Source of the DNA: Psammoneis japonica
Lineage: Eukaryota
Direction: 5' to 3'
Length of the DNA stretch: 46,679 nucleotides
Assembly (NCBI GenBank): GCA_008632985.1
Contig: QPGO01000159.1
Coordinates: 124,001-170,679 of the forward strand
Shown here: in pieces, positions 1 through 46,679 of the stretch
How positions within the stretch are numbered: position 1 is the stretch's first letter
How the letters are laid out: each line of letters opens with the position of its first letter
Position numbers and translations under genes: made by a program
The notes under the pieces: model-generated
Databases searched by the model: none
The model's input: the letters and a program-made list of their open reading frames with translations, nothing else
Told to the model about the DNA's origin: nothing

Positions 1-1310
1 AAGCGTTTTAGAGTCTTAATTTTCGCTCTTATTTTCTCGTTCCTTTGCCAAGGAACTCGCTTGATAGTTTTTGTGAACTACCTCGTCACTGTGGAGTTCA
101 ATTCCTCTTTCACAGAGGTATTTCTGCTGTCGTCACGCGACCGCGTGCGATTGCTGTTAGAGTATCATATTTTTTTGGGGTCTCTTTCAGAGCCACCCTT
201 GCACTCTTTTGCTCTTTTTCTTGTTCAAGGAACTCGCTTTGAGTATTTTTTTGAACTGCCTGATCAATCATGACGTTCAACTCTTTTTTTGCGAGCGGCA
301 TTTTCGTCATCGCGACGACACGTGCGATTGCCATTTGAACTGCGCCGTTTTGGATCACATTCATAGTGTCCAAGGCGTTCTTTTGCTAGTTCATTTTCAG
401 AATAGCATTAATCCGTGATGTGGGTATTCTTTTTTCAAAGATTGGACCTTTTACTCACTTTGGATTGTTCTGGCACCATATAGGAGACCATTTTTGGAAC
501 CAAATTTGGAACCTTTTTGATTTTGGAATCAACAGCACTATCAGAGCCTGATTTGATATGTTTTTTTATCATAGACGTCCTCGCCGACCTCTGGACGACT
601 CAAACCTCAATCAGCTTGTCAAGGGTATGATCCAATAATCCAATATTTTGGACAGTAGGCTGATGCTGCCATCCTTGCGGTGCGAGTGATAGCTGATATC
701 TCACGGCTCGGTTTCCCGCTAGATTCAACTTAGAATCGATTGAAGGGTCGTATAGACTCTCATCATTGACCTCTTGGGTCGAACAGGCACTCTCTTGCTG
801 CTGAGAGCCTTTAGTTTCTTCAGATCATCTCGAAAAAAATAATTCTGATTCTTAAGTGCAATTCCTCGGAGAACATGAGTTATGAGACACTTGAGGTACT
901 TTTGAACGGTTCCCTCTTGCTCTTTGGACTCGAGGCTCGTTGATTCGGTCTCTAAAAACTCTCCAATAGTCTCTCCTTGCAAAGTAGATGTATTTCTCGG
1001 ATCTGATCGACTCGGGACTTGCATTCTCTGCAACCATGACTTGGTGTAGTTTTTGATAATGCGGTGTACTTGTAGAGTCCTTGATCCTTGGATGCTTGGA
1101 ATAGACCGTATTAGAACGAATCTTGTCATTTGCTAGACGAAAAACAGCGTTCCATCTTGAGGTGCTGCTCGGATTGAGCTTCTTCCGCTCGGAAATCGAT
1201 TCTAGTAGAACTGATGCGATTCGTCCCTGTTTATAGAAGAATTTACAAAGGCACATTAGTTAAAATTTTCATTTTCCGTGCTTTTTACCTTCTGTGGTGT
1301 GTGTGCACAA

Positions 1311-2183
1311 TGCACTGTGCTCGAAGAACGAGTGTAAACGAAAGTAGAACGAAGTTCGAAAAGTGAAAATTACTACAAATTGCTAAACACTTGTCACTTT
1401 TCACGCGTAAAGCACGTTCGATCGCTCCGAAGCGGAAATTTTCCATTCGTTGCTGGTTTGTACCAGAGCCACGTAGAATTCTACAGAGACTCCTTCAGAC
1501 GTGTCACACGCGCCTCTCGCAAAGCAACACGAGACAATGCGTGAAACACCGTCGGCATTTTACGACCATGGCGCCACCCTTCACCGCCCTTTCTTTCACT
1601 CCTATCGTTTAGTATAACCTTACTGAAACATGGTAGAGTGATGAAAAGGGCAGAATCAACAATAATGGGCACTGCCATTGTCGGATACATGCCCGTGTTG
1701 CTTCACCGTGGTTTTTGTCGGAGGTCGGAGCGGGGTGAGTCGGAAAACAGCAAGACGTCGCGCTGTGAATTTCTACGTGGCTCTGGTACAAAATGGCAAC
1801 GAATGGAAATTTTCCCTTCGAAGGCGAACGAAGGCGCTTTACGCGCGAAGAGTCACAAGTGATTAGCAATTTGTAGTATGAGATTAAATTTTACTCTGTG
1901 ATTTTTGGTTTCTCCGAACGAGTTCTCAATGGCCTAAAGCTTCTGTACTGCTTCTACAGACAAAAGGCCTTTCGGAGAATATATTCGTGACAACAGATTG
2001 TCCGGATACGATTGCTATTGACACGTAAGATGTCAACATTGTCAATCGATCGTATTTGCAATTCTCGACATCCGATCAACTCTGTGTGATCGTTCTGTCC
2101 TTTGTACGCATCCACGACTGTGGTACGATTGACATATAAATAATATATAATCATAAATATGTATATAACAGTCGCATGCTGCA
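1311..2183 (-). repeat. 5' LTR of Gypsy A2 copy 1 (TGCA...TGCA), interrupted by MITE-1
   Basis: Matches LTRs at 4675-5047, 16760-17126, 21649-22029, 33417-33795 and 40164-40538 once 1373-1878 is removed. Confidence 0.9.
1373..1876. mobile_element. MITE-1 (504 bp, Tc1/mariner-type TA TSD)
   Basis: ~41-bp imperfect TIRs CTACAAATTGCTAAACACTTGTCAC.../...GTCACAAGTGATTAGCAATTTGTAG. TA at 1371-72 and 1877-78. The empty site GAAAATTATGAGA is seen in the other LTR copies. Confidence 0.93.
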
Positions 2184-5047
2184 GCTCCATATTTTCGGAG
2201 ACTTTTCGTTCCGTACTTGTACTTTTGCCGTTTGACCTTTATTGAGGTGAATTTGGCTAGTATTGTACAGGAGATCGTTGAGACTACATGTCTCGATAGT
2301 AGTAACATATGACGACGAGATGTCGTAGTGTTCTTTACGTTTTTCTCGTGTTGCGATTGCCTGAATCGCCTCCATTTTCTTTGTAATCGAATGCATATCC
2401 TTACGTATGGAAGTCTTGATAGTTTATTTCAAGTTAAGTAGTGAAGGACTTTTTATTGTTAACCTTCTAAGTGACTGTTCTAGTCGTTTGAATGCCGTTT
2501 CAAGTGTTACTTGTACAGGTGACATTTTTGAAGTCACTTTTTGTCAGGTACAGATGATCATATATAGTCGTTCTGACAACTTCAAACCTGTTATGAGTGC
2601 ACTCATGTTTTGTATAAAAACATCTGGGGCTCTATAGATTCTCATTGGAAGTGTAGTAATCATTTTCTCCCCACGGCATGATTTTGGTGCTGGCACAACA
2701 TGTGCTTTTTTATTTGATGTGACAGTGTCCCACATGCAAATCGAATGAGGTTGTATATATGAACCTTCTGTTTCTGAAGTATGTTCTGAATATTTGGTAG
2801 AGGATACGGTGTACATGCTGGCCTCTTATTCAGTTCACGAAAGTTGGACAGAACCCGAGATTCGACCATTTTTCTATTTTTTAAAGGTTGGAGCTGTCCA
2901 TTCAGAATAGTTCATTTTTCTTTAGGACTTTTAGCTTACAGAGCCTTTCGATCTCCTTACGAGTTGCCCCCAAGGCTTGTGGAAAAAGGAAACCTTTCGC
3001 CTGATACGGTTTCAAGCCAGATTTCACTGCGAGGTTTTCCGGTCCACTTGCCTAGAGAACCATTGAAAAGAGATTTAAATCTTTTCAAAGGGAAGATCAA
3101 TTGCTTCTGCTCCTCTGAAGTCAGATAAGTTGCCGCAGCTGTCACATTATTGAGATTAGCAGTGTGACAATGTGAGTCAAGGACCATTGGTTCCATTGTT
3201 AACTCTGTTCACGGCGTCATATTTTTCAATGTGATCGGCATTGAGCTGGAAACATTGGTTTCCCAAGTTTTTGGTGGCGGATTCTTGTGTTCTCAACTTT
3301 TGCACGAATTTGTGCAAAATTATGGTTGACGATGTTCCGCTGTCGACAGGAACACGTAGATTCTTATTTTTCTCCTTCCCCAAAGAAGCATTCATATGAA
3401 TGATGACTCCTGGACTAGCATGAATTATTTTTCTAGGCTTCCTAATATCCAGTAGAGCATATAATTCGTGAATAGACCAAAATTGTCCTTCGGATTCAAT
3501 CTGGATCATCCGATCAAATTGGTAATTTTCTTCACTGAGGGTATCAGAATTTGATTCTTTGCCCTTATGCTCTTTTTCTTTGTTCGAGGAACTCGCTTTG
3601 AGTTTTTTTTTGAACCGCCTGATCAATTATGACATTCAACTCTTTTTTGCGAGCGGCATTTTCGTTATCGCGACGCGACCACGTGCGATTGCCATTTGAA
3701 CGGCGCATTTTGGGTCTCTTTCAGAGTCACCCTTGCACTCTTTTGCTAGTTCATTTTTAGAATAGCTTCAATCCGTGATGTAGGTGTTCTTTTTTCAAAG
3801 AATGCACCTTTTGTTCACTTTGGATTATTCAGGTACCATGTAGGAGACCATTTTTGGAACCAAATTTGGAACCATTTTGGTTTTGGAATCAACTTTGCTG
3901 TCAGTGCCTGATTTGATATATTTTTTTGTCATGGACGTCTTCAACAACCTTTAGATGACTCAAAACTTAATCAGCTCATCAAGGATGAGTTGCAATAGTT
4001 GATTGTTTTGGACAGTAGACTGATGCTGCCATCCTTGCGGTGCGAGTGAAAGCTGATAGCTCACGGCTCGGTTTCCCGCTAGATTCAACTTAGAATCGAT
4101 TGAAGGGTCGTGTAGACGCTCTTCATTGACCTCTTGGGTCCAACAGGCACTCTCGTGCTGCTGAGTGCCTTTGGTTTCTTCAGATTGTCTCGAAAATAAT
4201 AATTCTGATTCTGAAGTGCAATTCCTGGAAAGACATGAGATAAGAGACTCTTGAGGTACTTTCCAACGGTTCCTTCTTGCTCTTTGGACTCGAGGCTTGT
4301 CGATTCGGTCTCTAAAAACTCTGCAATAGTCTCTCCTTGCATGCCAGATGTATTTCTTGGACCTGATTGACTCAAGCCTTGAAATTCTACCCAACCATGA
4401 CTTGGTGTGGATATTTCGATAATGCTGTGCACTTGTAGAGTCCTTGGTCCTGAGGTGCTTGAAATGGATCTCGTATTAGAACGAATCCTCTTGTCTTATA
4501 GACGAAAAACAGTGTTCCATCTTGAGGTGTTGCTCGAATTGAGCTGCTTCCGCTTGGAAATCGATTCCAGCAGAACCAATGCATTTCATACCTGCTCATG
4601 GAAGAATTTACAAAGGCACATTAGTTAAAATTTTCATTTTCCGTGTTTTTACCTTCTGTGGTGTGTATACACAATGCACTATGCTGGAAGAACGAGTATA
4701 AACGAAAGTAGAATCAAGTATGAAAAGTGAAAATTATGAGATTAAATTTTACTCTGTGATTTTTGGTTTCTCCGAACGAGTTCTCAATGGCCTAAAGCTT
4801 CTGTACTGCTTCTACAGACAAAGGGCCTTTCGGAGAATATATTCGTGACAACAGATTGTCCGGATACGATTGCCATTGACACGTAAGATGTCAACTTCGT
4901 CAATCGATCGTATTTGCAATTTTCGACATCCGATCAATTCTGTGTGATCGTTCTGTCCTTTGCACGCATCCACGACTGTGGTACGATTGACATATAAATA
5001 ATATATAATTATAAATATGTGTGTAACAGTCGCGTGCCGGTGCTGCA
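2184..5047 (-). mobile_element. Gypsy family A2 copy 2: degenerate gag-PR-RT with 5' LTR at 4675-5047
   Basis: Remnants VDSGTSSTIIL (protease), GSLGKWTGKP, LSNFRELNKR, APDVFIQNMSAL and MEAIQAIAT (RT) are collinear with A1. The internal protease-RT segment is deleted and there are many frameshifts. Confidence 0.88.
4675..5047 (-). repeat. 5' LTR of Gypsy A2 copy 2
   Basis: Near-identical to 1311-2183 without the MITE. Adjacent 12-bp palindrome TGTGTATACACA at 4662-4673. Confidence 0.9.
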
Positions 5048-7355
5048 TCTTGTTGCTTGTGGGATGGACGAACGAGTCACCAACGATAACGTACGCGACA
5101 CACTGCGAACTATGAACCGGTCAGGGATAGTGGCTGGTAAAACAGAAGGAAAGCATCACTACTTTTGCCTGGATCCATTGACAGCACAGTGCCCAAAAGA
5201 TCAGCTTAACAACCCAAAGGCAGTTGCCTCCCCATGGATTTCTCTGGACACACTCGACACGGGCAAATCGATAGTCAAAGAGCTCGACAAAGTAAACGTT
5301 TCAAAAAAGTTGCCGCCGCATTGAAGGATAAAGACAAGGATGGTGAGGCTGCATTGAAGGATAAAGACGAGGATGGTGAGGCACTTCCTGTAGATTTTGT
5401 GTCAAAGATGGCTCGCACGCACAGGACAATTGACAATTACAAGCTTGGTGCCTTGATTGAATGGTGTTTCAACCATCACAAGCACTGTACAAAGCCACTT
5501 CTTTCCTCCACGATACATTTGGAAAGCAGCAAAAAGATCGGCTTTGCAGGTGTAGACACTTGTGCATGCACCTCATGCAATGCCAAGCATGAATTCAAAA
5601 CGTGTCGCGACGTGAAGACTCCGATTGTATCAAAAGGAAAGAAATTCTCGTGAACTCAGCCAATCTTGAATGTTTTGTTCCCAGCTTTGCTTGAGTTTGT
5701 AGGAGTCAATGAAACGCAAGCTATGGAAATTGGTGGTGAAGGTGACATACAATCACCTGCTAGCAGCTCACTCATTGAGCAGATGATGAAAATTTGCAAG
5801 GGGATTCTGCATCAGATGCAAGACAAGATATTGTCAAATCGCAGGCAGGTCATTAAATCTCTTCATTCGTCAGCAACCTTTGATCCAGAAATGAATCAAG
5901 TCACCTGGAAAGGTGCGGATGGTGTTGTGCATCACACTACAAAGGTCGAAGCAATGATGGACACGGCGGGGCCAACGAGAGAGTGTGGAAACAGGTTGAC
6001 TGGCACTCAAAGTGCAGCCTGTGTCATTGAGACTAGTCACCAGATTCCTGTGGCTGTCAAAGTGTCATGAACTGCATGCATGAAATGCACTTGTGCAATT
6101 CATAAAGCCATGAAAGATGGAGAGGCCAATCCAATGCTATTTGTCGGCAAACATGATGGGGAGTGTACGTCTAATTCCATGAATGGTCCAGCCGTTGCTG
6201 AGGAATTCATGTTGGAAGAGATAGGACGTGATCTCTTACTTGATGCCGCTGGAAAGTACCGTGGTGATGACTTGGCACTGTTTGTTGAAACACCCACAAA
6301 TGACGGTGATTCAAAGGGAGCAAACCGTCTCTGCCAGGCTCAGTGTGACATAGTTGGTGACGCTGTGAATGACCAGTCAGAGAACGTTCCATGTGTCATG
6401 CACATTGGTAAGAACTTTAACAAATCACTTTATATGATGCACAAAAAGGACAGTAGCTTTCAAGGGAATGGAGGGTTAGAGAATGGGAGAATATCGGCAA
6501 TTGGATGGGACATAAAGCAATGTCTCAAGGACTTGAACAAGATAACTTATAAAGTGGACAAGGTGCCAACTGAGGCACAAGTGATTGATGCGGAATGACA
6601 AATCCTCAATGTGTTGCCACATCATTGTGGAGATCACTCGGCATGTGCAAATCCTGACCGTTGTTCCTATGTGAGAATCAAGCTTGAAAAGGGATACGAT
6701 TTGAAGGAGAAGTTGTCAGTCGCACAGCATCGGGCCTTGTTGGAGGAAATGTATGAAAAGAAGTATTGCCGTTTTGAGTGCGACTTGCAGCTGAACAAGC
6801 AAGGGCTGATCAAATGCCTTCATGAGGTTACGATACGATACAACAAAAACAGCATCCCAAAACTTGCAAAGATGAAAAACACATGTCAGGTTGAGTCCCT
6901 TTCAGCACAGGTGGTGAAGTGCTCACAAGGGAAACGACTCAACCAGAATTACTTGGAGTTGTGGGAGTCTGCGGTTGGAATTGCAGCACTCAGTAAATCA
7001 GACCCAAGTGGCTACATTTGGAAAGTCTTTCAGGAAGAGCTGGGAATTTCAGAGTCGCCACAACAGGCCATGTGCCATGAAAGGAAAGATCACTTGCGAG
7101 AATGTAAGCGAGTCAACAAAAATACGGAGGGTTCTCAAGCCACAAAATGTCAGTGGAAAAAGGAAGCCAAAAGAAGAGTACAAGCACAAGCCAGAAAAGG
7201 TAGCTCCAGGGAAGGATGACAAATTGGTGAATATGAGAAAGAAGAAACCACCACACCCATGTGCAAACTGCGGAGAAGTGGGTCACACCGCCAGCAAGTG
7301 TAACATGCCGTCGATGCGACGCGAAGATCTCATCACTGAAAGTGTGTGGCTATGA
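5048..7355 (+). pseudogene. DDE DNA transposase pseudogene (Kolobok / 'Mutator-like transposase' type) with C-terminal CCHC knuckle
   Basis: ORFs 5234, 5666, 6080 and 6611 share one frame, split by TGA stops consistent with CGA->TGA. Motifs MMDTAG..R, CMKC, HDGECTSN, NDGDSK, CVMHIGK, HHCGDHSAC, TCQVES, then CANCGEVGHTASKC after a frameshift. The N-terminus is cut by the Gypsy A2 insertion. Confidence 0.72.
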
Positions 7356-7730
7356 GATGTGTCCAACTTGTTCTAAGTAATGACAGTAATGATAATCTTG
7401 TTCTGACAGTGTGCGGCTACAAGATGGCACCAACTTGCTCTAAATGACAACAATCTTTGTAATTGTGTTCAGTGGAGTAGTTGTGTGGCATTTCAGGATC
7501 GTTCGGGTCCATCGTTCGAACTGATGATCTCATCACTGACATGGTGTGGGGCTATGAGATGACTACAATGAGACGACTCCCCACACAATCTTGTTTAGTG
7601 GAGCAGTCGTATGGCATTTCGGGATTGATCTGTTCCATCATTTGAACTGACGTGTTTTAAATGTTTAATCCATTTAATCTTGTTCAGTGGAGTGTGGCAT
7701 TTGGGGATCGTTCGGATGCATCATTCGAAT
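7320..7730 (+). repeat. Short degenerate direct repeats downstream of the transposase
   Basis: GATCTCATCACTGA...GGCTATGAGATG at ~7326 and ~7526; TGTTCAGTGGAG...TGGCATTT..GGAT at ~7466, ~7592 and ~7681. Confidence 0.6.
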
Positions 7731-7924
7731 TACGCACAAGAGACAATCTGGCAAGTCCTTCCGATTACCGGCACCCCCCTAACAAAGTACATGTTGGTCG
7801 CAAACCAGTAGAACAAAAGATTTCGCTTTTTGGAATTTGTCATATCCGAAACCTCTTGGTCAACAAAACAGCATTGAACATTCACGACCGTACACTTCAG
7901 GTTTTTCGCAAATGCCAACGACAG

Positions 7925-9370
7925 TGAAACAAGACCATTGTTTTGATTTTCTCTGCATTGCCTTTGTTTTTTTTTGTCTGACACTTGCCATTTCTCCTCT
8001 TGCCTGCTGTAGCTAGGTGCAGAGCAGTTTAACCAATTTTAAAATGCAACAATCAATGACACTAGTGCAGTTCCAGTGGTCGTGACACCGGTGCACGCCG
8101 TGAGATGCTCAAGCATTTGCAACATTGTTTTGATTTTCACTTTGTTTTTTTGTTGTTTGAGACTTATTATTGTTCCTCTTGCCTGCTACAGTTCTGTTGC
8201 TGAGCAATTCAAGACATTGAAATGGAGAAATCAAAAACACTGTTGGAATCCATTGGTCGGGATGCCAGTGCACGCCATGCGATGCTCAAGGTATGTGCGG
8301 CATTATGTTGATTTTTCACTTCATTTCTTTGTTGTCTGAGATTTATTACTTTTCCTCTTGCCTGCTGTAGTTCAGTTGCTGAGCAATTCAAGATGTTGAA
8401 ATGGAGGAATCAAAAATGCCAGTAGAACACGATTGATCGGGATGCCTGCACACACCGTGCAACACTCAAGGCATGTACGGCATTTTTTGATTCTCCCTTT
8501 TTTCCTTTGTTATCCGAGGCTTGCTGTTCATCCTCTTGCCTGCTGGCTCTGGTGATGATCAATTCAAGACATTAAAATGGAAGAATAAAAAATAGCAGTG
8601 GAATGCTGTTGGTTGGGATGCCGGTGCACGCCGATGCCACTGTGCGATGCTCCAGGTTTGTGCCACATTATTGTGATTCTCCCTTTGTTTGTTTGTTGTC
8701 TAAGACTTAACATTTCTGCTCTTGCTTTCTGTGGTTCAGATGCTGAGTAATTCAAGATATTTAAATGCAAGAATCAAAATGCCAGTGGAACACCAGTGGT
8801 CGGAATGCCACTACACGCCGATGCCACTGTGCGACAGAAGGCATGTGCCAACATTATTTTGATTCTCTCTGCATTCCCTTTCTTTCTTTTTTGTCTGAGA
8901 CTTACCATTTCTCCTCTTTCCTATTGTAGTTCAGATGCTGAGCAATTCAACTCATTGAAATGCAACAATAAAAAATGCCAGTGGTCGGGATGCACAGCGA
9001 CACGACTTCAAGATTACCACACTATCGAACGCAACAATCAAATTGGCTGAATGTGAGCTTTCCTGTCATTTTGTTACATGCAGTTGTTTGTGTTGACATT
9101 CTTGAGCTGACAAATGTTCTGAATGCTTCATAGCATTTTGATAAGTCTTTTCAAAGAATGAAGACGTCAATCCCATCTGTGGTGCTCAAGGCGTGTGCAG
9201 CTACATTATTTTTACTCTCTCCATTCCCTTTATTTCTGTAGTGTCTAAAACTTACAACTGGTGCTCTTGAGAGTTACTACTTCTCATCTTTCATGGTTGA
9301 AATGCAAACATTAATCATGCCAGTGGTCGGGAGGCCTCACGATGCTCTTGTGCGCAACAATCAAAAATTC
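7925..9370 (+). repeat. Degenerate tandem array with a ~180-bp unit, about 7 copies
   Basis: Marker CCTCTTGCCTGCT and variants near 7996, 8175, 8354, 8532, 8718, 8912 and 9263. GAGCAATTCAAGA..TTGAAATG and GTGGTCGGGATG recur in phase. Confidence 0.88.
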
Positions 9371-10976
9371 TGGTGATGGGGATGAAGATGGTGAATCAAC
9401 AGAATGTGAGTGTTGCCATCATTTTATTGCCACATAGAGGTGTTTCAAGTGTTGTTGGTCTTGAGCTGACAATGTTCTACTCCACTGTCACTGCCGTCTC
9501 CCTCTTTTCCTCGGCCTCCACCATGGTCACCTGTAAAAAACACACTTCTGTTGCATCATCACCATCCACACCAGCGACCATCAAGCCCGGAATGCTCAAT
9601 GGTGAGGATCCTACTTCTACCTTTTCAGCCGCACCTAATTGCTGTTGATGCTGTAAACTTGATGGCATGATGAGAAACCAATGTTTGTTGTTCCATTGGT
9701 GCATTCTGTTGCTCTTGTGGCAACAAGCTCACGTGAGTTGCCTTTTTTGTTGTGAGTTGCAGCACAGCACCGCACAGCTTCTACGGGTGCAAAGGGCGCA
9801 TAAAAACCCGGGAAAATTCCCTGAGCACCCCAGGCGTCACGCCCCTTTACGTGTTGGAGGCAGTGACGCCACAACTGTTCGAACCATTGCAACTGTTGAT
9901 TGATCTATCAACGATCATGATAAAGGGGAAACAGTGGACGTGCATCTTAGTGATCAAATAAATTTGACAACAGCTCAACGGCCTTCGCCAAAGTGAAAAA
10001 CGCGTGTCACACCCGGGTTTTTTGCGTGCCCTCACTGAAAACTTCAGTCCCGGAATAACATACATCGAGGGCAAGGCGAATGTTGTGGAGACGCGATCAG
10101 CCGACTACTATAAAAAACTGAATCCTACGACAATGTCCTACCTTTAAAACAGGATAAAGACATTCCCTCCAAATTGTCAGACGTGACATGTCATACGAAG
10201 ACTTCTCGTGGAGGCGAGTGAGATCAAAAAATGCTCGCACTCATGTCACGAGAGGATAAAATCGTCTTACATAAGGACAGTTAGAAAAAATCTGCAACAG
10301 ATTGGCACACGATTAGCATCCACTTCACAATGGCAAAAAAAGACAATCTCACAACACCCGTGCAGTTGTAATGTACTGTACAATGTACGAGACAAGACAT
10401 AAATAATGTTGTCATGTCGACACACAAGATGTGCCAAAGATTCAGAAACAAAACACACAACATTAAAGAAAAATGGGCATTTATCCACTTAGTGCATGAA
10501 AACAGTGCCTTTGGAATGACAAATGACACCGGTTTGTCGAAAAAAAAAAAGTCCAAATAACAATTAAAATCCAAAGAAAAAGATGCTTTAAATAATTATA
10601 ACCATCACAGGATTATCAAAACGAAATGGTTAAAAAAATATCCTTGACCATCGTCAATCACTTATGAAACGTCGAAGTGCAGCAGAGCAACATGGCACAT
10701 AAAGCAAGCCCACCAGAACTACATGAAATCCACAAGTAAGTAAGTGAACGCCTTAATTAAAGAGCGTATACATTAAGCACTGGGCAAGATGCTATGTACA
10801 ATCGATGCCATGAAAGACACAGCAGGACAATTGGTCCTTGTGTCCATGTGAACAAAATAATGTCAAAGAGAATGCTCAACGCAACACTATATACACACAT
10901 GTGGAGCGTAAGACAAACAATAACACTCTCGAAAGACATTTGAAAATCGCAATCGGAACGGCCCTACACTGGCCTA

Positions 10977-11161
10977 TGAATGAGATAGGCACATGTGCTC
11001 TATGACCGAGTGTGCCCTCTCTGATAAATGTACATTAACTAACGCATTAGATATTCAAGAGGCCGTTAGAAGTCAGTTCTGATCAGCGATTGCGCTGATC
11101 GGGTCTCTTCTCGGTTCTCTCACAACCTGTTTTATCAAGTCATCTCAAGCTAGATCTTGCA
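10977..11161 (+). repeat. Gypsy B 5' LTR (185 bp)
   Basis: Direct repeat of 16444-16630. Confidence 0.95.
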
Positions 11162-11215
11162 CTGTAATTACAGTCATTGCCACAGCTTGCTCACTGTGTT
11201 GTCTATTTCATAACA

Positions 11216-11467
11216 ATGCGCAGAGCACTGTTGAAAAGAGAAAAAGCTTATTTACGTGCTCGTGCAGAAACTTTCATTAGAAATCAATCGGAACCTCAGC
11301 ACAATTACACTCGTGAAATTGGTGATTCGGAGCAGCGTTTGTTTGAACTCGAAGCTCGTGTTACTACGCTTGAACTTGTCATTGTTTGGTTATTGATTGT
11401 TCTTGTTGTGTGGATCAATTGGGGGAACATGTTGTTTCATTTGTTGTGTGGACCATTGATTCTTTGA
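11216..11467 (+). CDS. Small upstream ORF (83 aa) in the Gypsy B leader: heptad-like segment plus hydrophobic helix; function unknown
   Basis: ACAATG start; EQRLFELEARVTTLE followed by LVIVWLLIVLVVWINWG. Lies between the PBS position and gag. Confidence 0.4.
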   Translation: MRRALLKREKAYLRARAETFIRNQSEPQHNYTREIGDSEQRLFELEARVTTLELVIVWLLIVLVVWINWGNMLFHLLCGPLIL

Positions 11468-11560
11468 TCACTGAAATTGTTCATCGTCATGCATCAAGAA
11501 GCCTTGGAGAAAGCATGCATTGAGTGTAAAACCAAATTTTTGGATTCTGAATTGTAGGAA

Positions 11561-12750
11561 GTGAAGCTTACTCAAACTTTTGACGATGGAACTAAACTGT
11601 CAAAGATGTGTCCCATTTTTACAGGAGAACACGGAGTTGAATTGCCATTGCATGTGGAGGACCGTTTTTGGAAGGTAGCAAGACAGTTGGGTTATGACAC
11701 CGGAACGGAACTCTTTGATGCCTTTGAGGATTGCTTACAAGGTGCTGCGGAGGCAAAATGGCAGTATATCACGGCAGGCATTCCACAGAATCAAAGGATG
11801 GTAGCTCGGTTCAATCAAGCTATCACAGACTGCTGTCTATGTTATGTGAAGCCGACAGCTCGTGATACGATGAAGATGCACTTGCCTACTTGCAAGAAAC
11901 CTTACTCCGCGGAATCTGCAACACACATTGATCATGGAAACTTTATTTCATTACGCTAACCGCTTGCCTGGAACTGTCCCTGAACTCACAGAGCAGGAAC
12001 AGAAAAATGTTATCTTCTACACTTTTTCCTTTGACGTGGCAGCAGTCCTACATTCGTGCGGGCAAGAATCTTGTTACAGATTCAATGGTGGATGTTCAAG
12101 CCTGCATGAGTATCGAATGGGTGTTTGCCAATGGTCAGGATAATAAGAAACGCAAGTCCAACAATGGCAATGGAGGGAACTCCAGCAACAAGAAGGGCAA
12201 CCGTGACAAGAAGGACAGTAAGGGTCAACCCAAGGCTGGTGATCTGTGTCCGGTCCCGTGGCATCACGGAAGACATACGTGGGGCCAGTGTTATGACAAT
12301 CCAAACAACCCTAACTATCATGGGCCTCAAAACCGCGGCATTCAAGGTGGAGGTTGTGGCGGTGGAGATCGAGGCAGAGGTCACTTCCAAGGAGGCCGTG
12401 GTCCTGGTCATGGTGGCGGTGGACGCTTTGGCGGTCATGGTAACCAAAACCAAGGAGGTCGCGGTACCTGTTATAATAATTACAACAACAACAACAACAA
12501 CAATGGGAATCAAAATAACAGTGGCAACCAAGGTGGTGGTGGCCAACATTATTACAATGACAACAACAATCGTGATGGCCAAGGTCAGGCCGACGGTTAT
12601 GCTGCTCAAGCAGATAATATGAATGACAACCAGGCTCAAGAAGCTCCTCGTGGTGATGTACACCATTTCGATATGATCGGACAAGGCCCTCCACATTGTC
12701 GAGGTGTGGTGAGGTTTCAGCCAGATGGGCAGTTTCCTCGGCAGTTCTGA
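11561..12750 (+). pseudogene. gag: Gypsy B gag (frameshifted)
   Basis: Overlapping ORFs 11561, 11928 and 12007. Zn-knuckle-like CPVPWHHGRHTWGQC and RGG/N-rich tail. Start approximate. Confidence 0.8.
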
Positions 12751-12990
12751 GACTCTGGAGCTGAATGCTCTTAAAGCTGAATGCTCCCAATTGCCTGCAT
12801 GTGAAGCATTTGTTGAAAATGATTGTATTATGCCTGAAAATTTACCTGAAAGTTTTGCTTTTGTTTGTTTTGAAAATCCTAACAAATTGTCGCCTGTTGA
12901 ATTTGAAGATGCTACAGAAAATTACATGAATGAAGAGGGGAACGTATTCAATCAAGATGTGCATTTGAATATAACATTCCTCTCCCCAAA

Positions 12991-15900
12991 ATGGGTTCGC
13001 AAGTCTCGCATACCGCATTGGTCCCATCAACACTACTGGTTGCCAAATCGATCCAGCATCATGAGTCGAATCATGTGATGTGTGCATTGTTTGATTCTGG
13101 TGGCTCTCACACTATGATCTCTTCTCAAGTTTTGCCTTGTGGAGCTGCACCATCTATTGATGAGCATGGAGTACGAGCCTTCCAAACCATAGCAGGTCCT
13201 TTCCAGTTGGGTTGCTGTGTGGCTCTGAGTGACATTGTGCTGCCCGAATTCAACAAGACCAGAAGGGTTGACGGTTGTGTGGCTCATGTTTTTGATGCTC
13301 CATGTGTGTATGACATCATTTTGGGTCAAGATTTCCTAGACAAAATTGGGCTCGATTTGAGTTATGACACAAGAACTCTATGTTGGTTGGACCGCATCAT
13401 TCCGATGAAGGAGCCTCGTCATTGGTCCAAGTCCTGCAACTGGCATGTTGCACTAGATCGAATGGACGGATTTGATGAAGATTACTAGGATGAATCGAAC
13501 TACAGGTATGATGATGGACACATGATAGCCACATATGCTGGATGCTAAATATGAAGCGACGGATCCTGCGGAAGTGGTTTGCAACCTAGATCACCTGATG
13601 GAAGAGCAAAAGACGAAGCTGTTAGCGGTGTTGGAAAAATACTCAACTTTGTTTGACAGAACTTTGGGCCACAATCCTTGTGAAAAGGTACACCTGGAGG
13701 TGGATGAGAATGCCATACCCTGTCACTCATAACCTTTTCCTGTTGCTCGTGTTAATGAGGAAGCATTTAAAAAGGAACTGAAGAATTTGGTGGACCCAGG
13801 AGTCTTGCGACCATGTGGACCTACGGAATGGGCAGCCAGTACTTTCATTACTCTGAAGAAGGATGGCCAAGTACGATGGGTATCTGATTTCCGTGAACTG
13901 AATAAGGTGCTCAAGCAGAAAGTCTATCCTTTACCGGTTATCCAAGTTGTACTACAGTGGAGAGCAGGATACAAATTCTTTACCAAACTCGATCTCACTA
14001 TGTTCTACTGCAATTTGGAATTGGACAATGAAAGCAAGGAGCTGGCAATGATTGCAACCCCTTGCGGAAAGTTCTAATGCTGCCGCATGGCCATGGGATT
14101 GAAACCAGCTCCAGACATTGCTCAGTCTATCATTGAAAAGATTTTACATGGTTTGGATGCTGAAACTTACATTGACGATATTGGCACCTTTGACACTGAC
14201 TTTGATTGCCATCTCTCTTGTCTTGACAAGGTGTTACATCATCTTGAAGAGAATGGATTGAAAGTTAACCCATTGAAATGTGAGTGGTGTGTCCAAGAGA
14301 CGGATTTCCCAGGGCATTGGCTCACTCCAACTGGTGTCAAACCGTGGAAGAAAAAGGTCGAAGCTATTCTCCGAATGCAACCTCCATGGAGTGTCACGCA
14401 ACTTCGCTCCTTTTTAGGAGCAGCAACCTATTGTCGTAACATGTGGCCTCATCGTTCTCACTTGCTTGCATTGGTCAGGCGCATGTCAAAAAGCATTTGA
14501 GGAAATGAAGGCAGTGATTGCAGCGGAAGCCCTCATGGCCTGTCCTAACCACAACCTACTGTTCCATGTGTGTGCTGATGCATCCGACTACCAGATGGGT
14601 GCAGCTATTATCCAAGATGGTAAACCGGTGGCGTGCTGGTCTAAAAAGCTCTCAGTGGCTCAACGTAACTATTCAACGATGGAGAAAGAACTCCTGGCCA
14701 TCGTCATGTGCTTCAAAGAATTTCGCACAATGTTGCTCGGTGCTGACATTACTGTTCATACTGACCATAAAAATCTCACCTTTCGCACTTTAAATACAAA
14801 GCGCGTCCTTCGTTGGCATCTCTTCCTCGAAGATTTCGTGCCTACTTTTAAATATGTCGAAGGCAAGGATAACGTGCTCGCCGATTGTTTCTCTCGACTC
14901 CCACACATGGATCCGCCTTCGGAGGGGAAGAGCCTTGGGCCAAGTAAACGCAAAGGAAAAATTATTCATTTTGAAAAGTTGGACAGCAGTGAATTGAGCA
15001 AGGCCGAGGAAGAAGAAGATTTGGAGTTGGGCGCTTGCAGGTTCAAGTGTTGCCGTGCTCCTGTTAATCCTTCTGATGAGTCTCATGCCTTTTCTTCTCT
15101 ACTTGATGAACCTGAATTGTTTGAATGCTTTTTGAATTATCCAACATTGGACGAAATGCCGAATCCTACCAAGATATTGTGGATACAACAGTTCCAGTTT
15201 GAGGACCAGCAACTGAATCAACAGAGACAACAGAATCCGCAGCAATTTGTGGTCAAGATTGTGAAGCAGCATCCTCTGATATGTTATCGTCTGCATTTGA
15301 ATGATCCGCCTGGAGCGTGAAAAAATTTGTATTCCGACTGCATTGTTGCCTGATATACTCGCGTGGTGTCATCGTGTGTTGGGCCATTGTGGAGTTGTTC
15401 GTTTGTACGAGAGCATTCGTACTCACATGTGTCACCCTGCATTGCGTCGGCATTGTAATGAGTTTGTATGAGACACCTGTCAACGTTTCAAACAACTTGG
15501 TTCGGGGTGTGGAGAATTGCCTGAACGCCAAGCACCATTGGCTCCATGGTCGGAAGTGGCAGTTGACCTTATTGGACCGTGGAAAATACCGATTCAAGAT
15601 CAAGAAATTGAATTCAGCGCCCTCACTTGTATTGATGCTGTTGCTGGCCTGACTGAACTCGCATGCATTGATAACAAAACACTTCTCAACATGTTGCCAA
15701 CAAGTTCCGCAACCTTTGGTTAGCTCGTTATCCCAGACCGAATCAATGTATCCATGATGACGGTGATGAATTCATTGGTTGGGAATTTCAGATGCTATTA
15801 AACCAGGCCGGTGTCGAAGATGCTCCAACAACCTCATGGAATCCTACAGCTATTTCGATTTGTGAATGAATGCACCAAATGGCAGCTGACATTTTGCGAA

Positions 15901-16330
15901 CTGTGGGTGCTGCTAACCCACCTTTGAACATTCAACAGGCCAAGCAAACAGTGGATGATGCCCTTGCTACAGCCTCCTTTGCATTGCGATGCTCTCATTC
16001 AAGGTCCATGGGTGTTTTGAGTGGAGCCCTAGCATTCCAACGAGATATGATTTTGGATCTACCTGTTCTTTCTGATCTTGCTGCTATTCAAGCCAACCGT
16101 CAAGTGCTTGTCAATGAAAACCTACAATGACAGAACGCAAAGTGCCACTCTTATGATTATTTAGTGGGACAAGGTGTGCTGATCAAGTCCGTGGATCCAG
16201 CAAAGCTAGAAGCTCGAGCTCATGGTCCGTTTCGAATTGTACAAGTCCACGCCAACGGGACAGTTTCGGTGTTGCGAGCACCACACGTTATTGAGCGGAT
16301 TAATGTTCATTGCATGGTGCCGTGTCAGAG
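12991..16330 (+). pseudogene. pol: Gypsy B pol (PR-RT-RNaseH-INT) with stops and frameshifts
   Basis: [78 protein letters not shown]. Start approximate. Confidence 0.93.
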
Positions 16331-16443
16331 TTGAGGGTTTCTTCCCAACGTCTGGGTTCCCTTCTCCATGTGCATTTGGAGTTTAAATTTGAGTCAAGTG
16401 GTTCCAATGGTGCGCGTGATTCTTGCACCATGGATGGGAAGAG

Positions 16444-16630
16444 TGAATGAGATAGGCACATGTGCTCTATGACCGAGTGTGTGCCCTCTCTGATGCATGT
16501 ATGTTAACTAACGTATTAGATATTCAAGAGGCTGTTAGAAGTCAGTTCCGATCAGCGATTGCGCTGATCGGGTCTCTTCTCGGTTCTCTCACAACCTGTT
16601 TTATCAAGTCATCTCAAGCTAGATCTTGCA
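16444..16630 (+). repeat. Gypsy B 3' LTR (187 bp)
   Basis: Direct repeat of 10977-11161, preceded by the PPT. Confidence 0.95.
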
Positions 16631-16759
16631 GCCCACATAAAACAACAACAGTCATTGCCAATGGCACAATACAGTTAACGTGGAGACATTATTGACACTG
16701 TCAATGTCCGTCGAATAATTCCACTTAAGGAATAACTAATGTGCAATTAGGGAGGCCAA

Positions 16760-17126
16760 TGCAGTATGCGCTTGTTACACGCATATTTATAATTATGTGT
16801 TATTTATATGTCAATCGTACCACAGTCGTGGATGCGTATGAAGGACAGAACGATCACACAGAGTTGATCGGATGTCAAAAATTGCAAATACGAACGATTG
16901 ACGATGTTGACATCTTACGTGTCAATAGCAATCATATCCGGACAATCTGTTGTCATGATTATATTCTCCGAAAGGCCTTTTGTCTGTAGAAGCAGTACAG
17001 AAGCTTTAGACCATTGAGAACTTGTTCAGAGAAACCAAAAATCACAGAGTAAAATTTAATCTCACAATTTCCACTTTTCGTACTTTATTCTACTTTCGTT
17101 TATACTTGTTCTTCGAGCATAGTGCA
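16760..17126 (+). repeat. 3' LTR of Gypsy A2 copy 3
   Basis: Reverse complement of the 4675-5047 LTR; TGCA termini. Confidence 0.92.
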
Positions 17127-18233
17127 GCCCAGAGTTGAGGTGTGGCGGTCCAGGGAAAGTTGTTTCCAGGCCGTGTTAGAGTGGGCAAGGAGGTCGGAAG
17201 GGGCGAGCAGTGAATGTTAGCAAAGGCAGAGAAGGATGCTTGAGAGTTGGAGAAGGAGGATGGGTTTGTCCAGGGTGGTTTGGGAGGAAGGGGTGGGACG
17301 GAGGCAGTTGTTGAAGAGGAGGAGCCGAAGAAAAAGACATGAAAATGGGTGTCCAATGCCGCCCAGGTGGTCGAATGTAAAAGGGAGGAGGAAGAGTCCA
17401 GCTTGGTTGATGGCGTCAATGACATCAGAGCTGGGGGCAGATTGTGCAGAGCAACCAAGAAGCTTGGGTGCAGGAAGCGGGGGAGCAGGTGGTGCGATGA
17501 CATCAACAGCCAAGAAGTGATGAGTGGATGGGGCATTGGGTGGTGTGGAGCCAGGAGTGAGTTGAACGCCGACGTCAGCAGAGCATTTGAGGGGGTGGTC
17601 AGCCAGGAGACTGGCTGGTTCAAGGTAGACTTGTTGACTGGAGAGGCACAGGCTGCAAAGGGGGCCCAGGGTGTCGATGATGGTACAGACGGTGTCGCGG
17701 ATGTGGTTGGATAGCGGGCTTTTATGCATTTTGAAGCATGCAAAGGCGTGGTCTCTGAAAGTGTTGGGGCGGGTGTGACCGCATGGGCAGTCATGTTGGA
17801 GTAGAGTGGAGGAGATCATTGGGAGGCGTAGCTTGTGGAGGAGAAAGAGTGTGAAAAGGTGTGATGGAAATCAGTTGGCAGCAGAGGATTGGGAGAGAGA
17901 GTGCAGGCAAAGGCTTGTTAGAGGAGATAGAAGGGATGGAAGGGCTGGTTGCATGGAAGGATCAGCAAGGATCAGAGGAAGGGTGTTGGTTTTATGGTGG
18001 TATAAATGAAGGCGTTGTGCAAGACCATGCAGGTTGTGGTGTTTGATGGCATGCTTGAGAGAGGCGAAGGAGGGAGAGTCGAAATGGAGGAGAATGGGAG
18101 CATAGTGACGGAAGATGCAGTAGAGGGAGAGGGTGGAGCGTGGGTTAGACCATGAGCCAAGAGCAGTAGAATGGCTTGGAGGGAGGTGAAAGACGTTGCC
18201 ACTGGTGAGTGGGATGCCATGCATGGTGTAGCA
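17127..18233 (-). mobile_element. Non-LTR retrotransposon remnant, CRE-like C-terminus (zinc finger plus restriction-like endonuclease)
   Basis: CPCG...DHAFAC...NHIRD...EP...CSADVG (RPAD-like)...LAVDV...LLPFTFDHLGGIG is the layout of RLE-encoding early-branching LINEs. Boundaries are set by the neighbouring elements. Confidence 0.65.
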
Positions 18234-19256
18234 TGTTGATTTTGTCAGAGAAGTTGACAGGATTTGAACAAGATTTTAGTTTATCACACATAATTATGTG
18301 TGCTCTTAGTTCTGCACGCGTCACGAGATGTAGTTTGCTTTCGAGCCACACGGCTCACAAGAATAACAACAGTAGCACCAACATCACGACACCAGTCTTT
18401 CGGCTCCTGTAACGGTCTCTGCACAGAGACTCATCTGCCATTTAGACCGCAGCAAGGAGTTATTGTTTTCTTCCACCCCAGTCATCATCTTCATTTTCTG
18501 TCAGACAAACAGTCTTGCTCATTCTTACCCATTGAGCATTCATCATTGTCATCGAGAAATTTCCAACGACACGCACCGTTGGTGGTGGAAGTATATATCT
18601 ACATTCTTCACTGCTGGATACTGGATTAAATCTATACGTTTGGATTTATCCAACACCTTTCATCGTTGCATATATTTGTTCAACGGATATTTGTTTGGTC
18701 AGGAATTCCCGAATTCTCAGACATCCGAGATCCAACTCTGGCTCTGCTCCACGCACGCCAAGTCTACCACCTCCTATCTACACCGGATTGCTGGTCTTCT
18801 ACAGTCCTACAAGGTCCACGAGGACAACTGTGAGAGGAAGTAGTTCGTGATCACAGGCTACATTGGGGCGAGGGTGCATTTCCCATGTTTGTTCATCCCT
18901 CCACAGTGCCAAATTTGGCCGGCCTGATCAGGTTATCCAACCAATATAAAATAAGAACAGTTCAGAGGTCTTGTCCACCTCTAGAGTTAGCTTGTCAGCA
19001 GAGGTTTTTAACCCGTTACTCCACTCTCAAGCAACCCAAAGCGTCACCAGCTGCGGGTTTGGACGTGCCGGCAGAACTCTGCTGACCGGATAGGAAGCTT
19101 AGCACTTAACTACGAATGGGATGTCATAGCCCGGCGGCTTCTGACTCATAAGATAGTTCAAGACTGCAAGTCAAGATTCAAGTCAAGTTTCAAGTTATTT
19201 CAAGCTCACCCTCAAACTCCAGCTAGCCCCGAGCGACATCCACACCCAGTTGCAAC

Positions 19257-21333
19257 ATGGTTCTCACCAGGCAACAACAAATCGATGGCCACGAGCACAT
19301 CCTAGGCACTGTCCTGAATCAAGCCACAGACAGTCCATTGCGCTCCGCCCTCAACATTGACGGAACCGATTCGCATCAGGACCTTTTCACTTTTACTCCG
19401 ATGCAATTGGATGCCCTTGTGTACAACAACAGCACCAATCAATTGCCTTTGCCACGTGGTTACAAAGCACAGATAGCTGCGCTGATTAGCCTGTACACTG
19501 TAAAAGCACGCGGCAGCGCGGATGTTAGCAACGACCCTCAATTGTTCACACACGAGGAGTTCACCAACTGTTGTCTTAGTCCTGAGTGTGTAGTGTCCCT
19601 CTCCATGGGTACAGCACCATCTGCTCCCACTCATGGCTCGTTGCCACCCAAACCATGTGATCCCATGTGTGACTTTAAATGAGGCATCAAGCGTGACCCA
19701 CTTACCTTCGTGCTTCTCAAGTCTGACAAACAGTGGCACACGTGACACACCTCCATCATTGCACAGGCCCGCTCCCAGGACATCAACCGCATTCTGGATC
19801 CAACGTACAAGCCCTCTACAGCTGAGGACAAGGCCCTGTTTGATGAGCAACAGAAGTACATGTTTGCCGCATTCGAACGTATCTTGCAGAATGACAAAGG
19901 CAAGGCACTTGTTCGTCAACATGTTGGCTCCTCTGATGCTCAAGCAGTGCACCGTGACCTCTCCAAGTATGCCCTTACTTCTGCTTGAGCATCCCTGGAG
20001 TCCTCAACCCTTCTCACGTACCTCACCACTGCTCCCCTCAGTGATGGCACCTGGAAAGGATCCACTCATGCCTTCACACTTCACTGGCAGGACCAGCTCT
20101 GCAAGTGTGAAGCTCTTATCCCAGGTACGGACCATTTCTCTGCTGGCCAGAAACATGTCATGGTTGAGAACGCCATTCATCCTGTTGAAGAACTCTGTTT
20201 GGTAGAGAATCAGGCTGATCAGTTCCGCACGCAGAATGGCAAGGGCCTTTCTTATGAGGAGCACGTTCACCCCCAAGACGGCTCCTTGCACTCCGTGCCG
20301 TGCCATCTACAAACATGACCTGGTCCCCAACGACCCTGACGATGATGTGTCCTTCAACATCAACAGTGATGTTGACGTCATCCAATCTTGTGCTGCGCAG
20401 ACTTGTGGCAACTCCCTCACCAGGGAACAATGGCGTCGCATTCCGCCAGACCATCAGCGGCGCATTTGGGACACCTTGCCCCAGTCCACCAAGGCCATCA
20501 TTCTTGGCTCGCACAACGCCCACACCGGCAACTGCCATGACTTGATGGTGGTCAACCTGCATGACCTTCGTCTTGGCAGTGACGCCAACGTCAACTTGTC
20601 TGCCAATGCCCATGATCTGGCATCGGCCCTCGCACCACCCGACGCTGCCGCCAACACAGCCGATGCTAACCCCATCCTGGCCCATCTCACATGGCGCAAG
20701 CCTTTACCACCCGGTGATTTGCAATGCCTCCTGGCACCTGGACACCCCCCCTCCGCCCCCTCTGGTGAGAAACCTCCCGGATCTCCACCTTCTGTCCACT
20801 CTGACAACAAATCCAACAGATCTGTGTCCTTCCGTACCGCCGACACTGACATTGAGCTTAACGGTCGTAAACACCATCGTGTCAACAACCACAATGTGGT
20901 CTGCTCTGGCTCGACCCACAAGTCAACTCGCAAAGGCACTCTCGTGGATGGTGGTGCAAACGGTGGTGTTGCCGGTGATGATGTTCGTGTCATTGCCTGC
21001 ACTGGTCGCCAGGTTGACGTCGAAGGTGTCGACGATCACCAACTGGTCAACATTCCCATTGTCACTGCCGGTGGTGTCATCCACACACAACGCGGCCCTG
21101 CCATTGCCATCCTTCACCAGTGTGCCTGCAATGGAAAGGGGAAGATGATACACTCTTGCGGCCAGCTCGAGTGGTGCAAACACGACATCAACGATCGGTC
21201 CATCAAGGTCCCCAATGGTCTGCAGCGTGTCACCACCATTGATGGATGTGTCATTCCCATTGACATTAAAGCTGGCCTTCCGTACATCACCACACGCCCG
21301 TACACCGACGCCAAATGGGACAACCTGCCGCAT
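19257..21333 (+). pseudogene. Copia-I gag-protease portion
   Basis: MVLTRQQ..., F(K)*GIKRD, WKGSTH.F..HWQDQL, LVDGGANGGVAGDDVRVI, GLQRVTTIDG.VIPIDIK.GLPYI. Stops and an internal deletion near 20265. Confidence 0.85.
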
Positions 21334-21441
21334 TGCAGCATGCATGCAGACAAAAGGTCATTTTTGTCACGACCTTTGTGACATTTAAACTGTAACACGT
21401 CACCGTGATACATTAACTCTTATAAGTAACTGGATGTTGCA
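21334..21441 (-). repeat. TRIM 3' LTR (108 bp)
   Basis: Direct repeat of 33828-33934, adjacent to the PPT. Confidence 0.92.
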
Positions 21442-21594
21442 CTCCTCCCCATGTATCACGCGACCGATGCGGCTCTTACTAACGTGACACGACACTGAAT
21501 GTGTTTGGTGGAACAGTGTGGGTACGTGCGAAGGAACATACAGAACTTGTGTAGAGTTTTACGCGTTCAACAGTGATCAACGTTGCTGCAGACA

Positions 21595-21648
21595 ACTCCC
21601 ACTCAGGGTTTCGAACCCCTGGCCTTCTGCCTAATAGTTGCCGTACGT
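21595..21648 (-). promoter_or_regulatory. 3' half of a tRNA-like sequence with Pol III B box
   Basis: Minus strand GCAGAAGGCCAGGGGTTCGAAACCCTG. B box GGTTCGAAACC at 21607-21617 sits within a T-arm-like hairpin. Confidence 0.75.
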
Positions 21649-22029
21649 TGCACTATGCTCGAAGAACGAGTGTAAACGAAAGTAGAACGAAGTTCAAAAA
21701 GTGAAAATTATGAGAATTATTTCTACTCGATCATTTTGGGTTTCTCCGAACGGGTTCTCAATAGCCTAAACCTTTTGTACTGCTCCTACAGACAAAAGGC
21801 CTTTCGGAGAATACGATCGTGACAACAGATTGTCCGGATACGATTGATATTGACACATAAGATGTCAACATCATCGTACAGTCGCATTTGCGATTCTCGA
21901 CATCCGATCAACTCTGTGTGATTGATCTGTCCTTCGTACGAACCCACGATTGACGTACGATTGGAATATAAGTTTATTTAATATATTCATATACATATAT
22001 ATATAACGTACATAACAACGCACATTGCA
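21649..22029 (-). repeat. Gypsy A1 3' LTR (381 bp)
   Basis: Direct repeat of 33417-33795. Confidence 0.96.
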
Positions 22030-22055
22030 TTCGCCTCCCTAATTGCACATCAGAG

Positions 22056-25014
22056 TCAGTCGTTAAACGGTATTATCCGACGGATATTGACAGTGTCAAT
22101 GACGTCACCGCGTTTGATCTGTACTGTGCCATTAGTGTTTACCGTTGTTACTACATACGGTCCAACATAGGGCTGTTCTAATTTCTGCGAGTCTTTTTCG
22201 AGTAGTATCTTCTCTCCTACTCTGTTATTTAAAATTTCTTGTTTTCGCTGCTGGATTAATTTCCAGTCTGCAGCATGTTGGACGTTAAATATCATGTCTC
22301 TGTTAAAGACCAATTGTCCAGGTGTAGCTTGCGTAGTATGATACGTAGAACGTACTGCAAATGCTGCTGCTGACAATATTCCAGCGAAGGGATCCTCAGT
22401 ATCCAGCAGTGTGTGTTGCAAATCAAGTGTACGGATCATATTTCCGAGCACTTGATGTACGCGTTCAATAATTGCGTTTGCTTGTGGGTGTGTAGTTATA
22501 GGCTTGACTTTAATGCCATAGTCCTCTTGCACCATGTCTTTGAATTGGTGTCCGATGAACTCACTTCCACGATCATATGTAATTAATGATGGCCAAGGAT
22601 ATCTACTTAACCATGTTCATTCTAGTAATCCAGCTACAGTTATGGATTCCTTATTTGGGATTTCCACAACTTCAAACCATCCGGTTGCTGGATCAATCAT
22701 TGTTAAACATTTCAGGACTAGGGGTTCTTTCTTTCCCTTACGACGTATTTTGTATGGCCCAATAAGGTCCACACATAGTCGTTCCCATGGCACTGATTCT
22801 GCGCACTTAGGAGGTAAATGTCCATATTTCCTGTGTTTCTTTTTGAATTTCTGGCACGTCTCACATCTCGACACGTATTTTCGTATGTCTTCACGTAAGG
22901 TGGACCACCATAAGTGTTGTGAGATTGTCTCTTCTGTTCGATTTATGCCAGGGTGAAGAAGGTACGTATGACACCAATCGATCACTGCCTTTTGTAACGT
23001 CCTTGGAATGACGATTTTATCCTTATGATGTGTGTTTTCTCACAGTGAGTCGGCTGATCGCATCTGCGACAATATTTGCCTTGCCCTCAAGGTATGTTAT
23101 TTTGGGACTGTATTCTTCTATTATTAGATGCCAACGCATGACTCTGTCCAAGGTGAAATTTTTATGTGTGAGATTTTTGTGATCCGTATGTATATTTATC
23201 TGTTGGCCAAACAGCACATTTCGGAACTCCTTTAAGGTCTCCACTATGGACAACAGTTCTTTTTCTGTTGTAGTATAACACGTCTGCGCTCCATTCAGCT
23301 TACGGCTGTAGAAGGCAATTGGGCGGTTTTTCTGCGTAATAACCGCCCCCAATTGAGAATTACTCGCATCAGCATATATCTCAAAGGGTATGTTGAAATT
23401 CGGATAGGACAATAATATATCTTTGGAGATTATGCGCTTCATATTTTCGAAGGCTTTTTGTTCTGTTTCGGTCCATTGCCACTTTACTTGGGTTGAAGTG
23501 AGTTTGGCTAAAGGAGCTAGAACATGAGATCGTCGAGGCCACATGTCTCAATAGTAGTTGATCAGACCGATAAAGCAGAGCAATTCCTTACGAGTCTTAG
23601 GAGTTGCGATCGCGTGAATCGCTTCTACTTTTTTTGGAATCGGACTGATACCGTTACGGGTGATGTGGAAGCCTAGATAGTCTACTTCGGGTTTAGCGAA
23701 AAAGGACTTTTCGGCGTTGACCTTCAATCCGGCTTGTTCTAGGCATAAAAACACCGTCTCAAGCTTCTTGAGGTGGTCTTGAAAATCACCTTTCGTAAGG
23801 CACAACACATCGTCAACATAAGTTCTGACGAACTCTAGACCTGCCATGAGCTCACTCATGTGCTCTTGGAAAATGTCTGGAGCTCCACAGATTCCCATAG
23901 GGAGTCTACAGCACTCACATTTGCCCCAAGGCATAACAATCGTGCACAAACGACGTGCATGCGGCGTCAGCTCGATATGATAGTATCCCATATTCAAATC
24001 TAGGGATGTTGCGTACATGAAACCTTCAAGCTTCTGTAGCATATCCTGAACATTGGGTGGAGGAAGCGGAGTGCGTATTAACCTCTTATTTAGCTCACGA
24101 AAGTCAGATAGGAACCGAACTCGACCATTTTTCTTGGGTTGAATAAAGGTTGGAGCAGCCCATTCAGAACAATTTATTTTTCTTAAGACCTTTAACTTGC
24201 ATAGTCTTTCAACCTCCTTACGAGCAGTCGCCTCCAAGGCTTGTGGTACGGGAAATGGTTTGGCATGATACGGACTCACGCCCGATTTCAACTTTAAATC
24301 CACCGGTTTCCCGGTCCACTTGCCTAGAGAACCATCGAAAAGGTATTCAAATCTTTTTAAGAGGAAGTTTAGTTGTTTCTGCTCTTCAGGAGTTAGATGA
24401 GTAGCTGCTGCTGTCACATTATTGAGGTTTGCGGCGTGAAAGTCTGAGTCAAGGATCCGATTGACCCTGTCATTAAGACTAATCACTGCATGAGATTCCT
24501 CAATATGATCGGCAATCAACTTAAAAACATCGGCATCGAAGAGTGTATCAACATTCTTCATAGGAGTAGTTGCATCTTCCCATTTGATCTCTTCATTCGA
24601 GAAGTCTAACATTATCCCAAGACTCGACATTAAGTCGCGTCCCATGATCATATCATAAGGACTCGAAGAAGAAGAGGAATTATCAACATATGCCATTGTT
24701 TCGATCATCTTATGTTTATCAAATTCGGGTAAGGAGAATTGGGTTTTACATTGACTATCAGTCGTAAAGAGCCCTCCTTTGGTTTCCCAGAGTTTGGTGG
24801 CGGATACTTTGGTTCTGAGTTTCCGCATGAATTTGCGCAAAATTATGGTTGACGATGTTCCGCTATCGAGGAGAACGCGTAGTGGCTTATTTTTCGCTTT
24901 ACCTAAGGAGGTATTCATATAAGCGATGACTGCTGGACTAGCATGAGTTATTTTGGCCCTTTTTCCGGACTTCCTAATATCCAGTAAAGCATAAGACTCC
25001 TCTTGCGGTGCAAG
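22056..25014 (-). pseudogene. pol: Gypsy A1 pol (PR-RT-RNaseH-INT)
   Basis: [43 protein letters not shown]...CETC, CVDLIGP, YDRGSEF, NAIIER, GPY. Two TGA stops (e.g. 23548, CGA in A3) and a ~200-bp deletion near 23035 relative to A3. Confidence 0.95.
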
Positions 25015-25926
25015 TCATTCCTCGGAATCGCTGCGTGTCAATTTTTCAAACTGATAATTCTCCTCGTCAAGGGTGTCAGAGTCACAGTCTTTGCTCTTGC
25101 GCTTCTCATTGTTGTTCGAAGAACTCGCTTTGAGTATTTTTTGAACTGCTTGGACCGCCATAGCATTCAACTCTTCTTTGCGAGCGGCATTATCTTTATC
25201 GCAACGAGACCACGTGCGATTGCCATTTGAACGGCGCCATTTTGGATCGGGTTCATAGTTCCCATGGCGTTCTTTCGCAAGTCTTTTAATCGACCAGCAC
25301 TTGTCTGTGTTATGAGTGGACTTTTCGCATGAAATGCACCACTTATCGGACTGAGATTGTTCGGCACCATGTTGGTGACCATTTTTGGAACCACGTTTGG
25401 AACCATTCTTGGCTTTCGATCCAGCACTGTTGCTGGGATCAGCCTTGGCATGAATGCCGTCAAATATGTCCTCCGCGACCTCTAGGTGCTCCAAAAACTC
25501 AACCAACTCATCATAGGTATGTTTCAAAATTTCGAAACCCTGGACGGTCGACTGACGCTGCCACTTTCGAGGTGCAAGGTTGAAGAGGATGTCCTTGAGC
25601 TCGTCCTCCTCAATCTTCTGATCCTTTCCAAAGGGAGGATAGAACTTGAGATCTTCGTTGACTTCCTGGACCCAGGCAGCAATCTCGAGAACTTTCATCG
25701 ACTCGGGCTTCTTGAGATCGCGACGCAAATAGCGTTTCTGAACCGAAAGTGCGTTCTTGGGAAACACATTCTTCGTGAGATGCTGCAGGCATTTCTCGAA
25801 GCTTCCTTCCGTAGATTTGTCTTCAATGTTCGTCGCCGCATTCTCAAAAGCACGTAGAGCGTCTCCTTGCAGCAACATGCGCATGAGACGGAACTTATCG
25901 ACTTGCTTGCTGACATTCTGGCCCAC

Positions 25927-26096
25927 TGTCTTGTGAAGATATTGTGAGCTTTAGAGGCTTACTACTTCTACGGTCTATGATCTATCCACGTCAGTCACTT
26001 CAGAGGTATCTTCGACATCATCCTACTGAGTCAGCACGAGCTATTCTCTACGAGGTACAGTCTGTCCGTCTGTACGTCGTACGGCTGACCGTGACA
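25927..26096 (-). repeat. Copia-II 3' LTR
   Basis: Direct repeat of 32963-33132. Confidence 0.96.
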
Positions 26097-26321
26097 CTCC
26101 CTCGTGTCGACGAGGGCTCTGTTAAGTAATGTAAGAGAAGCTAAGCCGATGAAGCAATATCTTTACTAAGCCTCTAGAGCATCCCTAGAAAGTGTCTAGG
26201 GTGTGTCTAGGGTTTGTCTCTCCCTCGTGCTTCGAGGAGAAGCGAAATAATGGTGCCATTTGCACAAGTCAAAAATGCTGTTTTTGTCGTATTCTGCAGC
26301 CGCGTTGAACTGCTTACAGGG

Positions 26322-29300
26322 TTACCAACCCATTATCATGCACCTTAAACCTTCGAACTTGGTTCGTCCAAGAGGTTTAGTGAGCAAATCTGCCCAATTG
26401 TAGTTGGTGTCAACTTTTACTACCTTCACAGAACCACGTTTTATGTGGAAACGAAAATGCATCCATTTGATGCTAATGTGCTTGGTTCTAGCTCTGTATT
26501 GCTCGTCAGATGTGGCTAGGACAATGCAGCCGGCATTGTCTTCATGCACGGTGGACGGGGAAAGCTTGTGTGGTGACACACGAGTTTCCAGAGAACCTGA
26601 TTCAATGTGTGAATCTGCTAGTTCAAAATCCATGGTTTTGGACAATTCTTCTAGTATAGTTCTCATAGGTAACAGCTCGCGTAAGCACTGTGATAGTGCA
26701 ATAAGTTCAGCCTCAGTTGAGGAGAGAGCTATTGATGATGTATCCCGATCGGGAGAGATGCGATTCGTGGAGATGGGCAAAATTTCTGTGCCACATTCCC
26801 GCGAAGTCACTATCAACATGTGCATCCACGGAGAATTTCCCTTTTGGCCGGAGCTTAATTCCGTCTGTTGAAGTTGCCAACAGGTAACGTCCAATGTATT
26901 TAACGGCGCGTTCGTGTAATGCCTTTGGGCAATTCGAAAATCTTGCGCACATATGTACTGCCATTGCAATATCTGGGCGAGTCATTTGAGCTAAGAAACT
27001 CATCTTTCCGATGACTGATCGGTACTACAAATTGCAAAACAATTGCGCGATACACGTGCCCGAAGGTCGAATACTGTATCGTTGCCCGAAGCAACATTCT
27101 TCCTTCGCGCAGATGTCCATTCTACATAGTATATGGTATTGAAAATCTCATTGTAGTCGCATGAGTCGTTGCAGTAATTTCATCAATGACCTCTGTGGTA
27201 CTGTGCTACGTGATCTACACAAATCGGACATTCTCGAATGCTGGTATATTTTCTACGGTCTCTACGTGCGCGAAGCTCGAATTTCGCGCCCGAAGCAACA
27301 ATCACCCTTCGGGCACGTGTATCGCGCAATTGTTCAGCAATTCGTAGTAGTTCCACGTTTCTTGACGCTCCTGACCGTTCGAATCAGGATGCAACATTTG
27401 TGCTGCTGGGGTAGCCTTTGTATGGGGCTTATTCTGTAATGGTTCATTGTTGGTTGACCGCAGGCCAAGGTCTATCAATATGGAATCAATAAGGCCAGTC
27501 TAGGTCATTGATATCTCGCCGTTTGCGGTTTGAGTGATATCAACACCTAAGAAAGCGGATACGTCGCCTTCGTCGGTAAGTTGGAACTCGTCTTGTTTGA
27601 GCTCCTGAATGAGCGTTGTGATAATATCATTTGTTGGGGCGAATACGAGGCAATCATCTGTGTATAAGCAGATGAGACAATCATTTCTGATGAATAGACA
27701 TGGGTCTATTTTTGATTTCTTGAATCCTCGGCGTTCTAGGCCTTTGGATAGTTTCTGAAACCAGTTTCGCGCTGCAGTTTTCGTGCCATATAAGTTCTTT
27801 TTGAGCTTGCATACCATATCTGGTATGATATTCCCATTTTCGTCTTTGACCTCCCAGCCTTCTGGGAGTCTCATGTAAACTGGTTCTTCCAGTTCTGCCT
27901 GTGTAAATGCTTGCACATAGTCCACTTGTCTGCTTTTCAGACCAGTAATTGCCGCTAGACACAGTATGAGTCTTACTGTACTCCACGCGACGACGGGGGC
28001 GAATGTGTCCCAATAATCAATACCGTGTTGTTGTTTTGATCCGTCGACGCATATTCTTGCTTTGTATTTTGATAGCTCACCATTTGGTTTTCTTTTTCTT
28101 TTGTAGGACCATATCACGTTCAGTAGGCGGTGGTCTTTTGGAACTTCGGAACGTGGTATATATTCCCATACGTCCATATCAACAAGACCCTGTATTTCAG
28201 GTACTTGTGCTTTTTCGAATTCGGCGCGGTCTGGCGCTTTCTTCATCTGACCTTGGGTCAGGTTATCTGTATTTCCGAGCGCCGCTGCTTCAAATGCTAG
28301 TGGGCTGGATTCGTTCCAAATTCCTTCGTCAAGGAGTATATCATTATCTACAGAACCCATGAGTGCCATCAGGTGGGCTAGTTCTTCATATAGTTCTGCC
28401 GCTACTTCCTGATGGTACAGAGGTATAGTTGTATATGTGGTTGCGTCAGGTAAGTCTGTCGGGTTCGAGTTGTTTTGTACGGTTGTACATGTTGCCTCGT
28501 CGTCTAATCCTTTTCGACGTTTGTATTCTTGAAATTGATGCCGAGCGTGGTCAGCTTCCACATTGAGGCTATTGAGGGCTTCTTGTGTTATCATAGAAGT
28601 TGTAGCATCCTCTGATCCTGCTACAATTGGGCCGGGGGTTTTTGTGTTATCAATGAGTGATGGTGTCGCATTATCGACCGCTGGCGGGCGGTGTGATAAT
28701 GAGCCGGTCCCCTCTGCATTCTCCGATGTAGAACCTGCCGCCACAGGTAGCACAGCCTCGGAGGCAGGGGCTTGTGCTGATTCTGCTGGTGTTGTCGCAT
28801 TTGCTAGCGCAGCTGCTGCGTGGGTCGGTGTCGTGTCCGAGGCACCAGCAGCTGGCAGAATCTCTGCTGATATATTACCAGTATCTGGTTTTTCTTCGCC
28901 GTTGCGGGTACGTTTGCTCCCTCGTGATTTGTGATTCTTTTTCTGCGCCTGTTTGTACGCTTGAGGGTCGATGCCGTGTTCACGGAGCAAGTCGTCCTTA
29001 GTCCAGATATTCTTTTCAAAATAGTATCGATTATGATCGAAGTACTCATCGTGGTGAGTCCAAGTATTACTATAGTCATTGAATAGTTTTTCAAGAGCTG
29101 CCTCTAGTGCGTCAGTGGACGTGTTTCCGGGCGCTACTGTTGTAAAGTTTTCGTCAAAAGTGACGTGAAATTGTGGTGAGACGTGTTTGGTTATGGGGTC
29201 CCATACCAAGTAGACATTGCTGGCATGGTCCAGCGAATGTCCCACGTACACTCCTTGTCGTGACCGTTCGGCCCATCTTCCGATGTGAGTCCCGTCTTGG

Positions 29301-31030
29301 ACACTTTTGTCAGCGATATAGACGGGACATCCTAGACGGGACATCCCACACGCGAAAATCATCCATTTGGAAGGGCGGTTTCTCGTCGGTGAATAGTTCC
29401 CAGGGGTTTTTCTGTTTGCCTTTTCTGATGCACACATTATGAAAGTTGACAGCTTGTCTAATGGCGTATGGCCATAATTCGGTAGTTACTACATCAGACC
29501 AGAGGGACTGAGCGTGTAACAGGTACGTGCGCGCCATCGAGGTGACAACGCCTATGTGCCGTTCGGAGATGCCGTTTTGCCAGTGTGCTCCTACTCCACA
29601 ATAGGAGTTCGGTTGTTTGTTTTCAACGCAGTTTCTATGAACTCTGCAGCGGCGAATATGCCGTTATCGGCATGAATGTGCTCGATTTTGATGTCACATT
29701 TAGCTGCGAATCTCTCGAGCTTGGTTTTGCCGTTCAAAGTCTCTTTTCCTCCAGTAGACTCTTGCATGTGTGGATAGATAAATCTAGAAAAATGATCAAT
29801 CCATAGGGTACAGTGTTTGTACCTGCGAGTGGTTGGTTTGCCACGAGTGGTAGGAAGTAGACCTGGATGGCTCGCGTCGAGTTGGTCCGCCGACACACCT
29901 CGACCTGGAGCATCGTCGTGGCGTTCATCAATTCGATGACCACGTTGCTCAGCTTTGCGCTTTGCTTTAGCATATGCACAAGCTTTGCAGACCGGGGCTT
30001 CGCATTTTTCAAAGCGTTTCGGCACCATGCCGATTTTGGCCCATTCTCGGATTTGTTCGAATCCAATGTGGCCCATGCGATGATGTAGTTTTAACATATC
30101 GCGTTGAATGGGAAGTAGATTGTCTTCTATACCTCCCTCGTGAACTGGTAAGGCTTGTTGAGGCTGGGTAGGCCGGGCCTTTTTGCCGTTCTTATTTTTG
30201 GTTTCATTTTGCTTGTTAGCTTGATTCGGTCTGACCTTTGTGTCGGCCGCCGCCTTTTGCTTTCGTGTTGTGACAGCAAAAGCCGGATACGAAGCCGAAT
30301 ATGCTTTAATATTGGTACGTGATGGTAAAGTGCCATCAGCTCTTACATCAGAGCAAAATGCTTGGCAGTTACCGAAGCCTGGTGCAGTGGTAAGAATCGG
30401 TAGATTTGATTCATGATGACATCGTACTGTCTTGCGATGCTGCCCATAAATCATTGTCATAGAACTGCCACGTATAAAGAACCCATCAGCATCCTGATTG
30501 GGACTTGTGGCTGCCACTTGCTGTGGGCAAAGTAGTCTGACCGGGCAGGCATGGGGACGTATAACACGTTTTCTATATCGATGGTGAAGTTGACACCGGC
30601 GTCGTCCATGAAGGAGCATCTCACCGTGCCAACGCCTTCTATGGCGAGGCCTGAAGCGATACCCTTCAAGTTCAAGTTCTGAACTGGTCTTATATACCCT
30701 ATAAAATCATTCTCATTGTTTGTGATGGTGATAGATGCACCGGAATCGATCACCAAGTGAATTTCATCCGATGTCAGGGTAGGTACCTCGTCTGTGAGGT
30801 ATGCAGCATGTTCTGCTAAAGTGTTTAGTAACTCCTTGTTTTCTTCAGGAGTTCTAGAGTCAATAGTTTCGTATACTTTGACTAGTTGTGGCACATCACG
30901 TTTATCAATGAATGTAGACGTGGAGCGGGGTTTCGCTTGCACGGGGCTACCACGGATGAAATCGTCCGCGGTTCTCGAGAGCTATCTCAAATGCATAAGC
31001 ATTATCAATAATCTCCCCTACTAAACCATG
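26322..31030 (-). pseudogene. pol: Copia-II pol, frameshifted and interrupted by MITE-2
   Basis: VIDSGAS; HHRMGH...CKAC, WIDHFS, ADNG, QNGISER; KYKARICVDG, DYVQAF, LYGTK, LYTDD; VDSDFAG, SSTEAE, EDNAG, WADLLTKPL. Start approximate. Confidence 0.93.
27025..27347. mobile_element. MITE-2 (323 bp, TA TSD)
   Basis: ~42-bp TIRs CTAC(A/G)AATTGC..AACAATTGCGCGATACACGTGCCCGAAGG. TA at 27023-24 and 27348-49. Removal restores the Copia motif TWNYRSVIGKMSFL. Confidence 0.94.
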
Positions 31031-31150
31031 CCGTTGCTGGTGTAGTTTTAGCACAGATGGCGCTAGTTTCATACTTTGCTTTTAGTTTGACCGTTCCAGG
31101 AAAGCACTTGATTAAAACCGGATCTTAAGTATGTGGTGAATTAGGAGCAT

Positions 31151-32930
31151 CTAATTACCGTCTCCCCTCTGTTGCTCAAGAGCAGCAACAGATTTGGAGA
31201 AAGAAAAATTGGCAGTGAGTTTCTGCAACTTATCAATATCAGCCTGAATCTTAGACTGAGCCTTTTGGCGCTTGTGGTCGTAGGCGCTCCTTTTCTGTGC
31301 GCCGCCGCCCTGGTTGGATGTGCGCTTACCGCTCACTGTTGCTGTTTGCAGCGATGTACTCATCATGAGTGTCAGTACTGTGGCGTGTAGAATACATCTT
31401 ACAAGTGTCACACCAATGCCAGGTCTTGTCACCCCATTGTTTTTCCTGAGACTTGTTCTCGGGTTCGAGATACAAGAATGGCGGGGATCCACGACGAGGT
31501 ACACGAGGGCGATCACGCCCATGATGTCCACCACGACCACCGCGACCTGGATTGCTGCGCCTGTTATAACGGCCGTGACGTTCGAATCGTGTCTGCTGGT
31601 GCAGGGTGCTCTGTAAGGCGGTCGCGACCTTGGTCATTTGCTGCGCGAATCCGACTGTCTCTTTCTGACCCGTGATTAGGGCCATGAGTTGAGTGTCGTT
31701 GTCTGAGGGCTTATCCCAGATCTGCTGGGCCACATAAGCGTTCTTGAGGCTGATCGCCTTGTTAAACAGGGTCTCGATTGTCCACGTGACCTGTGTCTTA
31801 CGCATCCATTCTGTCTCATTCTTGGCCATCTCGTCCGCGAAGGGTTTGCAAGGGGCAGTCTTGAATTCTTCAAATGCCTTTTCTACGAGGGTATACTCGA
31901 GCGTACTGTCGCACTGAGTATGCAGGCGTAAGCACTGGCGGAACTTGCTCATGTACTTATCGACATTGCTGTCGCAGTCATTGACCAGAGAGATCTTCAA
32001 CATCTGGGACTGGATGTTGTTGATGTACATCTTAGGCGATGGAAAGAGCTTCTGGTAAGCCAAGAAGAAGTACGTGGAGCCGTCGCGATGGCATGCTTTG
32101 TTCATGTCTGGGGCAATATCCTGACGTAGCTCTTTGTCGAATGACGCGACAAGCAGTTGCTTTAACGCACGTTGAGCGAAGTGCTCGGATGTCTGGTCAT
32201 TGCAGAGCTTACGGACGTTGTCTGGTTCTTCAAGTACCCAGCACTCTAGGGCAAAGGACTCGAAGATCACAAGGGACAGTTGGGGAAAATCTTTAGTTAA
32301 AGACTTGTTAGTGTCACCCACTAGTTTGATTTTGTCCCATGCTGGAGATGTCTCAAGACGTTCCTTGAGACAAAACAAAAAGTCAAAGAATGACTCTGGG
32401 TCTTTAGTGAGTTTGTCCTCTAGCAGTTCAGCTAGCGTCTGGACACGCTTGTCAGCGTACGCACCGGCAGCCTGTTCATTTATCTTCGCGGCAAGGCAGT
32501 CGCGCGCACGCTTAGATAGGTGCTTCCTGGTACGAGTTTTGCGTGGAGTTCCCATGTCGGATGTTTTGGATGAGACACTTTCATCATCAGAAATGTCCAT
32601 TTTGGACACGTCTTTGTCTGACTCGATAGAGTCGTCGACGTCATCAGTTTTACACGCATCAACGGCACGTTCGGTATCCAGGTTTGGTGGATTGACGTCA
32701 TCACGCGACTTCGTCGTCGTGTCGTCGGCTGTTTTGCCAATTGCCTTTTCGGTTTTCCCACCGCGTTTGCGGGGTATGCGCTCTTTGCTTGTCGACTCCT
32801 TGCCACCAGTTGGCGAGGGCGTCGCGACATTGCGCTTCTTCTTCGGTTCAGAAGAGTTCTTGTCCTTTTTGGGCGTGTCAGCCTTGTTGGACTTGGATGG
32901 GGCCATGGTGAGCAGTGAGTGTTGTTGCAA
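31151..32930 (-). CDS. gag: Copia-II gag (534-aa ORF; tail probably continues by a frameshift to 31151)
   Basis: First ORF after the PBS. Basic/acidic N-terminus, helical core, KTWHWCDTC...H...H knuckle. Confidence 0.8.
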
Positions 32931-32962
32931 AAATTGCTGAGGTAACGAAGGGCTTCACAACC

Positions 32963-33132
32963 TGTCTTGTGAAGATATTGTGAGCTTTAGAGGCTTACTA
33001 CTTCTACGGTCTATGATCTATCCACGTCAGTCACTTCAGAGGTATCTTCGACATCATCCTACTGAGTCAGCACGAGCTATTCTCTACGAGGTACAGTCTG
33101 TCCGTCTGTACGTCGTATGGCTGACCCTGACA
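32963..33132 (-). repeat. Copia-II 5' LTR
   Basis: Direct repeat of 25927-26096, adjacent to the PBS. Confidence 0.96.
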
Positions 33133-33416
33133 CCCACTAGAAGTTGATCGTAGCTCTTGAGGAACTCGATGTATTTGGGGACACCCTGTTTCTTGTAGTG
33201 CTCGACATTGATGGTGTAGGTACGACTATCCTTCTTCTCGGGATGAAAACATTGCTCCATCTTGAGATGCTGACTCGGTTTGAGGCTCTTCGGCTCGGAA
33301 TTCGATTCCAACGGTTGCGGAACGATTCTCTCCTGCCGTAACGAAGTTTTGGCATTGGTTACATGAGGTGAAAGCTTCATCTTGAACTTGTTACCTTCTG
33401 TGGTGTGTATACACAA

Positions 33417-33795
33417 TGCACTATGCTCGAAGAACAAGTGTAAACGAAAGTAGAACAAAGTTCAAAAAGTGAAAATTATGAGAATTATTTCTACGCAATC
33501 ATTTTGGGTTTCTCCGAACGGGTTCTCAATAGCCTAAACCTTTTGCACTGCTCCTACAGACAAAAGGCCTTTCCGAGAATACGATCGTGACAACAGATTG
33601 TCCGGATACGATTGACATTGACACATAAGATGTCAACATCATCGTACAGTCGCATTTGCGATTCTCGACATCCGATCAACTCTGTGTGATTGATCTGTCC
33701 TTCGTACGAACCCACGATTGACGTACGATTGGAATATAAGTTTATTTAATATATAGATATACATATATATAACGTACATAACAACGCATATTGCA
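33417..33795 (-). repeat. Gypsy A1 5' LTR
   Basis: Direct repeat of 21649-22029, followed by the palindrome at 33404-33415. Confidence 0.96.
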
Positions 33796-33799
33796 ACGT

Positions 33800-33826
33800 A
33801 TTGAACCACTCCGCTATGAATTCATA
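33800..33826 (-). promoter_or_regulatory. 5' half of a tRNA-like sequence with Pol III A box
   Basis: TAGCGGAGTGG at 33816-33806 fits TRGCNNARYGG. It lies 37 nt upstream of the B box once Gypsy A1 is removed. Confidence 0.72.
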
Positions 33827-33827
33827 A

Positions 33828-33934
33828 TGCAGCATGCATGCAGACAAAAGGACATTTTGTCACGACCTTTGTGACATTTAAACTGTAACACGTCGCCGTG
33901 ACACATTAACTCTTGTGAGTAACTGGACATTGCA
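33828..33934 (-). repeat. TRIM 5' LTR (107 bp)
   Basis: Direct repeat of 21334-21441. Confidence 0.92.
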
Positions 33935-33938
33935 GCAT

Positions 33939-35846
33939 GTCGTTCTCACTGGTGATGACACATGGGATCCATCTGTCCTTGACCACCAGTTCACCGACGA
34001 TGAAAAGTGGTATGATGCCATGTCTGTCCTCCAAGACGACCCGACTACCAACCTCTTTGATGAGTTCGGCAACTATTGCCACTGCCATGTCATCAAAAAA
34101 GCCATGCTTACAGACTCCGTCCTTCATGATCACCTGCTCCCGACGTCTGATTTCTTCTACGAATGCCATGACCACGAAATCAATCCAAAGGCTCCCAACT
34201 TTGAGTCTCTCTCCACCCTTGTTTTGGCTTTCTCCCAAAGGACACTGTTCACCACACTTTTGATTGCATGACGCAGTGCGCCCGCATGCCAGCCAGCACG
34301 CACCTGAAAAAGGCATGCAATTTGCTCAACCCGGCTCTCAATGTCCACCAACGTAAAGAACCTGTTGCTGCTGACACGGTGCACTCCGACACCCCTGCCA
34401 TTGACTCCAGTTGCACCAGCGCCCAGCTCTTTGTCGGCACAGAATCTCTCGTCACTGACGTGTATGGCACCAAAACTGACAAAGAATTTGTCAACACCCT
34501 CGAAGACAACATTCGTAATCGTGGTGCCCGGTCCAAGCTCATCAGCGACTGTGCTCAAGTTGAGATCAGCAACAAGGTTCTTGGCATCCTTTGTGCCCTC
34601 TTCATCTCTAGTTGGCAAAGCGAGCCTGACCAACAGCATCAGAGTTTTGCTGAACGCCGCCACCAAACTGTGAAGACCATGGCCAACACCATCATGGATC
34701 ACTTCAGGTCCCTGGCTTACACCTGGCAACTCGCCCTGATGTGCGTGTGCTTCATGCTCAACCACACGGCGTCCGTCAAGCTCCACTGGCATACCCCCAC
34801 TGAGGTGCTGTCCGGCTCTACTCCCGACATCAGGCCGCTCCTCCGCTTTCAATGTAGGGGAACCCGTGTGCTGTCACCTGGATGATTCCAACTGGCTGTC
34901 CAAATCCTGTGAATTATGTGGTCACCTCATTGGCATTGCCGAACACGTGGGTCACCAAATGACATTCAAGATTCTTTCTGATGACACTCAGAAGATTCTC
35001 TGCTGTTCCAATGTGCATTTCACTCATGATCCGTCTGCTCCAAACCTGCGTCTTGATCCTCCTGACAAGCAATCTGCTGAACCTGTCATTAAATGCCACC
35101 ACAACTCCGAGGATTTGCCAGATTCACCAGATGGGGAGGCGATCAGGATGCCCAAAATGCCGGTCTTTGACCCCAAGGACATCATCGGACGCACCTTCCT
35201 CATGAAGCCACAAGAGGATGGACAACGCCACAGAGCCCGCATCATCAAAGCCGTTGAGGACCATGACTGGAAAATTGGAGACAATCTCCCAAACTAGTCA
35301 AGTTCATTTGCTCTGTCAACAATGATGAATACGAGGAAGTCCTAGCATGCAAAGACACAATGCACCACATTGAGCAAGAAGACGAGGACACCACCCTCTG
35401 GAAGTTCCGACGCATCGCATCGCATGAAGGACCATTGTGACCCCATGATCCCTCTTGGAAAGGCTCAAGCTACAATGTCATGCTTGAATGGGAGAATGGG
35501 GAGATCACGTCCGAACCCCTTGCCATCATTGCCAAGGATGATCCCGTCACCTGTGTCATCTACGCACGTGAGCACGGCCTCCTTGAAACCAAAGAATGGA
35601 GACGTTTTTGCAAGATAGCCCTGCTTCAGAAGAAGCTATTCAGCATGGCCAACCAAGCCAAGTTACGCTCCTTTCACACTGCGCCACGACACAAGCACGG
35701 GTGTGAAGTGCCACGGGACTGCAAGCATGCCCTGGCCCTTGATGAGTGCAGCAACGGCAACCGCAAGTGGGGAGATGCAACAGACCTCGAGATGACTCAG
35801 CTTGATGAGTACGAGGTCTTCCACGACTGCAGACACCACAAGGATT
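33939..35846 (+). pseudogene. pol: Copia-I pol continuation (integrase, chromo-like segment, start of RT)
   Basis: PALNV.QRKEPVAADTV, EFVNTLEDNI..RGA..KLISD, MLNHTA, GIAEHVGH.MTFKIL, YNVMLEWENGEITSEPL, W.DA.DLEM.QLDEYEVF. Confidence 0.88.
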
Positions 35847-36430
35847 ATAAGTTCCGTCTCATGCACATGCTGTTGCAAGGAGATGCTCTACGTGCTTTTG
35901 AGAATGGAGCAACAAGCATTGAAGACGAATCTGAAAAAGGAAGCTTTGAGAAATGCCTGCAGCACCTTACTCTACATGTGTTTCCCAAGAACACACTTCA
36001 GATTCAGAAACGTTATTTGCGTTGCGATCTCAAGAAGCCAGAGTCCATGAAAGTACGCGAAATTGCTGCTTGGGTCCAGGAAGTCAACGAAGACCTCAAG
36101 TTCTATCCTCCCTTTGAGGAGGGTCAGAAGATCAAGGAGGATGAGCTCAAGGACATCCTCTGTAATCTTGCACCTCGAAAGTGGCAGCGTCAGTCGACCG
36201 TCCAAGGTTTCGAAATTTTGAAACATGCCTGCGACGAGTTGGTTGAGTTTCTGGAGCGCCTAGAGGTCGCAGAGGACATGTTTGACAGTGTTCATGTCAA
36301 GGCTGATCCCAGCAGCAGTGCTGGATCAAAAGCCAAGAATGGCTCCAAACGTGGTTCCAAAAATGGTCACCAACATGGTGCCGAAAATTCTCAGTTGGAC
36401 AAGTGGTGCATTCCATGCACAAAATAAATT

Positions 36431-37752
36431 CAGAACAAAACCAAAATTCTATGTTTAAAGTGCTGCTGCGCTTCTGCCCTGCAACTCCGGCAACAAGCTA
36501 ACCCACACCCCCAGCACACCAACAGTGCGGCAGGAATGTATTGCGATTAGCCAAGATGGGCATCACCAACAAATGATGATGCCCACCGGGAACAGTTGGG
36601 AGTGGTGTTGTAGACAGCAACAGCAAATTGATTTAGCACCTTCAAAGCACTAGAAACCACAGCAATAGAACAGCTCTTTGCTTCTGACTGGATCTGATCA
36701 TTCCACTGAAGCAAGCCATGTTGGAACATTCCAAAGTGAGAAGGGATCTGAAACAGAGCAAACACCGTGTGTTTCACAAACAGGGACCAAAACATCACCA
36801 ACCACCGAGTTGGTCTCAAAATCAAACTTCTGGCAGCAGCAACAACAAAAAGGAGTTTCATCACATAGAGCAAAGAACTTAAAAAGGCATTGAGGAAAGG
36901 GGGGGGTCGTTGGAGCTTGGCAGGCACAGATGGAGAGCCGTCGGATGATAGGAAAATAGGCCATCAGAAAATATTTTCGTGACACGTAGAACTTGCACTG
37001 AGTCTTGCGTAGAAACTTGGCAGGAAGCATCAGCAAACAGGCGAAGAGCCAAATCAAGCCAAGTTGATCTCGAATTCACACTTCTGGAAGCAGCAAAGAT
37101 GGAAGGGTATTTGCTGCATAAAGCAGAGAACTTAAAAGGACAGCAGGCAGAGGGGGGGTCTTTGGAGCTTGGCAGGTATGGATAGAGAGCAGTCGAGAGA
37201 TTGGGAGATCGGCCATTTAAAAATATTTCCTTGACACGTAGAACTTGTATGGAAACTTGTGTAGACTTGTCGGCACGCGGAAGGTTGGCCAACACACACT
37301 GAATTGGTCTCTTCTTCAAACTTCTGAAAGGAACAATGACAGGAAGATGTTCACCACATGACATAGGAAACTTGAATAGACAATAGAGAGAAGGGGGGTC
37401 GTTGATACTTGAGAGGTATGGAGAGAGAGCAATCGGTAGTTTGATGAGTCGTCCGTCTGAAATGACTTGCAGAATGCGTAGAATTTGTACTGAGACCTGT
37501 GTAGAAACTTTGCACGCGAGAACAAAAAATGCCGAGCAGAACGTCGAGCAATTAAGCCAAGAGAGCTGGATGCAATTCGTTTTCCACTGCATGAGATTGT
37601 CAATGATCATAGAATGATGGCATGTCGATAAGGAACACGTCTGAACAGGCAGGTAAGAACCGTCATTACACCATCAGAAAAAGGCAACATCTGTGCCAGA
37701 GCTTACGTAGAAAACATGTAGAGGGTGTGGCCGTGAAACAAAGGCAGAATTG
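36431..37752. other. Unassigned 1.3-kb insert containing three diverged ~240-252-bp tandem units
   Basis: Markers GGGGGTC.TTG.A.CTTG..AGG at ~36901, 37153 and 37394, and CGTAGAA.TTG.A at ~36985, 37237 and 37477. Minus-strand ORF 36879-37610 repeats LPSSxDPP. Confidence 0.6.
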
Positions 37753-40137
37753 TAAGAAAAATAAATTGTTCTGAATGGGCAGCTCCAACCTTTATTCAAC
37801 CAAAGAAAAATGGTCGAGTCTGGTTCTTATCCAACTTTCGTGAGCTGAATAAGAGGATAATACGTACGCCGTTTCCTCTGCCCAATGTTCAGGATATGCT
37901 GCAGAAGCTTGAAGGTTTCATGTATGCAACATCCCTTGATTTGAATATGGGACACTATCACATCGAATTAACGCCGCATGCACGTCGTCCATGCACGATT
38001 GTCATGCCTTGGGGCAAACATGAGTGCTGTAGACTCCCCATGGGAATCTGTGGAGCTCCAGATATTTTCCAAGAGCACATGAGTGAGCTCATGGCAGGTC
38101 TGGAGTTCGTCAGGACTTACATTGACGACATCCTGTGCCTTACAAAAGGTGATTTCCAAGACCACCTCAAGAAGCTTGAGATGGTGTTTTTATGCCTTGA
38201 ACAAGCCGGATTGAAGGTCAATGCCAAAAAGTCTTTTTTTGCTAAACCCGAAGTAGACTATCTGGGCTTTCACATCACCCGTAATGGCATCAGTCCCATT
38301 CCAAAAAAAGTAGAAGCGATTCAAGCGATCGCAATCCCTAAAACTTGTAAAGAATTGTGACGCTTTATCGGTCTGATCAACTGCTGTCGAGACATGTGGC
38401 CTCGACGATCTCATGTTCTAGCTCCTTTAGCCAAACTTACTTTTCAGACCAAGTAAAGTGGCAATGGACCGAAACAGAACAAAAAGCAAGCCTTCAAAAA
38501 TGTGAAGCGCATCATCTCTAAAGATGTGCTGTTGTCATACCCACATTTCAACATGCCCTTTGAGACACATGCTGATGCAAGTAATTCTCAATTGGGGGCG
38601 GTTATCACGCAGAATAACCGGACCAATTGCCCTGCCTTTTACAGCTGTAAGCTGAATGGAGCGCAGACGCATTGTGCTACAATGGAAAAAGAACTATTGT
38701 CCACAGTGGAGACATTAAAAGAGTTCCGAAATATGCTGTTTGGCCAACAGATAAACACACACACGGATCACAAAAATCTCACACATGAACATTTCACAAT
38801 GGACAGAGTCATGCATCGGCGTCTAATGACAGAAGAATGCAGTCCCAAAATGACACATCTTGAGGGCAAGGCGAATGTTGTCGCAGATGCGATTAGCTGA
38901 CTTGCTGTTAAAAAAAGGAACCCATGGAAAACCTCAGCACAGAAGAGTCAGCTGAAAAGGTCCTGCCAAAATCCTACAACAATGTCTTTCCGTTAAATTA
39001 CAAAGTTCTTGACACTGAACAAAATCAGGATAAAGACATTCTCTCCAACTTGTCTAACAAGACATTTCATATGAAGACTTTTCATGGAGGTGAGCGAGAC
39101 CGGTTGCTCACATGTCATAAGGATAAAATCGTCGTTCCAAAGACGTTACAAAAGGAAGTGATAGATTGGTGCCATGCGCACCTTCTTCACCCTGGCATAA
39201 ACCAAACAGAAGAAACAATCTAACAACACTTATGGTGGTCTACCTTACATGAAGACATAAGAAAATACGTGTCGACATGTGAGACATGCCAGAAATTCAA
39301 AAAGAAACACAAGATGTACGGACATTTACCTCCTAAGTGCGCAGAATCTGTGCCACGGGAACAACTGTGTGTGGATCTTGTTGGACCATACAAGATACGT
39401 CGTAAGGGAAAGAAGAAACCCCCAGTCCTGAAGTGTGTTTAACAATGATTGATCCAGCAACCGGATGGTTTGAAGTTGTGGAAATTCCAAATAAGGAATC
39501 CATAACTGCAGCTGGACTATTAGAACGGACATGGTTAAGTAGATGTCCTTGGCCATCGTTGATCACTTATGATCGTGGAAGTGAGTTCATCGGACACCAA
39601 TTTAAAGACATGGTGCAAGATGATTATGGCATTAAAGTCAAGCCTATAACTACACAAAATCCACAAGCAAACGCAATTATTGAATGCGCACATCAAGTGC
39701 TGGGAAACATGATCCACACACTTGACTTGCAACATGCACCTCTGGACACTGAGGATCCTTTCGCTGGAACATTGTCAGCAGCAGCATTTGCAGTACGTTC
39801 AACATATCATGCCACTACGCAAGCTACACCTGGACAATTTGTCTTTAACAGAGACGTGACATTTAACTTCCAACACGTCGCAGACTGGAAATTTATCCAG
39901 CAGCGAAAACAAAAAATTATAAATAGAAATAACCCTCGAGAGAATACTCAACGTACTCCTTACACGTACAAAGTAGGAAAAAAGACACTGCTCGAGAAAG
40001 ACTCGCAGAAACTAGAACAGCCCTATGTTGGACCGTATGTAATAACAACGGTGCACACTAATGGCACAGTACAGATCAAACGCGGTGACGTCCTTGACAC
40101 TGTCAATGTCCATTGAATTATTCCATTTAACGACTGA
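37753..40137 (+). pseudogene. pol: Gypsy A3 pol (RT-RNaseH-INT)
   Basis: SEWAAPTF, YIDD, ADAS, CVDLVGP, YDRGSEF, GPY; stops and frameshifts. Confidence 0.93.
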
Positions 40138-40163
40138 CTCTAATGTGCAATTAGGGAGGCGAA

Positions 40164-40538
40164 TGATGCGTTGTTATGTACATTATATATGCACATATAA
40201 AGACATTAAATAAATTTGTGTTTCAATCGTACGTCAATCGTGGGTTCGTACAAAGGACAGATCAATCACACAGAATTGATCGGATGTCGAAAATGGCAAA
40301 TACGATTGTACGATGATGTTGACATCTTATGTGTCAATGTCAATCGTATCCGGACAATCTGTTGTCACGATCTTATTCTCCGAAAGGCCTCTTGTCTGCA
40401 GGAACAGTGCAAATGCTTTAGGCCATTGAGAACCCGTTCGGAGAAACCCAAAATGATTGAGTAGAAATAATTCTCATAATTTTCACTTTTCATACTTGAT
40501 TCTACTTTCATTTATACTCGTTCTTCGAGCATGGTGCA
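40164..40538 (+). repeat. Gypsy A3 3' LTR
   Basis: Reverse complement of the A1 LTR, with a small deletion at its start. Confidence 0.93.
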
Positions 40539-40850
40539 CATCGACTCAGAAACCAATGACTAAGAAAGTCAACTCTCATCGCTCATGGTGGGAGATGCTT
40601 TTTTTGTGGTTCTGAGCGTTGCATGGGATGCAACTTCAAAATGCCATGTCATGTGCTGTGACATCGCAGCGCTTTGTACGCAATGCATGGGGTGATGATG
40701 TGTGAACCTCAAGCAACCGGGAGGTGGTAGCTGCCCAACCCACAAAAAGTAACCCGGATGTTGGGATTCTTAATTCACCAAAATCAGGTGATTTTGCTAA
40801 ATCTAACAAGCCATCCACCCTTGACCACCAGTTCACCAACGATGAGAAGT

Positions 40851-41218
40851 TGTTGAACCGATGAGTTAATGGCGGTAAACGGGAATCTTATAAAGAATCC
40901 TCCGCTCTCGTTGTGCTCGTCCTGGTTGCTTGTACGGCTGTGGTTTGCCTAGAAGATTGTTCAGCACAAACTTCGTTTACTTGTTAGACATTTGTTTTAA
41001 CAGATACTTCCCAGCACCGATCGATATAGATGATAAACCAGATGATTCACTCTAAAGAGTGAGAAAGTTGTTGCGTGAACGACAGATCGATGACGAAGAA
41101 GATACAGTCATCGGAATGTACACGTCATCGGATTGTATGCGTATGGAGCCTCACATATCTTTCACTTCAATTCATATATATTCGGGTTACTTTCACCCCG
41201 TATTCACATGCTCCAACA
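40851..41218 (-). repeat. Putative Copia-III 3' LTR (368 bp)
   Basis: TGTTG/CAACA inverted termini, adjacent PPT and TATATA on the minus strand. The partner LTR is not in the window. Confidence 0.7.
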
Positions 41219-41230
41219 CACTCCTGCCAC

Positions 41231-42662
41231 TCACATCGATTGTTCTTGAACGTCGTAAGTGGGAACAGCGCCCTTTGGAATAATGTCGTATCCTGTTACA
41301 TCAGGAACACCTGTCCCTTCCACACTCATGTCGGTTTCGGTGCTGTAACACCACTGTGTCTGATTAGGATTCAAAAAGTCAAGCATGCCATTGAATGAAT
41401 CGGTGATGCCTTCAACACAGCACACAAATTGGGTTGCACAGTCGCGTCGGATTCGTTCTTTCACGACATCGTTACTGAAGCCACCTTTGTGCTTGGTCTC
41501 CAGGTTCGTAATAACGTCCTTGATCCATCCATGGATTACGTCTGGACGTAACTCGAAAAAAGTTACTTGGCTGATAAGCCACAGGCTTCTGTGATCGGAT
41601 GGCCAGCCAGCATTGAGGCTGAAGAGCATTGCCAGCTTGAATCCATCGTATGTCATTCCATTACCATCAATGGCCAATGAGTACCGGACGAGATTGTCCA
41701 TGTTGCGATTCCGCTGACATGATTCAAAAGGATCCACGTTCAAATCCATAAGTCCTCCAACTTCGCCGTGGGTGTTAACCCCATATAACGGTAAACCACA
41801 GGTCCGTGACAAGACAAGTCGGTCAATGTCACTGCGGTCTAGTGCAAGCTTGAGCTCATTGCCTCGCGATCGCCACAGGTTGGATCGCCTTGTGTTAAGA
41901 GCTTGCGGTCTACCGGCTAAGCATTGCCAGTGGTCTCGAGTGGTGTGTGCCGTCTGGCTCTTGTTCCTGATCTCGAGCAGTCTCTGTTCCATGTCATCAT
42001 GGAGAGAGAACATTGGTGTTGTAGCGGACATGTGGTGCCGCATGGGAGGCGACCACTTCTTGTATAGTTCAAAGACTGACTCCATGAGACCAAAACGTTG
42101 TCTCCATAGTCTCATGAACACCTCCTTGAATTGCTGACGGTGAGTCACGAATCGCTCTTCCCAGCAAATCATGTGATGGTCTAGCGTGTCCATCGCTAAG
42201 ACCGGCTCTTCGGCAGGTAGATCGCCCATCTACCATTTCTACGTTTGCGTTATGACTCGGTGCAAACGCTCTTGTCCAAAGGGAGAGTTGGTCCCTTGCT
42301 CGTTTGTATGCTCTTGCACCGCGTTCTTGGAGAACTTCCTCCTTTCTTCCGTTCCATAAATCCACAGGAAGACTATCGGCACGTAGGTCGCCCGTCCTGA
42401 CAAACTCATCCTTGATGCTTGCATCAATTGCGCAGGCGCCTGCCACCTCTAAAAAATAGTTGTTCGGCCAACGATTCAACACTGTGCCGGTTGTGTCGTG
42501 AGTGACATGTTCTTGTGGCCTTTTCTCATTGTACAAGTGCCGCGTGGCCCTTTCTTGGTGCATCACTTGGTTGATAAGGTCTCCGACACGTTCGTTCGGT
42601 GCCGCTTCTAACACGGCGCTCAGGATGGCTTGATCAATGTCTACCTCCTCGTCGTCATTCAT
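41231..42662 (-). CDS. Extra ORF downstream of Copia-III pol (197-aa and 332-aa overlapping ORFs, probably one ~480-aa frameshifted gene); function unknown
   Basis: Same sense as pol. Starts 150 bp after the pol stop and ends at the PPT. Globular-looking composition with no recognisable motif. Confidence 0.6.
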
Positions 42663-44822
42663 TGTCGATCGTTGTTGTTGTGCGAAATATGATTCGCTCC
42701 GGGGAAGATCGCACGATCGTCATTCTCCGGGTGCCAGGGATCTTTCACCCACACGCGTCAGAATTCTCGTCTGACGTCACAAACAGGAATCTTACCTGTT
42801 GCCGTTAGGACTTAACGTCCCATAACAGCTCGTTTGAATTTTAAAAACTTTTCACCTTGCAATGGCTTGGTCATGAAATCTCCAATCATCGCGTCGGTAG
42901 GACAGTGCTCGATAGTTAGGTTGCCCTTCTTGACTTGGTCGCACACGAAGAAGTGTCGTATGTTCAGCGCTCTGGAATGCTTGCCTGCGCTCCGACGACC
43001 GTTCATCTCTAATAGCGTTGCACTTTTGTTGTCTTGGCATAGGATGTTCTTGTCGATGGGATATCCTTGGTGCTCCATAAACAGCTTCGTCCATAGGATC
43101 ATGGTCATTGCGTCGTCGACACCCACTAGTTCGGCTTCTGCACTGCTTCGGGTGTTCAATTTCTGTCTTCGTGACATAGCTTGTATCGCTCCATCGCCCA
43201 TTGTCATCACTGCTCTGGTGTGGCTCTTGAAATCTGGATGCACCGCGAAGGATGCGTCGACACACCACTTTATTACTCGGAGATCTTTAGCGCTCAGGGT
43301 AGCCACCTCATTACGCGTTCGATTCAGATGCTTGAGGTGCCGGATGAGCTTCGCCCAGTCTTTGTTGGTGGGCTCTCTTGTCCGTGTGCATAATGCTGAC
43401 ATCGTCGGATGGACGTCCATGCGTCCGCGTTTGGATGCGAATGGTCCTTTCGCTACCCACGCATGGAATGTCTGTGCTTTCTCTGGTGGTAATTTTGTTC
43501 CACCCACCTCAAATAGGTTCTCCCCTGCTGGTGTCACAGCAAAATCTGTGCTCTTGATCTTTTCTGGAAATTTGTCAATCATAGATCCGACATACTTTCT
43601 CATGTCTACCATCACCTTCCCTTTGTCAGTGAAGTCCAGGATCATGCCGAGGTAGTCATGTTTCGGACCCCTCGTCGCCACGACTTCGCCGTGACTCCCG
43701 TACTTTCTGTTTAACCAGTTGAGGAACTTGTCGTTAACTTTTGGGTTGACGTGGCTTGACAGTAAGTCATCCATGTGAAATCGTACTGTGTGCTGCTTTC
43801 CGTTGACAATTCGGTTAGCAATGCACGGGTCATATGGGTTGAACTTGAACCCCACCCTTTCCAAGTCTTTACGGAACTTCTTGTACCACAGTAATGCGGC
43901 AACAAGCATGCCGTAGATTGCTCTGACGACTTGGACGTAAAGGACTCTCTTTCCTTTTTCTAGGACTACGTGCGGTCCATACAAGTTCGGATCAATGTTT
44001 ACCAGCATGTCCACAAGTGAACCTGTAATCTTCATCATGATTCGTTCCTCGCCTTCCTTGGGTTCTGGAACTTCTGTTTGAATGAATGCGTTGGGGATAT
44101 CAGTGCTCATAACATCGCGTCCCTCGTCTGCATCGATTGCCGCAGTCATCAGGATTCCTTCCAATGATGCTGTCGGACTGGCTGATTCGTCTTTGTCTAG
44201 CCATTCTCTGGATGGTTTTCCGTTATATACCATCCGCCCTTTGATGCGACCATCGCGTTTCTCTGTAAGGAACATCAGGGCTATCATCGCCTTCTTCCTC
44301 TCGGTCGGAGTCATGCTTTTCACTGACACCGGTTGGAAGCAAACTCGGTCGTGTAGTTGTTTCATTTCTTTCTGTGAGGCGTCATGTCCTCGCTGTCCAA
44401 ATAGTTTGAGACCTTTATGCAGCAGATGTTGCTGACCGAACGACATCTCCTTTCCTGCTCGTGCTCTGTCATTATATTTGCACATGAAAAAGGCAGTGAC
44501 CAATCCTTCTTCATAGTCATAGTCTATGTCGTCTTGTGGGTTAGGACTCCCGTTGGTCAGGATATTGTGGCAGCACTCGAGCTTTCTTAGCTCTTGTTCT
44601 TCTTCTTGGGTTCTCGCCACTCCTGCAAAGCGGACTTTCTTTCTCGTGTCACTTGTCTTTGCTTTTGTATTGTAGCTACGTCCTGATCTTGTGGTTCGGC
44701 TTGTTGTTTCTGCTGATTCTCCTGGTTGTTTCATCTCTTCTTGGTATTGATTTGGACTGGATCCATCTTCTGCGAGGATCACATTGGTTTCTTCGTGTTC
44801 TTCGTCAGATTCATATTCGTCA

Positions 44823-44922
44823 TCGTTATTGTTGTCGCTGTCGTTGTCGTTGTCGCTGTTGCTGTCGCTGTCGTTGTCGCTGTCGCTGTTGCTGTCGCTG
44901 TCACTGTCGCTGTCGCTGTCAT
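44823..44922 (-). repeat. Coding hexamer microsatellite (GACAGC/GACAAC) encoding a DS/DN acidic linker
   Basis: Visible (TGTCGC/TGTCGT)n run on the plus strand. Confidence 0.9.
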
Positions 44923-45915
44923 CCACTCCTGCAGTCCAATCAGTATCACGAAGATTGTCACCATATTTGCCGGTGAACTTGAAGTCCTTGATGCCTTGAC
45001 GAGAGGCCATGCGTTCAACCGCCCGAACGTGGGTATCGGTTAAAGGGACTGCAGTGCATTTGTAGGGGTTAAGAAGTTTCCCTGTGTGGAGATTCACAGT
45101 GTAGTGTCCCCCTTTGTCCGTGTCGTAACGGGGGCGCAGGCAGACACTGTCGATCCCACGTGTTTCCATTGTATTCGTGGGGGAATTCTCGACGTGTGAA
45201 AGAACAAATTCACCGAAAGTGAAAGCAAAATGTTTGGTGTAGTCGAGATTCCTGCGTTGTAGGATAGTATGTGGACTGCAAACGTCCGAGATGCCCTCTT
45301 TTTTCGGGTGCATATTTGACATCATAGTGTTCTTGATTACCGCGTGCTCACACATGAGCTTAGGCATTGCCTTATATGGCATGTGTTGAACGGTAGCTCT
45401 TGTCCATTCCTTAATGGTTTGAATGCTGCGTTCGACTTCAGGTGCGTGATCCTTGGTGTTGGTGCTGATAAGTTCAATGTCCATGCCGTCCGCAACGTCG
45501 GAAAGCATCTCTTTAAATTCAGGATCACACTCGATGAAGTCAATCTTGAAGGAAGCCTTGTTGCATTGGCGTAGAATAGTGTCCAGTGCGTCATACACGT
45601 GAACGTGCTTCTTGGACTTTAAACACACGCTCGCTCGACATTTAATCGTCTTGTCAATAGAATGGAGTAGCTTGACTCCACAAACCTCCATGATGTCAAT
45701 GCATAGAGTAATGCCGTCCTTCTGTCTCTCATAAAGCTCTGGCGGCAAGGAAATAATGTCGTTCCTCTCATGGGAACGGTGGGCGCGTTTGGATTTTCCT
45801 TTCACTGCGTCCACAGGTGGACCCCAAATGGCCACCATACGATCGGCGTCTTCGGGAATAATGTTGAGATTCTTGACTTGGTTCGATCGTAGGAATCGCT
45901 TGTAATCCCGCAAAC

Positions 45916-46361
45916 TGGGGATACCAGCCTCGTAGTAGAATCGGAGAGCCTCTTTTGCCCTCGCGATCTCGCGTTTTGTGTGCCCTTTTGAGTTTTCTTT
46001 GGCAGTCGGAATCACTGTCCCAGCAACACTACCTGGCCCGCGCTTCTTGCGCTTCGATTGCTTGGATCCTGTCACATTCATGTTTACATGTTGCTCTGCT
46101 TCTTGGAGCTCCTTCACGTAACCTAGGAATCCATTACTTGGGGATGCCAGCCTCGTAGTAGAATCGGAGAGCCTCTTTTGCCCTCGCGATCTCGCGTTTT
46201 GTATGCCCTTTTGAGTTTTCTTTGGCAGTCGGAATCACTGTCCCAGCAACACTACCTGGCCCGCGCTTCTTGCGCTTCGATTGCTTGGATCCTGTCATGT
46301 TCATGTTTACATGTTGCTCTGCTTCTTGGAGCTCCTTCACGTAACCTGGGAATCCATTACT
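45916..46361. repeat. 223-bp tandem duplication inside Copia-III pol
   Basis: 45916-46138 and 46139-46361 differ at 5 positions. Confidence 0.96.
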
Positions 46362-46679
46362 CGGTGTAAACGCGTATAGGCCAATGCTGTTCGCCTTGAA
46401 CACCGCGACTTGCTTCCCCGACTTCTTATCCAGTAAGCGGAATTCATCGGCTACTCGCGTGTCATAGGTCATGTCGTACTTTTTCTTGACGTCTCGTAAA
46501 CTGAGGATGTTTGCAATTGCATTCTTTGTTCCGAGTTTCATGTCACCCCATCCTGGCATGGTACAGTCTTTATCCAGCGTGTCCACTCCTGTGTTCGTTG
46601 ATAGGTCGATCTTGACCTTTGCTGGTCTGATGTTGTGTACGAGATTCCCACTCGCTGCCATGCTAAGGGTGGATCCATT

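Follow-up and report, generated by a model that had tools for sequence, protein, structure and literature searches.

A high-copy TRIM-like LTR element with a tRNA-like module at the head of its inner domain, interrupted by a Gypsy insertion in Psammoneis japonica

The window, by which we mean the whole 46,679-nt stretch of DNA that was analysed, carries a host reading frame that is broken by a small LTR element on the minus strand, and the inner part of this element is itself split by a later insertion of about 12 kb, Gypsy A1 (Table 1). The LTRs of Gypsy A1 (21649–22029 and 33417–33795) are 96.9% alike, and nested inside it lies a Copia element with LTRs at 25926–26102 and 32962–33138 that are 97.7% alike. 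As the LTR pair of the small element aligns with 100 matches, 6 transitions, 1 transversion and 1 gap column (92.6%), the three identities give an order of insertion that is consistent with the nesting. Computational removal of Gypsy A1 and one ACGT leaves a unit of 450 nt with an inner domain of 235 nt, whose orientation is set by the polypurine tract GGGGAGGAG in front of the 3' LTR. The stretch after the CTG, previously put at about 150 nt, measures 153 nt up to this tract.

Table 1: Features of the small LTR element and of its interruption, with positions in the window and, where given, in the rebuilt 450-nt unit.
Feature	Window position	Strand	Position in unit	Remarks
5' LTR	33828–33934	−	1–107	107 nt, TGCA...TGCA; aligned to 21334–21441
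Spacer T and perfect 12-nt palindrome TATGAATTCATA	33815–33827	−	108 (T), 109–120 (palindrome)	T at 33827; at the expected primer-binding-site position
Box A match TAGCGGAGTGG	33806–33816	−	119–129	2-nt overlap with the palindrome
T-arm-like hairpin holding box B GGTTCGAAACC	21604–21621	−	167–177 (box B)	box B at 21607–21617; hairpin in computed fold
Non-coding body of inner domain	21451–21603	−		153 nt, between CTG and GGGGAGGAG
Polypurine tract GGGGAGGAG	21442–21450	−	334–342	abuts 3' LTR; junction comparison
3' LTR	21334–21441	−	343–450	108 nt, TGCA...TGCA
Sense-strand TTTT in 3' LTR	21352–21355	−	429–432	18 nt ahead of LTR end
Target-site duplication GCAT	33935–33938	.		adjoins 5' LTR; read from sequence
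Target-site duplication GCAT	21330–21333	.		adjoins 3' LTR; read from sequence
Gypsy A1 insertion	21649–33795	−		foreign to the small element; domain order RT, RNase H, integrase zinc domain
ACGT duplication of Gypsy A1 insertion	33796–33799 and 21645–21648	.		read from sequence

When the 450-nt unit and one GCAT are taken out, the host reading frame (20206–21333) gains 110 codons from 33939 on, and with the insertion in place it meets a stop 15 codons into the LTR. The lists of reading frames (at least 70 aa and at least 150 aa) hold none inside the inner domain of the small element. It is thus a real, non-coding TRIM-like LTR retrotransposon that arrived in a single integration event, with short TG...CA repeats within the usual span of about 100–250 bp, a length below 1000 bp, a non-coding inner domain, a target-site duplication, a polypurine tract and many copies. 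The one TRIM feature it appears to lack is a tRNA-complementary primer-binding site: after the 5' LTR we found no site of the tRNA type (TGG), its place being taken by the T and the palindrome, and we file the element as TRIM-like all the same because its putative partner Gypsy A has no such site either. With LTRs at either end, a purine tract and a duplicated 4-bp target, the unit does not qualify as a tRNA-derived SINE (SINE2).

The preliminary description had read the head of the inner domain as tRNA-derived, with A and B boxes that fit the consensus at tRNA-like spacing. The consensus for box B, GGTTCGANNCC, is matched once in the window against an expectation of 0.23 (at least one match in 18 of 100 shuffles), and that for box A, TRGCNNAGTGG, likewise once against an expectation of 0.54 (at least one match in 46 of 100 shuffles). 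Both sole matches fall in this head, on the same strand, in tRNA order and 48 nt apart from start to start in this copy; neither LTR contains a match to box A or box B, both boxes being confined to the inner domain. The fit and the spacing thus stand, with the restriction that box A is exact here owing to a first T at a base that reads C in another copy (the contig with a loose end at 21641), so that this first base is probably a decay product. The overlap of box A with the palindrome was found as described. For the T-arm, said to be retained, a hairpin holding box B does form, but its shape is not canonical, as it has either 5 paired bases around an 8-nt loop or 4 pairs, with a G-T among them, around a 7-nt loop. 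The acceptor and anticodon arms are indeed degenerate: their stems and also the D stem are lost in this copy, the palindrome occupies what would be the first 7 tRNA positions, and no cloverleaf forms from the head, which folds at −22.3 kcal/mol compared with −22.3 ± 3.2 in shuffles (z = 0.01) and hence has no significant structure. ARAGORN reported 0 tRNA genes in the window and 0 on the uninterrupted form, both at default and at -ps80, and Rfam gave 0 matches at the gathering score and again 0 when each of the two halves was searched with E values up to 10. This silence of tRNA finder and covariance model, together with the probable decay at the start of box A, would suit a mere chance resemblance of the boxes with no tRNA ancestry. 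We consider that very improbable, as each consensus is matched only once in the window and both matches agree in strand, order and spacing, for which about 4e-5 joint occurrences are expected per window (arithmetic from the two single-box rates), with a hairpin in the T-arm position beside them. Descent of the head from a tRNA is well supported by these motifs, the match to both boxes going beyond chance.

Other copies were assessed by means of the contigs of a public run and their summed depth, evidence that lies within the unit. Depth summed over contigs reaches 27,428 at 21528, 70,058 at 21569 in the inner-domain body, around which it is highest, and 32,673 at 33882, while contigs identical to the window stand at 27.1 and 33.5; over the 450-nt unit the sum therefore exceeds the depth of the exact matches by a factor in the hundreds to thousands, and it is several-fold above that of the inner part of Gypsy A (5,578–8,349 in bins 22332–25883). 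Judged by contig depth, the small element is present roughly on the scale of a thousand copies. In at least six contigs that stem from other copies the two parts of the head are joined without Gypsy, the joint running from 21633 to 33805 in one contig, from 21635 to 33802 in three and, likewise found among the contigs, from 21635 to 33796, and one contig spans 21437–21641 and continues with 22 letters matching 33800–33821. The joints hold 4–13 letters unlike either side, and in the other copies, where 8–10 letters stand in place of the 15 of this copy, the two boxes are about 43 nt apart. Both flanks of the joint are kept in all contigs that bridge the break and align at 80% or better. The small element is highly repeated and the tRNA-like module is present in other copies too, which confirms the multi-copy TRIM of about 450 bp with a tRNA-like head that had been postulated. 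Only a single copy lies within the window, as would suit a singular event, be it the insertion of a SINE into this copy or the origin of the unit as a unique deletion product of a long element; these are the two outcomes that the preliminary description had itself named as speaking against it. Both are contradicted by the contigs that join the head halves and by the depth of the unit, and we regard such an origin as barely credible.

A relationship to Gypsy A had been proposed on the basis of TGCA termini, a 4-bp duplication and the palindrome, all of which proved to be shared when the junctions were compared, as are the T spacer and a GGGAGG purine tract. The tract of Gypsy A1, AGGGAGGCGAA, occupies the same place as that of the small element; side by side, the LTRs of the two begin with TGCAAC vs TGCAAT and end with GCATGCTGCA vs GCATAGTGCA. 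The window holds 15 perfect 12-nt palindromes in all, and 4 of these directly adjoin a 5' LTR on its inner side (4662, 11162, 33404 and 33815); the nested Copia has no such palindrome there. Among the elements within this window Gypsy A is the likely mobiliser of the small element, to judge from these signals, and most likely Gypsy A-type proteins would copy and integrate it in trans, its ends imitating theirs.

The module directly follows the primer-site palindrome, with a 2-nt overlap, and is kept in the other copies seen, so one could imagine that it acts as an RNA mimic in a Pol II transcript, serving packaging into Gypsy A particles or priming beside the palindrome, for which tRNA-like elements near retroviral primer sites provide a model. 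According to PMC6934838 there are bivalve TRIMs that combine tRNA similarity after the 5' repeat with palindromes and no canonical primer site. We nevertheless think this role quite improbable, as the predicted structure of the head is no better than that of shuffles, the three stems are unformed in this copy and Gypsy A has no such module after its palindrome, so that its proteins need none. The same source describes the GalEa Copia 'conserved hairpin site' and Tf1-type self-priming, which like the bivalve TRIMs and the small element go without a canonical primer site and have a palindrome or hairpin at or near its position (PMC6934838). The tRNA similarity, found right after the 5' repeat in some bivalve TRIMs, is short there and taken as a possible primer site (PMC6934838), in contrast to the sense box A–box B module of the small element.

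Taking everything together, we give a probability of roughly 55% to the following explanation: the locus, in a repeat-rich eukaryotic genome that is possibly a diatom's, holds an old, interrupted copy of a high-copy, non-autonomous TRIM of 450 nt, which is mobilised by Gypsy A, has captured a tRNA-derived module and makes its template RNA from the 5' LTR. Inferred in this explanation are the element that mobilises the TRIM, the source of its module and the polymerase behind its template. A sense-oriented module from a tRNA or a tRNA-derived SINE would open the inner domain, having kept boxes A and B and the T-arm-like hairpin; it may have been captured via insertion of a SINE into the inner domain or via a switch of template onto a Pol III RNA that was packaged alongside, and the element family would have carried it along ever since. 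By its motifs the module holds the sequence needed for TFIIIC binding and may be transcribed by Pol III. Transcripts of tRNA genes start about 11–18 nt upstream of box A, which predicts a box-set start at about 101–112 of the unit, that is at the boundary between LTR and inner domain (the 5' LTR ends at 107). Such a transcript would be without R/U5 for the first strand transfer, so the geometry speaks against it as the copied RNA, and we consider it more likely that the reverse-transcribed RNA starts within the 5' LTR, the usual place in LTR elements. Since Gypsy A has the palindrome and no tRNA-type primer site, this R/U5 argument rests on the standard model. We saw no clear Pol II promoter in the 107-nt LTR, the only TATA-like word (TTATAAG) being present in the 3' LTR copy alone, with two C/T changes relative to the 5' copy.

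That the head is instead a working internal Pol III promoter for the reverse-transcribed RNA, making the element a TRIMp3-type one with its promoter in the inner domain, appears unlikely to us on these sequence features, even if several of them agree with it. Both boxes are exact at a tRNA-like distance, no sense-strand TTTT occurs in the inner-domain body or anywhere between the head and the 3' LTR, the LTR has no obvious Pol II promoter, the element is abundant and its 450 nt fall in the range of 311–1263 bp given for Pol III-driven TRIMs in PMC10886601. Moreover, consensus-fitting boxes with flanks kept in all bridging contigs would also fit selection for a promoter, and a strong promoter of its own could be the cause of the high depth relative to the inner part of Gypsy A. 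Nearly the whole LTR would then have to be U3 and R only its last few bases, with read-through of the TTTT that had been noted near the end of the 3' LTR. Besides the predicted start at the boundary it is this TTTT, the only one on the sense strand downstream of the head, that argues against such a promoter, as it would stop the RNA ahead of the short potential R. The tRNA-likeness is also not recognised by ARAGORN or Rfam under the settings used, the fold energy equals that of shuffles with no cloverleaf, and box A begins with C in another copy.

Cassandra, Helenus and Ajax are TRIMs with promoters from small-RNA genes that bridge SINEs and LTR elements, and to our knowledge all described promoter-bearing TRIMs have the promoter within the LTR, consistent with how LTR elements rebuild their ends. 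A tRNA-derived internal promoter had been presented as a design different from that of Cassandra; the tRNA origin as such is not new, because Helenus TRIMs with tRNA-derived sequence, grouped as 'TRIMp3', were published in 2024 (Kojima 2024, PMC10886601). By the description given there, Helenus resembles the small element in several respects: it is a short LTR element that encodes nothing, its inner domain is short and a purine tract is present, and its piece derived from a tRNA has kept boxes A and B but is no functional tRNA (PMC10886601). Also alike are the high copy number, SINE acquisition as proposed origin and, as proposed for animal Helenus, 4-bp duplications and dependence on Gypsy (PMC10886601). 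It differs in having tRNA-complementary primer sites in place of a palindrome and in carrying the piece inside its LTRs, so that its transcript starts and ends within the LTRs and has terminal redundancy (PMC10886601), whereas the module of the small element lies in the inner domain directly after the 5' LTR. From the features of Helenus/TRIMp3 the conserved boxes are thus present (exact in this copy) and the location in the LTRs is not. Helenus was reported from fungi, animals and one plant, and 'diatom' and 'stramenopil' occur 0 times in the whole text of PMC10886601. Cassandra Pol III transcripts have been demonstrated according to the same source (PMC10886601). Cassandra and the small element are both TRIMs with a module from a small-RNA gene, in the small element a putative Pol III promoter, with the difference that Cassandra is a plant TRIM whose module is derived from 5S rRNA (type 1 promoter) and lies in the LTRs, while that of the small element is tRNA-derived. 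With tRNA-derived SINEs the small element has in common a sense head in which boxes A and B persist and the stems are degenerate, an unrelated body behind it, a total of a few hundred bases and a high copy number. Unlike it, they have no LTRs, purine tract or fixed 4-bp duplication and are copied at the target by LINE enzymes; the small element in turn has no A-rich or LINE-like tail, and the palindrome stands in for its first tRNA positions.

In summary, a tRNA origin of sequences in TRIMs was already known, and the placement in the inner domain rather than in the LTR appears to be the only new aspect. A successful family of this kind may mean that tRNA-derived modules can be captured and carried without serving as promoter of the copied RNA, which would call for caution in calling every pair of boxes A and B in a TRIM a promoter. 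Alternatively, LTR elements would be able to replicate even if their transcript is hardly redundant at its ends. A new Pol III-driven LTR architecture, with a type 2 promoter just inside the 5' LTR edge, an LTR that is nearly all U3 and Gypsy copying primed by a palindrome hairpin or an RNA dimer, and maybe the first family of a TRIMp3-like kind beyond fungi, animals and plants, is a thought we put forward with considerable doubt. The palindrome shared at the primer-site position hints at an unstudied mode of priming in these Gypsy elements. In practice, copies of the small element can inflate the counts of tRNA pseudogenes and SINEs in annotation.

The small non-coding LTR element (TRIM) is split by the insertion of Gypsy A1, as the preliminary description had proposed, and this could be confirmed by the LTR pair, the GCAT and ACGT duplications and the 450-nt unit that is obtained when Gypsy A1 and one ACGT are excised in silico by coordinates. 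This uninterrupted form has an inner domain of 235 nt. The TRIM LTR sequence is present in only two copies in the window. They agree at 100 positions and differ by 6 transitions, 1 transversion and 1 gap column (92.6% alike), and because the purine run GGGGAGGAG adjoins the repeat at 21441 in minus-strand reading, the element is oriented on the minus strand and read from 33934 down to 21334. Gypsy A1 has LTRs of 379 and 381 nt (96.9% alike) and its domain order of RT, RNase H and integrase zinc domain on the minus strand identifies it as a Ty3/Gypsy element. The LTR identities fit an order of insertion in which the TRIM would be the oldest, followed by Gypsy A1 and then by the Copia nested in it. 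The host, a plus-strand Gypsy, received the TRIM in its ORF 20206-21333, which is without a Pfam match. Its frame is extended by 110 codons once the TRIM and one GCAT are excised and otherwise meets a stop 15 codons into the LTR, and the restored frame therefore indicates that the whole TRIM arrived by one integration event.

Features of the TRIM and of the elements around it
Feature	Position	Strand	Remarks
TRIM 3' LTR	21334-21441	minus (element)	108 nt; begins and ends with TGCA
TRIM 5' LTR	33828-33934	minus (element)	107 nt; begins and ends with TGCA
GCAT duplication of TRIM	21330-21333 and 33935-33938		flanks LTR pair on both sides
Box A	33806-33816	minus	unit position 119
Box B	21607-21617	minus	unit position 167; 48 nt from box A start
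Gypsy A1 insertion	21649-33795	minus	12,147 nt; ACGT on both sides
Copia nested in Gypsy A1	LTRs 25926-26102 and 32962-33138		RVT_2; LTRs 97.7% alike
12-nt palindrome at 5' LTR edge, TRIM	33815-33826
12-nt palindromes at 5' LTR edge, Gypsy A copies	4662-4673, 33404-33415		TGTGTATACACA
12-nt palindrome at 5' LTR edge, another Gypsy	11162-11173		CTGTAATTACAG
Imperfect palindrome	about 1298-1309
Host Gypsy LTR-like repeats	16660-17126 and 40060-40538	plus	79% alike
Host Gypsy domains	RVT_1 37737-38360; rve 39406-40116	plus
Tandem repeats	7936-8990		units of about 179 nt, T-rich on plus strand; at least 6 copies, 70-88% alike
Tandem repeat	45916-46364		223-nt unit twice, 97-98% alike

To see whether the TRIM is a family we turned to public sequencing reads. 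Three runs from one sample and one study were found, of which run X1 alone has the stretch (42% of sampled words of 20700-22200), and the search gave no RNA run containing it. The sequenced sample is possibly the source of the window, which suits the counting of copies within a genome and does not make it independent evidence from a second organism. Contigs of X1 were aligned to 21000-34300 at a likeness of at least 80%, and their depths, which are sums across contigs and not copy numbers, amounted to 27,428 at 21528, 70,058 at 21569 and 32,673 at 33882, compared to 27.1 and 33.5 for contigs identical to the window. As the depth is highly uneven across the inner domain (135 at 21469, 337 at 21500, 1,366 at 21550), it is read here as an indication of hundreds to thousands of copy equivalents and of nothing finer. 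The inner core (21553-21600, containing the value at 21569) reaches twice the depth of the LTR at 33882, despite two LTRs per core; it may also occur outside the LTR context, for example as a free SINE, or unitig fragmentation could account for the gap.

Several contigs run from one half of the inner domain directly into the other, with no Gypsy in between, from 21633 to 33805 in one contig and from 21635 to 33802 in three, with 21635 to 33796 also listed, and the joining contigs show 13, 10, 8 and 4 letters unlike the window between the two sides. A 226-nt contig of a further run, X2, covers 21437-21641 (19 differences, 3 gaps) and continues with 22 letters matching 33800-33821. The shorter side of these joints has 22-28 letters and is thus below the 31-letter bridging rule of the alignment tool, but we still regard them as bridging because only 28-32 nt of inner domain precede the LTR, a place at which unitigs of an LTR element should end, and because six contigs agree. 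They are other TRIM copies and not an empty allele of this locus. Since these copies carry the tRNA-like segment, a one-off SINE insertion is ruled out, and the same contigs rule out a unique deletion derivative of a long element; both outcomes that the preliminary description had named as refuting are therefore contradicted and the TRIM is a multi-copy family. Exact-pattern scans with three 20-23-nt TRIM stretches gave 0 loci in metagenome, viral and genome contig collections. Between 21000 and 34300 the window differs from the other copies in X1 by 512 A>G, 504 T>C, 263 G>A and 250 C>T changes, transversions numbering 272 altogether, and A/T in the window stands against G/C twice as often as the reverse. 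This A/T excess is a C-to-T decay pattern, as for example in methylated repeats, of the copies at this locus.

The inner domain starts with a tRNA-like head that contains the Pol III promoter motifs box A (TRGCNNAGTGG) and box B (GGTTCGANNCC). Each occurs a single time in the window (46,679 bases), with 0.54 and 0.23 matches expected and at least one match in 46/100 and 18/100 shuffles, respectively. The chance of finding the pair on one strand with tRNA-like spacing is about 4e-5 per window (by arithmetic from the two rates), and in the fold prediction box B lies within a hairpin CAGGG...CCCTG at the place of the T arm. Because of this improbable pair and the position of the hairpin we conclude, with a probability of about 0.9, that the head descends from a tRNA or a tRNA-SINE. 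In a tRNA gene the spacing of box A and box B is 44; the other copies have 8-10 letters between 21635 and 33802 compared to 15 in this copy, which puts the boxes at a usual distance of about 43 nt, close to the tRNA gene value. The X2 contig has a G at 33816 and its box A thus starts with C, so that decay has contributed to the 'perfect' match of box A here. Gypsy A1 landed between the two boxes (ACGT 21645-21648, 33796-33799), a single event that cannot show targeting of Pol III sites.

The tRNA ancestry put forward in the preliminary description is thus supported by boxes, spacing and hairpin, whereas the T arm described there as retained is not canonical, with either a loop of 8 nt or a mismatch. 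Rfam gave no match at gathering score, and with each half entered as a cut stretch it was empty even at E up to 10. ARAGORN found no tRNA in the window, nor, with thresholds at default or 80%, in the uninterrupted form. Its three -ps60 calls on that form (67-147; 153-251 complement; 182-268) are off the box A/box B layout and were discarded as noise. Neither the 93-nt head (-22.3 vs -22.3 +/- 3.2 kcal/mol for shuffles) nor the whole inner domain (z = -0.37) folds better than shuffled sequences. The palindrome fills the seven positions before box A and shows no pairing with the would-be 3' acceptor strand. A primer-derived origin, with the reverse transcriptase reading into its tRNA primer, was rejected, as it predicts an antisense tRNA with the 3' end at the LTR and the head is in sense orientation with its 5' side at the LTR.

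The borders of the inner domain connect the TRIM to Gypsy A, the family of Gypsy A1. Following the 5' LTR the TRIM reads ...GCATGCTGCA-T-TATGAATTCATA-GCGG, and Gypsy A1 as well as the copy with its LTR start at 4675 have ...GCATAGTGCA-T-TGTGTATACACA-CCAC. Upstream of the 3' LTR GGGGAGGAG-TGCAAC is found in the TRIM and AGGGAGGCGAA-TGCAAT in Gypsy A1, and both elements have 4-bp duplications. The proposed link to the Gypsy A machinery stands with the TGCA ends, the T spacer, the palindrome, the purine tract and the duplication length. The window comparison revealed no other sequence similarity between TRIM and Gypsy A; an 11-nt word CAGACAAAAGG (plus strand, with TTTT) common to the TRIM LTR and Gypsy A-type LTRs has E = 1.9 and was discounted. 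Among the elements in the window, Gypsy A-type proteins would be the best-supported candidates for mobilising the TRIM.

The window contains 15 perfect 12-nt palindromes (3.2e-4 per position), 4 of them directly at the inner edge of a 5' LTR or 1 nt away from it; none is found at this edge in the nested Copia. In the Gypsy elements with TGCA-ended LTRs the palindrome replaces the TGG-type tRNA primer site, and CCACAG a few bases past it is common to two Gypsy families. The X2 copy has TGTGAAT where the TRIM palindrome starts (only the first half is seen), and the family form is probably TGTG-AATT-CACA, nearer still to TGTG-TATA-CACA of Gypsy A. As the central four bases vary while self-complementarity persists, the comparison suggests a constraint for pairing, as a hairpin or RNA-RNA dimer, and not for complementarity to one tRNA. 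It also suggests hairpin- or dimer-based priming in these Gypsy elements. This agrees with the hairpin sites and self-priming that PMC6934838 reports from other elements lacking a tRNA-type site.

The LTR-like repeats of the host end with 19 nt identical to the Gypsy A LTR (GTTCTTCGAGCATAGTGCA) and are not followed by a palindrome, and the host appears to be related to Gypsy A but older. A 3.36-kb unit of a Gypsy A-like inner fragment and an LTR is present twice in tandem at 206-5051 (206-1372 vs 3564-4736, 86%; LTR pieces 1877-2193 and 4735-5051, 95% alike), which looks like an LTR-inner-LTR-inner-LTR array formed via unequal recombination. All Pfam-matching ORFs in the window are transposon-related (RVT_1, RVT_2, RNase H, integrase, aspartyl protease and a weak Mutator match at 6071-6598) and no host gene was recognised; the window is a nested repeat graveyard. 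A Copia protein in the window has 21 relatives, and the sole close named one belongs to the diatom Fragilaria crotonensis (30% identity, E 1.6e-79), while three distant ones are from a plant. An organism name was attached to none of the Gypsy relatives (at least 120) and to none of 9 clusters, and the Copia match hints only weakly at a diatom as the source of the window. A search of viral contigs with the Gypsy A reverse transcriptase gave 0 loci.

TFIIIC requires boxes of such quality, and because those of the head are what it needs, TFIIIC binding and some Pol III transcription are plausible, at slightly less than even odds. Transcripts of tRNA genes start about 11-18 nt before box A, and the Pol III start is predicted at element positions 101-108, at most about 112, at the very end of the 5' LTR or within spacer and palindrome. 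Past the head, the sense strand has its first TTTT at 429-432, which leaves 18 nt to the end of the 3' LTR and agrees with the TTTT noted there in the preliminary description. Such an RNA would have no R/U5 at its 5' end and would stop before the few LTR bases it starts with, so that the LTRs could not be restored by first strand transfer of the standard kind; for this reason we consider it unlikely that the head is the promoter of the transposition template, even if the priming mode of these elements need not follow the standard R/U5 model. In its favour, no clear promoter for Pol II is evident in the TRIM LTR (a single TATA-like word is confined to the 3' copy and seems to result from C-to-T decay), the TRIM depth is above that of the Gypsy A inner part (5,578-8,349, X1) and both box flanks are kept in all bridging contigs. 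A Pol III promoter function of the head would nevertheless be mechanistically awkward, and the known Pol III-type TRIMs are described as keeping their small-RNA module within the LTR, which avoids the problem of the lost R/U5 (PMC10886601). We therefore prefer a model in which a SINE or tRNA module would have been captured and then carried along by the TRIM family, similar to the SINE insertion proposed for the origin of Helenus and Ajax (PMC10886601), with the difference that the module here belongs to the inner domain.

Among described elements, Helenus within the class TRIMp3 comes closest (Kojima 2024, PMC10886601). It is reported there to comprise TRIMs of 311-1263 bp with a tRNA-like piece that is non-functional but has boxes A and B preserved; animal Helenus have 4-bp duplications, and a dependence on Gypsy is proposed for them. 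In contrast to the placement of this piece in the LTR that defines Helenus, the boxes of the TRIM described here are in the inner domain, and it has the palindrome in place of the tRNA-type primer sites of Helenus. The published screen was confined to LTRs (section 3.1 of PMC10886601), and the words 'diatom' and 'stramenopile' have 0 occurrences each in the main text of that paper. Our literature search, which included the main text of PMC10886601, revealed no TRIM whose inner domain contains a box A/box B module. Judged from its sequence, the element would work like a TRIM and resemble TRIMp3 without being a Helenus by definition.

Follow-up and report, generated by a model that had tools for sequence, protein, structure and literature searches.

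A self-complementary 12-nt site at the primer-binding position of a gypsy clade and a TRIM, with a proposal that two packaged RNAs prime each other

Minus-strand initiation is a defining step of retroelement replication, and two ways of starting it are established, namely priming by a host tRNA and self-priming of the Tf1 type. Tf1 priming uses an 11-nt RNA-RNA duplex, as described in PMC5445492, and the Tf1/sushi-type group comprises Tf1, Tf2, Maggy, Skippy and sushi together with the plant Tcn1 and TAR lineages (PMC5445492, PMC6317226, PMC6934838), the plant self-priming lineages being listed in PMC6317226. PMC5445492 also describes a 'conserved hairpin site' in the fungal GalEa Copia elements, where a palindrome stands at the expected primer-binding site (PBS), no tRNA complement is reported, and, according to the authors, none of the described models applies. 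According to the same source, the GalEa palindrome measures 9–10 bp and is nearly fixed, as it reads CTGATCAGT or CTAATTAGT in 85% of families, and a second complementary box lying 12–41 bp downstream forms a hairpin (PMC5445492); the GalEa work is cited in a paper on bivalve TRIMs (PMC6934838). Palindromes are further known from RNA dimerisation, since Ty1 and Ty3 RNAs dimerise through them (PMC4974528, PMC11381356), and the retroviral and Ty3 (PAL6) palindromes sit in hairpin loops of the 5' leader, where they pair both packaged RNAs (PMC11381356).

Here a perfect 12-nt palindrome is described at the PBS position of a gypsy clade, and it is put forward, with a probability of roughly 0.45, as the primer-binding site of these elements, which would act by self-pairing on a second copy of the element RNA. 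The starting point is a stretch of 46,679 nucleotides from Psammoneis japonica (contig QPGO01000159.1, positions 124,001–170,679 of the forward strand, assembly GCA_008632985.1), called the window below, to which all coordinates refer. Three LTR elements of minus-strand orientation are stacked in it, with a Copia element inside a gypsy element (Gypsy A), which itself lies inside a miniature element (TRIM).

Gypsy A spans 21649–33795 (−) with the nested Copia and has an own length of about 4.9 kb once the Copia is subtracted; the description of Gypsy A in an earlier, sequence-only reading of this DNA is amended in this respect. Its 5' LTR (TGCA...TAGTGCA; 379 bp; 33417–33795, −) and 3' LTR (381 bp; 21649–22029, −) share 96.9% identity and both have TGCA...TGCA ends, and an ACGT target duplication flanks the element (33796–33799 and 21645–21648). 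The polypurine tract AGGGAGGCGAA (22030–22040, −) adjoins the 3' LTR, and the frames at 22056–25950 (−) encode the C-terminal part of gag, protease-RT, RNase H and integrase, with domain matches that follow each other as RVT_1 (E=1.2e-20), RT_RNaseH_2 (E=6.6e-30) and Integrase_H2C2 (E=1.1e-18). Gypsy A is a Ty3/gypsy (Metaviridae-type) LTR retrotransposon, as it possesses the LTRs with target duplication, the domain order and the polypurine tract of this group. The nested Copia (25927–33132, −), which interrupts the Gypsy A gag, has 170-bp LTRs, a CCCAC target duplication and an RVT_2 domain, and its PBS position contains neither a palindrome nor TGG.

The outermost element (21334–33934, −) has an own length of about 450 bp. 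Its terminal repeats (5' LTR, 107 bp, 33828–33934, −; 3' LTR, 108 bp, 21334–21441, −) have TGCA...TGCA ends and 92.6% identity, a GCAT target duplication surrounds it (33935–33938 and 21330–21333), and the polypurine tract GGGGAGGAG (21442–21450, −) lies just inside the 3' LTR. The interior, with the Gypsy A insertion set aside, is about 240 bp and non-coding. This element is a TRIM, as it is shorter than 1 kb, has repeats within 100–250 bp, lacks coding capacity, and contains a polypurine tract and a target duplication. The window also contains a distant gypsy element, Gypsy B (10977–16630, +; 5' LTR 10977–11161, 3' LTR 16444–16630), the RT of which shares 38% identity with that of Gypsy A.

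At the PBS position of Gypsy A stands the palindrome TGTGTATACACA (33404–33415, −), which begins one base past the LTR end; the spacer base between it and the end of U5 (33416, −) is a T in element orientation. The junction thus reads, on the element strand, LTR ...CATAGTGCA, then T, TGTGTATACACA (33415 down to 33404) and CCACAGAAGG. The PBS position of the TRIM holds a different palindrome, TATGAATTCATA (33815–33826, −), with base 33827 as the T spacer, so that the repeat ends ...GCTGCA and is followed by T, TATGAATTCATA (33826 down to 33815) and GCGGAG. The two palindromes have 8 of 12 bases in common and differ in two pairs, each changed on both sides. TGTGTATACACA recurs in another, diverged member of the Gypsy A family (4662–4673, −), the 5' LTR of which begins at 4675 in plus-strand numbering, while a third copy of the family carries a decayed site (1298–1309, −) reading TGTGTGTGCACA, or TGTGCACACACA on the element strand. 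The sequence-only reading had placed TGTGTATACACA, TGTGTGTGCACA and TATGAATTCATA at these same positions and had given the offset from the 5' LTR as one nucleotide, which is true for both Gypsy A (33416) and the TRIM (33827); its mutated copy at 1298 does contain an altered palindrome, which is now more exactly described as differing from TGTGTATACACA, on the element strand, in two positions changed from T to C, with an 8-nt palindrome remaining. In Gypsy B, the final A of the 5' LTR is already part of the palindrome ACTGTAATTACAGT (11161–11174, +).

The window shows no general excess of palindromes, with 15 perfect ones of at least 12 nt versus 11.35 ± 3.5 in 100 shuffles, and the background rate of perfect 12-mer palindromes is 0.00041 per position. 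Four of these palindromes (33404, 4662, 33815 and 11161) occupy the border of a 5' LTR, at the first or second base past its end, and it is the position of the palindromes, not their number, that is non-random.

Relatives were collected by searching environmental assemblies with the protease-RT frame of Gypsy A as query; of the 8000 candidates scored, 1239 had an E of 0.001 or less (best identity 63%), and an alignment of 32 of these relatives led to 78 metagenome loci with 47–60% RT identity. The comparison of families for compensatory palindromes beside the 5' LTR, which the sequence-only reading had suggested, shows palindromy to be conserved across families: considered over whole contigs, 56 of the 78 metagenome loci have a perfect palindrome of 12 nt at this offset, and all four relatives from a viral collection (42–51% identity) have a palindrome, with 23 distinct palindrome sequences and covariation in all six pairs. 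Variant sites occur in 2 of the 78 loci, and the remaining 20 consist of 19 loci that end short of the junction and one that is ambiguous (L073). A search of the 2.6 kb upstream of the RT match found a perfect palindrome in 44 of the 46 loci that extend 1200 nt or more in this direction; it is 12 nt long (14 nt in L037) and lies 1.2–1.8 kb upstream of that match. The two exceptions are L009, the contig of which begins inside gag, and L034, where the LTR end is a different one and a 12-nt palindrome follows it directly; in L015, five of six pairs are formed at offset 0, at the very end of the contig. The palindrome of the relatives stands directly 3' of ...TAG(T/G)GCA plus one T or C. The gypsy clade bearing the palindrome is large and environmentally widespread.

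Many of the metagenome contigs are circular permutations (one LTR plus interior) with terminal overlaps, as is expected when an assembler collapses the two LTRs. The window, L043 and L058, the latter two with two LTR copies and flank, were therefore the sole sources of LTR borders. In these two loci (LTR pairs 1–249 with 5122–5368 in L043, and 1–309 with 5294–5602 in L058), the palindrome lies one base past the LTR end. As a test against chance and against selection of examples, the 7-mer TAG(G/T)GCA alone was used as an anchor on both strands of all loci. It occurs 127 times in 63 loci and is followed by a palindrome with six of six pairs at offset 1 in 48 cases and at offsets 0, 2 and 3 in none, against a background of 0.00041 for such 12-mers in the same loci; the 79 remaining occurrences have no connection with the junction and represent, for example, LTR starts read from the opposite strand or coding sequence. 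Purine-rich tracts of the form (C)ATGGGGGCGA(A/G), with variants, are present in 38 of the 38 loci with a located LTR start. Palindromes overlapping the polypurine tract (L003, L015 and L023) were also considered and dismissed, as they are inconsistent among loci.

For covariation, 49 distinct junctions were aligned, the rows of which had been selected as perfect palindromes, so that pairing is 100% by construction and the evidence consists in the variety of pair types. Over these 49 rows, pair 1:12 is UA in 25 and AU in 24, pair 2:11 is GC in 32, UA in 11 and AU in 6, pair 3:10 is UA in 48 and AU in 1, pair 4:9 is GC in 25 and AU in 24, pair 5:8 is AU in 34, UA in 13 and CG in 2, and pair 6:7 is UA in 27, AU in 18, CG in 3 and GC in 1. 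All six pairs of the palindrome covary, the central pair included, and when the partner is slid by 1–3 columns the pairing falls to 34–56%. G-U pairs and mismatches are absent from the 49 rows, which had been picked as perfect; as metagenome assembly favours abundant, recently active copies, the total absence of imperfect intermediates may partly stem from this bias. The 23 distinct palindromes have 8 different four-base centres, each of which is self-complementary, and the spacer base is T or C in 49 of 49 rows. The palindrome sequence differs between families, and each element has one site.

According to a quick RT tree, double changes separate close relatives, as between L069 and L075 (the central pair), between Gypsy A and L002 (two pairs), between L048 and L020/L039, between L014 and L058/L024/L025, and between L012 and L068, and one tight clade contains three different central pairs (L050; L066 and L038; L043 and L044). 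Homodimers of the palindromes are predicted at −7.0 to −20.0 kcal/mol, the weakest duplex being that of TATAAATTTATA (−7.0 kcal/mol), and hairpins at 0 to −1.8 kcal/mol. Covariation without mismatch, together with a centre that is always self-complementary, points to selection for the full 12-bp duplex between two molecules and not for a hairpin, and two identical molecules in a retroelement are the two packaged RNAs. The view that structure is under selection, with symmetry, length and position kept while the sequence varies, is in line with this.

The same data bear on the route of priming. The sequence-only reading had offered two, fold-back of a cleaved RNA and pairing with the second packaged genome, and it is the latter that the sequences favour. 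In fold-back, an RNA cut after the palindrome would snap back within the single molecule and prime, and some palindromes are indeed able to form a 4-bp hairpin. However, 14 of the 23 form none and the predicted energies lie in the hairpin range given above, the four central bases would be a loop in such a structure and yet are always self-complementary, and a template cut in this way would lose its second-transfer site; fold-back is thus regarded as very improbable. Another reading takes the palindrome as a symmetric double-stranded DNA site just past the LTR, to which a dimeric protein such as integrase, a transcription factor or a host factor would bind. Sites of this kind typically have perfect dyad symmetry, and positions 3 and 10 are nearly invariant (T and A, respectively, in 48 of 49 rows). 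Close relatives nevertheless vary in the outer and central positions with complementarity always kept, a protein does not require a self-complementary spacer, the 23 sequences would demand co-evolving proteins, and the TRIM encodes no protein but has a palindrome sequence of its own, so that this reading appears improbable. Pairing between two RNA molecules, in contrast, is what the conserved complementarity suggests.

In Gypsy A, CAC (33400–33402, −) after the palindrome can pair with GTG (33419–33421) of the LTR end, and the corresponding 3-bp closing stem, G(U/G)G with C(A/C)C, is 82.3% paired over the 49 rows, though single-sequence folds vary. Its middle pair covaries as well (UA 24, GC 10, UG 4, GU 3, other 8). 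With modest confidence, this stem is predicted to present the palindrome in a 17-nt loop, as in dimer initiation sites. The TRIM retains the spacer, the 12-nt palindrome and the flanking stem (CUGC with GCGG), all in its own sequence, and its flank is closer to that of the TATAAATTTATA-GCGC subfamily (L023, L062, L063, L064, L072 and L074) than to that of Gypsy A. As the TRIM has no genes and still keeps the palindrome, the site is a cis-acting requirement, and self-pairing would allow the TRIM to use any related machinery.

Priming by a host tRNA is the usual expectation for this position. The sequence-only reading had found the TGG of a tRNA complement to be missing, and this holds, as no TGG lies within 25 nt past the Gypsy A LTR, no palindrome begins with TGG, and in the 49 aligned junctions the site never opens with TGG. 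Since the bases at the primer position are never TGG and vary by family, a tRNA 3' end is excluded on sequence alone, and since they differ between families, any single host RNA is implausible. No second conserved or tRNA-like site was found past U5. A tRNA gene search with ARAGORN gave none in the window and none at or near the sites, and an Rfam search of both junction regions gave nothing relevant, only three rows at chance level. A T-arm-like motif in the TRIM interior (21600–21635) was considered as a displaced tRNA primer site and rejected, because some 45 nt separate it from the LTR end and it finds support from neither ARAGORN nor Rfam. There remains the suggestion that a host tRNA or an internal tRNA fragment primes as in copia and Ty5, with palindromy being incidental. 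Half-tRNA primer sites do exist in plant Ty1/copia lineages (PMC6317226), and the nested Copia here likewise has no TGG at its PBS position. This suggestion is highly improbable, however, as the primer position is occupied by 23 different sequences, none beginning with TGG, as neither ARAGORN nor Rfam detects anything tRNA-like at or near the sites, and as the palindromy itself would be left unexplained.

The variation of the site between families implies that a primer pairing with it should be encoded by the element. In the elements of the window, the best LTR complement of the site has 8 Watson-Crick pairs of 12, and over 38 LTRs the mean best match has 3.95 mismatches versus 3.84 for shuffled sequence. 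A second box within 90 nt downstream is likewise not detected in 44 loci (4.89 mismatches versus 4.90 shuffled). In the whole contigs of 53 loci, no further exact copy of the site is present except for assembly repeats in L044 and L063, and there are 10 scattered near-matches with 2 mismatches. A complement in the element's own 5' region would have counted against the earlier reading, and none is present in the LTR, which holds the 5' region of the transcript. With the LTR, the leader and the rest of the element all lacking a second complement, self-priming of the Tf1 type does not fit.

The main rival to mutual priming is that the palindrome serves as a dimer initiation site for packaging only, with the minus strand begun there by a short host RNA, by a protein or de novo, and it is considered unlikely. 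Strict self-complementarity is a requirement of dimerisation, a short stem flanks the palindrome, and retroviruses and Ty3 (PAL6) usually dimerise through palindromes in hairpin loops, as described in PMC11381356. The dimer sites known from PMC5445492, however, supplement a PBS and do not replace it. The U5 end here has no other site of any kind, and the bases adjacent to U5 vary by family, so that a common host primer cannot pair with them. Neither protein-primed nor de novo initiation is known to occur in LTR elements.

Priming by pairing with the second genome, independent of tRNA, is offered as a proposal and is the explanation best supported by the sequences. The end of the LTR marks the start of minus-strand DNA, give or take bases trimmed by integrase, so the first bases of the palindrome are those with which the 3' end of the primer has to pair. 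The two packaged RNAs would join at the palindrome, probably in the loop closed by the short U5-leader stem, to form a symmetric 12-bp RNA duplex, by which the palindrome would also be the dimer linkage site. One strand of this duplex would then be cut at its 3' edge by the RNase H of the element, a step taken by analogy from Tf1, and the freed 3'-OH would be extended, again as in Tf1, with the spacer, U5 and R of the partner as template, to give minus-strand strong-stop DNA. Plus-strand strong-stop DNA would copy the 12-nt RNA primer, and the same 12 bases would serve the second strand transfer. The scheme carries the added assumption of an asymmetric cut, as cutting both strands would strip the minus strand of its second-transfer site, and the weakness of some duplexes, such as that of TATAAATTTATA, counts against it, as do the shortness and incomplete pairing of the closing stem. 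No host tRNA would be required, and a non-autonomous TRIM with its own palindrome could share the machinery. Pairing and position in this scheme are read from the sequences, while the cut and the extension are modelled on Tf1. Mutual priming of the packaged genomes through a 12-bp duplex, which would be dimer linkage and primer site at once, could then represent a third mode of starting reverse transcription in LTR retroelements, a generalisation that is advanced somewhat more tentatively than the role of the palindrome itself.

A gypsy clade and a parasitic TRIM have exchanged the tRNA site for a self-complementary one, on which selection is very strict. If the RNAs prime each other, dimerisation and priming would be a single event and replication would be tied to co-packaging. 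The element would also be independent of host tRNA, and each family would have a private 'address' limiting cross-priming between families. Small RNAs from tRNA 3' ends are described as targeting tRNA-dependent elements (PMC7472051), and elements with the palindrome might evade these as well. For annotation, LTR-finding tools that score tRNA primer sites would flag the palindrome elements as having none.

Among known systems, the elements described here resemble the Tf1/sushi-type group in being LTR retrotransposons without a tRNA primer site, and the proposed primer resembles that of Tf1 in being a piece of the element's own RNA in a short duplex (11 bp in Tf1, 12 bp here) after U5, with a U5-leader stem. 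The Tf1 site, however, as described, pairs with the first bases of its own transcript and is non-palindromic, whereas the site here is complementary only to itself, which implies pairing between two molecules and a cut next to the site, not near the 5' end of the RNA. The dimer sites of retroviruses, Ty1 and Ty3 are, in the accounts cited above, about 6 nt long, apart from the tRNA primer site and away from the U5 border, while the palindrome here is 12 nt long and replaces the primer site. Like the half-tRNA sites of copia, Ty5, Osser and Bianca (PMC6317226), the palindromes do not start with TGG, but those sites are described as one conserved, non-palindromic stretch complementary to an internal part of a tRNA, and the sites here are variable and always symmetric. 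The miniature element resembles other TRIMs in its repeats of about 108 bp, short non-coding interior, polypurine tract and target duplication, and it differs from TRIMs as described in PMC6934838, which have a tRNA-complementary primer site, by containing T plus TATGAATTCATA instead.

A search of open-access full texts and bioRxiv gave no account of a palindrome taking the place of the primer site in any gypsy clade, and the fungal GalEa elements are the only comparable published case found there. The GalEa and present sites share a palindrome at the PBS position, and the palindrome of Gypsy B, like that of GalEa, takes in the last A of the LTR. Unlike the GalEa elements as described in PMC5445492, those described here belong to the gypsy superfamily, have a 12-bp palindrome of 23 different sequences, and contain no second box within 90 nt in 44 loci. 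The palindromic boxes of GalEa may be either a convergent or a shared case of the arrangement found in this gypsy clade.

In the alignment of 49 distinct LTR-palindrome junctions, whose rows were chosen as perfect palindromes, the second base after the 12-nt palindrome that occupies the primer-binding position of Gypsy A and its relatives is a cytosine in at least 90% of the junctions (alignment column 31; window position 33402). This cytosine belongs to the putative closing stem, the short helix that the LTR end and the leader would form around the palindrome, and may in addition indicate the position of the proposed cleavage at the 3' edge of the palindrome. The palindrome itself turns over rapidly and is symmetric every time: among five metagenome loci with nearly identical reverse transcriptases (L043, L044, L066, L038 and L050; branch lengths <0.07 in the quick reverse transcriptase tree), its central pair takes three forms (TA, AT and GC), and no intermediates were seen among these loci.

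The contigs of L044, L002, L062 and about 35 other metagenome loci carry terminal overlaps or up to two full tandem units, that of L044 having a period of 5122 bp (99.9%). These structures may have arisen from LTR collapse during assembly, or may represent real tandem arrays or circular forms. Some families (L003, L015 and L023) have a palindrome overlapping the G-run of their polypurine tract (CCATGATCATGG, CCCCATTAATGGGG), an overlap that is inconsistent from locus to locus. The longest perfect palindrome of the window (18 nt, CACACATAATTATGTGTG; 18285–18302) adjoins no LTR identified in the window.

The window contains another Gypsy A-family copy on the plus strand (35847–40538; 87–90% identical), with its 3' LTR at 40166–40538, for which an upstream 5' LTR and palindrome were looked for and not found. 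In copy 1 of the Gypsy A family, the LTR contains an inserted segment some 506 bp long, bounded by inverted ends of 117 bp (1371–1486 and 1763–1878; 85% identical); this segment resembles a small terminal-inverted-repeat element. There are two tandem repeat arrays: the one at 7936–8984 has a period of about 179 bp, the one at 45916–46364 a period of about 223 bp. The interior of the TRIM, the element enclosing Gypsy A, contains a motif (21600–21635; GGGTTTCGAACCCC...GCCTTCTGCC) resembling the T-arm and acceptor end of a tRNA; a tRNA at this site was supported by neither ARAGORN nor Rfam.

The Copia element nested inside Gypsy A has the sequence GGTTGTGAAGCCCTTCG (32946–32962, minus strand) directly abutting its 5' LTR; this abutting sequence lacks TGG and shows no palindromy. 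By analogy with copia and Ty5, it may be a primer site for an internal stretch of a tRNA.

Follow-up and report, generated by a model that had tools for sequence, protein, structure and literature searches.

The window, i.e. the whole stretch of 46,679 nucleotides that was analysed, consists of transposon-derived DNA only, with no gene and no single-copy DNA. Two related retrotransposon copies, A3 and A1, are at the centre of this work, and they comprise the following features:

38370..38900, plus strand: RNase H-coding stretch of the dead Ty3/Gypsy copy A3, the site of the finding
37753..40538, plus strand: A3 core with reverse transcriptase (RT), RNase H, integrase and 3' LTR, carrying stops and frameshifts
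40166..40538, plus strand: A3 3' LTR
35847..36437, plus strand: A3 gag fragment, 87.5% identical to 25308-25898 of A1
21649..33795, minus strand: Gypsy element A1, complete at both ends and interrupted by a nested Copia element
23023..23560, minus strand: RNase H stretch of A1, paralogous to A3 38370..38900 and less changed
21649..22029, minus strand: A1 3' LTR
33417..33795, minus strand: A1 5' LTR
25927..33132, minus strand: Copia element nested in A1, with the 5-bp target duplication CCCAC

The order of the pol domains (RVT_1, RT_RNaseH(_2), Integrase_H2C2, rve; Pfam) fits a Ty3/Gypsy LTR retrotransposon; a search of Rfam gave no match. An earlier note on this DNA had taken the A3 and A1 stretches to be homologous RNase H regions of a Ty3/Gypsy pol, and the Pfam scores agree: with RT_RNaseH_2 and RT_RNaseH, respectively, A1 reaches 103.6 and 102.1 bits, and A3 79.3 and 68.8 bits. 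The LTRs of A1 end in TG..CA and the element is bounded by a 4-bp target duplication (ACGT), while the LTRs of the nested Copia differ at 2 of 170 positions. In A3, an unrelated sequence of 1.3 kb lies between the gag fragment and the core, and a transition-tolerant alignment revealed no recognisable 5' LTR (score 37, with shuffled sequences reaching up to 40.5).

The A1/A3 alignment spans 2531 columns and contains 252 substitutions, i.e. 201 transitions and 51 transversions. At 61 sites a TA of A1 is matched by CA or TG in A3, and the reverse is seen at 14. These 61 sites are divided almost evenly between the strands, with 32 TG (A>G on the sense strand) and 29 CA (T>C). In the CpG class, CG of A1 is CA or TG in A3 at 29 sites and the reverse occurs at 13 (42 in total); beside both classes stand 60 other transitions and the transversions.

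Transitions are found at 61 of the 338 TpA positions of A1 (18.0%) and at 46 of the 1114 other A/T positions (4.1%; Fisher p=4.5e-15). The A>G and T>C changes outside TpA do not, therefore, show the comparable per-site rate which the earlier note had named as evidence against a TpA-specific process. When A/T positions lying outside TpA, TpG and CpA are considered, the proportion is 20 of 764. CpG decay, which is a C:G>T:A change due to deamination of 5-methylcytosine in methylated transposons, resembles the TpA changes in several ways: it acts on a self-complementary dinucleotide, leaves TG or CA, and runs concurrently in the same copies at a similar per-site rate (30 of the 226 CpG positions of A1 carry a transition; p=0.16 against TpA). 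It cannot, however, remove TpA, as it changes C:G to T:A at CpG. The apparent TpA effect, about 5-7-fold above other A/T sites, matches CpG decay in size and not the 1000-fold effect reported for Bigelowiella natans (see below). Counted from the A3 side, TpA shows no excess (14 of 244 positions versus 80 of 1204 other A/T), which may be put down to selection together with GC>AT changes along the branch of A3.

Within 38370-38900, 23 of the 36 TpA steps of A1 are TG or CA in A3. The 60 substitutions of this stretch comprise 23 TA-class changes from A1 to A3, 5 in the reverse sense, 10 CpG-class changes, 6 transitions of other kinds and 12 transversions, and a further 4 sites belong to CA-versus-TG doubles. 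Every residue change listed in the earlier note indeed corresponds to TA>TG or TA>CA in the nucleotides, and the two types (32 TG and 29 CA over the whole alignment) are interleaved in A3, as had been claimed (25 runs versus 30.9 expected, P=0.075). Its statement that the rest are mostly CpG transitions was too strong, as these make up only 10 of the 37 substitutions outside the A1-to-A3 TA class. Clustering of the TA-class changes in A3 is borderline (scan statistic, P 0.04-0.12). The flanks of altered TpAs in A1/A3 gave 17 of 25 for ATAT and 1 of 12 for TTAA; this candidate motif was rejected, as the pattern is absent from 10 other pairs (ATAT 19 of 74, TTAA 7 of 27).

An unpolarised pair gives no direction, and the same differences would arise if A3 had kept ancestral CA and TG while A1 had undergone C>T changes at CpA (G>A at TpG). 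Such changes are typical of RIP of ascomycetes, which makes TpA in repeats. A set of 120 outgroup pol proteins (54-71% identity) was used for polarisation. The earlier proposal that A1 carries the conserved residues and A3 the derived ones held for most of the listed changes: 12 of 16 clearly favour A1 and 2 of 16 favour A3. Clear support for A1 comes from NYY (Y in 106 and 119 of 120 outgroups), YT (Y 119, T 115) and SIV (I 117), and NIV leans the same way (I 46, V 28), while NIP is uninformative (K 83 of 120). On the other hand, the Y>H change in EIYAD (23376) backs A3, with H in 93 of 120 outgroups and in all of the nearest 15, and so does DIL>DVL (23418; V 36, T 69, I 2).

For nonsynonymous TA-class sites of the RT-RNase H region, the single-site tally is 15 A1-ancestral, 2 A3-ancestral and 3 without resolution (15 of 17, binomial p=0.002), and the codon tally with the 15 nearest outgroups gives 17 for A1, 2 for A3 and one tie. 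As A1 has kept the conserved residues, and hence the ancestral TpA, at most sites, A3 is the derived copy and the pair gives the polarity TpA>TpG/CpA. In the A3 lineage, 15-20 nonsynonymous TA>CA/TG changes stand against at most one CA/TG>TA, although the numbers of targets are similar. At position 23919 of A1, Y is the residue of 106 of the 120 outgroups, but the codon is TGT in A1 and CAT in A3, which indicates that one ancestral TAT was altered in both copies, on opposite strands. A nucleotide outgroup (B, 2150-2960, 68% identity) was also tried; its TA class was split between A1 (7) and A3 (6), a division that would suit the reversed direction. This outgroup was dropped as saturated and not regarded as contrary evidence, because it left the CpG class equally unpolarised (4:5).

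The LTRs provide a second source of polarity. Three related LTRs from the window served as outgroups:

4675..5028, minus strand: related LTR
16773..17126, plus strand: related LTR, with TA>TG and TA>CA singletons of its own (columns 61 and 333)
1877..2193, minus strand: related LTR

At alignment columns 74, 76, 255 and 389, the A3 3' LTR has TG or CA where all three outgroup LTRs and A1 have kept TA. Parsimony yields 9 TA>TG/CA singletons versus 4 CA/TG>TA, of which we ascribe two to CpG decay; in the A1 LTRs there is one clear singleton of the CA>TA type (column 280), which agrees with the reversed direction. On balance, the direction TpA>TpG/CpA is supported by the proteins and the LTRs alike.

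The two LTRs of one retrotransposon are identical at integration. Those of A1 now differ by 11 substitutions over 375 positions: 5 TA<>CA/TG, 3 CG<>CA/TG, no other transitions and 3 transversions, the TA class being the largest (5 of 11). A 223-base tandem duplication (45916-46361) shows the same tendency, with 3 TA-class differences, 1 of the CG class, 1 double and no other transitions. The presence of the TA class in the A1 LTR pair and in other repeat pairs means that the change took place after insertion and at the DNA level.

This timing bears on the suggestion that element RNA was edited from A to I by an ADAR-like activity and that the edited state was fixed by reverse transcription and insertion as A3. 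A3 is a copy of a retroelement, and TpA fits the ADAR preference for U before A, as the authors of the B. natans preprint point out (bioRxiv 10.64898/2026.01.13.699255). Hyper-edited retro-copies and A3 share A>G changes with U/T before the altered A. Editing of genomic RNA, however, predicts that the sense strand shows A>G alone, already fixed upon insertion, whereas here 29 TA>CA are found beside 32 TA>TG on that strand. Moreover, the TA class also tops the differences between the two LTRs of A1 and those of the tandem DNA duplication. With both strands altered and the LTRs of one element diverging, the change occurred in DNA after insertion and not by retro-copying of edited RNA; this explanation is largely refuted and we consider it very improbable.

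The ratio of TA-class changes from A1 to A3 and in reverse is 12:7 at synonymous sites and 20:1 at nonsynonymous sites. The 61:14 excess is thus concentrated at nonsynonymous sites, as expected if the A1 lineage had been selected for longer. Prolonged purifying selection on A1 is probably the main reason why A3 looks more affected; both lineages are altered, and the 61:14 ratio is not peculiar to A3. Based on these observations, we think it likely that resident repeats undergo DNA-level mutation of TpA to TpG or CpA after their insertion and that selection masked its effect in A1. A3 is a dead Gypsy pol copy in which, after the split from the A1 lineage, many TpA steps became TpG or CpA by an A:T>G:C transition at this self-complementary dinucleotide, about equally on both strands. 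The data establish the TpA signature as such, the direction of the change, its symmetry between the strands and its timing after insertion. The process is not A3-specific, as it extends to the A1 LTR pair, the tandem duplication and other repeat families of the window, and in A1 and A3 it keeps about the same pace as CpG decay.

Other repeats of the window point in the same direction. In 10 pooled in-window pairs, 166 of 1480 TA positions and 164 of 4325 other A/T positions are changed (OR 3.2). Eleven pairs of environmental (metagenome) relatives, which share 41-52% protein identity and were used as rate controls, not as outgroups, give 266 of 5538 versus 442 of 14713 (OR 1.6). The symmetrised TpA excess in the window is therefore modest (3.0-3.2-fold), about twice the 1.6-fold value of the environmental relatives. 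Over the 10 pairs, which vary in divergence, TA-class and CpG-class differences climb jointly.

Composition follows the nesting of the insertions. The whole window has a rhoTA of 0.55. The youngest layer, the nested Copia, is uneroded (rhoTA 0.73, rhoCG 0.98), and the A1 core (21649-24185) has values of 0.80 and 1.01, respectively. The A3 core is poorer in both dinucleotides (rhoTA 0.57, rhoCG 0.77) and has a rhoCA+TG of 1.37. The lowest values belong to two tracts, counterparts that flank the A1 insertion:

34001..37000, no strand assigned: strongly TpA-poor tract, sharply bounded near 34000, with rhoTA of 0.07-0.36 and rhoCA+TG of 1.3-1.7 for the most part
20001..21250, no strand assigned: strongly TpA-poor tract, sharply bounded at about 21250, with 1-4 TpA in each 250 bases

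Thus, rhoTA tracks nesting age, from 0.73-0.80 in the youngest insertions through 0.57 in A3 to 0.07-0.36 in the enclosing tract, and CA+TG is inversely related to TpA (r=-0.63 in 1-kb windows). In this oldest tract TpA has been lost far beyond CpG, for which rhoCG is about 0.5-0.7.

These values also weigh against the reversed direction. RIP and the process observed here have in common dinucleotide-specific transitions throughout repeated mobile DNA, on both strands and after insertion. However, RIP creates TpA from CpA and leaves TpA-enriched repeats, whereas here TpA is removed and the repeats are TpA-poor (0.55 in the window and 0.07-0.36 in the oldest tract), the older layers being the poorer ones. 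Together with the ancestral state of A1 at 15 of 17 resolvable nonsynonymous sites, NYY included, the retention of TA in the outgroup LTRs and the higher scores of A1 on the Pfam RNase H models, this refutes a RIP-like change of A1 for most sites. Residues 23376 and 23418 would still suit it, but as an account of the pair it is extremely improbable.

It may be asked whether repeats are targeted at all, or whether TpA is a genome-wide, neighbour-dependent A:T>G:C hotspot that is seen most clearly in old, unconstrained repeats. The joint increase of TA-class and CpG-class differences over the 10 pairs, the depletion of both dinucleotides along the nesting order, the mild 1.6-fold effect in the environmental relatives and an excess of only about 5-7-fold over other A/T would all be in line with such a hotspot. 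It does not readily explain the sharp edges of the TpA-poor tracts near 21250 and 34000, nor a loss of TpA that greatly exceeds that of CpG in the oldest tract (0.07-0.36 versus about 0.5-0.7). The B. natans process is also reported to be regional and episodic (bioRxiv 10.64898/2026.01.13.699255). An untargeted hotspot is unlikely in our opinion, and the mutation of resident repeats may be directed at repeats rather than genome-wide.

As to the chemistry, a putative enzyme probably deaminates the adenine of 5'-TA (A>I, which is then read as G). Alternatively, a modified thymine at TpA (5-hydroxymethyluracil-like or further oxidised) might mispair with G, adenine not being deaminated. Since TpA is self-complementary, an A>G change of one strand is a T>C change of the opposite one, and sequence cannot separate the two. 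Reports from the 1980s described 5-hmU in place of T in Crypthecodinium, with a preference for the TA and TC contexts (cited in PMC11071213), 5-hmU is reported to be enriched on Breviolum repeats (PMC11071213) and 5hmU has been tied to transposon silencing in dinoflagellates (PMC11572971). On the other hand, PMC11071213 reports 5-hmU without sequence preference in Breviolum, and A1/A3 shows no TpC>CpC excess (TC in A1 with CC in A3 at 5 sites, the opposite at 6). Thymine modification seems an unlikely source of the changes, and deamination of adenine remains our preferred reading.

In the literature searched, no published process that destroys TpA was found beyond one preprint from 2026, in which Mettrop et al. 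describe, for Bigelowiella natans, a hypermutation that is restricted to TpA and affects integrated DNA of giant viruses and virophages (bioRxiv 10.64898/2026.01.13.699255). Two integrated viral regions of mutation-accumulation lines had 231 mutations, of which 230 were A>G or T>C, and each of these 230 lay at a TpA. The likeness is considerable: TpA changes to TpG and CpA on either strand, raising GC against the usual GC>AT bias; TpA is depleted while CpA+TpG are enriched; and foreign or mobile DNA is affected, reverse-transcriptase domains being enriched there among TpA-depleted CDS. Unlike in our case, the B. natans process was measured directly, at about 1000 times the background, in some lines only and within a pair of viral regions present as single copies. 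In our window, with transposon DNA only, it is deduced from the decay of paralogues, for LTR retrotransposons and other repeats, at a rate close to CpG decay and about 5-7-fold over other A/T. The near-exclusivity of TpA changes seen in B. natans is not found in A1/A3, which has many CpG changes, other transitions and transversions; only the youngest pairs, e.g. the A1 LTR pair, come near to it.

By analogy, the TpA-specific hypermutation of A1 and A3 may be of the same kind as that of B. natans. We further propose, tentatively and as a possibility that we rate below even, that a repeat-directed 5'-TA A-to-G DNA editor (a "reverse RIP") exists both in a stramenopile (probably a diatom) and in the rhizarian Bigelowiella. 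Among eukaryotic relatives, the only one with an organism name was a protein of the diatom Fragilaria crotonensis (30% identity over 31% of the query). If the proposal holds, "reverse RIP" would represent an ancient genome defence, widely distributed in the SAR lineages and eroding silenced transposons at the pace of CpG methylation. The contribution of A1/A3 consists in the evidence for polarity, obtained without experiment from transposons of another host, unrelated to the first, and in a selection-based account of the asymmetry. Whether this is a conserved genome defence, which enzyme is responsible, and how far the TpA shortage is mutational or selective can now be tested. In such genomes, dating LTR elements or other repeats at a uniform rate gives wrong results unless TpA and CpG are set apart.

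Two further observations concern variants and relatives outside the window. In one public run, which shares 39% of words and from which 9034 contigs were placed, about 2690 variant places were noted; they are unpolarised and serve as context only (A>G 721, T>C 697, C>T 410, G>A 428, each transversion type 27-72). In one environmental pair (L010/L012), TpA is involved in 9 of 17 differences, and these relatives point toward a wider "reverse RIP".

The window consists of nested LTR retrotransposons, with Pfam matches of Gypsy type (RVT_1, RT_RNaseH, Integrase_H2C2, rve) and of Copia type (RVT_2); its other long frames have no Pfam match, and an Rfam search of the window gave no match either. Two Ty3/Gypsy paralogues, A1 and A3, were compared. 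Both are dead: A1 has one TGA within RT-RNase H, a deletion of ~190 bases and integrase frameshifts, and A3 has several stops plus small indels. The 1.3 kb between the gag fragment and the core of A3 (36438-37752) is without similarity to the corresponding 1.1 kb of A1 and contains an internal repeat that is 68% identical (36805-37265 and 37059-37505).

Main features of the window
21649-33795, minus strand: Gypsy element A1, both ends complete, LTRs ending in TG..CA, target duplication ACGT (4 bp)
25927-33132: Copia element nested in A1 and splitting it, target duplication CCCAC
21251-21648 and 33796-34000: ~600-base repeat flanking A1
20001-21250 and 34001-37000: outer TpA-poor tract
35847-36437, plus strand: A3 gag fragment, apart from the core
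37753-40538, plus strand: A3 core
38370-38900, plus strand: RNase H part of A3, the subject of the earlier note
42812-46234, minus strand: open Copia-like frame of 1140 residues (RVT_2)

The MAFFT alignment of A1 and A3 (2531 columns) contained 252 substitutions, i.e. 201 transitions and 51 transversions. The largest class was TA in A1 versus TG (32) or CA (29) in A3, 61 sites, compared with 14 in the reverse orientation (CA/TG in A1, TA in A3). CG in A1 versus CA/TG in A3 accounted for 29 sites and the reverse for 13, while 12 dinucleotides were doubles (one copy TG, the other CA). Counted over A1's positions and from A1's state, transitions affected 18.0% of TpA positions (61/338), 4.1% of other A/T positions (46/1114; Fisher p=4.5e-15), 2.6% of A/T positions outside TpA, TpG and CpA (20/764), and 13.3% of CpG positions (30/226; Fisher p=0.16 against TpA). 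A->G and T->C changes outside TpA, which at a similar per-site rate would have spoken against the earlier note, were therefore far rarer, and the TpA observation is confirmed. The statement that the remaining changes in 38370-38900 are mostly CpG transitions was too strong, as CpG class accounts for 10 of the 60 substitutions there, beside 23 of TA (A1) to CA/TG (A3), 5 in reverse, 4 in doubles, 12 transversions and 6 further transitions. No part of A3 is more affected (23/36 TpAs changed versus 37/132 outside), but the clustering is only borderline (window-free scan statistic, P 0.04-0.12).

The direction of the change was examined with A1 RT-RNase H, its single stop read as X, as a query that found 2697 relatives, the best 120 of which were aligned (54-71% identical). 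The earlier note had held that A1 carries the conserved residues; of the 16 residue changes listed there, judged against these 120, A1 is clearly conserved at 12 and one leans towards it, one is uninformative and two favour A3, namely Y>H at A1 23376 (H in 93/120 relatives and 15/15 nearest) and I>V at A1 23418 (V 36, T 69, I 2 of 120). The argument that A1 is ancestral and A3 derived is nevertheless supported by 15 of the 17 resolvable sites among 20 nonsynonymous TA (A1) to CA/TG (A3) differences in RT-RNase H, with 2 opposed (binomial p=0.002) and 3 without a call. At A1 23919, Y is present in 106/120 outgroups, and A1 has TGT where A3 has CAT; therefore a single ancestral TAT was altered twice, once per copy and each time on a different strand. 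Nonsynonymous changes in the A3 lineage number 15-20 for TA>CA/TG and at most 1 for CA/TG>TA and, as the targets are similar in number (338 versus about 350), the forward rate is far above the reverse. With three more distant in-window LTR copies as outgroups (4675-5028, 16773-17126, 1877-2193), the parsimony singletons of the LTRs were 9 TA>TG/CA, 6 CG>TG/CA, 8 other transitions and 10 transversions, and 4 CA/TG>TA in reverse, two of which (alignment columns 107 and 347) we read as CpG-decay products. A related nucleotide copy at 2150-2960 (68% identical) split the TA class 7:6 and the CpG class 4:5; we regard this outgroup as saturated and uninformative for polarity, because it fails equally for CpG, whose direction is known.

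By site type, the 61:14 asymmetry is 12:7 (synonymous) against 20:1 (nonsynonymous; Fisher p=0.017), which is expected if both lineages mutate and A1's remained functional for longer. TpA mutation would thus act in both lineages, and replacements like Y>C/H or I>T/M would be purged from that of A1 while it was still a working element. The LTR pair of A1 differs over 375 positions by 5 TA-class and 3 CG-class changes, 0 other transitions and 3 transversions, therefore A1 itself has changed at TpA since its insertion; moreover, several doubles require a TpA change in A1 (e.g. 23919, 24060, 23817). Seen from A3's side TpA is not in excess (14/244 versus 80/1204 other A/T), probably because the A1 branch is short and constrained and because GC>AT changes occurred in the lineage of A3. 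The pair's own contribution is direct evidence of polarity, and we read its asymmetry as selection on A1's lineage.

The effect extends to other repeats. In ten in-window pairs of several families, with every site classed by its own possible transition, the pooled counts at A/T were 166/1480 within TpA and 164/4325 elsewhere, and those at C/G were 139/1200 within CpG and 157/2434 elsewhere; all transitions of the three youngest pairs were TA- or CG-class. The units of a 223-base tandem duplication (45916-46361) differ by 3 TA-class changes, 1 CG-class change and one CA/TG double, and by nothing else. In 11 control pairs of environmental relatives from metagenomes, TpA changed at 266/5538 and other A/T at 442/14713. 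The odds ratios are 3.2 in the window and 1.6 in the control (heterogeneity p=1e-4); the window effect is real, yet its symmetrised size is only about twice that of the control. Two of the environmental Gypsy relatives (L010:1-4912 and L012:1-5187; 52% identical to A1 in protein) match each other at 99.5% across 3710 bases, and 9/17 of their differences are TA versus CA/TG (rhoTA 0.61-0.63, rhoCA+TG about 1.3). They may represent a second host with the same signature.

Composition tracks the nesting order. The joint 21635>33802 occurs in 3 contigs of one public run that covers the region, therefore other copies of the repeat around A1 lack the insertion. Four layers are nested: the TpA-poor tract, the ~600-base repeat, Gypsy A1 and the Copia element, whose LTRs differ at 2/170 positions. 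From oldest to youngest, TpA content climbs, with rhoTA of 0.07-0.36, 0.67-0.85, 0.80 (A1 core) and 0.73; rhoCG is about 1 in the last two. The outer tract has sharp edges near 21250 and 34000, and over most of it rhoCG is about 0.5-0.7 and rhoCA+TG 1.3-1.8; A3 has rhoTA 0.57 and rhoCG 0.77. In the gag part of A1 (25001-25750), and likewise in A3, rhoTA is 0.24-0.35 with normal CpG and CA+TG not consistently raised, which looks like native composition, not erosion.

These data show an A:T>G:C transition at TpA that affects both strands alike, takes place in DNA once the element has inserted, and roughly keeps pace with CpG decay. Fixation of edited RNA via retrotransposition is rejected by the strand symmetry and by the LTR-pair and tandem-unit differences, because editing would act on the sense strand only and could separate neither the LTRs of one element nor the units of a tandem duplication. 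RIP-like C>T change in A1 is likewise rejected, as it conflicts with both the polarity and the TpA depletion of old repeats. As TpA is self-complementary, a deaminated A and a modified T leave the same sequence. The Bigelowiella natans authors prefer an adenosine deaminase (bioRxiv 10.64898/2026.01.13.699255), and PMC11071213 cites reports that 5-hmU occupies TA and TC sites of a dinoflagellate, as well as its enrichment on repeats. No TC>CC excess was seen in A1/A3, and the flank preference of changed TpAs in this pair was absent from the other pairs.

In full-text literature searches, TpA-specific A:T>G:C hypermutation was described solely in that 2026 preprint, and the phenomenon is probably a further case of a kind described once before. 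Signature and compositional scar are alike, whereas host, apparent intensity and target differ, the target here being LTR retrotransposons and other repeats. The B. natans system is further defined by confinement to foreign DNA, a 1000-fold rate and episodic activity. The host of the present elements is probably a diatom, judging by one named relative of the Copia-like frame, from Fragilaria crotonensis.

Elsewhere, TpA-poor DNA contains a tandem array at 8072-8824 (179-base units, 4.2 copies, 70% matches). On the minus strand at 17090-18275, G strongly outnumbers C (GC skew 0.47 for 17001-18000), and the long frame of this stretch is without Pfam match and abundant in Ser, Pro and Thr. For the Copia-like frame at 42812-46234, which may belong to a young or active element, the relatives at E<=1e-30 number only 15; the single eukaryotic relative with a named organism is from the diatom Fragilaria crotonensis (30% identity, 31% of the query).

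Follow-up and report, generated by a model that had tools for sequence, protein, structure and literature searches.

Loss of TpA steps by A:T>G:C transitions in LTR retrotransposons of a Psammoneis japonica contig resembles gradual decay after insertion

Context-specific decay of repeats is already known in two forms, at CpG through methylation and at CpA through RIP, and CpG loss in diatoms has been linked to methylated transposable elements. RIP, known from Neurospora and other fungi, resembles the pattern described here in that context-specific transitions strike both strands of chromosomal repeat copies and cripple transposons. RIP, however, changes CpA to TpA and enriches TpA, whereas here TpA is destroyed: CA>TA changes are few (0/167, 2/78 and 13/715 in the three main counts below), and in the window (the whole stretch analysed, 46,679 nucleotides of contig QPGO01000159.1) the observed/expected ratio (O/E) of TA is 0.55, with 1.32 for CA, 1.30 for TG and 0.81 for CG. 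The RIP-like combination of C>T at CpA with TpA enrichment was not found. The decay of 5-methylcytosine at CpG is alike: there too a self-complementary pyrimidine-purine step becomes TG/CA, and in the elements studied here the two decays share their tempo and have similar rates per site. It alters C:G, however, where the decay seen here alters A:T. A third form would be added by A:T>G:C decay that is specific to TpA, matches methyl-CpG decay in speed and is opposite in direction to RIP. The literature searched, which took in few subscription journals and the accessible parts of PMC6604790, PMC2806351 and PMC4504042, held no account of TpA>TpG/CpA decay, either in diatoms or in repeats elsewhere.

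The window consists only of sequence derived from transposable elements and holds no single-copy host sequence. An open frame of 1101 codons (42812-46117, minus strand) covers RT and RNase H, and probably integrase, of a dead Ty1/copia element of diatom type. Pfam identified RVT_2 (PF07727) at residues 619-850 (E 4.4e-10, 40 bits vs a cut-off of 31.6) and no rve domain in this frame. Between 97 and 99% of it could be aligned to full Copia polyproteins of 1100-1900 aa, one of which carries the name Ty1/Copia from its source, and RVT_2 clusters, in which Bacillariophyta is the commonest taxon, come nearest to it in the Atlas. One protein relative is labelled as coming from an uncultured bacterium. 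An upstream frame of the same element (46134-46679, minus strand) leaves the window at its end; the opening part of the 1101-aa frame recurs in it (shared peptide VKELQEAEQHVNMN...) because of a tandem duplication of 223 bp x2 at 45916-46361, which shifts the polyprotein frame.

A first-pass annotation of this DNA had listed residue replacements in the 1101-codon frame and explained them by one rule, TpA>TpG/CpA, the reverse of RIP. Every example is borne out by the consensus of 23 relatives, which reads WYVDAS, MKYLN, ILYQDNKSAI, IRYFF, IEYCPT, SSTEAE, KGLF, QQYLL and RxYN; against it the window frame has Cys or His for Tyr, Ala for Thr, Pro for Leu and Thr for Ile. Among columns that hold the same residue in 80% or more of 120 relatives, Tyr is altered in 7/19, and through TA>TG/CA the frame has lost conserved codons for Tyr, Ile, Thr and Leu. 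Based on codon positions 1-2 of columns conserved to this degree, with the relatives as protein outgroup, A:T>G:C changes were counted at 12/61 in the TpA context and 10/282 in other contexts (odds ratio 6.7, Fisher p=5.6e-5). The RIP direction (CA/TG>TA) gave 2/78 for CpA>TpA. Both the context and the polarity of the rule are supported. In the same count CpG>TpG/CpA stood at 6/47 vs 7/235, TG>CG at 4/88 and A>G at ApA at 5/93.

Polarised counts at the DNA level were obtained from a six-copy LTR family, in which singletons were scored against at least three unanimous other copies. Its members include 1877-2183 (plus), 4646-5037 (plus), 16660-17126 (minus; runs such as TAATATATAAT>TAACACATAAT are visible), 40060-40538 (minus; an LTR of Gypsy B, with ACACAA where other copies have ATATAA) and 21649-22029 (plus; an LTR of Gypsy A, whose second LTR at 33388-33795, plus, is 97.1% identical to it). 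A:T>G:C changes affected 10/160 TA sites, 2/245 AA, 0/160 CA and 1/196 GA (3/601 for non-TA together), the excess over ApA, CpA and GpA that the annotation had proposed to check. CG>TG was found at 5/112 vs 2/356 in other contexts, CA>TA at 0/167 and TG>CG at 0/160, together with 6 transversions. One TA-rich run (columns 347-365) holds 6/26 of the singleton events and 5/10 of those of TA type. A window-wide BLAST pile-up, scored where two or more homologues were present, gave 17/172 for TA vs 11/1091 for other contexts. CA>TA reached 14/319 in the pile-up with only two homologues; it drops to 1/147 with at least three, so the former figure is read as mispolarised three-copy cases.

The TpA pattern is present too in a related Copia family from an environmental metagenome. 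In one cluster of loci (L042/L047/L049/L055) TA changes numbered 20/265 vs 29/2220 in other contexts, CG decay 44/321 vs 32/1920, CA>TA 13/715, AA 10/812 and TG>CG 8/731. Pooling these loci with the LTR family gave 30/425 for TA vs 32/2821 (odds ratio 6.6, p=1e-11), while the ApT context, taken as a control, showed no significant rise (11/646 vs 21/2175, p=0.14). In a second cluster (L001/L002/L019/L045, 75-86% pairwise identity) the TA excess was absent, at 16/300 vs 89/2100, and four very young pairs (L010/L011, L006/L030, L056/L057, L066/L067) had 4 TA-type changes among about 36 differences, too small a number to carry weight. The rate of A:T>G:C at TpA is 6-12 times that of other contexts and per site about equal to that of CpG>TpG/CpA decay. 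The CpG decay reported earlier beside the TpA changes recurs in the frame, the LTR family and the metagenome cluster alike; methyl-CpG decay co-occurs with the TpA changes and does not account for them.

A-to-I editing, including ADAR hyperediting of retroelements and editing by ADAT/TadA enzymes, which favour U before the edited A, resembles the present pattern in placing A>G after T or U. Editing of this kind acts on RNA, on one strand and before integration, whereas here both strands are changed after insertion. On the sense strand of the elements 49 A>G changes stand against 54 T>C (p=0.69), in keeping with the strand symmetry claimed at first. The LTRs of one insertion, identical at integration, now differ by TA-type changes, and so do the halves of the chromosomal tandem duplication; over these comparisons 15 single TA-type changes and 2 CA|TG doubles were found among 38 differences. 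The Gypsy A pair has 11 differences (5 TA-type, 3 CG-type, 3 transversions), the Copia-I pair has 4, with 0 of TA type, and the duplication halves differ at 5 bases, namely three TA<>TG/CA changes and one CA|TG double, with nothing else. The TA-type changes are therefore chromosomal and post-insertion, as the annotation had argued against RNA editing and RT error. Some derived states are common to nearly all other copies, as expected if a mutated master had been copied into new insertions, yet an origin before integration is already contradicted as the main source, and we regard it as very improbable. In the pooled counts the excess extends to every TAN trinucleotide (TAA 7/118, TAC 6/117, TAG 7/92, TAT 10/98), so that TAC is not favoured in the manner of TadA. 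That the cause is deamination of adenine by a TadA-like enzyme, or a modified base, is conjecture.

The elements of the window differ in apparent age and in TpA content. The internal region of Gypsy A (22030-25925, minus strand; RT, RNase H) has O/E values of 0.69 for TA and 0.96 for CG, and the younger Copia-I nested inside Gypsy A (25926-33138, minus strand) 0.75 and 0.98. Gypsy B (35480-40059, plus strand) is more decayed than Gypsy A, with 0.51 and 0.68 over 35480-40538, its LTR included; when Gypsy A (21649-24185) was compared with Gypsy B (40538-37753), 69 TA<>TG/CA differences were found, and at 56 of them Gypsy A had kept TA. The strongest depletion lies at 33796-35479 (no strand assigned), with O/E of 0.25 for TA, 1.82 for TG, 1.37 for CA and 0.62 for CG. 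With apparent age TA O/E falls from 0.75 and 0.69, where the LTRs of an element are still about 97-98% identical, to 0.25 in the most degraded sequence. The target-site pair GCCTA/GCCCA cited earlier was not seen at the Copia-I and Gypsy A boundaries, where the LTR ends are approximate.

Three LTR pairs that are about 96-97% identical differ at 0.15-0.19 of TA sites and 0.11-0.25 of CG sites, with 0.003-0.011 transversions per site; the older pairs have 0.42-0.58, 0.36-0.50 and 0.020-0.054, respectively. The fraction of differing TA sites is 0.00 in the Copia-I pair and 0.33 in the duplication (3/9 TA sites, 0/12 CG sites, 0 transversions). "Hypermutation", if it is to mean bursts, is not borne out, as TA loss grows with age alongside CpG loss and transversions, and neighbouring changes are not strand-coordinated: neighbours of the same type were 14/24 at up to 10 bp, 25/39 at 11-50 bp and 25/44 beyond, none of them significant at low power. 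APOBEC-like processive clusters, sought here for adenine, were accordingly not found in these counts. TpA loss looks like gradual decay and not like RIP-like bursts.

These results bear on the "reverse RIP" reading, in which a dedicated enzyme, a DNA adenine deaminase or a thymine modifier, is aimed at transposable elements or heterochromatin as a defence or mutator. Such an enzyme is suggested by the per-site rate, which matches that of methyl-CpG decay and is high for a spontaneous lesion, by the duplication halves differing at TA sites only, by the changes on both strands, and by a mild preference for an extended A-T-A-T (5' A in 43/104 events, p=0.003; 3' T in 45/104, p=0.04). Against it stand the lack of bursts and of strand-coordinated runs of the processive-deaminase kind, the scaling of TA loss with transversions and CpG loss, and a window in which no candidate enzyme gene was found; taken together, these make the reading improbable. 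A processive deaminase was likewise set aside as the leading mechanism on the negative, low-powered cluster analysis. Patch repair triggered by CpG deamination was set aside as well, since mutated TA sites showed no association with nearby CpG-decay events (Mann-Whitney p 0.25-0.88, low power).

Three further processes of DNA were compared. Polymerase eta leaves a "WA" signature during somatic hypermutation and non-canonical mismatch repair, and is similar in that TA sites undergo A>G in DNA whose cytosines are deaminated as well. It raises ApA too, whereas here ApA (2/245, 5/93 and 10/812) is no higher than CpA or GpA, and neither clustering near CpG events nor same-strand patches were seen. 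In E. coli the bias of very-short-patch repair depletes CTAG; there too TA>CA arises, as a side effect of C:G-biased T:G repair in methylated DNA. That system is bacterial and bound to a pentanucleotide, and the analogous error in eukaryotes would yield TG>CG, a change without any rise here (0/160, 4/88, 8/731). GC-biased gene conversion was rejected, since it should raise A:T>G:C in every context and the excess is limited to TpA.

Other contigs of the same organism were compared with the window at the 40 best-supported of 618 places that differ from it. Among these 40 differences 21 are of TA type and 13 of CG type. Six of the TA-type sites in this set are nonsynonymous, and at five of them the conserved amino acid is the one encoded by the TA state (Y 109/120, Y 117/120, T 102/120, Y 109/119, I 113/119), the sixth being weak (I 19/109). 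At 45141 and 45145 two contigs have the ancestral TA (Tyr/Ile), and elsewhere the window retains Tyr at places where other copies have Cys or His; Cys and His are therefore not native to the family, the check that had been proposed for the altered sites. At 43653, 43981 and 44026 one derived state is common to nearly all other copies, which could reflect their shared ancestry and not independent hits. That no mutation process was at work, only assembly or base-calling error, misalignment in TA-rich runs or native Cys/His, might be argued from the derived letters of the window at 45141 and 45145, which are missing from the contigs (these drop rare variants), and from the TA-rich run holding half of the TA-type LTR-family events. 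This is hardly credible given the Tyr/Ile in the contigs at those two sites, a protein-based count independent of the DNA alignment of repeat copies, the recurrence of the excess in an independent metagenome assembly, and the lack of any excess when the identical method was applied to the control cluster L001/L002/L019/L045.

We read the TpA pattern as a probable decay signature of silenced repeats and not as a demonstrated defence system. In the account preferred here, to which we give a probability of roughly 0.55 as a whole, the LTR elements of the window have lost TpA through transitions at single bases, either TA>TG or TA>CA, each one A:T>G:C on either strand. The changes came about site by site in double-stranded chromosomal copies that were already inserted, with no strand bias and in numbers growing with age. 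The cause may be a TpA-specific lesion or mispairing that arises slowly; candidates are the conversion of adenine to hypoxanthine and a thymine that, once modified or oxidised, pairs with G. The lesion would presumably go unrepaired in silent, methylated repeats, and as a result TA and CG would erode in parallel to TG/CA.

The TpA step may instead be hypermutable throughout the host genome, through its polymerases or repair, and repeats may reveal this only because selection is absent from them. Such a neutral bias is possible, though on balance unlikely. It is consistent with metagenome relatives that are already TpA-poor (median TA O/E 0.63, range 0.47-0.95, n=80 related Copia loci, many with long query matches), and a background process predicts what was observed, namely no clusters, no strand bias and no tie to nearby CpG events. 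The accessible parts of a mutation-accumulation study of P. tricornutum list AA, CA and GA, and not TA, as contexts of low mutability, which fits this reading, and name CG, CC and TG, and not TA, as mutable dinucleotides (PMC6604790). Its Table S2 holds 16 A:T>G:C among about 146 nuclear substitutions (PMC6604790), to be set against 15-19/38 of TA type in the LTR pairs and the tandem duplication here, although this argument is weak because the species differ; an association of the decay with repeats would depend on this indirect comparison. The metagenome cluster without TA excess also speaks against a genome-wide bias, and so may the parallel between TA loss and CpG loss. If the slow decay preferred above is indeed tied to silenced DNA, it would suggest that TpA in the heterochromatin of diatoms carries an as yet undescribed modification or escapes repair. 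That at least two diatom hosts mark or attack the TpA of silenced repeats by an enzyme-made base change, a second mark, mutagenic like 5-methylcytosine, that would wear TA in transposons down to TG/CA as the mirror image of RIP, is doubtful; thymine hydroxylation of the 5hmU/base-J type, adenine modification and a DNA adenine deaminase are the candidates for it. No TpA-linked modification in diatoms (5-hydroxymethyluracil, 6mA) was found in the accessible parts of the literature searched.

The ages of LTR insertions in genomes of this kind would be misjudged if TA and CG sites were left in the calculation. Stop codons are affected as well. The corollary drawn in the first-pass annotation, that the changes cannot create stops, was upheld, with TAA at 0.52 and TAG at 0.48 of expectation and TGA at 1.30. 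As TAA and TAG are lost as a by-product, long frames stay open, and degraded repeats in which these stops stand at about 0.5 of expectation therefore carry long false ORFs on both strands.

The change of TpA to TpG or CpA in these repeats was confirmed and extended. It was first seen in a 1101-codon frame (42812-46117, minus strand) of a Ty1/copia element carrying an RVT_2 domain. Copia polyproteins of 1100-1900 residues align over 97-99% of this frame with 40-65% identity. Among 8000 scored proteins 461 were relatives at E<=1e-10, and the conservation columns are based on the 120 of these that were listed. Its nearest Atlas clusters were RVT_2 clusters, in which Bacillariophyta was the commonest taxon recorded. 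The element extends past the end of the window. Towards its 5' end it is interrupted by a tandem duplication of 223 bp within the polyprotein (45916-46138 and 46139-46361, 98% identical); the frame starts at its present position because this duplication causes a frameshift.

The residue replacements cited in the first-pass annotation were all real, the consensus of 23 relatives reading WYVDAS, MKYLN, ILYQDNKSAI, IRYFF, IEYCPT, SSTEAE, KGLF, QQYLL and RxYN. Relative to this consensus the frame shows Tyr to Cys/His, Thr to Ala, Leu to Pro and Ile to Thr changes, and 7 of 19 conserved Tyr columns were altered. Since any transition at positions 1 or 2 of a Tyr codon yields His or Cys, such examples alone are little proof, and therefore chances were counted as well as events. 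At codon positions 1 and 2 of columns at least 80% conserved among the 120 relatives, A:T>G:C changes were found at 12/61 TpA sites versus 10/282 in other contexts (odds ratio 6.7, p=5.6e-5). CpG>TpG/CpA changes stood at 6/47 versus 7/235, and the RIP direction, CpA>TpA, at 2/78.

LTR retrotransposons make up nearly the entire window, and RT, RNase H, integrase or gag domains were identified in nine of 25 further ORFs (Pfam). Gypsy A (21649-33795) contains the younger, nested Copia-I (25926-33138), and Gypsy B (about 35480-40538) is oriented the other way. Fragments of Gypsy type that share LTRs occupy 1-5037 in the order internal-LTR-internal-LTR; the internal parts (199-1372 and 3559-4736) are 86% identical, each is followed by an LTR, and the first LTR is interrupted by a 116-bp inverted repeat (1371-1486/1763-1878). 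Tandem repeats were present at 7949-9275 (seven units of ~179 bp, 60-88% identical to a reference unit) and within Gypsy B at 36805-37610 (~250-bp units, with a 243-codon minus-strand frame lacking a Pfam match).

One LTR family is represented by six copies, at 1877, 4646, 21649, 33388, 16660 (minus) and 40060 (minus). Changes private to one copy, with at least three other copies agreeing, were counted. A:T>G:C changes affected 10/160 TA, 2/245 AA, 0/160 CA and 1/196 GA sites, while CG>TG was observed at 5/112 and CA>TA at 0/167; six private transversions were found. The changes are visible by eye in the alignment (ATATAA>ACACAA and TATGTATATAAC>TATGCGTGTAAC). The proposed TpA context was confirmed, as was the polarity, which is opposite to that of RIP. 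A BLAST pile-up of the whole window gave 17/172 TA versus 11/1091 other contexts with at least two homologues, and 4/98 versus 1/572 with at least three. Between Gypsy A and Gypsy B there were 69 TA<>TG/CA, 37 CA<>CG, 31 AA<>AG and 13 GA<>GG differences and 37 transversions, Gypsy A retaining TA at 56 of the 69. CA|TG dominates adjacent double differences (11, 2, 4, 1 and 1 in five pairs), the outcome expected if a single ancestral TA or CG was hit twice independently. At ApG/CpT sites (21649-24185 against 40538-37753), A:T in Gypsy B faced G:C in Gypsy A 24 times and the reverse 7 times, a second, unexplained asymmetry.

The two LTRs of a single insertion are identical when integrated. Of the 11 differences within the Gypsy A pair, 5 are TA-type, 3 are CG-type and 3 are transversions; the pair 1877/4735 likewise shows 11, including 5 of TA type. 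The 223-bp duplication is purely chromosomal in origin, and its halves differ only by three TA sites and one CA|TG double. In the pooled set, 19 of 38 differences are made up of 15 single TA-type changes and two doubles, TA-class sites being 176.5 of 1253. The chromosomal origin and strand symmetry suggested earlier were both borne out by these differences and by the sense strand of the elements, which carried 49 A>G and 54 T>C changes (p=0.69). On this evidence the changes cannot stem mainly from RNA editing or RT error.

The tests made here lent no support to the term "hypermutation". From younger to older pairs, the fraction of differing TA sites rose from 0.15-0.19 to 0.42-0.58 together with that of CG sites (0.11-0.25 to 0.36-0.50) and with transversions per site (0.003-0.011 to 0.020-0.054). 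The exceptions for TA were the two smallest pairs, the Copia-I LTRs (0/14) and the tandem duplication (3/9). Neighbouring events of the same type were in no excess over chance, and the distance to CpG-decay events was no smaller for mutated than for retained TA sites. All four TAN trinucleotides were elevated, TAT most, with a mild A-T-A-T preference around the events; the ApT control showed no significant excess (p=0.14). TpA loss looks like steady single-site decay rather than bursts.

Composition was also analyzed. Observed/expected (O/E) ratios for the whole window were 0.55 (TA), 1.32 (CA), 1.30 (TG) and 0.81 (CG). Younger elements had TA at 0.75 and 0.69 with CG near 1; in the most degraded stretches TA fell to 0.25-0.45 and CG to about 0.6, with TG as high as 1.82. 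The extreme was the old stretch 33796-35479 (TA 0.25, TG 1.82, CA 1.37), whose unequal TG and CA hint at strand asymmetry. Over both strands the O/E ratio was 0.52 for TAA, 0.48 for TAG and 1.30 for TGA. Because TAA and TAG are about half as frequent as expected there are many long overlapping frames, including a 273-codon antisense frame within the element of the 1101-codon frame; those on both strands (e.g. 12007-12885, 42834-43655) are likely by-products, not genes. Given eighty related metagenome Copia loci (median TA O/E 0.63, range 0.47-0.95), TpA scarcity by itself is not unusual.

A DNA sequencing run from the same organism contained 60% of sampled 31-mers from the frame. Comparison of 42000-46679 with 513 contigs of at least 80% likeness revealed 521 transitions and 97 transversions; the best 40 of these 618 differing places comprised 21 TA-type, 13 CG-type, 4 other transitions and 2 transversions. 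Nine sites within the frame have TA in the window and CA or TG in nearly all contigs, from which parsimony would read the RIP direction; the polarity was decided by the protein outgroup. At 43653, 43981 and 44026 the window TA encodes a conserved residue (Tyr 109/120, Tyr 117/120 and Thr 102/120), so the other copies are derived there. The window is derived at 45141 and 45145, where two contigs retain Tyr (109/119) and Ile (113/119). Its derived letters at these two sites were not seen in the contigs; since rare variants are lost from contigs, their absence proves nothing in either direction. Outgroup polarity and the contigs keeping Tyr and Ile exclude a family natively carrying Cys/His at these sites.

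TpA loss is read here as a kind of repeat decay; the tests that were possible gave no support to its designation as genome defence. The window contains no single-copy host DNA, and the process seen in it may be linked to repeats or heterochromatin or be a genome-wide bias. Conversion of adenine to hypoxanthine is a candidate source, and a modified thymine pairing with G would be an alternative. No description of the process was found in the literature searched, most subscription journals lying outside it. For P. tricornutum mutation accumulation, passages of the source name CG, CC and TG as mutable dinucleotides (PMC6604790), and of about 146 nuclear substitutions in its Table S2, 16 are by our own count A:T>G:C transitions (PMC6604790). 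This spectrum is unlike that of the window, but is from another species and the only outside yardstick.

A star-like metagenome cluster of four copies, about 89% identical (L042, L047, L049 and L055), had the TA excess as well, with TA 20/265 versus 29/2220, CG 44/321 and CA>TA 13/715. Pooled with the six-copy LTR family, the polarised counts were 30/425 versus 32/2821 (p=1e-11). The more divergent cluster L001/L002/L019/L045, a control on the polarised-count method, had no TA excess (16/300 versus 89/2100). Another metagenome locus, L005, contains a stretch similar (84-93% over 46-92 bases) to the acidic Asp/Ser/Asn low-complexity linker at ~44800-44960 (codons ~395-440), between the integrase and RT parts of the frame.
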